Below, piece after piece: positions 1 to 64,000 of a DNA stretch of 64,000 nucleotides. Location: assembly GCF_006345805.1 (NCBI RefSeq), contig NC_043001.1, positions 89,714,001-89,778,000 on the forward strand, in the 5' to 3' direction. A program made the translations under genes and the position numbers. The DNA comes from Octopus sinensis. Its lineage: Eukaryota. How positions within the stretch are numbered: position 1 is the first letter of the stretch; each line of letters starts with the position of its first letter. The notes beneath the pieces are model-generated. The model made no database searches and was not told the origin of the DNA. It worked only from the letters and a program-made list of their open reading frames with translations.

Positions 1-39
1 TTTTATTTCTAGCTACCATCTACTACCATTACATATTAA

Positions 40-400
40 CACCAGAAGTATTCAAAGTTGCTAAAATGTTTGACAACACAATTTCTGATGATTTCTCATG
101 ACAATCCTGCATCTTTAATATAACCCAAACTCAAAGACCAAGCTTTCACTTCAAAGCCCCCAAAATATTTAATTTCTGATCAGTTACTGACTGAATACAC
201 AGCTCAAATAAGATCTACACTGGTGCTCTACATACTTATATGTAATAGTCAGTTGCCCATCCACAAACATTTTAGACTGTATCCAAAAGAAAACTTTTCA
301 ATTGATTTACAATGACTCATTCACAAACACACAACAACCTCTGACTTAGAGTCATGCTGTTGCTTCTCTCTACTTCTATTGCTATTAAAATGGTGTTCGT
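40..400 (+). mobile_element. Highly degraded CR1/L2-type LINE ORF2 3' fragment
   Basis: Partial translations YTAQIRSTL and LDCIQKKTFQLI resemble the post-RT YKAQIRPxLEY / LDxIQKKAxRLI region of CR1/L2-like LINEs; many stops. Confidence 0.4.
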
Positions 401-843
401 TCCTTTGAATTAGCTAGTTGCACACCACCTCTGTTCATCTCTACTTCAGCCACCTTACTCTCCTTCTCCCATGAATTTTCTGCATCCCATCTTTTAGACC
501 CCTCCATGAATCATATTATCCAATCTTTTTCACAATCTTTTCAAATTCCTACTTCTGTCATCTTTGCCTACTCTAACAATCACTATCATTGCATACTTAT
601 ATCACCTTCACCTTACTTTGCTGTTAACAATCCATGTTACCATCACCTACCTCTACTATAGCTACTAACCACTACAACCACATGTCTGTACCACTCACCT
701 ATCTCTTCTGTAGCTACCAATGCATATCCATACTGATATCACCTAACTCTACTGTAGCTATCGTCTATGACAATCACATCTTTCTTACCACTGTCACCTA
801 CCTCTGCTATAGCCACCGTCTGCTACCTCCATAAATCTATACC

Positions 844-1073
844 TATTTCTTTATTACCCACAAGGGGCTGAACATAGAGGGGACAAACATGGACAGACAT
901 AGGTATTAAGTCGATTATATCGACCCCAGTGCTTAACTGGTACTTAATTTATCGACCCCGAAAGGATGAAAGGTAAAGTCGACCTCGGCGGAATTTGAAC
1001 TCACAACGTAACGGCAGACGAAATACCGCTAAGCATTTCGCCCGACGTGCTAACGATTCTGCTAGCTCGCCGC
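844..1073 (-). mobile_element. tRNA-derived SINE (family A), full length with TSD
   Basis: Minus strand has an A-box-like head GGCGGCGAGCTAGCAGAATCGTTAG and B box GAGTTCAAATTCC; CTATACC duplicated on both flanks (837-843, 1074-1080); related copies recur in the window. Confidence 0.8.
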
Positions 1074-1449
1074 CTATACCACCTCACTCACCTCTATTAT
1101 GTAGCTGCAACTCAGGACCACCACATGTCCACACCACTGTTACCACTTACCTCTGCTGTAGCAACTATCAACTGTCGTCATATGTCCACATCACTATCAC
1201 TTACTTTTACCTTTGCTATCAACTACTATCAGCACATGTCCATGTTGTCATTATGTAACTCTTCAGTAGCTGTTATCCATTACAATCACAAGGCTATATA
1301 TCACTATCACTTACCTATACTATACCTACCATCTACTACCCATGTCACTAATTTTATTTATCATTTTAAAATATTTCTTCCTTGTCTTTTTCATCTGAAT
1401 ATTGTTGATCTGAAATGTTAACTTAATGAAATCTTTGTAAACATTTCAG

Positions 1450-1482
1450 ACCAACCAGACCAACTACACCAACATTTTTGAG
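1450..1482 (+). CDS. Microexon 1 (33 nt) of PPxY-rich gene; phase-2 reading PTRPTTPTFL
   Basis: catttcag|ACC...TTGAG|gtaaaa; length is a multiple of 3; the phase-2 frame is open and Pro/Thr-rich like the downstream microexons (phase 0 is also open). Confidence 0.5.
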
Positions 1483-4210
1483 GTAAAATCTATACATGTT
1501 CTTCTTTGTTGTCATGTGTACAAATTTCAGTTTATATTTTTTGTCAACACTGTCACATCACTGAAGACTAGACTTTCGGATCCAAAGAAATATATCGTGT
1601 CACAGTTTTAGCAATAATGTCTGTGAATACTCTTCATTCTTGTTTTGTTTTAGTATCTATAATGCAATACCACTATTCATGTGGATTATCTCAAATGTGA
1701 GCGATCTTTTTGCAGAGAATATCTTTCAAGATCATTGTAGTTGAAGGAACTGAGACTGTTAAAAAGCTCACCATCTCATCATCAAAAACCTACATCACAG
1801 GAGACAGGTTGTTGCAGCAACAGTGCTCTATAAAATTCACACAATATAAAGCTCTTCAGTGCATTGAACAATGTTGTCACTGCAGTATGGATGCTATTGT
1901 ACATATAAAGACTAATACATTCATTCATGCTTATGCATACCCTTCAACACTTGATGCCAAAACTTACACGTTGGTCAAAATAAGGAAGGAACTTTCAGAA
2001 GCTGTCATCAGAGCCATGTCTATAATACACCTATTGTCATTGTCACCATCAGGAATATAGTGAACTAATAGATATCTGGTTATCTGTTTACAATCCTATT
2101 AACCCATTAACATCCAGTGGTGCTATTGTTCACAAATGCATCCAGTAAATGAATTTTAAAAAGTATAGTTTTTGCTAACTGTAAAATTATATATCAGAAT
2201 ATCTTCAGGTAGTTGTTTGTGATTATATCAAACAATAGTGAGGATCTTTTGGCCAGTTCCTGGGAAACTGGAAGAATGAATTAGCAGCAGAATTATATTC
2301 TAAGTCTGTCATGACAGTGTTAGGGGCTCTACAGTATATTCTAAGTAGTCTGTAACCAGACGTTCTGTTCAGGTTGCATGTCATTTGTGTTCTGTGTTAA
2401 TTGGATGCTGATCTAAAATTGCAATCCTATTTCCCCATCTCACACTTTACTATGTCCCTTGTAGATACATCATGTTCTACTAAAGCATTGTAGAGACACA
2501 GAGGGAAGCAGTTCATGTGATGACATAACTCCTGTTCTTATATTCATGCTTGCATTCAAACATACCTCTACTCAGTCTCTTGATTATAAAATTAACACTC
2601 AACCTTATAACTATTTGTAATCATTTACAATATTCATCATCAATACTCATCATCATACTTGTACTCATATGAATACTCATCCCTACACAGCTACTCAGCC
2701 TCATACATGTCTTCATCCTCATAACTCTCTCTATCCATATTTCTATTCATTCTCTCTAATCCCTTTGGTCTTCTTTGCTATTGTGTCTTGTTCCTGAATC
2801 AGCATTTATGTTGTATTATGCCTGATGAGAAACAGATTATCCTTCATTTATAGTCAGCAAGTACACACACACACACGTGTGCACGCACACACACATGCGC
2901 ATGCGCACTCATGCATACACACGCACACACACACACACACATACACACACACACACACACACACCGAGCCAACTTCAATCATCAAACAATCATTATGTTT
3001 AGACACCATCTAATAATACCTCATATATTTGTAAACATTTCATTCTAGTAAAAATAATAACAAAATTTACTTTAAAACACAAAAGGGATGACTCATCTTT
3101 GATGTCATCTTTCATTTATCTAGTCTGTTGTTGTTGTTGTCACATTCTTATTGTTGTCATTCACACCGTTCCATGCATTGTCTTGTACTTTGTTGTAAAG
3201 TTCTATTTTTATTGTCATTGTGTTAAATAAATAATTATACTGGTTTAGGTTGGTGTTCCTGTTGTTGCTGTTATTATTTTTTAAACTGCTTGAATTTGCT
3301 GACGTTACTGTTTTTGCTGCTGTGTTATTGATGTTATTGTAGTTGTTAACTATGATGACAATGATGACGACAATATTAATATTAATGATGATGATGATGA
3401 TGTTAACGATGATGCAGTAAATACATAGTAAATTAAGTGTCATCTAATTTCAATTTCTGGTTGAAACTATTTCCACCTTATGAATGCTACATCCAATTTC
3501 TTCAGCTCTATAAATCTGGGAGTTCATTTCTATATAAGAAATTATGACCACCACCACTAATCATCCTCACTATTGTTGTCAACATCATAGTCCTCATCAA
3601 TGTATATGTCATCATCATTTGTACCGACATGACTATCACCACTACTACTACTGCTGCCACCACCACCAACAACAACAACACCGCCGCCGCCGCCACCACC
3701 ACCACCACCATCATCAGCATCACCATCATCATCATCATCATCATCATTATTATTATTATTATTATTATTAGAGCTACTAAAGCTGGAATGAATTTATAAT
3801 GATTGAGCAACGAGCTTGTGGTATTTAGTTGTAACCGTTTAAATTCTAAGTTCAACTTTGCCTCACATCCAGTAATGTACTAGGTTCACTTTACCTTTTC
3901 ATTCTTCTATTCCCAAAGTTTTTTTTTTTTACAATAACATTATACTTATGCAAGAAATTATTCTTATTATTGTTATTAACTCTTTTGATACCAACCTTCC
4001 TGAAATCACCTTTAGTTCCCTGATTCAATTTTCCTGTTTTAAAATTCTCCAAATTAAAATGTCATATCAAAATTTCACATTAATCTATGCTCCAAACACC
4101 ATTGTAATAATGACAAAGTTATTTAAGTAAATTTTTCACTATTTTCAAAATTAATTAAAACAAATGCAGTGTATCTTTGGGTTGATAACATAAGAATCAA
4201 TTTACTAGCA

Positions 4211-6845
4211 CATCATCATCATCATCATTATCATCATCGTTTAATGTCCGCTTTCCATGCTAGCATGGGTTGGACAATTTTGACTGAGGGCTGGTGAACC
4301 AGATGGCTGCACCAGGCTCCAATCTTGATATCTTGATCTGGCAGAGTTTCTACAGCTGGATGCCCTTCCTAACGCCAACCACTCCGAGAGTGTAGTGGGA
4401 GCTTTTTACGTGCCATTCAGGCGGTACTGGCAATGACCTCGCTTGAAACTTTTTACACATGCCACCGGCACAGGTGCCAGTAAGGCGACGTTGGTAACGA
4501 TCACGCTCGAATGGTGCCCTTTTACGTGCCACTGGCATGGAAGCCAGTTGGCTGCTCTGGCAACGATCACACTTGGATGGTGCTCTTGCCACCCTACTAG
4601 CACGGGCACAAGTGCCAGTAAGGCGATGCTGGTAATGATCACACTCGAATGGTGTCCTTTTATGTGCTACTGGCATGGAAGCCGGTTAGCCGCTCTGTCA
4701 ACAATCACACTCATATGGTGCTCTTTGCACCCTGCTAGCATGGATGCCAGTCATCGAATTTGATTTTGATTTCGATTTCACTTGCTTCAACAGGTTTTCA
4801 CAAGTAGAGTTTAGTGACCAAAGAAGGAAAAGGTATGCATAAGCGGGCTGGTTATGCTCCTGGCATAGGCCACAGGTTATGGTCTCATTTGGCTTGCTGG
4901 GTCTTCTCAAGCACAGCATATTTCCAAAAGTCTCGGTTGCTAGTCATTTCCTTGGTGAGGCCTAATGTTCGAAGGTCGTGCTTCACTACTTCATCCCAGG
5001 TCTTCCTGGGTCTGCCTCTTCAACAGGTTCCCTCAACTGCTAGGGTGTGGCACTTTTTCACACAGCTATCCTCATCCATTCTCGCCACATGACCATACCA
5101 GCACAGTCGTCTCTCTTGCACACCACATCTAATGCTTCTTAGGTTCAACTTTTCTCTCAAGGTACTTACACTCTGTCGAGTATGCACACTGACATTACAC
5201 ATCAATCGAATCATACTGGCTTCATTCCTTGTGAGCTTATGCATGTCCTCAGCAGTCACAGCCCATGTTTCACTGCCATGTAGCATGGCTGTTCGTACAC
5301 AAGTCTCATACGGTCTACCTTTTACTCTGAGCGAGCGGCCCTTTGTCACCAGCAGAGGTAAGAGCTCCCTAAACTTTGCCCAAGCTATTCTTATTCTAGC
5401 AGCTACACTGCTACACTTTCAGCGCACCCTCCTCTACTACTGACTTGGTCACCTAGGTAACGGAAGTTATCAACTACTTCTAGTTTTTCTCCCTGGAATG
5501 TGGCGGAAGTTGTTATCTGCACATTTTCAGTGTTTATTGCTCAGGAGCATCTCCCACATACAAAAACTATCTTCCCAGTTAGCCTTCCTTTGATATTATT
5601 GCACCTCTTATGTGTCCATAGCTTACACTGGGTACATCTTATAGAGTTTCTACCTACGCTTCTACTACAGATCGAGCAGGGCCATCTACCTGAAGAAATT
5701 TGTGGTTTGCCTGCCTTCCTACTTATTAGGACTTTGGTTTTAGCTAGGTTGATTCTAGGGCCCTTCGATTCTAATCCTTGTTTCCACACTTGAAACTTCT
5801 CCTCTAGTTCTGATAGTGACTCAGCAATTAGAGCAAGGTCATCAGCATAGAAGAGCTCCCAGTGGCATCCTGTCTTGAATTCCTCCATTATTGCCTGGAG
5901 GACTATGATAAATAGGAGGGGGCTGAGGACTGAACCTTGGTGGACCCCTACCTCTACTCTGAATTCTTCAGTGTACTCATTGCCAACCCTCACCTTACTT
6001 ACAGCATCCCTGTACATGGCTTGCACAGCTCTCACTAACCATTCATCTATCCCTAGTTTCCTCATTGACCACCAGATAAGGGATCGGGGGACCCTGTCAA
6101 AGGCTTTCTCCATGTCAACGAAAGCCAGGTACAGGGGTTTATCTTTGGCTAGGTATTTCTCCTGCAGCTATCTTACCAGAAATATGGCATCAGTGGTGCT
6201 TTTCCCTGGCACAAAACCAAACTGCATCTCATCCAAGCTGACTCTCTCCCTAATCAGTTGGGCTATAACCCTCTCTGTAACCTTCATTACCTGATCCAAC
6301 AGCTTGATACCTCTGTAATTATTTGTATCTAAAGCGTCACCTTTACCTTTGTAGCAGTTGACTATTATGCTGCTACACAAGATATTGGGTACGACTCCTT
6401 CGTGTATCACCTGGTTAACTATACGGTGACTAGGCTATAGCCGACACTGCCAGATATTTTTGAGCATCTCTCCAGTAATTCCTGATGGGCCTGGGGCTTT
6501 CCCTGTCTTCATACTTCTAATTGCCTTATCTACCAAGGTACTGTCAACTCGGATAGCTGGTCCCTCTGTTGGGTCAACATTTGGCAGACACTCTTTCTCC
6601 CATTCATTTTCTTTATTCAGCAACCTTTCATAATGGCATCTCCAAACCTCTCTCTTTGCATCCTCATTTAGAGCAAGTGAACCATCATCCATGCGAACAC
6701 ATTTCTTTCCTACCACATCACGATTCTCTCTCACGTACTGTCTTGCAACACGAAATACCTCAAATCTTTGGTCCTCACAGTGCAGAACATTGGCAAATTT
6801 TTTCTTATCTGCTTCCCCACTGGCTAAATAAATCTGCCCTGTCCT
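4211..6845 (-). mobile_element. 5'-truncated, frameshifted RTE-clade LINE (RT + PHD-like finger + 3' UTR tandem repeats + (ATG)n tail)
   Basis: ORFs 6435-6734, 6168-6410, 5541-6113 and 5020-5349 give NYRGIKLL, QFGFVPGKSTTDAIF, KAFDRVPR, GVHQGSVLSPLLF, YADDLAL and MLHGSETW, typical of RTE ORF2; ~75-bp tandem repeats at 4380-4740; CAT-repeat tail at 4211-4238. Confidence 0.93.
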
Positions 6846-8341
6846 GCAAAATTTCAGGCCTTGTGCCTATAATAAAAAAGATTGTTTGCAGAATGGATTA
6901 TGTTACAAAGAGGAAATGTAAAATATTGCCACATTTAAAATTAAAATGATATTTATATTTTATTATCATCATCAACATCACATCATCATCATTGTCACCG
7001 TTGTTGTCGTCATCGTCATCGTCGTTGTCATAATCATCATCATTTAACGTCCATGTTCCATGTTGTCATGGATCAGTCTCTGGCAACTAAATATGCAACA
7101 GTATAACTATGGAGTGTATAACCAGGTTATCACTGCCTCCAAAACTGTGACATCTTGTTTTGTAAATAGATATATGAAGTTGAAAAAGAAATGTTGTTGA
7201 TGAATAGGCTGTGTGAGATCTATTGGATGTTTTGTTAAGGTGAAGTACAATGGAAATGAAAATGCAACTGACAAACAAATATGTTGGTTCTCCATATAAA
7301 ATATTATATGTTGTGGTGTCGGGGAATTGGCATGGTTTTATAGTAGATGGTGGATGTGATTTAGAAACATAGGTAGAAGAAGGTGGAAGGAGACCTGAGA
7401 TGCTGTTTTATAGGACCTGTAACAATGTTGTTGATGATGATGACAACAACAATGATGATGATAATAATGATTGATATTGTTATATATAGATTGTTATAAC
7501 AATAATAGCCATGATGTTGATGATAGAGAGAAATAGGATGTTGAAGGAAACAACTAGGTTTTATTTCATAACTGGCATTTTTTGCAAAATCTTGTATCAT
7601 GAGAAAAGGAAAAAAGAATTGAAGATTCTTTCACTTTACCTTCTTTCTTCTCCTTACATACAAAATATTCCCATTTTTTTTTTTTTTTGTGTTGCAAGTT
7701 CATAAATGTGTACAAAACTGCTTTATTGATAAACATCTTAAAGTTTGGTGCTGATGCTGTAAACTTCTCAGTGAATGTTGAAACTTGTTATGATAAATGG
7801 TGCAACTTGCTGTCAATAATGCCACTTAATATGGATTTTGCCGTTGATGGTAAAATATGAAGTAGATATTGCAGTGTGCAGTATATGGTTTATGACTTAA
7901 TGTTGATGGTTAGAGATGTAGTCAATAATTCTATGTACAATAGATAATATAACTTTCAAATAATATTGCAACTTAGTGTAAGTCAGCATTGTTGTTACTA
8001 ACAGTCGTGTGATTGAAAACTGGTTCTTTGCATTTGCTTGTATCACATTCCCAATAATAACCTATTAATTCCTCTCTTGATTTTCATTCAACTTCATTTG
8101 GGCCTTGTAGGATTAGAACTGAAGTTTCTTTTCCTAATGTCAGAAATTGAATATTTGCAGAGAAGTGACAATTATTTCATTTAGCCAGTACACTGATATG
8201 AAATATAATGTAATGTTAAGGGATTCATAACTGATTGCACTTAACTCAAATTTCATGGACAGGACAACTATGTATCATAGATAATATTCCTAGATGACCT
8301 GGTACCTTTAACAGACAGATTGGTTGACTGAGACAATTTAG

Positions 8342-8392
8342 AATTAGGAGAAATTCCCCAAATACACCTGATGAGATAGAATTACAAATGAG
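8342..8392 (+). CDS. Possible extra phase-2 microexon (IRRNSPNTPDEIELQM)
   Basis: Good donor GAG|gtaatc and an open phase-2 frame with SP/TP motifs, but the acceptor lacks a pyrimidine tract (alternative AGs at 8332, 8341, 8347). Confidence 0.25.
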
Positions 8393-9986
8393 GTAATCCT
8401 TCTGTGAAGTAAATCCCAGCTACTGCAAAGCATGGTGCTGCATCAGTTATAACTGTCAAGTGATGTTTTGTGCCAGCCAGTCACTTGATATACATAGACT
8501 GCAATGACACGGACACCAGAAGAAAGAAAAACAGAACTGTTCCAAGAAAACCTAGCACTAAATTTTCCAGAAACACCTCAAATACGTGAGAGCTTTTTTG
8601 ATATGAGTGGTAAGATCTGCAGCAGATTGATCATGCTAGATTGAGCATTCTGCCTCATATGTTTCACAGTGCAGGAGGACTTTAAGTCTAAATAAGTAAT
8701 ATGCTGGAGCCTAGCGGCAGGTATTTAAAGGGAAAAATTTGACAAGTCAGTTAGTCAGTGGCTGACACTCGCTGATGATACATTGAAGAGGCCAGGAAAC
8801 AGCAGAAAGAAGAAGAAAGAAGACATGCACCCAACACCAGAGCTGAAGACACCTCCGAAAGTAGGGGCCTCGCCACGTCAAAACGGTAGAGGAGTAGGGG
8901 CCGAAACCGGACGTGGTTCCTCCTGATGATGTCTTGAGCTAACTGGATCCTATAAAGGAGCTGTTGTGGTAGCAGACCACGAAACATGGTTGTAATTCCT
9001 CCATATATGTCTTCTAAACTCTTGTGCTTATTACAATATGTTAAGTTGATGTGAGATATTTGTCACCCCAGACAGGAAATTGTTATTTTGTAAGTACAAT
9101 ATTCTACAATATTCTAGTATCCATGCTCTGATAGCTTGGTGAGCTATGGAAATGTAAAATTTTGAATTAAATCTATGCAGCAAGACTCCTGTTGTGTGTT
9201 TGAGCACACATCAAATATATGGTAGTGTAAGTTTGTTCCAGTTTACCTTGGAATTGTGATATAACATGCCCATGCAACTTGGAAAGAATGGTGTGATGTA
9301 CTAGTCACTGTGGCATTATTACCAACTTTGTAAATTGACTTCTGTGTTGTCTTATAAACAACATAACAAAGGATCAGGATCAGTGACAACATATTATGCA
9401 ACAAACCAGTTCCACATATGGCAGCTTGGAAATATAAATGTAAAACCAAAGATTTCATATATTTACTTTTACAATTTACATTTCAAGTTCAAATATGGCC
9501 AACCTTATTATTGATTTTTTTCTGGTAGTAAATAAATAAATACTTGTAATATAATGAAGTTGATTAAATTACACCCCTTTCAAAAAAAAGTCTTATGGCT
9601 ATTTAAAACAAATGGTTATTAAACTTGTTGTGGTGAACTGATTACTAAGTCATCTAGTTTTCCCTGTACCATTTTCCCTTTCTATCAGCCACACTAATGT
9701 AACTCTGCACCTTACTCTATTCCTCACCGATTTATATTTCTTACTTTCTCATGTGTCTGTTACTTAAACCATACCTCATACGATTACTATTATACACACT
9801 GCAACCACTCACAATGACACTCTCAGGATTCACATTATCCCTGCTTACATCATAACTAATACCACTGACACCAGCTATTCAAATCACTGCCACTGCTACT
9901 ACCACTAACACCTATGATATCAGCACCACTCAGTGTTTGACTCAGTAATGTACCAGTGCTGTTTCAAATTTCTATTTTACTTACAG

Positions 9987-10022
9987 TATCCAGTACAGCC
10001 CTGGCCCGCCATCTTACTCCAG
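9987..10022 (+). CDS. Microexon (36 nt) encoding IQYSPGPPSYS (PPxY motif 1)
   Basis: ttctattttacttacag|TATC...TCCAG|gtaacc; GC-rich island in AT-rich intron; phase 2 to phase 2. Confidence 0.75.
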
Positions 10023-12218
10023 GTAACCCACACTTCTAACACTTACCTAAATTTTTCAACTGCCTTGTTCCTGGTGGAGCTGCTTACATTCTAATAATAT
10101 CAGTAGGTTTCTGATATATCTTGAATATAAACCCAACCAACATTGAAATATTCTAGGATGGTGGGAACACTTAAATCAAAATTCTGTGGAGAGTTACCTT
10201 TGTATAAATCCGGATTTAGATATACAAGAAAACCAAATCACACAGCCAGCCATGTATGATGTCTACCAAACTTCCACAAATACCTAAACATATAACAGCA
10301 CACTGCAACAATACTACAACAAGAACAAATACATTCCCTGTACTATATGTTCACTCGTCATAAACATGTTAATACATTAAGAACACACTATAACATTAGA
10401 ACAACACAGATTTAGGTACTCCATCTCTCAGTTCAAAATGGCACACACACTCTTACACTCACACACACTTCACAAACACATTTACACACACAAATATATG
10501 TACATGTGTACATTAAAACATTGCGGCATCAAAAATTGTATTCGGTCCACAGTATCGCATGCAAAAATATTTCTACTTTTGTTGTGGACTTTAAACAAAA
10601 TTAATGGTAAGACGGATGTAATATTACATAGCAAATCATTGAATGATAGAATGTGCATCATGGCTTTTACACTTGACTTAAGATTGAAATTAGTAGAGTT
10701 GTGAGTTGCTCCTAATTGTTCAATCATTTACTTTCTTCTGATCTGATCAAGCAGAGCTGATCACAGGTGAAAAAATCTTTTTCTTTTCTTAGTTGAATGA
10801 AAAGGATTAGAACCTATGATGTCTGTAGGTCCTCAGAGAGTGGTGTGGGTTGAATCCTTGTACAAGGGGCTGCTGTAAAGTTCTTGGCTTTAAGGGTATC
10901 ACAAGAGGCCTGGTTGGAAGCCCAACCTTTCACAGAGCTTAGAAAAACTGCTGCAATAAGCATGTAAATCTGAGAGGGGAATATATTGAATAAAATCAAA
11001 ATTCACTGATCCTCATGTATTTTCTTTTACCCAAAGCTGAAGGAACAACATAGAACTGGTAAAAATTCAAAGAGCTCCAGTTTTGAGTAAAAATGATTGT
11101 GTAACATGTTTAGTGCAGGATTTGGAAGGATACAAAGATGTGGTTGCATTGTGTGCACTAGGCAGTTGACAGTTTGTAATTTGTTTGTTTGGTTGAACAG
11201 AAACCATTCTAATAGTGGGAGAGAGAGAGAGAGAGAGAGAGAGTAAACTATGCCTGTGAGCCAGTAGTTGTCATGTGTTGATGAGTGAATCATTAGTAAT
11301 CAGTCAGAGCCTTACATGTAATATAGAATATGGAATATATGTATGTGTCTCTGATCTAAATATGTGAGAAGTTTACAATGTGGGTCATATTTGAACCTTG
11401 TAGAATGTCAGCAAATGATAATGGTTCAAATATCTTTTAGTTCTGAAGAGAAATATCCTTTGCGATTCACTTTTGAAAATGCTATTTTTCTGAGGTTGCA
11501 AAAAGAAATTATCAGAGACTGGGAGTGAAATCTCTTAGTACTTTGTAACTTTGAGGGCTTTCACTAGGTGTTGTTTAAATGGAGAGTGAGTGTAATAAAA
11601 ACCTTTTCCTTCATATGTGCAGTAACTGTGTGTCACTGTGCCATTAAAGGAGACCAAAGTTATTTGTTGATTCTCAACCAACAACATTAGTGTGATATTC
11701 AAAGTTAACGTGTGAGTCATTCTACCCTACTAATTCTTCTGAGTATTGAATGGTTGGTTACTTATCTGACTCATACTCGTAGATTCAATATATTATTATA
11801 AACTGCCATAATATGTGTTCCATATTACATATCAAAGCTGATTGGAGTAAAAGGACTGGGCAAAAGCACTATTGAAGAGATATAGAAATTCTTTTATTTT
11901 CATTAAAGCATCATTGCAAAATGTTGGGCTACTCCTTATTATGTAATCATTGTAAAATGGGCATTAGCACCCTTGATATGGTCATCCAAAAAGTTTTAAT
12001 TAATTAAATGGGCAATGCAATTGAGAGTGAGTTTGATCTTTGGCAGCATGGGCACAACTCCTGACATGCTTCAGTTTTAATAGACTGCTTCAATAAAGTG
12101 TGCACATATGTGTGTGTCTGTGAATGTATTTGTGTGTGTGTGTGAGTTTGTCAGTCCATTTGTCCATCATTTGTTTGTATTGGATCTGTGAATCAAATGG
12201 TATTATTTCTATTGACAG

Positions 12219-12254
12219 TACACCATACAGTCCTCTGCCACCAGTGTATACAAG
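12219..12254 (+). CDS. Microexon (36 nt) encoding TPYSPLPPVYT (PPxY motif 2)
   Basis: tattatttctattgacag|TACA...ACAAG|gtaaac; same length, phase and YSPxPPxY pattern as 9987-10022. Confidence 0.75.
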
Positions 12255-12946
12255 GTAAACCTATACACTCCCACCAGAACAGCTTTCTCTAGCACTATAC
12301 TGCATACTAAGCCTTAACTTTCATGTGAGAGAAGATCTGCACTTATGTAAACTTGATATCTCAATCCAGTATAATGTACAATATCCCATATCTTGTATTA
12401 TTGTATAGTATATCACATCCTATCGTAACATGTGCCTCACATCATTGCAATATACAGCATTATACTGTCTATATGTTCGTCACAATACAGTGACTACTAT
12501 CACTGTACTGCATATATGTCTGCCATAATATAGCAACAAACTAATCACTATACTGTCTAGCTTTCTATCATAGTATAGTAACATATCAATCACTGTATTG
12601 TAGTATATCCATCAGTAATGTTAATATATTCACCACCACATCTATACTTATATTATCTACTCTAAGGTATATTTCTTACAGTTGTAACAAATACTCACAA
12701 CTCATATGTTTCTATCCATATCTACTATTATAACACAGTCACCATTCCATTTTTTAACAATCAATGCTTTTCCTTTATTTCTGTATCAATCCCAATATCC
12801 TCCTCTCCTGATACGATAACCCTTTAGAGCCACTATTCTTATGTTGTCACCAATTTCATACAAAATAGACACTCTTTTGCACAAAAGTCTTGTCCATCTT
12901 TAAATTTGGTCATCTAATTGTCTACTCTATCTTTATTTCTCATTAG

Positions 12947-12982
12947 TGCTCCAGCCACACCACGGCCATTTTTCTTTGGCAG
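12947..12982 (+). CDS. Microexon (36 nt) encoding APATPRPFFFG
   Basis: tctttatttctcattag|TGCT...GGCAG|gtatgt; phase 2 to phase 2; joins in frame to the exon at 20807. Confidence 0.75.
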
Positions 12983-13604
12983 GTATGTTTATTTCATTCA
13001 TCTTTAACAATATTAGCGTGAAAATTTGGCAAATATTGTTGAGAGATCAAATTTACAAACTTGGTTTCAGTTTTTGTGTGGAGTTCATTTAAAATCTTAT
13101 ACACTGCTGATACCCTTGAGAAAGTCATAAATATCACCGTATTTCATATACTTCTCATTTGGAGATCTTGTGCTGACATAAATTATTATATATTATATAA
13201 ATTCATACCTATGTATTTTATACATACATACAAACATATATATTTGTTGCTGCCCTAGTGCCAAAATGTGAAACCATTATTATTATTTGAGTTGAAGAAA
13301 CAGAACAATAAAAGAGTTATATCCTTGCTATCAACAACACATTTACCCATTCCCAGACAAAATCAAAATCATCAGTGTCCTCAATGTGACTTCATAGCAA
13401 AATCCATACCTGGACTCAAATTACATTCATGCATCCATCACAAACAGATGCAGCTTCATTTATTCTTTTATTTTTAAAGTTGTTCTTTACTTTGTCTCAT
13501 TATTTTTCTTTCAAATCCTCTCCTTCAAACACTCATATGTCAAAATTGATGGGAGTGACCAACTACCACCACCACCACTACCATCATCATCATCATCACA
13601 ATTG

Positions 13605-13800
13605 TTAACATGCCAGACAAAATGCTTAGCGGTATTTCACCTGTTGCTATGATCTGAGTTCAAATTCTGCTGAGGTTGACTTTGCCTTTCATCCATTTGG
13701 GGGTCAATAAATTAAGTACCAGTTATGCAGTGAGTCAATGTAATCGACTTTCCCACTCCCACTAAGTTTCAGGCCTTGTGCCTATAGTAGAAAGGATTAT
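13605..13800 (+). mobile_element. SINE family A copy
   Basis: GAGTTCAAATTC B box followed by the GACTTTGCCTTTCATCC...AAATTAAGTACCAG core shared with 844-1073. Confidence 0.7.
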
Positions 13801-13912
13801 TATTATGAATTTTTTCTTATACATACACACAAACTTATATATAATATATATATATATATATTTATAGAGAGAGAGTGAGAGAGAGAGAGAGAACAAAGTG
13901 TATGTATGCTGC

Positions 13913-13958
<46 letters not shown>

Positions 13959-13959
13959 A

Positions 13960-14360
13960 TATATAAAATACAAAATAGGACAAGAACGCAAAACATCCAG
14001 ACAACTAGGTGATACAAAAAGGGACAACAAAACATCTAGATAGACAATACAAAAAAACAAGGATGGGTCATTCGAAGCTTTCTATCCTCAATCAAGAACC
14101 AGATCATCCTCTCAATTTTGGATGATTAATCTTGAGATTGCTCCAATCTGGCCAGCCCAAGGAAAAACTAAGCTTAGAGCATTAGATTCCTTGGAAGAAA
14201 GCATCGAATGCATACAAAAACAAGGATGGAAAAACAGACAATGTTACACAAATATAAATACCATATAAATACTATAAAAATAATAACAGGACATAACAAC
14301 AGGTGTCTTTTGACTGGGGACGAATTGAATTCAGCTGGCATGTGTGGAAATGAAGCCTTA
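13960..14360. mobile_element. Probable Penelope-like terminal-repeat-derived fragment next to (TA)n
   Basis: Non-coding repeat with composition and microsatellite context like the other PLE-end fragments here; no ORF homology seen. Confidence 0.3.
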
Positions 14361-14542
14361 CGGCAGAGATACAAAAGTTTCACAAACACAGGGAAGAATA
14401 TTGATGTTGCACAGACTATGGTCAGATATATATATGGATACACAAATTTCACAAACTCAGGGAAGAATATTGATGTTGCATGGACTATAGTCAGACTCAA
14501 AAAGGGAGCTAGCAGTCTGGCCTATGATATATATAATTGGCA

Positions 14543-14601
<59 letters not shown>

Positions 14602-14995
14602 TTGTTCAAGTTTAATAAAATTTGATATGTACTCAATGCATGAAGTATCATTGTTGGGCCTAAGGCCCGATGAAGTGCCTTTCACAGGAGCTAGCTTAAA
14701 AGCCACTTTTAAGTGTGTGTATGTGTGTGCAGGTGGGTGATTACACTATATTTGTAAATAAGTGTCACTGTCACGCAAGTGGAGTTTTTGTTTATAGTCT
14801 TCCAAAACATATATGTCTAGAAATGGAGAAATATTACCTAGCTTGGAAACAGGTGTGTGCTAGTAACATGTAAGGCATTCAGTTGTAGAAAATTTGTCTC
14901 AGCAAATTTTGTCTGACCCATGCTCCCATGGAAAAGTGGATACTAAAATGACAATGATGATATACAGGCATGTGTGTGTGTGTGTATGCGTGCAT

Positions 14996-15047
<52 letters not shown>

Positions 15048-15624
15048 ATGCCTTCTTCCTGTCATAATATTTGCATGCTGATTGAAAAGCAAGTCACTTC
15101 TTATACAAGCAGTGTCAGTTGTTAGCAATCTTCTGATGAGACATGTTTGGCTTTTGAGCTGTTTTTTCTTAATGGATAATTTTAAAGGAAATATTAGTTT
15201 TTGTTTGGAAACAGGTGAGAGTTGGTAATAGAAAAAGCATTCAGTGGTAGAAATTATTGTGCTTAAGTTTCATCTGATCCATGCAAGCACAGAAAAACAA
15301 GCATTGAAACAATGATGATGATAATGATGTGTGTGTGTATGTGTGTGGTGGTGGTTGGGGTATGTGTTTGTATTTATTTCACTTCTTGAGAACATATGAC
15401 TATAGCACAATTTTAAGTAGTGTTAAGCTTTTGAAATTTATAGATTGTCAGTTATCTTAACAACATATGTAAATACTCCCTAATATTTGCTCTAATCTAA
15501 CATTTCATATTTTCTTGATCTATCTTGATCTATTTTTTACGTTGTGTCTTTTATTTTCATTTCATTTCAAGCTTACTGTCATTTTGTTGACAATCATTTA
15601 TTGCCTATATTTGGAATTTTATAA

Positions 15625-15765
15625 TCATCATCATTGTTTAACGTCCACTTTCCATGCTGGCATCGGTTGGACAGTTTGACTGAGGACTGGCAAACCAGAA
15701 GGCTGTACCAGGCTCCAATCTGATCTGGCAAGGTTTCTACAACAGGATGCCCTTCCTAACGTCCT
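15625..15765 (-). mobile_element. RTE 3'-tail fragment
   Basis: catcatcattgtttaacgtccactttccatgctggcat... matches the 3' end of the RTE LINE at 4211-4380. Confidence 0.7.
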
Positions 15766-15892
15766 GTTTTAAAATGTACACTGACAGGTGATTGTGCTTG
15801 GTGTTGTGTTACCTCACTACTCATCTGAGCGGGGTAATGTTTCTGGATTGTCTGCTGTTGTAAATTTTCAATACCTCCATTTCATTACCTCC

Positions 15893-16362
15893 ATGAGTCA
15901 TTAATATGCAGGAGGATGTAAAAAACGATTGTATTTTCATAAATGCAATATTTATGGTAATTTTGTCTGGTGTAAATAGAAAATAACTATGGGTGAGACC
16001 AAACCATTTGAAAACCAAACTCATCTTTCCATTATTATGTTGACAACTGTCATGTAGATAGATCAATTCTTATGGAACATTTGTTACTTGAGTGTGAGAT
16101 ATTTTGATAGAATATTTAATAATGGATGTTGCTGTCACTCTTATTGGTTATGGTTTTCTTACTGAAAAATGAATTAAGGTTTTAAGCAGACCCTTCATGG
16201 TACAATCAGTAAATATATGGTTCAACATATATCTTTTCACTATAAAATGAGTCATTAATATGCAGAAAGATGTAAAAAACAATTGTATTTTCATAAATGC
16301 AATATTTATGGTAATTTTGTCTGGTGTAAATAGAAAATAACTATGGGTGAGACCAAACCATT
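15893..16362 (+). repeat. ~115-bp direct duplication (15893-16009 and 16248-16362)
   Basis: atgagtcattaatatgcag...gggtgagaccaaaccatt present twice with few mismatches. Confidence 0.85.
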
Positions 16363-16859
16363 GTGATAGTTGCAGTAATCATTGTCATTTAACTGTTTCT
16401 TTTGTTAGACATGTTCCTTCATTGAGTTTCATATAGGACTGAACTATGCCTATTCATAGAACTTACAGTAAGGTAAATGCAGCCAATGTATGAAGAGCAA
16501 TTTACTATATCTTTTTACATAGAGATCACTATGATAATGACAATGATATGAATAATGATGATGATAATGACAATAACTATAGGTTTTTTTCCTTATTATT
16601 GTCATCCAGGCCCATTCATTCAGACAATAAAATGTATACAAAGGTGTTACAAAATAGGTGGAGACGAATGAAAGAGAATTAATTATACATAAACAAGGGG
16701 CACACTAAAAACACTAAGCAGTATATTGAAGCATGTTAATTTTCTCAATTTTTAAAAAATTATGCTAAAAAATGAAACATATATGTATGTATGTATGTAT
16801 GTGTGTGTGTATGTGCGTGTGTGTGCGTGCGCATATAAATTAACTGTTATATCCATACA

Positions 16860-16891
<32 letters not shown>

Positions 16892-17234
16892 CATATATAC
16901 ATACTAATTTTTATTTATGGATTAACAAGACAACCGATGATTCCATGTGAAAAACTTTTCCACAATCCTCAAGTGATCCACTTGAGAATGTTGGTAATTG
17001 TCTCCATTTTGGATGAGAATGCTGGTAATCACCTCTATTTTGGATGAGAATACATGAGGTTATGCTAGTGTATGTGGGATTTCAAAATAGATACACAGAT
17101 CAGCAGAGGTGACTTATAAGACTTTTTTAATGGTTATCTCTCTTGCATTGGCCCTGGATTTTTGCAAGAATTTACATTCATCCTAAATGATTAATTAATT
17201 TGTTAATTATCTTATGTCAGAACGTTCATGCACA

Positions 17235-17286
<52 letters not shown>

Positions 17287-17653
17287 AACAGCATGTGTTT
17301 GTTGGTGTTTGAGTATGTAAATGTTTTATCATTTATGGTATTTCACAGGTTTAGAACACAAAATTAGTCCATGAAGCTGAAAGTTCACAAAAATATTTAG
17401 AAGTTCATATTCATATATTTTTATAAATCGTGTAATGACATGAGTATTTGTTATATATATTTGTATAGTTAAGTATTTCAATATGAGTTTCTGGAGTTTA
17501 TCCCTGTAATGTATATTATGTATGTAACTGATATTCAAAAGTTTACCCAGATTGGGTTGGTGGCTAGGTGGGTGAGGGGTCATGCTTGAAGTTTCAAACT
17601 TTAAATTGTTGTTTGTGCTTATAAAGGAGAAGGTTTCTTCACTAATATTAAAA

Positions 17654-17945
17654 ACTACCAGTATCGCCCGGCGTTGCTCAGGTTTGTTTTGACCCTTTAG
17701 AATTGGTATTTTTGAAAAGTAAAAATTTTGCATTATGTAGCTTGTTATTCTCTTTAAGTGAACATTTTTCTGGTTGAAATACACCGAAAAATGGCAACAC
17801 AGCAGTCAAAAAATCGTAATAAATAGGGATTTTCATAGAAAAACAGCACCTTTTTGATGTAAATAATTTTTGGTGTTAACATGGTCCGATTTGAATTTTT
17901 TTTCTACGGAAGGAAGAGCAAGTCTTCTATCATACTCTCAATTTT
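17654..17945 (-). mobile_element. Non-autonomous Helitron-like fragment (3' end)
   Basis: Minus strand ends ...CCTGAGCAACGCCGGGCGATACTGGTAGT, a GC-rich hairpin before a CTAG-like end, related to the end of the 19834 element. Confidence 0.45.
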
Positions 17946-17949
17946 GGTC

Positions 17950-18915
17950 AACTTGCACTGCAGGGTCTTGGAGGAGATAGTGTTAGTTGAAGGCTACCAA
18001 ACCTGCCATACACAGACAACTTCAGCTTTATATATAGAGAGATTTTCACTGTTGATGTTATGATATTTAATTTCTCTGTGATACATAGGTTATGTTTTCC
18101 CTCCTGTCTCCTATATTTACTGACTCTATGATGGTCAAATTTACATGGGGGTTGTCCTCTCTTTAAGGGTCTATACCATATTTGATAAAGATGTTGTATA
18201 TTTTTGTTCTTGTCTCTAAACGAAGCCAAGTGCTCCATGTATCTTTCCTCTAAGGTATTTCCAGTCATTCTGATGATAGTTTTATTGTTCCATTCATATC
18301 AGTGATGCTGGCCCTGTACACCAATTCTTTTTCCAAGAACATATTCTTTAGGACAATTATTGAGGGATCTCCAATTACAAGATCTAATGTTCCTAATGTC
18401 ATTATTCTTATTTGAATGAGAACCATTGGTCCTATGTTAGGGAGGCAACTATAGCTAACTTTAACTGTATTTTTGTAAAATATCATGTGATATTTATATG
18501 AGTATGGAAAGTAGGTATCTGTGAGTTCCAGAAAATGTCTAGCTATATTTGTAGTGACATTCTTGTTGTATGGAGAAGTATAACAATATTTTTCTATGTC
18601 TATGTCTTTTCAGTCTATAGATGTTTGGTTTAAGGTAGGTTGTACTATTCTTAAAATTGGACCTTACTTGATGGATATGTAGAAGTGCAACCATTGAATG
18701 GTTCAAGGAAATTAAAGATAAGCCCAAATGTAAATTCATTCAGTTTGACATTGTGGAGTTTTACCCATTGATCTTCTAAGATCTCCTAAAGACACTTGAA
18801 TTTAGTAAAGTATATACAACCATCACTGACAAGTATATAATTTATACCAGCATTCTCAAGTGGATTGCTTGAAGATTGTGGTGATTTTTTCTATATGAAA
18901 CCATTGGTTGTCTTG
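17950..18915 (-). mobile_element. Degraded Penelope-like element (GIY-YIG endonuclease region)
   Basis: Fragments IFYKNTVKVSYSCLPN, LVYRASI, MTGNTLEERYMEHLASFR and LCITEKLNI match the Penelope linker and GIY-YIG region. Confidence 0.75.
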
Positions 18916-19833
18916 TTAATTCTCCTTAACTAAAGAACATTTACCTACTAAATGTGGTGTAGAGCACTCGTTCTCACTGTTTGATACTATTGTATATGCG
19001 TACATACATACATACATACATACATACATACATACATACATACATACATACATACATACATGCATGCATGCATGCATACATACATACATACATGCATGCA
19101 TACAGATATAATTAAAAGGGATATAAATTAAAGAAAACACAACTGAATTAGGTTAGGGCACCCCCTCAGCTCTGATCGTCTCCAACTTTCCCTAGTACTT
19201 TATCTATATATTGAAAGGTTCTTGTCAAGAATCAAAATTAAATTGATAGGAATGTTAAATTTTGAAAATTACACCAAAATTCTTGATAGTCAAAATGTAG
19301 CTCATGATTATGTGAATATAAGGAAGATGTTCCAGTTGTATTGAGTGGAAAATTAAGTAGAGTACCTTACAGTTTTAGTTTCATCTCTTTATGTTCTAAG
19401 TTCAAATTACACCAGTGTAACATTCTTCTTTTATTCTTCTAGGGGTAATAAAATAAAGCACCAGTCAAGTACTAGTATTGATTTAATCAACTGATTCCTA
19501 CTGAAAAATTATAGCCTTGTGTCTGTTGTAGAAAAAATCCTTATTTCCTACCCATTCTGCTTCTTTGTGATATGTTCAAAACCTACCTGGATCATTCATG
19601 ACTGATAATTATTTGTATTTCTTCTCATATAGTGGGAGAACTTAATGTTATCAAATAAATACTTGCATACATAAGTTTGGTAATGCTAAGAGAACTCAAA
19701 ACATGTGTTCATATGTTATTTTTTATTATTAGTAATTGGCAGAAGTTAGAGAGTGGCTCAAGGGCAGAGAAGTGCCAATGCATAAAACTCTTGACCCTTG
19801 AGTCACTCTGTAACTTCTATCAGTAATTAATAA

Positions 19834-20194
19834 CTAGCACTATGACCCGGCGTTGCCGGGTCATAGTGCTAGTGCTTGCATATACAGCTGCGTGCATGTG
19901 CACATACACGCGAGTACTGTCCAAATTTCCGACCAATCACATACAGCTAGCTGGCATTCAATTGGCGTACCAAGTTTCGGGCATTTTGATTGGGTTTTGG
20001 ATAGAAAATTCACAAAAAGGCACTTCTATTGATTTTTTAATGGCTTTGCAGGGTGACTGGGGAAATGTAAAGATGTGCACGACCACCCTTGGATGGTTTT
20101 AAATGACCATAGAAAGTACGAGCCCTCTAACTGAAAATTTGTGGATTTGTATAAAGGACACACACAGAGACATTTTGCCGTTTATATATATAGA
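19834..20194 (-). mobile_element. Non-autonomous Helitron-like element
   Basis: Minus strand starts TCTATATATATAAA and ends in a perfect 18-bp hairpin terminating CTAG|T. Confidence 0.7.
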
Positions 20195-20806
20195 AATACT
20201 AAAAAAATATATACTTGTATACATATCTGTTTTGTTAAATTGTACTGTATAATACTGAATGTTGTAGTGTAACATTAAATGGTACTGGCTAGTGCAGTAA
20301 GGCATTTAATGCTACAATGTAATAATGAAGAATAGTACTAAATTGTATCAAATGTTTTGATCAAATTTTTCTTTTTGCACATTATTGACTTGTATGTAGA
20401 AAATGTTTGAAACATATGGCAGAGAGTAGTAGTAGTAGCAGCAGCAGCAGTAGTTGTAGTAGTAGTAGTAGTAAGGATGGATGGGATAAAAGTTGTGGTA
20501 GTAGAAGCAGTGGTAGGGAGCTCGAGACTGTGGTGATGTTAGTTTTAGTAGTTGTCATGGTAGTGTGAGTATTTTTAATGAAGGTGGCTGTAGTATTGAT
20601 CATGAGGTTAGTATTAGCGATGATGGTGATAGTTGTAGTAGTGATAGTAGTGTTGATAATAATTGTGGTATAAGGGCCTGTGATGGTGACAGTAAAGATT
20701 GTTATGATGGTGATAATGACGATGATGATGACGATGATGATGATCATGATGACAACTGCCATATAATCTCTAACATTTATTCCATTTTCCTCTCCCTCAT
20801 TAACAG

Positions 20807-21017
20807 CCGGCTACGAATGTACAGTGATGACCCACCACCCTATGATGTGGTCATGAATCAAGATTATGTGGTCAGTGAGACTGTCACTGAATCAATGGCA
20901 TCAGAAGAGACCGCAGTCAACTTGGATGATGAGGAGGCATTCCAGAGTGCTGATGAAGAATGCTGCCTGGAAGCACCACCTTCCTATGATGAATTTATGA
21001 GGACTTCCAGATTATGA
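20807..21017 (+). CDS. Terminal coding exon of PPxY-rich protein: (S)RLRMYSDDPPPYDVVM...EAPPSYDEFMRTSRL*
   Basis: ttccattttcctctccctcattaacag|CCGG acceptor in phase 2; two PPxY motifs (PPPY, PPSY) around an acidic stretch; TGA at 21015-21017; AATAAA at 21701. Confidence 0.85.
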
Positions 21018-23339
21018 GGTCATGGACAGGCCTACTCATTGGTGGCCTCCTTTCTCATTTGTCATTGCCCTCACCCTGCATGGCAAATTCCTCTTCCCAT
21101 CACCACTGTCTATTTTTTTTTTTTTGAAGAGGAATGTTCATTGTTGCTGAACCCTCTCATTCTCTATCCACTCTTTGTCCTCAAAACCCCTCTCACATAC
21201 ATCTGATATATTCTCACTACTACTTCAAGGTGTTTCTGGTAAGTTCTACCTGTTTATTGTATGACAAAAAAAAATGGAAGCAAAAATATACAGAAACAAA
21301 AGAAAACTAAGTGAGGATGGAGTAGGGTATTCCAGAATTTTATGCATGGAGTCTTTTCATAGCAGTAAGCCATGGTCTCTATTGGGCTGCAGGAAGCCAG
21401 TAGACAGGTGTGTACACATATGTGGACACCAGGTAAGTAGTTAGGCTGTAAGGTAGACATGGAGGACTTTCAGTAAACTTAGAGGCTATAAGCTTAAACT
21501 TTACAATGACACATCTATACATACACATGCACCAAAACTAAAGGTTATAAGCTTGTTCTTTACATATGCAAATACATGTATGAACTCATTACAGAAATCA
21601 AAGCTATGGTTTGATACTTTTATAGCCCCACAAACACACTGACACTGCTAAAAGTCTATGGATTTGCAATTTCCACTCTATTTAAACCAGTTCTGGTTGT
21701 AATAAATCCATATAATCTTTTTACTGTGTACAGGGCCCATATTTAGTAGAGTATTGGGTATAGCTCAGTAACTTGATTCCAGTATATTACTGGTACTTAT
21801 TACAGTAAAGTATCTAATACTTTACTGTCCCAGCCATCTTCACCACTGCCCTATGTTGTAACCAATAGAGGTGAGTGCCAGGTAATCAAAGGTAAGATTT
21901 TCTTGAGTTGAATCCTGTAACGTGGGTTTGGGCTTCTCTTCACTTCTATGAAAGAACTGAGTGGATAAGGTATTCAGCTACCAGATCATAGTTCAAACCA
22001 TTAAAGCACAGCAGTGTCTTTATGGTTAGAACATTTCATTCTTTATTGACTCAGTTTATTTGGGTGCAGAGTAAATAGATACCAGATCTTCAGGTAAAGT
22101 TTATCTGTGATTGACTGGTGTCCTGTTCAGGGCCCCTTATACATTTGTTGCTAATGAAACCAGAATTTAATACCATTTTGGCCTACTGAATTATGCTGAG
22201 ATTAATACACAACAAGAGGCTGCTAGTCACCTTAGGAAAACGCACGAATGTCACTTCCAGCCATCTCTTTAAAATACCTGGCCTTAGTTTGCAGTCAAAA
22301 GAAACCAATTCTGAAAAGCCTACATTATATTTTTACAATAATATTCTAAATCTATCATTGGTGTTTCAATCCTTGTATCTATCTACTGCAGATAATTGTA
22401 CAATGTTTCTAATAGTGATAAGGATTTCTGATTTGCCAAAAAATATACATATATATATTTTATAAGTAAACCTGTTTAAATTTTGGTAAATTTTCTTGTA
22501 TATGTAAGTAAAACCTGGTCCATTGGTCAGTGAGGATTTTGTGAGTTGTGTGTTCATGACTATAAGATATAATTGTGGGTACTGTTTTTTTTGTCGTAAA
22601 TTTACCTCCCTTATTCTTTGAGAGTCACTAACAACTAGCACTAAGTGTTTGTTTTCTTTCTTCAATTAAGAGGGAAATTTCAATTAATTAAAAATTTTTT
22701 TGCATATATCATTCAGTACATCAACACCTATTAGAACATTTTTAGAGTGCTGCATTTATTAAAATAAATGAAACTATATAATACAAAGAGTATAGTTGCA
22801 AAATTTATTATAGGTACTAAGCCTAAGTCTTTGGATCTGTACATGCAGGATCTACCTAAAGCAGCTCTAAGATGTCTCTAAGTATTACTCCTGCAAATAA
22901 AACCCCAACATGTGCAACTATTTTTGCTTCAAACCCTGCACTGAAAACATACATACACAGCAAAAACAAAAAAAAGCAACAAAAAAAATCTTCATCCTTC
23001 AAAATTCCTCTTTATCTCCAGCAGCTTCACTTCCATAAACACAAAGTTACCAAATGTGAAAATTTTTCTAAGCACTCTAATCCCACAAGATAACTGGTTT
23101 TAATGCTATTCCATCCATTACTCTTATACATTGTACTCGCAAGCTTGCTTGTATTCTCACCAAACCCTTCAATTTTTCTCTCTCTACAAAGATAATCCAC
23201 CAATTGGTAGATTATCTTTTTGGTTTCAGTTAATCATCAGTATGGTTTATGTAGAACCAGACTATCAGAAACTCGGTCTGTTGTGTTTTTCACTAGTAGT
23301 TCCCTACTCTTTAGAACTAATATACTCATTAGAAGTAAT

Positions 23340-24000
23340 ATAGTTTATCCTTGATGTCAGAGAAACCTTCAACCATGTCTTATATGAGAACCTCATAGCT
23401 AAGATGCCTAGCTATGGACTCTGCTTGTCTCTTAAATCTTCCAAGTATCTTATCAGATTATTCAATTGCAAGATGCTCTAAATTTTATCAGCTCTAATGT
23501 ACAACTAGGCTTTGTTGTAACTCTTAAATTCTTGGAGAGATGACAACTTGAACTCTTTCAACAGCACAAAGACACAATTACTTCACATATCTTTGAAAGA
23601 GTCCTACAAAACCGCACGTGAATAACTTATAACTAAAACTCAAAAGTCTAGCCTCACAGTCTCTGATAACATTCCCAAAACTGCATCAAAGAGACTAGGC
23701 TTTCTGTTCAGGACCTGAATATACTTCAGTAATAATTAGTTTCTGCCACCATAGAAAGCTTAAGTAGTACAAACATTACAGTACTATTCATGTGTGGTTC
23801 TCTGATGCTAAAAGAAGGCTTTTCAACTGATTGATAACGATTCACACATCGACATTTTACAACCAGACCCTCTTAATATAAGCTGCTCTGTTCCTCTCAT
23901 TATTTCTGCTGTACCTCATTCTCAAACCTCACTCTAAGCTCTTTACCCAATCTTCTAAAAACAAAACCATAGGCAGAGAAGACATACAGGACGTTCTCCT
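23340..24000 (+). mobile_element. Degraded CR1/L2-type LINE RT fragment
   Basis: ILDVRETFNHVLYENLIAKMPSYG resembles LDxSKAFDRVWHxxLLxKLxSYG; KTASKRLGFLFR further downstream. Confidence 0.6.
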
Positions 24001-24059
24001 TTCCTATGGTTCAGCTGATAGAAGGCAATGACAAATAAGATAATGTAATCTTACATACA

Positions 24060-24680
24060 CCTACATTCTGAGTTCAAATTCTGCTGAGATTAACTTTGTC
24101 TTTCATCCCTCAAAGGTTGATAAAATAAAGTAGCAATCAAGTTCTTGGCTCTATTCAATTGACCAATCCTCTAACTTAAAAAGTTGCTGACCTTTTTCTT
24201 AAATTAGAAGAAATTATAATGTGGTTAATTTGCAGAATCAGAGTTTTGGACAAAAAATTGCTTAGCAAAATATTTCTTCCAGCTCTTTAGGTGCTGAGTT
24301 CAAATGTTATTGAGGTTGGCTTTGCCTTTCATCCTTTTGGAGTTGATAAAACAATTTACCAGATGAGTGCTGAGATTGTTGTAATTGACTTTCCCTCCTC
24401 TCAAAGTTGCTGTCCTTGTATCTAAGTTAGAAATAATAATAATAATTATTATTATTGTTGTTGTTGTTGTTGTTGTTATTATTATTAAGACAGCAAGCAC
24501 TTTGTCCACCTTTATGTTTTGAGTTCAAATTCTGCCAAGGTCGACTTTGCCTTTCATCCTTTCAAGGTTGATAAAACAAGTACCAGTTAAGCACTGGGGT
24601 TGATGTAATCAACTTACTTACCCTGTCTCCCAAAATTTCTGGCCTTGTGCCAAAATTTGAAATCATTATTATCATTATCA
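24060..24680 (+). mobile_element. Cluster of three SINE family A copies
   Basis: Three GAGTTCAAAT...TTTGCCTTTCATCC cores near 24070, 24295 and 24520. Confidence 0.7.
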
Positions 24681-25304
24681 TTAGCTGGCAGAATTGCTAG
24701 AGCACCAGAAAAAATGCTTGCAGTATTAGTTCTGAATTTTTACATTCTGAGTTGAAAAAAATAAAAAATAAAACTAAAATTTATTGTCACTAGCTGGAGT
24801 TGAACTCTTGTCAGACTAAAAAAAATGTAAGCCACATTATGAGACTATTTATTGAATCAGATGTCTATGTTGATTTCTTATGTAGGCATAAGAAAATGAA
24901 ATTTTATATCATTGCTGCTCTCTGAAACTGGGGTGAATGTCAAATTTGATTCTGGAGGGATTTGAACTCTGAACATTTAGTTCATTTCTTTACATTCTAC
25001 CACCACGATGAATTATGCTAACAACGACAACAACAATAATGTTAATGACATCTCTCATCGAAGATGGCATATGAGTCTTCTGTTTGTGCTGGATGACCTT
25101 CACAGATGCTTTGTTTATAGTGATCAAATGTCCCTCCATCAAATTGACATTGCCTGTACTGGTGTACAAGTGTCAAAATGATCACAGAACAGTATGAAAT
25201 GAAGTGTTTTGCTCAAGAGCACAACTCACCATCCTGTCTGGGAATTAAACCCACAATCTAGTTAGTGCAACATCCTAAGCACTAAGCCAATAGTAATAAT
25301 AATA

Positions 25305-25360
<56 letters not shown>

Positions 25361-26979
25361 AATAAATGATTTTCTTTTCATAAAGTACAAAAGTTGTGTA
25401 TTTTGGTGGATAATGGGGGTGGCTTTCTCAAGGGTATTAATAGCATAAGTAAACTCAAAAGAGCTTTCACCAGGCATTTAAACCTCATCCCAATCTCCGC
25501 TTACTCCTTAATAACTATGAAACTGAAGAATATTTTAAAAGATGTGAAGTTAGTCTTAGCATGAGAATAGTACTGTGACCAGCTGTTCATGAGGTTAGAG
25601 AGAAAGACTGGACATGGGACACACACTATTGAAATTGTCATTGTCTCTCTCACCTTTACCAATGATAGCATTTCATCTCAAGTATTATTAACCTTATCTT
25701 TAAAGTGTATATGTATTTATATTTACACCATTTTGACTGGTTTGATCTCTGATCATCATCAGGTGTCTTCTCAGATATGTATATAGTCACTGACTGGTTT
25801 TTGATAAGGAACATTTATTTCTAAAATAAAATCACTGGTTACTATGATATAACATAATATGATATTGTAAATATTTACTGTAAAGATGAGCTTCATAGTC
25901 TGAATAAATTATAATCTTCTTACCAACAAATCATTTAAGATATTTAGACATTTAATAAATACTGAAATAATTGATAGAAGAACAACAACAGCCGAACATT
26001 TAACAATTCCTCTGTATTTATATGAACTGAAAATTAAATACTTCTCATATTGTATCGCAAATATATTAAAATCTTTTTAAAGTTTCACTCAAAAATATTG
26101 TTTCTTATATTTAAAAATACATTATTTTCTTCTTGGTGTTGTGCTTGTAGTTATGACAGAAGTTGTTTTATTATAAGCTTTATTACATTGCTGAAATCTG
26201 ATTCTGTTGTATCACATTCTACACTATGATAATACCCCTAATTGCATTAAGTGTCCATTGTGTAAAAGTAGGATTTTTTAAAACCTTAACAGGGAGATGA
26301 CATTGCAATTGACATTATCAGCCTTCTGAACTAATTTGTTGTTGTTGAGATAGCTGATCAAAGAAACACTCAATAAATATCTCTAGACTTGATCATGCCC
26401 TATGTTTGCATTGTGAATTATTTTGCTCTAAAATTTCAGACATACATCCCTTAGTGCCTGTGCTACTCTATAATATTCTAGATATTTACTTGTATATTCT
26501 CCATTTTGTTATTCATATATAAAAGTATCTAGTCAACATCTACACACTGTATTTATCCATCTGGTTTGTGATAGCATGATGCTAGCATTGTTGTGGCATG
26601 CCATGCATTTTGCACATAATCAGATCTATTCTAGATAACTACCTGTTTGATGTAAGTAACAGTTTTTATGGTGTGCTGCTTGGATAACATGTGTCAATCA
26701 TAGAATCCTCTTATAACAGATATCTGAAGATTTGAATTTATTATAATGAACAAATATAATTATTGTAAACACAATTAGTGATGAAGATTTACAACTCTAA
26801 TAATGAGTTAATGACTCTAAAATGAAGTCTAATAAACTCTGAAATTTTCATAATGCTGTAAAAGCAGAAGCATAGCTAATACAGTTTAACTTAAAACTGC
26901 TTATAGAAGACACATAACCTGTTCAAACCAAAAAATTCTTTGCATTATACAGTATCAATCTATATATGAAAAGGTAAGA

Positions 26980-28100
26980 TGTCTTACAAACTACAACAAT
27001 TCAGGATGGTTTATTTGAAAATTTTGCGAGCTTTAATGTCCTATTTTTTGATGACTAAGGCATTTCTGAGTTTTAAATGGACAGTCTTTCTTAAAATGCA
27101 GACCTCGACACCCACAGCATGGATTTGGTCATATTATTCGTTTTTGTTTATTTATTCCCAGTCGACATGTCTGTACTTGAGAGAAAATATTTTCTTCAGT
27201 TTTCTTCATGTCCTGCCACAGGTTGATAATTCTTTGACATTCTTCTGCTACTGTCTGCAGGGTTAAATTCTGGTCCTCCTGTTCTAGTTTTGTAAGAGTC
27301 TGTGCACATATTTCTGCATCCTTGTCAGCTTTCAAACCTTGCACAAAGATGAGGCATTTAAACATGTCCAGAGAAAATTCCTTCAGTTTAAATTTTTTAC
27401 AGATTTTATTTATGATTCCGGCATAACTGGCAAAATCTTCATCTTCTTCTTTTACTAAGTTCAAACACCCCCAGCGAGTGTTAAACAGGGAACACTTATT
27501 GCTGAACATTTTGGATAGCAATTCAATTGTTTCCTTGAAAAAAGTTTCACTTGTTTTTTTAGCCAGAATAAAATTGCAGTATTTTTCATATTCTGAAGGA
27601 GCTGGTTTCTATAGCAGTAGTCTCACTTGTTCATCATCTGTCCAACCCTTGCATTCTTCCTTGAAAATTTCTTCATATCTTCTGAAGTACACTGAAAAAG
27701 TTATACCATCTTCTGGGTTATAACTAAATTCACTTGTAGCATTCACTATGCCGTCTGATGAAAATGAACTTGCAGTGTTTCCCAACATCCATATCAATTC
27801 CAGCAACTGCTGTTTGACTCTTGGGTACTGTTGTTCAACTTTTGAGTACTGTTGTTGGACTCTTGAGTACTGTTGTTCAACTCTTGGGTACTGTTATTCG
27901 ACTCTTGAGTACTGTTGCTGCTGTTTCTGTTGCTTTTGCAACCGTGATATGTCAGCTAATAGGTCTTTTATAATTAAAGAATTTTATATATCATAAAAAA
28001 ATTGGTAATGACCAACGTAAGCTTCAAATCACTTATTTCACCACTTTTGTAACTGGATATCCTTGTTGCCACTTTTGTATTGAGACCATTGTATGTCACT
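26980..28100 (-). mobile_element. Ty3/Gypsy gag region with PBS and LTR end, inverted relative to pol
   Basis: SEFSYNPEDGITFSVYFRRYEEIFKEEC and FKCLIFVQGL (K02A2.6-like gag); degenerate CCHC knuckle near 27030-27130; minus-strand ...GGTCTCAATACA then TGGCAACAAGG at 28060-28100. Confidence 0.8.
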
Positions 28101-31100
28101 CAATAAAATGCCTGATAGTGAATACGCATAAAGGACTATATAAATATAGCAGATTACCATTTGGTCTAAAGGTTGCACATACAATTTTTCAACAGGTTAT
28201 GACTGGAATGTTAGCATACTGTGAATTTGCAAGTCCATACCTGGATGATATATTAATTAAAAATGAATCTCATGATCAGCATGTTGGGCACGTAAAATGT
28301 GTTTTTAAAAAAATAAGAGATTACGGCTTCACACTGAGTGAGGAAAAATGTGAAATTTTCTTACCTAAAATTAGGTATTTAGAACAAATTATCAACAGGA
28401 ATGGATGATGACTGGACCCATTAAGGGCAGACACAATTAAAAATATGCCTCCTCCGACTAATATAATGACCTTACAAGCTTTTCTGAATTATTATCAAAA
28501 TTATATGCCAAATAAGCACGAATTGAGAGCTCCCTAAATAATTTGATAAAAGAGGATGTAAAGTGGAATTGGTCAAATAACTGTCAAAAGGCATTTCAGG
28601 ATATTAAAAAAAATATTAATATTGGATTTATTGCTGGCTCATTTTGATCCTGCAGCGGAGATTGTTGTGGCTTCAGATGCTTCTGAATACAGCATTGGAG
28701 CAGTAATGCTACTCAGATATAAAGATGGGAATATGAAGGCGGTGGTTCATACCTCACATTCTCTGATAGCGGCAGAGAAAAACTATAGGCAAATAGAGAA
28801 AGAAGTGAGATGTATGCAATCTGCACTGTACCACCCGAGTTCAAATGGGCAAGCAGAAAGGTTCGCAGACACATTTAAGTGAGCATTAAAAAGATCAGGA
28901 AATGAATTAGGCAATGATGCAGCACTAACTCAATCATTTTTGCCATGAAGAAATTTCACACATTTTTGCATGATGGAAGTTTTTGGCTTCAAACTGATCA
29001 CCAACCATTATTATCAATTTTGGGTTAAAAGAATGGAATTCCTGCCCATACAGCAAACAGGTTACGATGCTGGGGTACAATATTGTTGAATTATGACTTT
29101 AAGATGGAGTATATACCATCCAAGAGGTTAGGCCATGCGGATTGTTTACCAAGGCTAATTCCAAAAAAGTGGAACCATTGGAAGATACAGTAATAGCCTC
29201 ATTAGAAGCGGAAAATGAAATAAAAAAACATTTTGTGTAACATAAATCAGAAGCTGCCAGTAACTGTTCAAGGTATAAAATTAAAATCTGAGAATGATAA
29301 ATTCATTGCAAAAATGAAAGAAATGTTGAAGGTAAAAGAAAATAAAAACATACGTAACACAAACGCAAACCATTTTTCTCTATGTGATATGTTGATGTAC
29401 GCAGAATGAGTTGTAGTGCCAGCCACATTACAAACACGTGTATTAAGTGAATTTCATATTGGACACCCTGGGATTTCAAGAATGAAATCAGTAATGAGGA
29501 GTTACGTGTATTGGCCTACTATGGACTGTGGTATCAAACAATTGGTGAAATCCTACAGAGGTTGTGCTCTCGCAGCAAAGTCACCACTGGTGAAATTCCA
29601 ATCATGGCCTAAGACAGACAGTCCAGGCTACATATAGATTTTGCTGGACCAGTAAACAGTGTATTATGTGATCATAGTAGACAGCTCTACTGAGTGGCTG
29701 GAGATATGTAAATGCAGTCAACCAACCTCAAAGGTAACAATAAGGTCCCTTCATAAACTTTTTGTGTGATACAGTGTCCCGGAAACCATAGTATCAAATA
29801 ATGGAACACAGTTTTTGGGGTATAAATTTAAAAATTTCAGTGAGATGTATGCAATCTGCACCATACCACCCAAGATCAAATGAGCAAGCAGAAAGGTTCG
29901 CAGACACATTTAAGTGAGCATTAAAAAGATCAGGAAATGAATTAGGCAATGATGCAGCACTAACTCAATTCTTAAGGGTTTAGAGGGTAACACCTAACCA
30001 CAACACATGTTCAGACAAGTTGCCTGCTGAGCTAATGTTTGCCTGGAAGGTAAAATTGATTTTTGATAAATTGTTACCTACACAAAAAACTTATAGGGAA
30101 AACCAAAGAAACACCACAAAGTATTGGGTTGTCCGGAAAGTTTGTGCTGATTTTTAAAGGAAAGGTCAATAAATACTTGCCATTACATTTTTAATCAACC
30201 AAATATGAACCATTTTGTTGCACAATGCATCTCCTTCTTTCCTTTAACTTGAAAATACCCTCTTCCTAGAACTGAGGTGGTTTCATGGCAAATAATTCAT
30301 CAAGGTATCTTTTTATGTCATCAAAGGAATTGAAATTTTTACCATTAAGACTATTCTGCAGAGACCTGAATGAGTGGAAATCCAAAGGAGCAATATCTGG
30401 TGAATATGGAGGGTGGAGTAACACATCCCAGCTGAGCTGCAGCAATTTTTGTCTGGTTCCCAAAGCATCAAGTGCCGAAAATGAACTTTCTTACCTTCCA
30501 TTTTAAAGGGTTACAAAATTAACACAGGTTATAGGAACATAAACCTTCTTCCACAGAAAGACAGCCTAAACTGTGCTCTAAATGGAGGTGTAGTCAAATC
30601 CTATTTTATGGACTCAACCATGTTCTAAAATAAGTCGAAAAGTAAGCTGCTTTAAATCGGCACAAACTTTCCGCACAACCCAATATTTTAATGTGGAAGA
30701 TAAAGTTCATTTCAAAATATATAAGAATGGAAGACTGGGTTGGGAGTATGGTGTAGTAACAAAAAGAATAGGCAGTATGATGTACATAATGAAAGATCAA
30801 ATAGAGCACAAATGACATTTGAACCAGTTGAAGACTAGACATATCTAAGAAAGAGAAGAAATACTGATGGAAGTCTTTTGTGACTTGTTCGATGTTCCAA
30901 TGCCAAAAGAAGTTGAACCTAGGTGGATCAGCTATATAAAATGTAAACAAACAGAATGACTAGAAATAGTCCTTAAGCGAAAGAAGTATTAAAACTTCCG
31001 AGGAAATTAAAATCTCAAAAAAGGGAGAGGTGATGAGAAAAAAAATAGTATAAAATTTAATAAACAATTTGTATACTTCCTACAAAAATCAAATCTCAAA

Positions 31101-31108
31101 AGGGGAGA
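28101..31108 (+). mobile_element. Ty3/Gypsy pol remnant (RT, RNase H, integrase), interrupted by a mariner
   Basis: NTHKGLYKYSRLPFG, YLDDILI, ASDASEYSIGAV, AAEKNYRQIEKE, HIGHPGISRMKSVMRSYVYWP; many stops and frameshifts; polypurine tract AAAAGGGGAGA at 31098-31108. Confidence 0.9.
30124..30683 (-). mobile_element. Internally deleted mariner (same family as 54453-55727)
   Basis: TIRs TTGGGTTGTCCGGAAAG / CTTTCCGCACAACCCAA with TA on both sides; keeps the 5' ~220 bp and the HPPYSPDIAPLDFH C-terminus. Confidence 0.9.
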
Positions 31109-31403
31109 TGTTATGGCAAGTATCATGACACCTCCTGTGAGAATGGACTTGCTAAACTTGTATAAGTAGCAGTGTGTTTGACTGAGAGGGAGAGATGGAA
31201 AATCGTAGGGAGCTGTAAAGTGTTGTTTGAGAGTTCGTAGAGTCGCAGGAAATTGTTGAGAAGTTGTTATAATTCATTGAGTGTTGTTTTGGATTGGTTA
31301 CATTTGTTGGCAGAGTAGTTGGTGTCTGCCCCATTCCATGGTATTGTATATCCCACTGTTATTAGTGTACGTCACAAAAGTGACATATAGTGGTCTCAAT
31401 ACA
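31109..31403 (+). mobile_element. Gypsy LTR
   Basis: TG start directly after the PPT; ends ...GGTCTCAATACA, matching the inverted LTR end at 28076-28100. Confidence 0.7.
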
Positions 31404-32477
31404 AGAGTGGCGTCAAGGATATTCATTTACAAAAGTTATCCTTGCTGTAATGTTGCAGTCAGAGTTAACATTTGCTCTAGGGTCAGTAATGCAGTCAAGT
31501 TTCTAATAAAGGAGTAGTTTACACTACTTGTAAGGACTTTTGTTAATGAGAATTTAGTAAGCAATTAGTAACTCAATGGAGCCAAAGTAAAAGTAGCTGT
31601 GATTATAATTCATTGCAGCCTGCAACGCTCTGCCCTGCATATTAGAAGAAATGTTTTGTGGTAAACTGGATTCATTTTAGAGAATTCTGTTGGTTGTTCT
31701 GAACAGTTTTATGAGGAGGAAGTAACTTTTGAACATTAATTGTGAAACAAATGGTATTTACATTATAAATTGAAGAGACACCTAGTTTAAATGATTAAGA
31801 TTAAGTCTTTCCAATTGATCAGTTGATTTGAATTATAAAGTTCATTAACAGGAGTTATAAGGTAGGGTTGTGCTAAGCATGGGCCCAGGAACAGGAAATG
31901 CAGGGGGTGCACGTGCATCTCCTAAAGTTTTGGAGGATACTAAATCAAAATTTGTGTCCCTGCTTACTTTTCTCAGGTTTAGAAAACAGTGTGTAAAATG
32001 TGATTTGTAAAAAGTAGCTTGAAGTAGGTTTCTTCACAAAGAATTAAGAACATAAAAAACAGAACAAAAACAATAAGATCTGTTTTGTAAAAAAAATTGG
32101 ACCATGCTAGCACAGAAAACGGAAGCTAAACAATGATGATGATGATTATGATGTTTGCATCCCCTGAGCAAATTTTGTTCCCAAACCAGTGGTGCTAAGT
32201 GAAATAATTTCGCTACTTTTGCTACTGAAAGAATCTCTTTCTTAAGAAGAAGTACTATCATAGAACAAAGAATGAGAATGAGGAGTGTTCTGAAATTAGA
32301 ATCTGGTAAGTCTAACTCTGCCAGTTAAACTGTTTCTTCTGGTGATGTTGGGGCATCATGATAAATCACAAAATGAGACAATGTCAACTCTTCCATTGCA
32401 AGCAAACAAACTTGTCATTATATTCAAGTAACTCAACTTCTACCAAAAGGTTATTTTAGTTTCAGCACATGGATTAT

Positions 32478-32725
32478 GTGGAGGTGCGTGGCTTAGTGGT
32501 TAAGGTGTCATCATCATAATCGTAAAATTGTGGTTTTGATTCCTGGACTGGGTGACGTGTGGTGTTCTTGAGCCAAACACTTCATTTCACATTGCTCCAG
32601 TCCACTCAGCTGGCAAAAATGAGTAACGCTGCAATGGACTGGTGTCCCATCCAGGTAGGGAACATATATGCCACTGAAACCGGGAAACCTGGCCCATGAG
32701 CCTGGCTAGGCTTTAAAAGGATGCA
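32478..32725 (+). mobile_element. tRNA-derived SINE (family E)
   Basis: GTGGCTTAGTGGTTAAG A box, GGTTTTGATTCC B box and TTCACATTGCTCCAGTCCACTCAGCTGG core, shared with 50920 and 51570. Confidence 0.7.
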
Positions 32726-33529
32726 TTTATTTATTATATTTATATGGATTATATAAGAAAACGACAATGAGAAATTAGCCAAGAATTTTGGGAGATATTG
32801 ACTGGAGAACAACAGTGTCTAAAAATAAAAGTATAAAACAAACCCAAGGGCTCCCATTGGAGGAGTTGAGAGCAGAGATCAATTGAGTGAATTGGTGAAG
32901 TACTCCAAAAAGTAAATCTTTCCAACTGGGTTCTAGATGATTCCATGATTTGGGGTCAGTAGTATTAACTTCTATGTTGCCTGCTATATCTTCTTGTTTT
33001 ATTCACTTCCTCCAGAGTTGTATGAGATGATTTTATTTTACACAATTCCTTGTTGATTTAGAAAACTTCTCACTTTCTTAGACATGAATTGAGCTCTTTT
33101 ATTTACTATGGATAGCACCAGGAGTTCCAAAAAGAGAAAATAGCCTTCCAGATGTTGAACTAGAATTTTAGAGGTGGTAGCCCTGCAAGGAAACACAAAA
33201 GGGTAACTGATTAAGCATCAAATGTATCTGATTCAAGATACTGACTGCTTAAGATCCAAAATATTCAGTGAGCTATAATTGAAAAAAAAAATTAGGTCAT
33301 AGTTAGAAGCACAATTTGGTTGTCATAACAGGTTTCAAGAATATTCTTAGATGAAGAAGAAAGATTACTTTCTTTTACATAATATAACAGCTGTCTCACA
33401 CAAGAGTAACACTATTCAACATGAATGCCTTAAAGAAATATTTTTTATTCTGGTTGCGTTGAGCAGCTTATTTGAGACAATTCCATTTTCCACATTGATA
33501 ACAACATGGTAAAATTATATGAAGGGTCG

Positions 33530-33940
33530 CTGCCAGAGCAGCTGACTGGCTTCTGTGCCGGTGGCACATAAAAATCACTATTCAAACGTGATTGTTACCA
33601 GCGTCGCCTTACTGGCACTTGTGCTGGTGGCACGTGAAAAACATTTGAGCGAGGTCATTGCCAGTGCCGCTGGACTGGCTCCTGTGCAGGTGGCATATAA
33701 AAAACACTACTTGAGTGTGGCCATTGCCAGTACCACCTGACTGACCCTCGTGCTGGTGGCACGTAAAAGCACCCACTACACTCTCGGAGTGGTTGGCGAT
33801 AGGAAGGGCATCCAGCTGCAGAAACTCTGCCAAATCAGATTGGAGCCTCGTGCAGCCATCTGGTTGTCCAGTCCTCAGTCAAATTATCCAACCCATGCTA
33901 GCATGGAAAGCAGACATTAAACGATGATGATAATGATGAT
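33530..33940 (+). mobile_element. RTE 3' UTR / non-autonomous tail fragment
   Basis: Same tandem repeats and ...AACCCATGCTAGCATGGAAAG...AAACGATGATGAT end as the LINE at 4211. Confidence 0.8.
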
Positions 33941-34453
33941 GATGGCATGATTTCTGAGGGTAGAATTTTGTTATAATTATTTTGCATTAATGGAATTTAT
34001 CAAGTATAAATCAAGCACTGGTGGTTTGTAATAAGAGTAAAGCACCTTTCAAGGAGGGAGTGTTTCTATTTATGCAAACTGCTTACCCTTTGTCATACCA
34101 ACCCATCACAAACTGCTCTTGGTACTATGATAAGAGCTTTCACTTTTAATGTGATCTTAATTAAACCTTTCATCAAAATATCATATAAATTTATGCTCTT
34201 TTGAAAAATGATTTGAAACAACAGAAATCACACCTACACATACATACACGCACACATCCAGACCGCCAGCCCTCTTTCACACACACATACATACTCTCTT
34301 ATACACACCTGCACCTTCGTGTTGGGGGGTCATCTTTACTTTGTTATCTCCCCTAATTTCCTTTTCGTGTGTGACCCTTCTGTCCGAGTCAGTCGCCATG
34401 ATAGATCGTTGGCCACTACACACATTTTTTCTCTCCTTGTTTTTTCTGTGTCC

Positions 34454-34489
34454 CTTTCAGTAGAAGAGCGTCGGCTCGAAACGTAAAAG
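34454..34489 (+). ncRNA. Minimal hammerhead-ribozyme-like motif with variant core (CAGUAGA)
   Basis: CTTT-CAGTAGA-A-GAGC GTCG GCTC-GAA-ACGT-A-AAAG: stems I and II and the palindromic stem III are intact; core differs from CUGANGA at two positions. Confidence 0.5.
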
Positions 34490-35319
34490 ACTTTTTCTAT
34501 TCCTGAGTGTTATACTAATACTTCTGTTTGTTTTGTACACCACCTGTCTTTGTCTTTTGTTTTCTTCATAAACTCTCCCTACAGTAACGATTGAAGACTA
34601 ACAATTTCTTGAACAATTGGGAGGGAAGTACATTTCATCAAGGCTCTTGCTCTATCTGGAAACTGTGTTGTTCATTTATGGTAATAGACAAGCAACTCAA
34701 TGATCTTCTCAAGTTCCTTTTAAGAAGCAAGAATTTTAAGACATGTGAGTGGAAGCAGCCTGTCAGGAACTGGAGTAATTCTGTAATCTTGACTACAATA
34801 CCCAAGGAATTTCGTTTGTTTCATCAAAAACATATTTTATGATAACTAGAGTTACATTAGCTCTTTAGTACATGATGAATATGCCTTTAGATTGTTCTTG
34901 TGAACTTTCTAAGAGTTAGTGCACATGATAAGGCAATCTACATTTAAATAGATAGGCTCAAGGTTATTCAGAGAGATAATTCAGCCCATAACATACTCCA
35001 GAATACATAAGGCCAAATGGGAGTTTGTATACTAATACAATTGTCTCAAGGTTTCAAAATCAGTGTCAGAATAGTCTTTCATCTCCAGTATCTGTTGATA
35101 GTAGGCATATTTCATGTCGAATTTGCTAAGGTATAAAAGTTACAATATGATATGTATTAATTCATCAATGATAGAGCCTGGAGAAATGTTTGAAAGCTGA
35201 TAGAACAAGATAACATATCTAATTTTATTTTTTGGGATTTTACTATGACCTGAGTTACTGAGTTTTATTAAACCTTTTCAATGATTATAAAAGTGTGGTC
35301 AATAATGTAAGATAACTTT

Positions 35320-35640
35320 TGGTGGGTAAACAGGAGAAACATGATGATGAACAGCACAGCTCCCATGACTTTTGGAAACATTTTTTCACGCTAAGAGTTG
35401 CTGAAATATGGAACAGACTGTCAGCATCAGTTGTTAGTTGTTGGAGCACTGCATCCTTCAAAACTTCCATGCTTCCTGAGATTCGCCAACACTACACCTG
35501 ATTTCCCCCTCTCCATACACACGCAAGCATGGTATCTGACTCATACACTGTTCACTTTCCAGACATTTGTACATTACTGCATATACTTTATCCGCACTTT
35601 TGACAAGTTGTGGTGCACCTGAGCACTGTATACAATAATT
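35320..35640 (+). mobile_element. CR1/L2-type LINE 3' end
   Basis: HDFWKHFFTLRVAEIWNRLSASVV is a typical ORF2 C-terminus; second copy at 52600-52950. Confidence 0.7.
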
Positions 35641-36129
35641 TCATTATTATTATTATAATGAAATCCATCAACAATCATTCTTATTTCTTTAATGAGTTGA
35701 CTGTGAAAGATCAAGATGAAATGAGGGATTCAAGGATTCAACATAGAGTGAAGACAGCAGCAGTGAGTAGTGAAATAAGAAACTTGCAATAAAATAGCAT
35801 TCAACACTGCTCATATTTAGGAATGGTTTTGAGCAAAAATCATAACATGGAATAGAGCATGTGAAGAAAATTAAAACAGTTAAAATAAGACGTTGTTTAT
35901 GAGACTAATTAATGTCAGCATAAGACAATGTCTGTGAGAAAGATTATATGAATTTTGTCATTATGCATATGTGTATGTGTGAGGGTTTGTGTGTGTGTGT
36001 ATGCAAGTGAGTATGCATGTGTGTATTTAGGGAATGTAGATGTGGGAGTTTCTGTGTGTTTCTGTGTGTGTGTGTATCTGTGCAACAGAGAGGAAAATTA
36101 AAACTGTATATGTTGTGAACTTGGAATAT

Positions 36130-37380
36130 GTGTTTATTAATAAAAGTTTAATAATGATAGTCTTTTATTCATACGAACGTAACTGATATGAAATATGTCA
36201 TAAATAACAGTGACATTTTCATATGACACCGCAAATAATTGTTGTTGACACACTTCGGCAGAAATTGAATTCACCTCAATAGACGTCATTGATTGGTTGA
36301 AATTGTGGAAATGCAAGAAATTAAACAACAAATAGCTTACAAACTACAGAATTTTCTCAAGAAAGCCAAGAGAAAAAGATGTTTTATAAACAAATTCTAC
36401 CAGTATACGAAGTTTAAAAGTGTTTAGTTCCAAAGAAATTATTAAAAAAATCTGCCGGTCAAAGCGAAAACATCCGAATTTGGTAAAGAGAAAGTGTATG
36501 AATGCTTGCCATATATATTTATATAAACTTTTGGGAGAGTTTTTCGGATCGTGCTCACCTCCTTGCAACTTTGCTTTTTGATAATTCTCTTTAAAATACT
36601 CGTTTTTAAACAACGCTTTGTAGAAACATGTTTTCGAGAGTGTAGATTACCTAATATTAGTTAATATTTCAAACATTAATTTACAGAAAAGAAAGAAAGA
36701 AGAAAGAAAGAAAGAAAGAAAGAAAATGTTAAAGTGACCGAAATTGATAGAAACAAATTCGGATGGAAATGAATGATCCCAAACTCCTTCTTCATCCAAT
36801 TTTTTTCTAAATTTTATCAACATAATCGTAATTCACACCTTTGGAATCTCTTCAAAATTGCATTTAAAAAATACGCGTTTTCAGAATGTTTTGTCACTGA
36901 AGTATACAAGGGAGATAATCTACAGAAAGTAACTAATGTACAGTTATTTCCCTTAGAATGCATTTTAATTTTATTGTTCGGGTTGAACCTGGAATTAAAC
37001 AAAAGAAAGAAAAAAGGATTTGTGTGGATGCAAAGCTTCTCTAGGATATAAACCTTACCCGCACGTTTTCAAACAAATACACAAAAGAAACTAATACGTG
37101 TACAGAAAATTTCCAGCCGAACATTATTTGAACCCGCGTATCTACAAGTGTGAGTTGAACACACTGATTTTTCCCTCTGAATTCATTTTTAATTTCCATT
37201 TGTACGTCTTGCTTGAGTTTTTCCTCACCACTTATTTTATATAATTTTTTTTTTTTACTTATTTCAGCCATTTGACTGTGGCCATGCTGGGTACCGCCTT
37301 CAGGAATTTTTAGTCCAATAAGACGACCCCACCATGACTGAAACGTGTAAAAAGATAAAACTGCCTTTTTCATCTACAAA
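36130..37380. promoter_or_regulatory. CpG-retaining island, possible promoter/first-exon region
   Basis: Many more CpG dinucleotides than the depleted flanks, judged by eye; minus-strand donors CGG|GTAAGG (37058) and TAG|GTAATC (36650); no convincing ORF. Confidence 0.35.
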
Positions 37381-37812
37381 GAAAAACTCCAAAGAACACC
37401 AGATTATTTTAATGAAATAGATACCCCACCCTCACCTCTTGGCTCTTGCAGACTACCCAAGCATTTCATCTTCACCGCTTGACATCCCCCCATCACTATC
37501 GATTGTATCATCATTACCAGCCTGCCACTCGTGCCCCACCCCACCCCATTCTCTTTTGCATCCCTCTATCCTTCCCAACTTATGGCTCATTGTTCATCCA
37601 CCCTTTAGTCCTACTCAAATTTTGCAGTTTATCTCGTTTTTTGCTCCCCATACAATCCTGCAACCCCGTCCCTCCATTTCTGCTCATCTTGTACCTTATG
37701 GGCTCCTTAGTACAATTATCCATCTCTCTGTGACTCCTATTAATCATTCTCTTTTCTCTTTCTCTCTTCCCTTCTCTTATTAAATGTGAGTAACCGCGCA
37801 GATCTTCTACAG

Positions 37813-38564
37813 CAGTGCTACTCAAAGTGGTGGTCAGCTGCTGGTATGCAGCGAGTTTCCAGAAAAGAAAGAAATATTATAAAATGCTTGTAAAATGCTT
37901 CTAAAATACTCATGTAATATTGTATTATTTGCAGCGTGGAAGGTGTTTATAAGCCATTTAAGAAACACACAAAAACCGTTAGGTTCACTTCAACATTTAA
38001 ATTTAATTTGTCAAAGTATTTTCGTCGCTTTGAGACCGCGACCTGTTCACTGATAAAACTTCATGCTGCATCACTCGCTATGCATGTACATCTCCGTAAT
38101 TGTATTATTTGTTTACAAAATAAATATAAGATAAAAAAACTTGTAAACTTTATCTTTTTATCTTTTTACACGTTTCAGTCATGGTGGGGTCGTCTTATTG
38201 GACTAAAAATTCCTGAAGGCGGTACCCAGCATGGCCACAGTCAAATGGCTGAAATAAGTAAAAAAAAAAATTATATAAAATAAGTGGTGAGGAAAAACTC
38301 AAGCAAGACGTACAAATGGAAATTAAAAATGAATTCAGAGGGAAAAATCAGTGTGTTCAACTCACACTTGTAGATACGCGGGTTCAAATAATGTTCGGCT
38401 GGAAATTTTCTGTACACGTATTAGTTTCTTTTGTGTTTAAAATTATATTCATTATATATATTGTTTCCAGTATAAATTGATATTACTAAGAAATATTACT
38501 GCCCCCTGACACATTGGGAAAAAAAAATGCCAGTACGCCACATCAGATAGTTTGAGAAGCACTG
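37813..38564. mobile_element. hAT (Charlie-like) non-autonomous element
   Basis: TIRs CAGTGCTACTCAAA / TTTGAGAAGCACTG; 8-bp TSD TTCTACAG / CTCTACAA. Confidence 0.8.
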
Positions 38565-39019
38565 CTCTACAAGACCCTACTTTGTCCCACCCCACCCCAC
38601 TGCTCATAGTTTAATTCCTTGCCCCTTAGCATGAAGCTGATCCGCCACCTCCCTCAAGGTGCATGGTAACCTCAATAGTACAGGTGGTATGAAAAAAGCA
38701 CTCAGTCCACACTGTAAAGTAGCTAGCATTAGGAAGGGCACCCAACCATAGAAACCAAGCCAATGCAGAACCTGGAGCAATATGCTGTCCTTGGAGTTGT
38801 TGGAACCTGTTGGACAATCCAGCTCATGTCAGCTTAGAACATGGATATTAAATGAGGATGAAAGTGAGTGCAGTGGTTTGCTTTCCCATCCATGTTAAAA
38901 CATACATGGATATTACTTATATCATGAAAGAAGGCAAAGGCTTCATCATCATCATCATCATTGTCGTCATTGTTTTAATGTCTATTTTTCATTGATTGCA
39001 TGAATTTGGATGAAATTTA

Positions 39020-39375
39020 TTACTCTTTTACTCTCTTTTATTCTTTTACTTGTTACAGTTATTTGACCGTGGCCATGCTGGAGCACCGCCTTTAGTTGAG
39101 CAAATCGACCCCAGGACTTATTCTTCGTAAGCCTAGTACTTATTCTATCGGGCTCTTTTGCTGAACCGCTAAGTTACAGGAATGTAAACACACCAGCATC
39201 AGTTGTCAAGCGATGTTGGGGGGACAAACACAGACACACAAACATATACACACACATACATATATATATATACATATATACGATGGGCTTCTTTCAGTTT
39301 CCGTCTACCAAATCCACTCACAAGGCTTTGGTCAACCCGAGGCTATAGTAGAAGACACTTGCCCAAGGTACCATG
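39020..39375 (-). mobile_element. SINE family B copy
   Basis: Reverse complement of the GACCAAAGCC...GGAAACTGAAAGAAGCCC...GGTGCTCCAGCATGGCC consensus seen at 41612, 50310 and 56324. Confidence 0.75.
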
Positions 39376-39644
39376 CTACTTACCACACAGCCCCTCCTAC
39401 GCCTATTGTTGAGGCAAATTTTCTCCAGCTGGATGCCTTTTTTTGTTGCCAACCCATACCTGTTTCTTAGCCAGGTTAATCTATCATAGTTCTAAGATCT
39501 CTGAATATGAACAACAAGTTTGCACTGAAAATTGCAGCGAATGGCACTGCTGTCATTCATTTGACAATGACATTTGTTGACAAGTATTGCATGATGTCAA
39601 GATGTCAAGACAAGATGGCATAAACATATACTTGCATATATGCA

Positions 39645-39675
<31 letters not shown>

Positions 39676-39924
39676 CCATCACATACACCCATGCCAATAT
39701 GGGTATATCTGACAAAATAGACAAGATAGTCAAGCTGGAATACATTTGATTATAGTCAAGGCAGACAGTGAAGATGTGTCACCTAATAGTTAAGGTGTTC
39801 ACTCACAATCATAATGAAATGGGTTCAATTCCTGGACTGGGCAGTTCATTGTGTCCTTGAGCAAAGCACAATATTTCATTTTGCTCCAGTCTACTCAGTT
39901 GAAGAGTGCCAACTGAGTGCTGGT

Positions 39925-40455
39925 GTATCTCTCTCTCTCTCTCTCTCCTTCTATCTGTCTGTCTCTTTCTTTCCCTCTCTGTCTGTTTGTCTGTCTGTCT
40001 CTTTCTTTCTTTCCCCCTCAGTTTGTCACTCACTCTCACTCTCTCTCTCTCCCTCTGTTTGTTTGTATGTCTGTCTGTCTATCTCTCTCTCTCTCTTTGT
40101 TTGTCTGGCTGTCTCTCTTTCTTTCTCTGTCCGTCTGTCTCAATTTCTTTTCCTGTCTGTCTGTCTGTCAGTATCTCTCTCTCTCTCACTTCCTCTATCT
40201 GTCTATCTTTCTTTTTCCCTCTCTGTCTGTCAATCTCTCTCTCTCTCTCTCCTTCTGTTTGTCTGTCTCCCTCTATCTTTCCCTCTCTGTCTGTCTATCA
40301 GTCTATCTATCTCTCTCTTTCCCTTTCTGTCTGTCTGTCAGTCTCTCTCTCTCTCTCACTCTCTATCTATCTCTCTTCCTCTGTCTGTCTGTCTCTCTTT
40401 CTTTCCCTCTCTGTCTGTCTGTCAGTTTCTCCCCCCTCATCTCTCTCTCTCTAAT
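39925..40455. repeat. Compound (CT)n/(CTGT)n microsatellite
   Basis: Direct inspection. Confidence 0.95.
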
Positions 40456-40789
40456 CAGCTATCACACCCCGGGTGTACCACTAAATCAAACACTGTCTAT
40501 CTTTATGTTTGCTTGTGATTAGATAGGCACCAACAATAATTTGTGGCAGCATGATATGTGTTAGCAACTCATGCTTGTTTTATGGTTGAATGCTGTCTCT
40601 TTAACCAGAGCTGATCACAGGCCAAACAACAATGAAAACAATAGCTGTGAAGTTTAAAAATAAGCAACACCAGCAAATGTCTTGCATGAAATATTCATCA
40701 TCTCAATGCATGCAATTACACAGAGATAAATCTTTGCTTGTAAACAATCTTTTATATTCTATCTTTTTGTTGTTTTAGTTATTAGATTG

Positions 40790-40980
40790 TGGCCATGCTG
40801 GGGTGTCAGCTCAAAGAATTTTTAGTTGAATGAATCGATCCCCACCCCACCCAGTACTTATTTTTTTTAAAGTCTGGTAGTTTTTCTATCAGTCTCTTTT
40901 AGCTGAACTGCTAACATATAGGGACATAAACACACCAATACCAGTTGTCAAATGATGATGGGGAGCAAACACACACACAC

Positions 40981-41024
<44 letters not shown>

Positions 41025-41190
41025 ACACACATGACAGGCTTCTGTCAGTTTCTGTCTACCAAATCCACTTACAAGGCTTGTGTCAGCCTGACACTATAGT
41101 AGAAGACACTTTGCCCAAGGTGCCACGCAGTGGGACTGAACTCAGAACCATGTGGTTTGCAAGTAAACTTCTTACCACCCAGTCACGTCT
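40790..41190 (-). mobile_element. SINE family B copy
   Basis: Same motifs as other family B copies, with an internal (CA)n. Confidence 0.7.
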
Positions 41191-41611
41191 AATGTGGGGA
41201 AAATCAACTGTTTTGCTATCGACTGCTACAGAATCAGGACAAAGATGAAGTAATTAGAGAAATTGTTTTATTTAAAACAAAACATCCTGAAATATATTAC
41301 TTAATTAGAACTGTTTATTGGTGATAATTATGTAACTGAGAATACTGCTAATGACCGACTGATGTAATCTGTTATTATGAAGTTAGGCAGAGGATGGTAC
41401 ATAAGTGTATAAAGTGCATATGACAAGGCATTTGGTTTGTCTGTCATACTATTAATTCTGCCAAGACTGGAGGAGAAGAAGAAGATGGTGGTGGTGGTGG
41501 TGGTGTAGTAGGAGTGCTGGTGATGATGGTTATGATGATGATGATAGTGTTATGAAATATTTCAATATACATAGGTACAAAGGCAGTGAGCTGGAAGAAT
41601 TGTTAGCACGT

Positions 41612-41990
41612 GCAGGAGTGGCTGTGTGGTAAGTAGCTTCCTTACCAACCACATGGTTCTGGGTTCAGTCCCACTGCATAGCACCTTGGGCAAGTGTCTT
41701 CTACTATAGCCTTGGGCTGACCAAAGCCTTGTGAGTGGATTTGGTAGATGGAAACTGAAAGAAACCCGTCTTATATATGTATATATATATGTGTGTGTCT
41801 GTGTTTGTCCCCCCAATATTGCTTGACAACCGATGCTGGTGTGTTTACATCCCCTTAATGTAGCGGTTCAGTAAAATGGACTGATAGAATAAGTATTAGG
41901 CTTCCAAAGAATAAGTCCTGGGGTCGATTTGCTCGACTAAAGGTGGTGCTCCAGCATGACCACAGTCAAATGACTGAAACAAGTAAAAGA
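41612..41990 (+). mobile_element. SINE family B, full length
   Basis: GGAGTGGCTGTGTGGTAAG head, GGGTTCAGTCCC B-box-like motif, internal TA/TG repeat, AAACAAGTAAAAGAG tail. Confidence 0.8.
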
Positions 41991-42181
41991 GAGTATGCCA
42001 GGAAAATGCTTAGCGGCATTTTGTCCGTCTTTATGTTCTGAGTTCAAATTCTGCTGAGGTTGTCCTTTTGGGGTTGTCAGTGATGATGTTTGCATATCTT
42101 GTTAACAAGATCTGTGTGGTAAGAAGTTTGCTTCTGAACCACATGGTTCCAGGTTCAGTCCCACTGTGTGGCATCTTGGGC

Positions 42182-42337
42182 AAGTGACCTCTACAATAGC
42201 CTTGGGCTGACTAAAGCCTTGTGGGTAGATTTGGTAGATTATACATATATATATATACATATGTATGTATTATGTATGTATGTGTATTATATATTATATA
42301 TATATATATATATATATTATATATGTCATCTTAATCG

Positions 42338-42392
<55 letters not shown>

Positions 42393-42499
42393 CATACACA
42401 TAAATACATAATACATACATATGTATATATATATATGTATAATCTACCAAATCTACCCACAAGGCTTTAGTCAGCCCAAGGCTATTGTAGAGGTCACTT
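42182..42499. repeat. Fold-back palindrome of a SINE B fragment around a (TA)n tract
   Basis: About 105-bp arms (AAGTGACCTC...GTGTAT / ATACAC...GAGGTCACTT) with one mismatch. Confidence 0.9.
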
Positions 42500-42531
42500 A
42501 ACGTCTATATCTATATATATATAATATATAT

Positions 42532-42560
<29 letters not shown>

Positions 42561-42564
<4 letters not shown>

Positions 42565-42926
42565 CAGTTGTATACTGTCAACTTAACATGACAGTCCCAT
42601 AAAGGGAATCACACCACCACTATTTAGCCCTAGGAAGCATCAATGCTTCCTGTCAGCCTTGACACATTTCCTGTGTCCTTATGTTTACAAGGGGGGACAA
42701 GCACCCCCATCCAGCTAGGCCTGCATCCAGAGACATGTTTCTGAGTCTTGCTCGTCATCAGTCTGGAGTAGCATGGCTTGCTAGCTGCCGATGCCTGTCT
42801 AGACCTTGTAAACATATAATTCCAGTGAAATAAATCCACTGATCACAAAAATATCTCAGAGAGATATAAGCAGTGGTGGTATGATAGAGCAGTTGTATAC
42901 TGTCAACTTAACGTGACAGTCCCATA
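42561..42926 (-). mobile_element. 325-bp retrozyme-like unit with 41-bp terminal direct redundancy and an internal hammerhead
   Basis: AGAGCAGTTGTATACTGTCAACTTAAC(A/G)TGACAGTCCCATA at 42561-42601 and 42886-42926; hammerhead at 42726-42767; microsatellites on both flanks. Confidence 0.65.
42726..42767 (-). ncRNA. Minimal type I hammerhead ribozyme
   Basis: TCCAGA-CUGAUGA-CGAG CAAGA CUCA-GAA-ACAUGU-C^UCUGGA: 6-bp stem I, canonical core, GUC cleavage triplet, palindromic stem III; C.A mismatch at the base of stem II. Confidence 0.85.
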
Positions 42927-43712
42927 CATATATATATATATTTACACATATATCTGTGTGTGTATATATATATATATACATATATATATTTACACATATA
43001 TCTGTATATATGTTTGTGTGTGTACCTCTGTGTGTGCTCACATGCACGTGTGTGTGTGTCTTTGAGGCTCTGTTTGTCCCCCCCCCCCAACCACTACTTG
43101 ACAACCAGTGTTGGTGTGTTTATGTTCCCATAACTTAGCAGTTTGGGAAAAGTGACTGAAAGAATTAGTACCAGGCTTTAAAAAAAAAGAGATCAATACC
43201 AGAGTCAATTCATTCGACTAAAGATGCTTTAAGGCAATGCCCCAGGATGACTACAGTCTAATGACAGAAACAATTAAAGATAAAATACAAAAGATTACAA
43301 CCAGTGGCTCTGCACTTTTAAAGTCCTCTGGTATAATAAAAGTAACCTCTAAATTGGAAACTAAGTAAGGGTTGGTGGCAGGAAGAGCATTCAGCTGTGG
43401 AACCCTGCATCAAATAAGTCCCCATCAACCTTATGCTAGCATGAAAAATGTATCTTTTTTTATTTATCTTTTTAACTGCGTTAGTCATTAGACTGGCCAT
43501 GCTGGAGTACCATCTTGAAGAATTTTTTTAGACGAACAAATTAACCCAGTAATTACTTTTTTAAGTCTGGTTCATATTCTATTGGTTTCTTTTGCCAAAC
43601 GGCTATGTCATGGGGATGTAAACATACCAACACCAGTTGTCAAGCAGTGGTGGAGGGACAAACACAGACACAAAGACACACACATACACACACACATGCA
43701 TACATATATGTA

Positions 43713-43748
<36 letters not shown>

Positions 43749-43769
43749 CATAACGTGGTCAATGCCAGA

Positions 43770-43970
43770 GTGTGGTCGATGCCAGTGGCATGTAAAAAGC
43801 ACCCACCACATTCTTGGAGTGGTTGGTATTTGGAAGGGCATCCAGCTGTAGACACCTTGCCAGATTAGATTGGAGCCTCGTGCAGCCTACTGGCTTGCCA
43901 GTCCTCAGTCAAACTGTCCAACCCATGCCAGCATAGAAAGTGGACGTTAAACGATGTTGATGATGATGAC
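43770..43970 (+). mobile_element. RTE 3'-tail fragment nested in a SINE B copy (43490-44165)
   Basis: AACCCATGCCAGCATAGAAAGTGGACGTTAAACGATG end; SINE halves on both sides. Confidence 0.7.
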
Positions 43971-44689
43971 GGTATATATATATATATATATATATATACA
44001 TACATACATATATGACAGGCTTGTTTTCAGTTTTTGTCTACCAAATCAACTCATAAAACTTTAGTTGACATGAGGCTATAGCAGAAGACACTTGCCTAAG
44101 GTGCCATGCAGTAGTACTGAACCCAAGAACCATGTGGTTGGGAAGTAAATTTCTTACCACCCAGCCAAATAGATACAAGAATATTGAATGCCATGTGTAG
44201 TTCTTTATGTTTCAAAGAAAGACATCTGATATAAATGATTGGTAAAAATCTTCTTCACAAATTGTTAATGATTTTAAATGAAAAAATAAGACAAACTGGG
44301 AATGGTAAGATGTAGTATTGAGAGAAAAACCATTGATGCTTTCATGAGACTTTGTGTCTGGCAAGTTCTGGAGTATTTTAGCTTTTAGTCTGTTCCGGAT
44401 ATGGTATGAGTTAGGTGCAGGAATCCACAACTGATATAAGTGGATCACAGCTGGAGCTTCCAGAACTAGAGGAAAAAGAATATGCACTCCTGCTTTCCAT
44501 CACCACTATCACGACCAAACAAACCCATTAAGAATAGGAAAATTCTGAAGAAATGAAGGAAGGCCGAGAGAGATTCTAGAAAAAAGTCTTACTTCAACTT
44601 TGATAAGGTAAATCAATGTTTCCTCAATCAATAAATGGATGGAATCCAACAGAGTAACCATTCCTAGTGAGACTATAAAGTTGAGGATA

Positions 44690-45125
44690 ACCACCACCAC
44701 CGCCGCTGCCGGCGGCGGCACCACCACCACTACCACCATCACTACCACCACCACCACCACTGCCACTACCACCACCGTCACTGCCACCACTACCACCACC
44801 ACCACCGTTGCCACTGCTGCCATCGCTACTGCCGCCATCGCCACTGCTGCCACCACCACTGTCACCACCATTGTCACCACCAACATTAACACCACCATCA
44901 CTGACATCACCACCACTATCAGTATCACCATTGCCACCACTACCACCACTGCCACCACCACCACCGTTACTTGCTATCACTTTCATCAGCCAGCACCAGC
45001 ACCACTATCACCACCATAATCATCTCTGTTTCTTGCTATTACTTCCATCACTGCTATCACCATCACTACCATCTCACCACAACCAGCACAGCCACCACCA
45101 TCACTGCAATTATCCTAACAACAAC
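44690..45125. repeat. Degenerate (CAC/CAT)n triplet repeat
   Basis: Direct inspection; source of the Thr-, Gly-, Val- and Pro-rich ORFs. Confidence 0.9.
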
Positions 45126-45217
45126 AACATCTCCATTATTTGAAATAATTTCTAGAATCTCTCTCGGCCTTCCTTCATATAATCATAAAGCACCCTCAAC
45201 CACAACAACAGCAACAA

Positions 45218-45560
45218 GTGGAGGTGCAATGGCCCAATGGTTAGGACAGTGGACTTGCAGTCGGAGCATCACGGTTTCGATTCCCAGACCGGGCGTTGTG
45301 TGTGTTTATTGAGGGAAAAGACCTAAAGCTCTACGAGGCTCCAGCAGGGGGTGGTGGCGACCCCTGTTGTATTCCTTCGCTCCAACTTTCTCTCACTCTT
45401 TCTTCTTGTTTCTTGTCCCCGACTTCCTACGCAATCGGTGAGCCTAGATGTACATTCATCCGTCGATGCTCTCGGTGTCGGGGGTTGACCCGCTTTCTCT
45501 TCTGCGGGTCTTACGAATAGCAAAGGACTTCGTATCGGACTTCTCCTAGTACAGAGGTGC
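45218..45560 (+). mobile_element. tRNA-derived SINE (family D)
   Basis: GGTGCAATGGCCCAATGGTTAGG A box and GGTTTCGATTCCC B box followed by a unique body. Confidence 0.65.
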
Positions 45561-45863
45561 GATCTTGCGAGCTCTGGGATGAAGACTACTATGCTCAACA
45601 GCAGCAGCAGCAACAACAGCAACAACCTCACCAACAATTACAACAACTACTACAATTGCAACAGCCACACTATGACTCAACAAATGAGCCTTTTTGTGGG
45701 CACTCAATCTGTTACAAATAGAAGACTAATCTCCCTCAAATCACACTTATTATATATATATATACATATAGTTAATCCAAACATGAAAACACAAAGAGAA
45801 AACACAACAATGCGAGGATGTGGATCAAGTATAGTATTATTGGACACTCAGGAAAGAAGGAGG

Positions 45864-45898
45864 GTTTAACATTTTGAGTGGAGCTTTTCGTCAGAAAC
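45864..45898 (-). ncRNA. Decayed minimal hammerhead motif in a Penelope-like terminal fragment
   Basis: GTTT-CTGACGA-AAAGCTCCACTC-AAA-ATGT-T-AAAC: stem I and CUGACGA intact, G12 mutated to A, stems II and III damaged at apparent CpG sites. Confidence 0.5.
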
Positions 45899-46086
45899 AT
45901 AGGAAAAGGAAAGATCCAAAGAAGGGAAGACAGAGGAAAAAACATCGCCAACGGTACACACGTGGTAGTGAATCTAATGGTTTCTCTGTGTTTTTAAATG
46001 GCTTATAAACACTTTCCACGCTGCAATTGTTTTTGTTTCAGCACACGATCTTGGATCAGATGACTTGCTATGTAAGTACATCTCTG

Positions 46087-46089
<3 letters not shown>

Positions 46090-46130
<41 letters not shown>

Positions 46131-46271
46131 TGAAAAAAGAAACTAAAGTGTAAAATTTGTTACTAAAAAAAATTTTTTTAATTATAAAATAAACTGATTA
46201 TAACTACCAGCAAAGTTCTCCTTTTCCTTTTTTCAAATAAACCTAACTGTACCAAGTATCTCACGCATTTT

Positions 46272-46334
<63 letters not shown>

Positions 46335-46366
46335 TGTATGTGTATATATATATGTATGTGTATATG

Positions 46367-46457
<91 letters not shown>

Positions 46458-46658
46458 TGTATATATATATATATGTATATATAATATATATATATAATAT
46501 ATGTATATATATATATATGTATGTATATATATATATATGTATGTATATATATATATGTATATATATATATGTATGTATATTATATATATATATATATATA
46601 TATTATATATTATATATATATATATGTATGTATATATATATGTATGTATATATATATG

Positions 46659-46700
<42 letters not shown>

Positions 46701-47125
46701 ATATATGTATGTATATATAATATATATATATATATATAATGTATGTATATATATATATGTATGTATATATTATATATTATATATATTATGTATGTTATAT
46801 ATATATATGTATGTATATATATATATATATATATGTATGATATATATAGATATATATATGTATTATATATATATATATTGTATATATATATAATATTATA
46901 TATGTATGTATATATATATATATGTATTATATATATATATATGTATATATATAATATATATATATATGTATATATATATATATGTATGTATATATATATA
47001 TGATGTATAATATATGTATATATATATATATGTATGTATATATATATATGTATGTATATATATATATATATATATGTATGTATATATATATGTATGTATA
47101 TTATATGTATGTATATATATATGTA

Positions 47126-47160
<35 letters not shown>

Positions 47161-47303
47161 ATATATATATATATATGTATGTATATATATAATATATATA
47201 TATATATGATATATATATATATATATGTATGTATATATATATATATATATGTATGTATATATATATATATAAGTATGTATATATATATATATATATATGT
47301 ATG

Positions 47304-47342
<39 letters not shown>

Positions 47343-47605
47343 GTATAATATATATAATATATATATATGTATGTATATATATATATATGTATGTATATAT
47401 ATATATGATGTTATATATGTATATATATATATATGTATGTGTTATATATATATGTATGTATGTGTATATATATATATGTATGTGTATTATATATATATGT
47501 ATGTGTATATATATGTATGTATATATATATATGTGTATATATATGTATATATATATATATATGTGTGTATATATATCTATATATATATATGTGTATATAT
47601 ATGTA

Positions 47606-47639
<34 letters not shown>

Positions 47640-47937
47640 TATGTATATAATATATAATATATATATATGTATGTATATAATATATATGTATAAATATATG
47701 TATGTTATATAATATATGTATGTAATATATATATATATATATGTATGTATATATATATATGTATGATATATATAATATATATGTATGTATGTGTATATAT
47801 ATATGTATGTTATATATATATATTATGTATGTGTATATATATGTATGTGTAGATATATATGTATGTATATATATATATTATGTATGTGTATATATATATA
47901 TTGTATATATATATATGTATATATATTATATATATAT

Positions 47938-47979
<42 letters not shown>

Positions 47980-47990
47980 CATACATATGA
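46090..47990. repeat. Very long (TA)n/(TATG)n low-complexity tract, interrupted at ~46130-46277
   Basis: Direct inspection. Confidence 0.97.
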
Positions 47991-48666
47991 GAGGGATGAT
48001 CACTATGTGGATAACCTTTATACTAGAAGTAGATCTGCTATGGTCTTACCACAAGGAAATGTTCTCAAGAAAAATTTAGCAAACACCAGAATGTAAGCAA
48101 GCAAGACAAATGAAAATTAATAAAATACAGATTATTCCCATACATGTTTCACTATTAACAGATTACGTATATTTACTTACACAATTGTCCGTAGATCTTC
48201 AGTGTGATCATCCATACAAATATAATTTGCATAACTATATACGGGGATGTCTGCACGAGGTCAGATTTGTGTCTAGTTCTACCTATTACACTTGCAGTTA
48301 TTTTTCAAAAGTCCTCGTTTTGGCGTGCTAAATTACCAGAAAATAATTTACTGCAGTGGCTTTTGCTGGTTATTAATTTAAATTTAAATTTAAAATGAGG
48401 GTGAGAAATTGGATATTAATTTAATTAACATCAATTTAACACCAGTGGTCTAGCATATTAAAATCTGAAAGTTCAGTAAATTGTATTATATACATATGAG
48501 AGGATGACCACTATGTGGACAATCCTTATGCTAGAAGTGGATCCGCTATGATCTTACCACTAGGAAATGGTCTCAAAAAAAATTTAGCAAACACCAGAAC
48601 GTAAGCGAGCAAGACAAATGAAAAGTATTATTCATATACGTGTTTCACTATTAACAGATTACGTAA
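47984..48666 (-). mobile_element. ~500-bp unit with ~180-bp terminal direct redundancy carrying a hammerhead
   Basis: 47984-48170 repeated at 48493-48666 (offset 496-509); the second copy stops before the CUGA half of the ribozyme. Confidence 0.6.
48133..48210 (-). ncRNA. Type I hammerhead ribozyme with long stem II
   Basis: UGAUCACA-CUGAAGA-[45-nt stem II: CUA/UAG, GACA/UGUU, AUU/AAU, GUGUA/UAUAC]-GAA-ACAUGU-A^UGGGAAUA; GUA triplet; stem I 6 of 8 paired; U.U at the base of stem II. Confidence 0.75.
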
Positions 48667-48957
48667 TTTTACTGTTCTCAGATTGACACCCAAACACTCC
48701 TAAATGTTCATATTGGAGCTTCTGGCATGAATGCCAAACAGTACAGCATGTTGTTTCCAAATTTCTGGGAGAATTAATTGTGTCATGGTGCTGTTTTACC
48801 CACAATTGGTGCCCAACTGACCCTACTATACTGTGTAGTCGACAAAATCAAAAGCAAGCAATGTGAATAAGTGAAATTAAAAATATAAAATGGTGACAAT
48901 TTACCCATTGCACCCTGTGTATACCTATTTATCTATCTATCTAGCTATATATATATA

Positions 48958-49729
48958 TCAGGTCATCCTGTAAGTTCTGTCCGATTTTACCTTTTTTAAA
49001 ATTGAATGAAATTTAATAGTATTTTAGAATAAAATGGAATTAAAAATTATTTTTATGCATTTGTGTACATTTAAACTAATTGAATATTATTTTACAGAAT
49101 AATAGAATTAAAATTTCTTTGATTAAAACCCTTTCTAACATGGAAGTATCCAAAGAGCATTTAAGGCACATAATGCTTTATGAGTATATGGAAAAAACGG
49201 TTCTCTCTATCTGGTGGGATTGCAAAGGAGTAATTCACTTTGAATTGTTACCACCTAATGCGACAATCAATGCTCAAGTCTACTGTCAGCAATTAGAGTG
49301 TTTGAATCAAGTTTTGAAGAAAAAAAAGACCTGCTTTAGTGCATCGAAAAGGGGTGATGTTTCATCAGGACAATGCGTGACCCCAAACTGCAAAGATCAC
49401 ATCACAGAAGATTGAAGAGCTTGGTTGGGAAAAAATTCCTCATCCACCTTATTCTCCTGACCTTGCTCCTTCAGACTACCATTTGTTTCGTAGTTTACAG
49501 AACCATTTGGAGGACATAACTTTTGCAAGCCAGGAGGAGGTGGAAACTGACATTTCACTTTGAAACCAAAAGAGTTTTACATTGATGGGATTAAAAAGCT
49601 TATAAATAGATGGAAGGAAGTCATAGATAACCAGGGAAAGTACATTGATGATTAAATTTCAATTAAATATAACATTTGATCACTTGTTTTCTTTATTAAA
49701 ATTTCAGACAGAACTTATGGGATGACCTG

Positions 49730-49730
<1 letters not shown>
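48958..49730 (+). mobile_element. Internally deleted mariner (second subfamily)
   Basis: TIRs TCAGGTCATCCTGTAAGTTCTGTC / GACAGAACTTATGGGATGACCTGA with TA TSD; MEVSKEHLRHIMLYEY fused to VLSIWWDCKGVIHFELL; HPPYSPDLAPSDYHLF. Confidence 0.92.
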
Positions 49731-49762
<32 letters not shown>

Positions 49763-50309
49763 GACATATAATGTACTCTAGATACACTCATCATCATCAT
49801 TCTCATCACCACCACCACCACCACTCCATGAACATCCTTATATATTTTTTTTCCTGGCATGGTTTAGATGGATCTCACAGCATCTTGTGACTGATGCAGT
49901 CCTCCTTCATCTGTCACAAACAAACATATTTGATGTGCATGTCATTTTTTTCCTCTCTTTTTTATGATCTGATGGTCTTCTTAAAAACTACAAGCATTTT
50001 ATCAACCCAGCAGCACTAGAAGACATGATATGCAGTAGGATGGGACAGTTCTCTGTACTCTATATCTGTACTTTTATTCAGCACCACTGATCTCCAAGAC
50101 AGGTTGTCTGTGCTTGAGCTTGTAAAATCCAGGTCATCTTTATTTGTTATTTGGCATGGTTGTTATAGCCAGATGCTGTCTCTGTCATTCAACACCAGAT
50201 TATTTCACTATGGCAATAGAGATGTTATGCCTTGACAAGACCAGATAGTTCCTATTCTCTAGATTCTTTCTATTTGTTTCTTTTTTATGTTTGAATAAAA
50301 GATAAAGCG

Positions 50310-50703
50310 TAGGAGTGGCTGTGTGGTAAGTAGCTTGCTTACCAATCACATAATTCTGGGTTCAGTTCCACTGCGTGGCACCTTGGGCAAGTGTCTTCCA
50401 CTATAACCTCGGGCTGACCAAAGCCTTGTGAGTGGATTTGGTTGACGGAACTGAAAGAAGCCCATTGTATATATATATATATATGTATGTGTGTATATGT
50501 TTGTGTGTCTGTCCCCCCAAACATCGCTTGACAACCAATGCTGGAGTGTTTACTTCCCTGTAACTTAGTGGTTCGGCAAAAGAGACCGATAGAATAAGTA
50601 CTAGGCTCACAAAGAATAAGTCCTGGGGTTGATTTGCTCAACTAAAGGCAGTGCTCCAGCATGGCCGCAGTCAAATAACTGAAACAAGTTAAAGAGTAAA
50701 GAG
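50310..50703 (+). mobile_element. SINE family B, full length
   Basis: Same head, body and tail as 41612-41990. Confidence 0.8.
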
Positions 50704-50919
50704 TATGATAAATAGATAAAAAAAAAACACCCAGTCCACTCTGTAAAGTAGTTGTCATTAGGAAGGGTATCTAGCCATAAAAACCATGCCAGAGCAGACA
50801 GTGGAGCTTGGTGGAGTTCTCTGACTTATCAGCTCTTGTCAAACTGTCCAACTCATGCCAATATAGAAGATGAATGTTAAATAATGATGATGATGACGAC
50901 GACAGTCGTGAATGGAATA

Positions 50920-51252
50920 TTCTGAGACCCCGTTTGGTCATGGCACAGACCATGGGATTGCACCTAGAAAGTTACCCTCCCAGGTACAAGTCTGAGCTAG
51001 GTTGTTTATGGAAGACCAGCAGTTGCCCATGCATACCGGCCTCCCTTCCCCACGCCACCAGTGTTATCCAAGGGAAAGGCAAAGGCCGATACAGCTTGGC
51101 ACCTGTGACGTCGCAACTCATTTCTACAGCTAAGTGAACTGGAGCAACGTGAAATAAAGTGTCTTTCTCAAGAACACAACACGCAGCCCGCTCCAGGATT
51201 CGAACTCACAACCTTACGATCGTAAGCTCGATGCTCTAACCACTGAGCCATG
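50920..51252 (-). mobile_element. SINE family E copy
   Basis: Minus head TGGCTCAGTGGTTAGAGCATCGAGCTTACGATCGTAAGGTTGTGAGTTCGAATCC is tRNA-like. Confidence 0.75.
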
Positions 51253-51569
51253 ATATATGATATATAATATATATGCTTACTGGATCCCTGAGACATTGGA
51301 CAATAGCAAAGCAGAGGCATTATGGTGTCAAACAGAATATCTTGTATTGCGCTTTTCTGTTCTTTGAGCTCTGAATTGAAATCACATCAAGGTCAGCTTT
51401 GCTTTTCCAACTTTTGACTTTTATAAACCAGCATTCCATTCTCTTTCTTCTTCTCCCCATCTCTCACTCTCTCTCTCCTCACCTCTCTCTTGAAGAAATT
51501 GTCTGTTTTCAGACATGGAGAGGAACAAATTCTGCCAGACTTGAAGCATCCTATGACTATATGTGTGGA

Positions 51570-51812
51570 GGCAAGTGGCTTAATGGTTAGGGTGTTGAAC
51601 TCATGATCGTACGGTTGTGATTTTGATTCCTGGACCAGGCCATGCATTGTGTTTTTGAGCAAAACACTTCATTTCATGTTGCTCCAGTTCACTCAGCTGG
51701 CAAAAATGAGTAATCCTGCGACGGACAGGCATCCCATCCAAGTGGGGAATTTCTACACCACTGAAACCAGAAAACCAGCCCTTATGAGCCTGGCATGGCT
51801 CGAGAAGGAACA
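51570..51812 (+). mobile_element. SINE family E copy
   Basis: Matches 32478-32725. Confidence 0.7.
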
Positions 51813-52037
51813 TTTTTTTTCATATATATATATGTAAATGTTGAACGATGAAAATGAATGCCCAATACTGTATTGGTGGATATAATTTCTTTATTTGTGA
51901 ATTAAGGCTACCATTGTTTTCATGTTAAGAAAAGTAGGAAAATATCCTAGTGTCTTAACAATTTTTCATGCTGATCACATGGAGAAAGGTGTTTGCCTCC
52001 ATTTTAGAAAATGCAGCTTCATTATATATATACACAC

Positions 52038-52088
<51 letters not shown>

Positions 52089-52144
52089 CATACACATACA
52101 TATATACATACAGACATACATACATACATACATACACACACACA

Positions 52145-52372
52145 TACATACATACATTTTTTTCTTACTCTAGGCACAAGGCCTGAAATTTTGGGGGAGG
52201 GGGCCAGTTGATTAGATCAACCTCAGTATGCAACTGGTACTTAATTTATTGCCCCCCAAAAGGATAAAAGGCAAAGTCGACCTCAGTAGAATTTGAACTC
52301 AGAATGTAAAGACAGACGAAATACTGCTAAGCATTTCTGCCGGTGTTTGAACATTTCTGCCAGCTCGCCACC
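52145..52372 (-). mobile_element. SINE family A copy
   Basis: Matches 844-1073. Confidence 0.75.
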
Positions 52373-52599
52373 TTTATATACATATATATCAAAGGAGGCA
52401 CAAGCACTTTCACACACATGTATATACACGACAGGAACTTCTGCCACCCAAATTCAATCACAAATCTTCAGTCAGCCAGAGGCTATATGAGAAGACTTGC
52501 CCAAAGTGCCACACAGTGGGACTGAACCTGATACCATGTGACTGAGATGCAAGTTTGCTAACCACACAGCCATGCCTGCACCTACAGTCATGCCTATGC

Positions 52600-52950
52600 A
52601 TAAATATAATATAATGAAATTATTATATAGTGTTCAGGTGCACCACAACTTGTCAAAAGTGCGTATAAAGCATATGAAGTAATGTACAAATGTCTGGAAA
52701 GCGAACAGTGTATGAGTCAGATACATGCTTGCGTGTGTATGGAGGGGAGAAAATCAGGTGTAGTGTTGGCGAATCTCAGGAAGCATGGAGGTTTTGAAAG
52801 ATGCAGTGCTCTGACAGCTAGCAACTGATGCCGGCAGTCTGTTCCATGCTTCAGCAACTCTTAGTGTGAAAAAATGTTTCCGAAAGTCATGGGAGCTGTG
52901 CTGTTTTCTGACTTTATAAACATGTCCACGGGTGTTAGACAGGTGGAGTT
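52600..52950 (-). mobile_element. CR1/L2-type LINE 3' end
   Basis: TRGHVYKVRKQHSSHDFRKHFFTLRVAEAWNRLPASV. Confidence 0.75.
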
Positions 52951-53356
52951 TGAAAAGGTGCTCAGAGTTATTGTGAGTAAGATGGTGTGTATACATGCAT
53001 ACATACATTGAGTATACTTTGCCTGAATGAAAAACGGCGTGATCATGAGTGAGATGACATCTATCACACACATTTGTTGGATAATGGATGGCCTGAAAAT
53101 AAGCATCAATATTAACTACTACTACAACAATAGCAATAACAAGTGAAATATACTGAAGAAAATAAAATTTTAAAAAATCATTTAAGAAATTATTGTTGTT
53201 CATTTTTATTTATTGAAAAAAAATTAATATGTGAAAAGAAAAAAACACACCAAAGGAATGAATAAATAACAAAGATGGGTTCCTTATGCCCCCCTTATAG
53301 CAGGCAGGTTGTATAAGGTCTACAGGATCTGTAATAGTTTGATCTGAAGCTCAGTT

Positions 53357-53710
53357 TTATGACATTTCTCCAGTGCATGGCATCAGTTCTTCTTTCTGCT
53401 GCAATACAGAGCCATGTCGAGGTGTTCCCCACGGGGACACTAGTTGCACCTGTTCTAAAGGTGATATTGTTGCTCTGCGCATGCAACTGAATGCACAACC
53501 TGAAATAGTGAGCAAGATTGCTGTGAACAAGATAAAAAAGCCAAAAATGTGTAAGCCTCCAAATTTTGGGAACCCAGTCTCATCATAGAAAGGGACAACA
53601 GTTATTGCAATACCAGGGATCAATAAGGGCAAGCCAAATATAATGAGACATGGACCCATAATAGTTCCCAGTTTCTGAAAAGTTGTTATGCCCTTCCGTC
53701 CATTTGGCAT
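53357..53710 (-). CDS. Small two-transmembrane protein, family unassigned (117 aa from this ATG; possible N-terminal exon at 53980-54086)
   Basis: Non-repetitive ORF with two hydrophobic helices (IMGPCLIIFGLPLLIPGIAITVVPF; LHIFGFFILFTAILLTISGCAFSC), then basic RR and a polar tail; pyrimidine tract and AG just upstream; tandem AATAAA on the minus strand at 53205-53214. Confidence 0.75.
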   Translation of the reverse strand: MPNGRKGITTFQKLGTIMGPCLIIFGLPLLIPGIAITVVPFYDETGFPKFGGLHIFGFFILFTAILLTISGCAFSCMRRATISPLEQVQLVSPWGTPRHGSVLQQKEELMPCTGEMS

Positions 53711-54452
53711 TTTGAAAGGGCTGGCTTAAGACTTCAACAGTTGATAAAACAGTAGGGAGAGAAAAAAGAATTATTTCCCTTATTTTGGTCTTTACTATTA
53801 TTATTATTTTTTTTAACAAGGTCCTTTTTTATTAATACATTTAAATGTTTTGTGTTTCTTGTTTGTGTTGTTAAATTCCTTGTTTTCTGTTTTTAGAATT
53901 GCTGTTTTGGACGAGAAACCACCTTGAAGGATATTTCACAGTGGTTTTCTGCTATTGTACCAGTCCAACTGATATTTACCAACAACAGACCAGAGGGACC
54001 TGGTTAGTAGGTGCCCAGGGTTTGAGTTGAGCATTGTCTGATGTTGGGCAACTATTTCCTGTTGTTTGAATCTGATTACACTTCATGAAAAGACTGTGTT
54101 AACTTCTGTAGGATTTCTCATCGTCCTTTTTCTCTTTCTTTGAAAAACAGGTGAAAATAATAATAATATTTTGCCTTATTATGTTAATATAGTAAATAAG
54201 AGGTATAATGAGAAGAAGTCAATGATGATGGTAGTAATAGTAAAAGCAGTAGTAGCAGCAGCAGCAACAGAAGTAGTAGTAGTAGTAGTATTAGCAGCAG
54301 CAGCAGCTGAAGTTGTAGCAGCAGTTGGTCTGGAAGCTTTGGTTTTGATGAGGTTTAATATTGCTCCAAGCTTAGTTATGTAGGGCTGCCCCAAAAGTAA
54401 CCTGAAAGACAAAGAAAAAAAATCTTAAATTATAGAAATTCTGATAAAAATA

Positions 54453-55727
54453 TTGGGTTGTTCGGAAAGTTTGTGTCGATTTATAGTAGCTTACCTTTCA
54501 ACTTATTTTAGAACAAGGTTGAGTCCATAAAATAGGATTTGACTCCACCTCCATTTATAGCACAATTTAAGCTATCTTTTCATGGAAGAAGGTTTATGTT
54601 CTTATAACCTGTGTTAATTCTGTAACCCTTTAAAATGGAAGATAACAAAGTTCATTTTTGGCACTTGATGCTTTTCTTTTTCTGTAAAGGAAAAAATGCC
54701 TCACAAGCAACCTAAGAAATATGCGCAGTTTATGTTGATGTTTCTTTATCCAAAAGAACTGTATGGAAGTGGTTCGCAAGGTTCTGCGAGCTGGAGATTG
54801 TAGCCTTATTGATAAAGAGCAATCAGGCAGACCATCCACTACAGATGATTACCAAATCAAATCATTAATTGAGAATAACACACATTGCACAACCCGAGAA
54901 TTGGCAGAAAGCCTCAACCTATCAAAATCTGTTGTTCATGAGCACCTGGTAAAGCTTGGGTACACAAATCACTACGATGTTTGGTTACTACATGAGTTGG
55001 GTGAGAAGAACCTTTTCGATCTGTGATTCACTTTATAAACAGAATGAAAACACGCCTTTTTTAAAGCAAATTGTGACAGGTGATGAGAAATGGATTATCT
55101 ACCGAAATGTACAGAGAAAGCAATCCTGGAGTAAGCAACATGAGCCACCCTTAGCCACCCCAAAAGCAGGTCTTCACCCTAAAAAAGTCTTGCTTTGTGT
55201 CTGGTTGGATTGGAAAGGAATTCTGTACTATGAGCTTCCCCCAAGTAATCAGACAATTAATTCTGAGAAATACTGCACACAACTGGATGAGTTAAAAGCA
55301 GCAATTCAAGAGAAACGTCCAGAATTGGCCAACAGGAAGGATGTTGTTTTCCAACATGATAATGCAAGACCGCATGTTTCTTTGGTAACCATACAAAAAT
55401 TGCCACAGCTCGGCTGGGATGTGTTACCCCACCCTCCATATTCACCAGATATTGTTCCTTCAGATTTCCACTTATTCAGGTCTCTGCAGAATAGTCTTAA
55501 TGGTAAAAATTTCAATTCCTTTGATGACGTAAAAAGATACCTTGATGAATTCTTTGCCATGAAACCACCTCAATTCTATGAAGAGGGTATTTTCAAGTTA
55601 AAGGAAAGATGGAGACGCATTGTACAACAAAATGGTTCATATTTGGTTGATTAAAAATGTAATGGCAAGTATTTATTGACCTTTTTCTTTCCTTTAAAAA
55701 TCGGCATGAAATTTCCGGACAACCTAA
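54453..55727 (+). mobile_element. Full-length (1275 bp) frameshifted mariner transposon, DD34D
   Basis: About 30-bp TIRs with TA TSD; GDEKW, HDNARPH and HPPYSPDIVPSDFHLF; 34 residues between the second and third Asp. Confidence 0.95.
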
Positions 55728-55937
55728 TATTTTATGGTAGTGGAAGTTTTGGATAAACTGTGCAGGAATTGGGGGATGGGTTGAAAAACATACACAAACA
55801 ATAGGCATAGTGTGACTTATGAAGATAAACATATGCAAATTACAAGTAGAATGCAGAAGTTTAAATATGTATTTCAGTTAACAGAGATGTGGGTTATATA
55901 AAATGTACATATATATAGAGAGGTGTAGTGTGGGCAA

Positions 55938-56134
55938 TACTAGCATAGCAAGAGTGTGTGCTGCTTGGGACATACCTTCCTTTTGGTGCCCTGGACCCTA
56001 CCATAAACACATATTGCTTACAGCAACAGCCTACAACAGGATGAAAAGTGCCACCCTTTTAAAAGTCCTGCCCCTTTAAAAGTGCCATCCGGGCCAGACC
56101 GTCCCCCCCCCCCCCCGCACGAGCTATGCTAGTG
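55938..56134. mobile_element. hAT-type MITE
   Basis: TIRs (T/C)ACTAGCATAGC; perfect 8-bp TSD GTGGGCAA at 55930-55937 and 56135-56142. Confidence 0.8.
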
Positions 56135-56323
56135 GTGGGCAATGCCACACAAATGGCAGTTGCTCTAGGAGTAAAGTTTTTGGAAGCCCAAAATTTCTGA
56201 TGGGGAAAAAATAAAGTAGTTATAATAAATAAAATACCAAAAAACAATAATATGTCTTCCTCCTCCTCCTCCTCCTCCTACTACTACTACTACTGCTGCT
56301 GCCACAACCAAGCGCGGGTATAG

Positions 56324-56925
56324 GCGCAGGAGTGGCTGTGTGATAAGTAGCTGGGTTCAGTCCCACTACATGGCACCTTGGACCAGTGGTTTTCAACCAG
56401 GGTTCCGCCAGTACAGTCCAGGGGTTTCGCAAGAAGTTACAAAACTGCTAAAATCGGCAGTAATTTTTAATTCTCCTGTGCAGATATGTGTGCATAAGAC
56501 TATTAAATTATTGCACAGGGGTTTCTCGAATCAGTGGAATGTTTCCTTGGGGTTCCGCTCCAGCAAAAAGTTTGAAAAGCACTGCCTTAGACAAATGTCT
56601 TCTACTATAGCCTTGGGCCGACCAAAGCCTTGTGAGTGGATTTGGTAGACGGAAACTGAAAGAAGCCCGTCGTATATATGTATATATATATATATATATA
56701 TGCGTGTGTATATGATTGTGTGTCTGTGTTTGTCCCCCCAAACATCGCTTGACAACCGATGCTGGTGTGTTTACGTCCCTGTAAGTTAGTGGTTTGGCAA
56801 AAGAGACCGATAGAATAAGTACTAGGCTTACAAAGAATAAGTCCTGGGGTTGATTTGCTTGACTAAAGGCGGTGCTCCAGCATAGCCACAGTCAAATGAC
56901 TGAAACGAGTAAAAGAGTAAAGAGT
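56324..56925 (+). mobile_element. SINE family B split by a hAT MITE
   Basis: Family B head at 56324-56383; the remainder resumes at 56585. Confidence 0.8.
56384..56584. mobile_element. hAT (Charlie-like) MITE nested in a SINE
   Basis: TIRs CAGTGGTTTTCAA / TTGAAAAGCACTG; TSD CCTTGGAC / CCTTAGAC. Confidence 0.85.
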
Positions 56926-57050
56926 AATATCAACAAAAAGATTGCTTTCCAACCATATGGTTCTGAGTTCATTCCCACTGTGTGGCACTTTGGGCATGTA
57001 TCTTCTACTGTGAGTGCGATTTGGTAGACAGAAACTGAAAGAAGCTCAGA

Positions 57051-57121
57051 TCATTGGAATCTGATGAATTGTCTATAAAGCTAAGCGCTTTATGGATGTG
57101 AAACCATTGGTCACTCTATGA
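57051..57121 (+). ncRNA. Type I hammerhead ribozyme
   Basis: UCAUUGGAAU-CUGAUGA-AUUG UCUAUAAAGC UAAGC GCUUUAUGGA UGU-GAA-ACCAUUGGU-C^ACUCUAUGA: canonical core, GUC triplet (cut after 57112), 10-bp stem II, palindromic stem III, imperfect ~9-bp stem I. Confidence 0.82.
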
Positions 57122-57749
57122 CTGGACATATATTTTTACTTCATCTAAATACATTACTGCTCTAACCTTTAGAATGTGGTTCTTCTTCAAATATGTGATC
57201 CCCGACGATGTGTGTGTGTGTGTGTGTGCGTGCTTGTGTGTGTGTGTGTGTGTGTGTGTGTGCATGTGTCTTTATGTCTGTGTTTGTCTCCCACCATGTT
57301 GTTGATATATTTACTTCCCTGTAACTTAGCAGTTTGGCAAAAGACACCAATAGAATAAATACCTAGCTTTAAAAAGAATAAACTACTGGGGTCGAATCAT
57401 TCAACTACAAATTCCTCAAGGGGATGCCCCAGCATGACCGCAGTCTAATGACTGAAACAAGTAGAAAAGTAAAAAAGATAAAAAACAAGCCTACAAGGAA
57501 GTCTGTATGTGATTGCTCACTCTACTAGAAATAGCAGCCAAATCTCAATTAAATAGCAAATAGAATAGTATGGTGTTATGTAATGTGAATTAAGAAGTAT
57601 GATGAAGTGTAATGAGGCTTTGTGTTGTATTGTGTAAGGTATGGTGAGATGTACGATGTATTTGCTCAGTGCGTGGGATCTTTCCAATACATTATGTTTT
57701 AAGCAATTATTGTTATTGTTATTGATGGTATGTTGCAGTGTAATGGGGT

Positions 57750-57780
<31 letters not shown>

Positions 57781-58782
57781 GGTGGTGGGGAAATCAGATT
57801 AGAGAAATAGTAAAATACTGAGCACTGAAATACATGGTGGATTGTAGACCTATCCAACCCACAAAAAAAAAAACCAAAAAACAAAACAGACACAAAGTGA
57901 AACGTTATATAGTTGATGATAGCAACTATACAGTGCCGGTGATGGAGGTGGTGATGATGGGGATGATGGTGGTGGTGGTGTTGGTGGTAGTGATTAATAT
58001 TATCATTAGCATCATCAATATCATCATCAGTACGATTAACATCACCATCAGTATCAACATCAACACCATGACTATCAAGACCTCCCTCCTTTACCACCAC
58101 CACCACCACCACGTCGTCGTCATCGTCATCATCATTGTCGTCATCGTCATCATCATCGGCGGAGGTGGCATCATCATCATCATCATCATCGTCATCATCA
58201 TCATGTTTCTGCCTTCAGTGTAATAATTGATCTGTTATCTCTGTGAAGTCTTCCATTATCACAACATGTACAATGTTACAGAGTTTGGGTTAGTGAGTAG
58301 TCTGATGACAGCAATACTATCATACACCACCACCACCACAACTTTTACTACCATCACCATCACCCCACCCCACCCCCACTGCCACCACCACCACCACCAC
58401 CACTGCTGCTGCCACCACCAATACCACTCTCAACACAATAATATAGATGTTTGTACATAGTGTGTGCCATTGATTAGATAGTTCTTGTACTGCACACAAT
58501 CAATTCAGTAGCACAGTACTGCAGTTAAATGGGGGTAGGATGGGGGGAGGGGAGGGAATTGGTTCAATACCATGCTGATGGTTCAACTTTTATTGTTTGT
58601 TTATACATGTGTGTGTGTGTATAATATACACATACTATGTATACCCACACATCATATGTGTATACATATATATATGCGTGTGTGTGTGTGTATATATATG
58701 TATTATATCTATGTTGTGTAGGTGTGTGGGTGTGCATATGTGTAAATAGATACACACACACACACACATATATACATGTCTT

Positions 58783-58846
<64 letters not shown>

Positions 58847-58955
58847 AACAAGCACACACACACAGACATAGATATATATATACACACATACATACTCATG
58901 CGTACACAAACACACACACACTCACATGTGCATATACATACACAGAGAGTCAGCA

Positions 58956-59021
58956 GAGCATAGAACAAAATGCCATTTAGAATTTGTTTCAGAATTCTAA
59001 AAGGCATTTTGTCCTATGCTC
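58956..59021. other. 66-nt hairpin (29-bp arms, 2 mismatches, 8-nt loop)
   Basis: GAGCATAGAACAAAATGCCATTTAGAATT-tgtttcag-AATTCTAAAAGGCATTTTGTCCTATGCTC. Confidence 0.85.
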
Positions 59022-60692
59022 AAATCCCACCAAGATCAACTTTACCTATCATCAGCCCACACCAGGTGACTGGCAGAACTGGTAGAGCATCAGATGGAAT
59101 GTATCATGTTATTTGTTCTGGTTCGGTGCATTCTGAATTCTTAAGTCACAGACTTAATTCTGTAACCCAGTTTAAGAATGCCACCTGGCACCTTGGGAAG
59201 CTTTACTGGAAATCACTCTGTTGCAAGCATTAGATCAAGTCTCTGGTTTGAGGATAGCTTCCTCTTTTCATCCCACTAGTCTTGAAAGCTCTGGAAAAAT
59301 AAAGGGTGATGGGTACTGCGCTTACCTCTCTGGCTAAGTGATAAAAAATGAAAACACAATGTTGTGATCATTGCTGTTGTTGTCATCGTCATCATCATTG
59401 AGTACAGTGAACAAGACGAGACAAGTCAGATATCTTGGTCATCCACTACATCCACCCCCATCGCTAATTATCTTGACCTGGTCTTGCTACTGCATTGATG
59501 ATGGTCAAGGATGGGAGAGTGCCGTTGATGGTGTGCAACGCTTCCTCATTTTAAACTTTAGTATTCAGATTTCTCTGTCAAATGTAATATTTATTTACAT
59601 AGATTTGAATTATGTGTTATCTTGTAGCTTTGAGATTTCAGTGATGTGATTGATATCTTTAAAGTAATATTGTAGGGTAAGTGTGAGAGGCCAGATTAGG
59701 CCGGTTTGAAGATAAAACAAGTAGATTATTTTGGCTGGATATAGCTGATTTAAATGCTAAAGGGTTAAACAAAGTCATCACACAAGTCATCAGTCCTCCT
59801 TAAGGATGACTAAATAGTCTTCATCACTCTGATGGATGTACTCTTTAATCACAATAGCTAATCCATCTGTTGAGTCCACTTGAACAAGTTGTTTTGTCTC
59901 TCCCATGTAGTCTTCTCAGTCAACAACCTTTAACACTTTCATTACTGTATTTCTGTTGAGATGCTCTGTATTTCTTTCAATTACTTTAGATATACAAAGA
60001 ATTTAGGTTATTGTTCAGCTAGTGTTAGGAACATAAATTGTGACTAAGGTTTGGTGGAAGATTTTAATTCAAAACTTATGAAAACAAGACATTTGTACTA
60101 CAGAGCCAGAGCTGGTTTCAGCCGGGTTGGTAATGAAACGGTTAATAGTAATATTTCCATGCCTTTTCCTTCTTGGTATTAATATGGACAAGTGTGCTGG
60201 TATTATTTCATGCACACATTTCCCTAGAGGGATCTTGATGCATACTGACCTTGCAATCTGCAACATATGATACCTCTGATCCTTTCATTACAGGACATTA
60301 GTAAATCTGTAATTTCTTATTTGTAATTTCTCTCCTTGCTATGTATGTGAACCTGACACCTACATTTATTCTAATGACCTGATATTTTCACTTGCTTCTG
60401 TCTTTCTTTCAATTTTTCGTGGTCGGTTCATAGCTACCATGGCTCTCTCCCTCCCTCTTTCTTTCTCCCTCCCTCTGTGTTGAACTGTTCCACCATGTGT
60501 TATACACATGACACATACACAGGCACACACTCATAGCCACTACTATATACACACATACAAACAGACATACATACATATACACACATACATACAAACATAC
60601 ACACACACATACATGCATGGATGCACACACACACACATGCACGCACCCACATAGATAGACAGATAAATAGACAGACAGACAGACAGTCAGAC

Positions 60693-60735
<43 letters not shown>

Positions 60736-61536
60736 CAGACAGATAGATAGATAGATAGATAGATTGACAGACAGACAGACAGACAGACAGATAGATAGAT
60801 AGATAAATAGATAGATTTAGAACAAAGAAGGAAAACTGTGTAATGTTGATAGTCAGTTGCTCAGCAGATGTTACCATAGAGCTAAAGATCAACAATACAG
60901 AAAATGCCTATGCTGAACTGTTTATAAATTCACAGGTACTTCACCTGGACTACGACTTTAAATTTATACCAATAATTATTAGGGCACTTGGATATGTAGC
61001 CTCAGTGCCAATCTTGAAAAATTAGGGTTCTTGAAATCAGAAAAGAGAAAGCTAATTAGAAGGCTACAGAAACAGGCCATGATTGGAACTGTCGAAATAT
61101 GTAAAACTTTCCAAAAGTTTAGCATGTAAGATATAAGTACATATACACATGTCTAGACATACAACTATATATATGAGTATACATACATAAATATCTGCAC
61201 ATATACCAACACCTAATACTTGCATATATGCATGCAAACATGCACAACTGCCCTGTTCATGTTGTTGAAATTCCAATGAAGGAACCTTGGATCTAGGTTA
61301 GAAACTAGCTCTAGAAATAAAATTACCTATTACCAACATTCACCTATTTTCAAGCAAGATAGTATTTTTTGCCACTCAAGAGATGTTTTCACAAAGGATT
61401 ACAAACAAGTGTCACCGCTTGTATGATGATGTAGTCTGTCTATAATTTGTGTGTAATATCATGATAAAAACATACTCCCCCACTACCAGACACATACACG
61501 TGTGTGTGTGTGTGTGTGATAGTGGGGTGGGGTGTG

Positions 61537-61727
61537 CAGCAAACTGGCAGAATCGTTAGCATGCCGGGCGAAATGCTTAGCGCTATTTTGTCTGCCGCTA
61601 TGTTCTGAGTTCAAATTCCACCAAGGTTGATTTTCGCTTTCATCCTTTTGGGGTTGATAAATTAAGTACCAGTTACGCACTTGTTTGTCCCCTCTATGTT
61701 TAGCCCCTTGTGGGCAATAAAGAAATA
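61537..61727 (+). mobile_element. SINE family A copy
   Basis: Matches the reverse complement of 844-1073 with an internal deletion. Confidence 0.75.
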
Positions 61728-62960
61728 ACACGTGTGTGCGCATACACATGCATGCAATGGGCTTCTTTTTAATCCATCTTCTATGCTGGCAGAGATTTGA
61801 TGATTCAACAGGCTCTGATGAGTAAGAAGACTGCACAGTGCTCCAGTATCTGCTTTGACATGGTTTCTGTGGCCGGATGCTCTCCTTAATGCCAATTACT
61901 CACAGAGTGAAGTGGGTGCTTTTTTGCAGAACCAGCACTAGTGTGGTTGCCATGTAACTTGCAAGATTAAAAAGCCCCTCAACTGACTGAGGCTAAATAG
62001 AGAGGGGAAGTGGCTGTATGCTAGGTGTTGAGAGGCTGGAGTATGTTAGAGGAACTAGTTTCTTGCTGTGGGGGAGATACATGGCTATCCTGTATTAAAT
62101 AAAGGTAGGTGGGAGTAGTTGAGGTGAAGATGGAAAGAGAGATATAGATGGTAGTGATGAGGTATCAGAGCATACTCCCAAAGTACAAAAAAAGTTTGGA
62201 GACAAAGATCAGAAAGCTTCAGTAGATAAAGGTTGCAAGAGTAAGGAAGAGGGTGAAAGATGGTTAGAGATGAGAATAGGAGTGGTCAATGATATATATG
62301 AGTAGGAGGGAGGATGATAAGAATGAGGGATAAATGTCAATAGAAGTGGCTTAGGGAAGTGGAAGTGATGACTAGTAGTACAGAAAGAGTGAAGAACATC
62401 AGAATGGTAACACAGCAGACAGTGGAAGAATGAGAGATGACAGGCAGGTGTTGGTAGGTAAAGGTTGTAATAGTTGGAAAAGCATGAGATGTACAGTGAT
62501 GGAGTGGAATCAGTTAGAGGCACATAGGGGAAAATGTAGTGAGTACCACATAACGGTGGGTATTGTCGATGGTAGATATGAAATCATGTTAAGAATGAGG
62601 AATGGGTTCAAAGGAGATGGAGAAATAACTAGTAGCACAGAAAGGAAGTAAATATCACTTTTACTCCTAAGTAAATTACAGCAGCAGAATATATACATAT
62701 TATCATTGTCACGATCACTATCATTTAACATCCATGTTCAATGCCGGCATAGGTTGGGCAGTTTGACAGGATCCAATGGGTCAAAGGATTGCATCATATT
62801 TCCATGTCTGCTTTGATATGGTTTCTACAGTTGAATGCTCTTCCTAATGCAGCATGTACAGAGTGCTTTTGTGTGCCACCAACAATACACATGTATGTAT
62901 ATGTGTGTGAGTGTATGTTAATAGATAGATAAATAGATAAATGTAGTTGAGATGGATGTA

Positions 62961-63650
62961 CAGGGTGGTCCAAAAGTCTTGTTACCTCCCACCAGAAAGT
63001 AATGAGAACAATAGAACAAGTAATGCAGTATTCCAAAGCAAAAACTGGATTTTGTTAATTCACTTTCATAGATGCTGTCATGCATTGAGAAGGTCTGCAT
63101 GAACACCATCATGATGTGGCACCATGTCCTGTGTGATATTTTTCAAAGCTGTGCTTTAGTGATTGTTGCAAAGGCTCTCCGAATGGTGTCCTTCAACTGA
63201 TGGGTATTCTGGTATTGTTCATATGAAACTCTCTCCTTGGGAATACCCCCACTGTGTCATCGCAATACGTGAGGTCTGGCCTTCTGGAAGGCCAACTGAC
63301 AGGTGCTGGAAGTTGTGAATCTTGCCTTATCCATCTATCCAGAAAAACTTCATGTAGGTATTCCCTGACAGTGATAGCATAGCAGGGTGGGGCACCATCT
63401 TATTGGAACCAACAATCATTCAGGTCAACATTAAACCTCTGGAGCTGTGGAACAAACCACTCCCTTAACATGGCAAAGTAAGGTTGCTGGTTAACAGTGC
63501 CCTTGAAGAAATAGGGTCCTACCAGGTGCTTACTTGATATGGTGGCCCAAATCATTACATGTAGAGGGGTTTTGCTAAACCAAAATATAATGATAATAAG
63601 GACAATAATAAACAATATGTAGTGGGTAACAAAACTTTCAGACCACCCTG
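62961..63650 (-). mobile_element. Internally deleted IS630/Tc1/mariner element
   Basis: TIRs CAGGGTGGTC(C/T)(A/G)AAAGT with TA TSD; remnant WATISSKHLVGPYFFKGTVN...WFQ*DGAPP. Confidence 0.85.
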
Positions 63651-64000
63651 TAGTTAAGTAACTTGGTGCATAACCACAAAATCTTGGGTCTGATGCCCCT
63701 GTATGGCCTTTTCAACAAATGTAATTTTCTATAGCTTTGAATCTGAGTCAACCCATATCTTGTGAATGAAGATGGGTACATGGAAACTGTATGGAAGCCT
63801 ATCAGGCTGAAATCTGTAATTGTTATGGGTAGATGTATCTGTGGAATACTCAACCATTCTCATGTAAATTCAGGAGTAAATAATTCAGTTGATTGAATAA
63901 CTGAATCTGTATTGTTGAACAATGGAGAACCACCACCATTGACCACACACACACACACACACATCCATACAAACACATATAACAGACATACACGTACATA

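What the first reader, a model, noticed from the sequence alone, without database searches (positions are those of the whole stretch)
1450..21017. Gene tail built from symmetric 33-36-nt microexons, two of them carrying one PPxY motif each
Four tiny exons with good splice sites (1450-1482, 9987-10022, 12219-12254, 12947-12982) all end in AG and splice in phase 2 into the last exon. They give ...PTRPTTPTFL-S-IQYSPGPPSYS-S-TPYSPLPPVYT-S-APATPRPFFFG-S-RLRMYSDDPPPY...EAPPSYDEFMRTSRL*. Splice sites and frames are seen in the sequence. PPxY motifs bind WW domains, e.g. of Nedd4-family E3 ligases (established). Each microexon can be skipped without a frameshift, so splicing could set 2, 3 or 4 PY motifs and tune WW-domain/ligase recruitment (inference). 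The ORF track misses all four microexons, and gene predictors may too.
Basis: partly seen in the sequence, partly recalled or inferred. Interest (0 to 1): 0.8.

Follow-up and report, generated by a model that had tools for sequence, protein, structure and literature searches.

The report
Octopus PY-motif microexon cassettes, real
The four tiny exons are real, already annotated and alternatively spliced in octopus and cuttlefish; they form the variable tail of a small uncharacterised mollusc membrane protein, so that splicing gives the tail two, three or four PPxY docking motifs.

Summary
The window is Octopus sinensis CM016863.1:89,714,001-89,778,000.

I call the exons A (1450-1482), B (9987-10022), C (12219-12254), D (12947-12982) and T (20807-21017). 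RefSeq lists ten O. sinensis isoforms that differ only in which of A-D are included. Cuttlefish RNA-seq contigs assembled independently show six combinations, and these differ by exact 33/36/36/45-nt cassettes.

A-D are conserved between octopus, Argonauta and Sepia. Exon C has 0 nonsynonymous and 5 synonymous codon changes between octopus and Sepia.

The protein has two transmembrane helices and a disordered tail, and matches no Pfam or PDB family. Relatives occur in gastropods and bivalves. Those keep the two PPxY motifs of exon T (invariant in 17 sequences) but show no A-D insert, so the cassette array looks cephalopod-specific.

Splicing therefore does set 2, 3 or 4 PY motifs. Binding to WW domains or Nedd4-type ligases is still an inference. 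The exons were not missed by NCBI's predictor, although the O. vulgaris and Argonauta annotations lack B/C or C. This is a tidy, conserved new example of a known principle and is moderately interesting.

The parts
1450..1482 (+). Cassette microexon A, 33 nt, phase 2-2, encodes (R)PTRPTTPTFL. It is proline-rich with a PxxP, and has no PY motif.
   Evidence: sequence, splice sites. maps it to residues 145-154 of XP_036358819.1. It is present or absent among RefSeq isoforms and in Sepia cDNA as a 33-nt cassette. The exon and about 57 nt on each flank are conserved in Argonauta.
9987..10022 (+). Cassette microexon B, 36 nt, encodes (S)IQYSPGPPSYS. It carries PY motif PPSY at 10006-10017.
   Evidence: It is skipped in isoforms X5, X7, X9 and X10 and included in the others. 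The core YSPGPPSY is identical in Argonauta and Sepia, with 5 synonymous codon changes against Sepia. It is included in all six Sepia isoform types seen.
12219..12254 (+). Cassette microexon C, 36 nt, encodes (S)TPYSPLPPVYT. It carries PY motif PPVY at 12238-12249 and is probably a duplicate of B (21/36 nt identical).
   Evidence: Octopus versus Sepia shows 5 synonymous and 0 nonsynonymous codon changes. An unannotated ortholog with intact splice sites lies in the Argonauta genome at L011 10495-10530. It is seen only together with B, in both lineages.
12947..12982 (+). Cassette microexon D, 36 nt, encodes (S)APATPRPFFFG. It is proline-rich and has no PY motif. In Sepia it is 45 nt.
   Evidence: Its peptide is identical in Argonauta, with 2 synonymous changes. 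It appears in Sepia cDNA as a 45-nt cassette.
20807..21017 (+). Last coding exon T, encoding (S)RLRMYSDDPPPYDVV...EAPPSYDEFMRTSRL and the stop codon. It holds the two constitutive PY motifs (20832-20843 and 20976-20987), both followed by a hydrophobic residue at Y+3. The protein ends in -S-R-L, which resembles a class I PDZ ligand.
   Evidence: The acceptor and coding sequence are conserved in a decapodiform genome (70.7% over 20804-21015) and in Argonauta. P200 P201 Y203 and P248 P249 Y251 are invariant in 17 mollusc sequences.
21327..21379 (+). Conserved 3'UTR block, 90.6% identical to Argonauta, which is higher than the coding exon. It contains TGCATG.
   Evidence: It was not found in the Sepia 3'UTR.
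5541..6113 (-). Reverse-transcriptase (LINE-type) fragment inside the 8.5-kb intron between A and B. It is not part of the gene product.
   Evidence: ORF. Pfam RVT_1 E=5.7e-19.

Best explanation
Window positions 1450-21017 hold the 3' half of Octopus sinensis gene LOC115212097, annotated as an uncharacterised protein. The product is 213-260 aa long. An N-terminal hairpin of two transmembrane helices and a basic juxtamembrane helix are encoded just upstream of the window. Exon 2 ends 250 nt before window base 1.

Shown:
- The rest of the protein is a disordered, presumably cytosolic tail.
- Exon 2 and every cassette end in ...AG in phase 2. B, C, D and T begin with T or C, giving a junction Ser. 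A begins with A, giving a junction Arg. Any subset of A-D can therefore be spliced in without changing the frame.
- The spliceosome does this. Ten combinations are annotated in O. sinensis and six are seen in cuttlefish cDNA.
- The tail therefore carries the two invariant PPxY motifs of the last exon plus zero, one (B) or two (B+C) extra PPxY motifs. The spacer between the membrane and the first invariant motif is 0-47 residues long.

Inferred:
- The PPxY motifs are class I WW-domain ligands.
- The protein acts as a small membrane adaptor that recruits, and possibly activates, Nedd4-family HECT ubiquitin ligases, in the way NDFIP, ENTREP or yeast Sna3 do. Other WW proteins are also possible partners.
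- Splicing tunes valency and avidity.
- The array A-D arose in cephalopods by insertion and duplication into an ancestral phase-2 intron that all molluscs share.
For: Gene model:
- Exact sequence and frame.
- 100% match of the window to CM016863.1.
- Exon map of XP_036358819.1 on L010.

Alternative splicing:
- RefSeq isoforms X1-X10, plus O. bimaculoides, O. vulgaris and Argonauta models.
- Sepia-type Logan cDNA contigs, one of them from a Sepia esculenta run (SRR20545809), differ only by exact 33/36/36/45-nt cassettes.

Selection:
- Only the exons are conserved against Argonauta.
- Exon C shows 5 synonymous and 0 nonsynonymous codon changes against Sepia. The core of B is identical, with 5 synonymous changes.

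PY motifs look functional:
- The two motifs in T are invariant across cephalopods, gastropods and bivalves.
- They lie in a region that AlphaFold2 leaves disordered (pLDDT<50 for 113-197 and 210-243), with local confidence peaks at the motifs.

Topology:
- Predicted helices at 24-58 and 69-89, then the basic stretch RSQFARQRSLLRRYVRELYTRP. By the positive-inside rule (established knowledge) this places the tail in the cytosol.

Ancestry:
- Haliotis, scallop and Pomacea have the same intron position, with the exon ending AG|gt. Their annotated proteins have no insert, and I found no convincing microexon in that intron.

Precedent:
- PPxY-bearing membrane proteins bind and activate ITCH (PMC8811627).
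- A 16-aa ERBB4 cassette carrying a PPXY site changes Itch binding (PMC4303208).
Against: - No binding, localisation or ubiquitination data exist for this protein or any relative. All relatives are named 'uncharacterized' or 'hypothetical', and no paper mentions the LOC identifiers.
- There is no detectable homology to any known adaptor family. No Pfam model reaches its cut-off; the best matches are non-specific transmembrane ones (TMEM100, PIRT, tetraspanin). Nothing matched in the PDB.
- RefSeq XP models are computational. The ten full combinations may be assembled from junction evidence and not from full-length reads.
- I found no octopus cDNA contig that spans the cassettes. Direct transcript proof comes only from cuttlefish.
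- Tissue regulation is unknown, so some isoforms could be splicing noise.
- PPxY motifs also bind YAP/Yorkie, MAGI, WWOX and similar proteins, so the partner is not determined.
Confidence: 0.6

Rival explanations
1. The exons and splicing are as in the best explanation, but the PY motifs dock scaffold or Hippo-pathway WW proteins (MAGI, YAP/Yorkie, Kibra, WWOX) and not HECT ligases. The conserved C-terminal -S/T-x-L would add a PDZ contact, making the tail a two-handed ligand for a WW+PDZ scaffold such as MAGI. Splicing would then change scaffold valency.
For: Cephalopod and gastropod proteins end in -SRL, -TRL, -TTL, -TSL or -TQL, which fits the class I PDZ-ligand pattern. PPxY is the generic class I WW ligand and does not discriminate between partners (established knowledge). 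The Hippo pathway uses PPxY-WW contacts and alternative splicing (review PMC5867882, found).
Against: The C-terminal pattern is absent in the two bivalve sequences, which end -KDT and -NDT. No partner data exist. Small membrane proteins with several PY motifs characterised so far are mostly ligase adaptors.
Confidence: 0.2
2. The cassettes mainly act as a variable-length, phosphorylatable proline-rich spacer. The YSP and TP sites and the PxxP would serve proline-directed kinases, Pin1-type WW domains or SH3 domains. The spacer would set the distance between the membrane and the two invariant PY motifs, and the PPxY in B and C would be secondary.
For: Two of the four cassettes (A and D) have no PY motif, yet they are conserved and alternatively spliced. 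YSP is conserved in B and C, and PxxP in A, in all three lineages. The spacer varies from 0 to 47 residues.
Against: The strictly conserved part of B and C is the whole YSPxPPxY, PPxY included, under purifying selection. [ST]P sites in A are not conserved in Sepia or Argonauta.
Confidence: 0.12
3. The isoform diversity is non-adaptive splicing noise. Short exons in long introns would often be skipped by accident, and only one or two isoforms would matter.
For: Microexons are intrinsically hard to define. Gnomon can enumerate combinations. Contig counts in Sepia are dominated by one form, BCD, with 17 of 31 contigs.
Against: Length, phase, terminal AG, junction residue and peptide are conserved for all four cassettes across the octopus-cuttlefish split. 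Skipping is seen in both lineages. Several minor isoforms recur in independent runs: BC in 5 contigs, B in 5, ABC in 2 runs from different projects.
Confidence: 0.08

Closest known systems
ERBB4 CYT-1 / CYT-2 splice switch
   Same: A short symmetric cassette exon (16 aa) carries a PPXY site. Inclusion gives binding of the WW-domain ligase Itch and more ubiquitination, and skipping removes it (PMC4303208). The logic is the same as for exons B and C here.
   Different: ERBB4 has one cassette in a large receptor kinase. Here there are four tandem cassettes (two with PY, two without) used in combination, in a 213-260-aa protein whose tail is little else but motifs. The two are not homologous.
NDFIP1/2, ENTREP (FAM189A2) and similar PY-motif membrane adaptors or activators of Nedd4-family HECT ligases
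   Same: These are small membrane proteins whose cytosolic PPxY motifs bind ligase WW domains and relieve autoinhibition (PMC8811627). The two ENTREP motifs (PPSY, PPPY) are 42 aa apart. The two invariant motifs here (PPPY, PPSY) are 44 aa apart.
   Different: No sequence similarity was detected. NDFIP has three transmembrane helices and ENTREP has one, while this protein has two. No activity has been shown here. Splicing-set motif number is not a described feature of those proteins, as far as I know.
Yeast Sna3 (my own knowledge, not tested here)
   Same: A two-transmembrane hairpin protein with a C-terminal cytosolic PY motif that binds the Nedd4 homolog Rsp5. It is the closest match in topology.
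   Different: It is fungal, has a single PY motif, no splicing and no homology.
Tissue-regulated microexons that encode short linear motifs in disordered regions (animal microexon programmes, e.g. PMC8797185)
   Same: Short, symmetric, conserved, alternatively spliced exons that lie in a disordered region and carry interaction motifs.
   Different: At 33-36 nt they exceed the <=27-nt class controlled by SRRM3/4 (a threshold from my own knowledge). No consistent upstream UGC or nearby GCAUG signal was found. Tissue specificity is unknown.
Schistosome micro-exon genes (MEGs; my own knowledge)
   Same: Tandem symmetric microexons of up to 36 nt that are skipped in combination to vary a protein.
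   Different: MEGs encode secreted proteins made almost entirely of microexons. Here only the tail linker of a membrane protein is built this way.

Membership tests
Alternatively spliced symmetric cassette microexons | Very short internal exon (<=51 nt by the broad definition), length a multiple of 3, canonical AG/GT sites | tested here: met
   Lengths are 33, 36, 36 and 36 nt. All have AG acceptors and GT donors.
Alternatively spliced symmetric cassette microexons | Both inclusion and skipping are seen in transcripts | tested here: met
   Cuttlefish cDNA contigs differ by exact cassettes. There are ten RefSeq isoforms in O. sinensis. Direct cDNA evidence comes from cuttlefish only; for octopus the evidence is predicted models.
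Alternatively spliced symmetric cassette microexons | Evolutionary conservation of exon and phase | tested here: met
   Octopus, Argonauta and Sepia are compared.
Class I WW-domain ligand (PY motif) | [LP]PxY consensus | tested here: met
   PPSY, PPVY, PPPY and PPSY.
Class I WW-domain ligand (PY motif) | Lies in an accessible, disordered, cytosolic segment | tested here: inconclusive
   Disorder is predicted: pLDDT<50 for most of residues 113-243. The cytosolic side is inferred only from the basic stretch after the second transmembrane helix.
Class I WW-domain ligand (PY motif) | Motif conserved among orthologs | tested here: met
   The two motifs of exon T are invariant in 17 mollusc sequences. 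The motifs of B and C are identical in three cephalopod lineages.
Class I WW-domain ligand (PY motif) | Physical binding to a WW domain | not testable with these tools
   This needs pull-down, ITC or peptide-array experiments.
NDFIP/Bsd2-type Nedd4 adaptors (homology) | Sequence similarity to the family profile | tested here: not met
   Pfam scans of 3 and then 17 family members gave no such family at E<=1 or E<=0.1, and no model reached its cut-off.
NDFIP/Bsd2-type Nedd4 adaptors (homology) | Three transmembrane helices, with the PY motifs in the N-terminal cytosolic part (my own knowledge) | tested here: not met
   Two helices are predicted, at 24-58 and 69-89, and the PY motifs are C-terminal.
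NDFIP/Bsd2-type Nedd4 adaptors (function) | Binds and activates HECT ligases | not testable with these tools
   This needs an in vitro ubiquitination assay.
PIRT / TMEM100 two-TM families | Pfam profile match above the gathering score | tested here: not met
   PIRT scored 15.5 bits against a cut-off of 30.6. TMEM100 scored at most 16.7 bits against 34. Only the transmembrane segments match.
SRRM3/4-dependent neuronal microexons | Length <=27 nt and UGC-type enhancer close upstream of the acceptor (both from my own knowledge) | tested here: not met
   Lengths are 33-36 nt. TGC within 60 nt upstream occurs only for B in octopus and for A and C in Argonauta, so its position is not conserved.
Class I PDZ ligand | C-terminal [ST]-x-hydrophobic residue | tested here: met
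   -SRL in octopus and Sepia, -STF in Argonauta, -T[RTSQ]L in gastropods, and absent in the two bivalves. Binding was not tested.

The most novel reading that the evidence does not exclude
Coleoid cephalopods inserted a four-module cassette array into an ancient mollusc PY-adaptor gene and use it as a splicing-coded valency dial. Isoforms with 2, 3 or 4 PY motifs and different spacers would recruit or activate different WW-domain ligases or scaffolds in different tissues. This may be combined with A-to-I recoding of the transmembrane helices seen in cuttlefish transcripts. Together these would form a lineage-specific, two-layer RNA-level diversification of one small membrane adaptor.
Probability: 0.2. 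Interest if true: 0.6.

Novelty: new member of a known kind. Interest (0 to 1): 0.4.

Why it matters
Direct value:
- The result shows that a reader working without tools can recover real 33-36-nt coding exons from raw sequence.
- It flags annotation gaps: B and C are missing from the O. vulgaris models, and C from the Argonauta model.

Biological value:
- It gives an unusually clean natural system for asking how the number and spacing of PY motifs control WW-domain partners. One small protein carries two fixed motifs and two optional ones, each optional motif on its own exon.
- The arrangement has been conserved since octopus and cuttlefish lineages split.
- It assigns a testable role to a mollusc-wide protein family that currently has no name, domain or literature.

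It is not a new principle. Motif-bearing cassette exons, and the ERBB4 PY switch in particular, are already well known.

Tried and rejected
- **Joined peptide as a plain query.** The length filter hid the full-length proteins, and only a 65-aa genomic ORF (P0001) came back. I solved this by padding the query with X and using 'region'. By a typing slip the pad was 260 X, not the intended 254, so the scored region missed the last 6 residues. This had no effect on the result.
- **Profile of the last exon against 1.84 billion representatives.** It returned only P0001 and a spurious repeat protein (P0002). That library evidently lacks the octopus RefSeq proteins, so its silence says nothing about how widely the family is distributed.
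- **Walking upstream in the decapodiform genome contig L001.** The neighbouring gene calls contain in-frame stops under table 11, so I did not pursue it. No microexons lie within 10 kb upstream there.
- **Family assignment.** The Pfam, PDB-sequence and AlphaFold2 routes gave nothing. I skipped fold search because the model confidence is low (mean pLDDT 53).
- **Candidate families.** I considered TMEM52 (a weak hit on the C-terminus, E 0.07-0.2), TMEM51, PIRT and TMEM100, and rejected all of them as below threshold.
- **Splicing-regulator motifs.** GCAUG and UGC near the cassettes show no consistent or conserved pattern.
- **Extra cassettes.** 16437-16472 passes the splice filter but is not conserved in Argonauta and is in no isoform.
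- **Haliotis candidate.** L012 29767-29796 (DDKIPPVYS) has a weak donor and no support.
- **Literature.** A search for the LOC identifiers found nothing.
Full report

Yes.
- A, 1450-1482: ttcag|ACCAACC...TTGAG|gtaaaa
- B, 9987-10022: ttacag|TATCCAG...CTCCAG|gtaacc
- C, 12219-12254: tgacag|TACACC...ACAAG|gtaaac
- D, 12947-12982: cattag|TGCTCC...GGCAG|gtatgt
- T, 20807-21017: ttaacag|CCGGCTACGA...TTATGA

A six-frame scan finds the four PPxY motifs at 10006, 12238, 20832 and 20976.

A strict filter required a pyrimidine tract, no G at -3, a length of 27-45 nt in steps of three, an exon ending in AG, a GTRA donor and an open frame +1. It returns 6 hits on the + strand and 1 on the - strand, against 1.67 +/- 1.26 in second-order Markov simulations. 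Three hits (A, B and C) have at least three prolines, against 0.01 expected. D has a GTAT donor and falls just outside this filter.

**2. What is it?**

A search with the joined peptide alone found only a 65-aa ORF in a 396-kb ENA contig (P0001). That tool only considers proteins of similar length. Padding the query so that longer proteins qualified found the gene:
- Octopus sinensis LOC115212097
- O. bimaculoides LOC106881110
- O. vulgaris CAI9723227-30
- an Argonauta hians model

All are named 'uncharacterized' or 'hypothetical'.

The window is 100% identical over 24,017 bases to O. sinensis CM016863.1. Window base 1 is chromosome base 89,714,001. Mapping XP_036358819.1 (isoform X1, 260 aa) onto the chromosome gives this structure:
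- Coding exon 1 (residues 1-117) lies 4.6-4.9 kb upstream of the window.
- Exon 2 (residues 118-143...IQECP) ends 250 nt upstream of the window, as ...CCC AG|gtaaga.

So the exon upstream of the array also ends in AG in phase 2. Any of A, B, C, D or T can therefore follow it.

**3. Alternative splicing.**

The O. sinensis RefSeq isoforms differ only in cassette content:

| Isoform | Cassettes | PY motifs |
|---|---|---|
| X1 | ABCD | 4 |
| X2 | BCD | 4 |
| X3 | ABD | 3 |
| X4 | BD | 3 |
| X5 | AD | 2 |
| X6 | AB | 3 |
| X7 | D | 2 |
| X8 | B | 3 |
| X9 | A | 2 |
| X10 | none | 2 |

These are predicted models, so I looked for independent transcripts. The database holds complete ORFs from 1.0-1.8-kb Logan contigs assembled from RNA-seq runs. 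One run, SRR20545809, belongs to a Sepia esculenta study (PMC9538352). The other contigs I fetched are nucleotide-identical to it outside the cassettes. The exception is L015, which has three A-to-G changes.

The contigs carry these combinations:

| Cassettes | Contigs |
|---|---|
| BCD | 17 |
| BC | 5 |
| B | 5 |
| ABC | 2 |
| BD | 1 |
| AB | 1 |

Aligned as DNA, they differ by clean gaps of 33, 36, 36 and 45 nt, each ending in AG. The junction residue is preserved in both lineages: Arg before A, and Ser before B, C, D and T. C is only ever seen together with B. In Sepia, every observed isoform includes B.

**4. Conservation.**

Between the window and the Argonauta locus, the only collinear conserved blocks are:
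- 1393-1539 (A)
- 9947-10038 (B)
- 12203-12259 (C)
- 12900-12988 (D)
- 20757-21018 (T)
- a 3'UTR block at 21327-21379

Argonauta has an unannotated exon C with intact splice sites, encoding TSYSPLPPVYT.

Codon changes between octopus and Sepia:
- C: 5 synonymous, 0 nonsynonymous
- B: 5 synonymous, 3 nonsynonymous, all outside YSPGPPSY
- A: 4 synonymous, 4 nonsynonymous

D is identical in peptide between octopus and Argonauta. B and C share 21 of 36 nt and the pattern xxYSPxPPxYx, so they are probably duplicates.

**5. The protein and its family.**

AlphaFold2 run with a 17-sequence alignment predicts helices at 24-58 and 69-89 (pLDDT about 70-83), a helix at 97-110, and then a disordered tail. 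Confidence rises locally at the two PY motifs of exon T. After the second helix comes a strongly basic stretch, which by the positive-inside rule points to a cytosolic tail.

No Pfam model reaches its threshold. Weak hits to TMEM100, PIRT, tetraspanin and CD3-zeta cover only the transmembrane segments. The PDB sequence search found nothing.

A profile search found relatives in gastropods (Haliotis, Gigantopelta, Babylonia, Pomacea, Bulinus, Physella, Biomphalaria, Aplysia, Elysia, Plakobranchus, Candidula, Lottia, Patella) and bivalves (Ylistrum, Mytilus). All are unnamed, and none were found outside molluscs. Only the 8000 best word-sharing candidates were scored, so absence elsewhere is not proven.

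In the alignment, both PY motifs of exon T are invariant (P200 P201 Y203; P248 P249 Y251). The cephalopod A-D segment is an insertion relative to all the others.

Genomic loci of Haliotis, scallop and Pomacea show the same intron in the same phase, with the exon ending AG|gt. They show no convincing cassette in that intron, which is only 931 nt long in the scallop. The array is therefore most simply a cephalopod innovation placed in an ancestral phase-2 intron.

Cephalopod and gastropod proteins end in -[ST]-x-[LF], a pattern like a class I PDZ ligand.

**6. How it most likely works.**

Shown:
- Splicing yields tails with 2, 3 or 4 PPxY motifs.
- The spacer between the membrane and the first invariant motif is 0-47 residues long.

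Inferred:
- The motifs bind WW domains. The protein would then behave like the small PY-bearing membrane adaptors that recruit and de-repress Nedd4-family ligases. In ENTREP, two motifs 42 aa apart bind ITCH (PMC8811627). Here the invariant pair is 44 aa apart.
- Extra motifs would raise avidity or engage more WW domains. The precedent is the ERBB4 CYT-1 cassette, whose PPXY site is the Itch site missing from CYT-2 (PMC4303208).

Rival explanations:
- The partners are scaffold or Hippo-pathway proteins, possibly using the PDZ-like C-terminus.
- The cassettes act as a phospho-regulated spacer.
- The diversity is splicing noise.

None of these can be excluded without experiments.

**7. Novelty and verdict.**

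The exons and their skipping are already in RefSeq, so the gene model itself is not new. The O. vulgaris and Argonauta annotations, however, do miss the PY cassettes. No paper mentions the gene. The family has no name or domain. The principle, a motif-bearing cassette exon that tunes WW binding, is known.

I rate this as a new member of a known kind. Its attractive features are a modular architecture and deep conservation within cephalopods. Interest is 0.4.

Noticed in passing
L009 versus L015 (cuttlefish cDNA contigs of the ortholog), CDS nt 111, 222, 243. Not in the window.: The two contigs differ at only three positions in about 1.3 kb. All three are A-to-G and give I37M, I74M and I81M in the two transmembrane helices. 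Other cluster members add T8A and I37V, which also correspond to A-to-G changes. This looks like A-to-I RNA editing, which is common in coleoids, but polymorphism is not excluded.
   Followed up: partly
window 53357-53710 (-): An intact 117-aa ORF with two hydrophobic helices. It is an exact match to an annotated O. vulgaris protein and clusters with O. bimaculoides A0A0L8FU89, both uncharacterised. This is a convergent neighbour gene. The hhalign match to the PY-protein family is weak and covers only the transmembrane segments (51% probability).
   Followed up: partly
window 21327-21379 (+): A 3'UTR block 90.6% identical between octopus and Argonauta, which is better conserved than the coding exon. 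It contains TGCATG. It was not found in the Sepia 3'UTR.
   Followed up: partly
window 46276-47988: A (TA)n microsatellite of about 1.7 kb that pulls GC down to 11%. There are many other di- and tetranucleotide arrays, for example 39928-40452 (TCTC)n and 60651-60816 (ATAG)n.
   Followed up: no
window 54956-55654 (+), 49080-49415 (+), 5541-6113 (-): Two mariner-type transposase remnants (Pfam Transposase_1, E 1e-25 and 1e-17) and a reverse-transcriptase plus PHD fragment (RVT_1, E 6e-19). The last lies inside the A-B intron.
   Followed up: partly
L011 10495-10530 (Argonauta hians genome): Exon C (TSYSPLPPVYT) is present with good splice sites but absent from the only annotated Argonauta isoform. 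Likewise, no O. vulgaris model contains B or C. These look like annotation gaps.
   Followed up: yes
L012 29767-29796 (Haliotis rubra, last intron of the ortholog): A 30-nt phase-compatible segment ending in AG that encodes DDKIPPVYS, with a weak donor (GTCTAA). It could be a chance match in a 52-kb intron or an unannotated PY cassette outside cephalopods.
   Followed up: no
L001 79-540 (-) and 1195-1407 (-): Gene calls on the ENA eukaryotic contig contain in-frame stops under table 11. The caller presumably used another genetic code, so such calls on this contig are unreliable.
   Followed up: no
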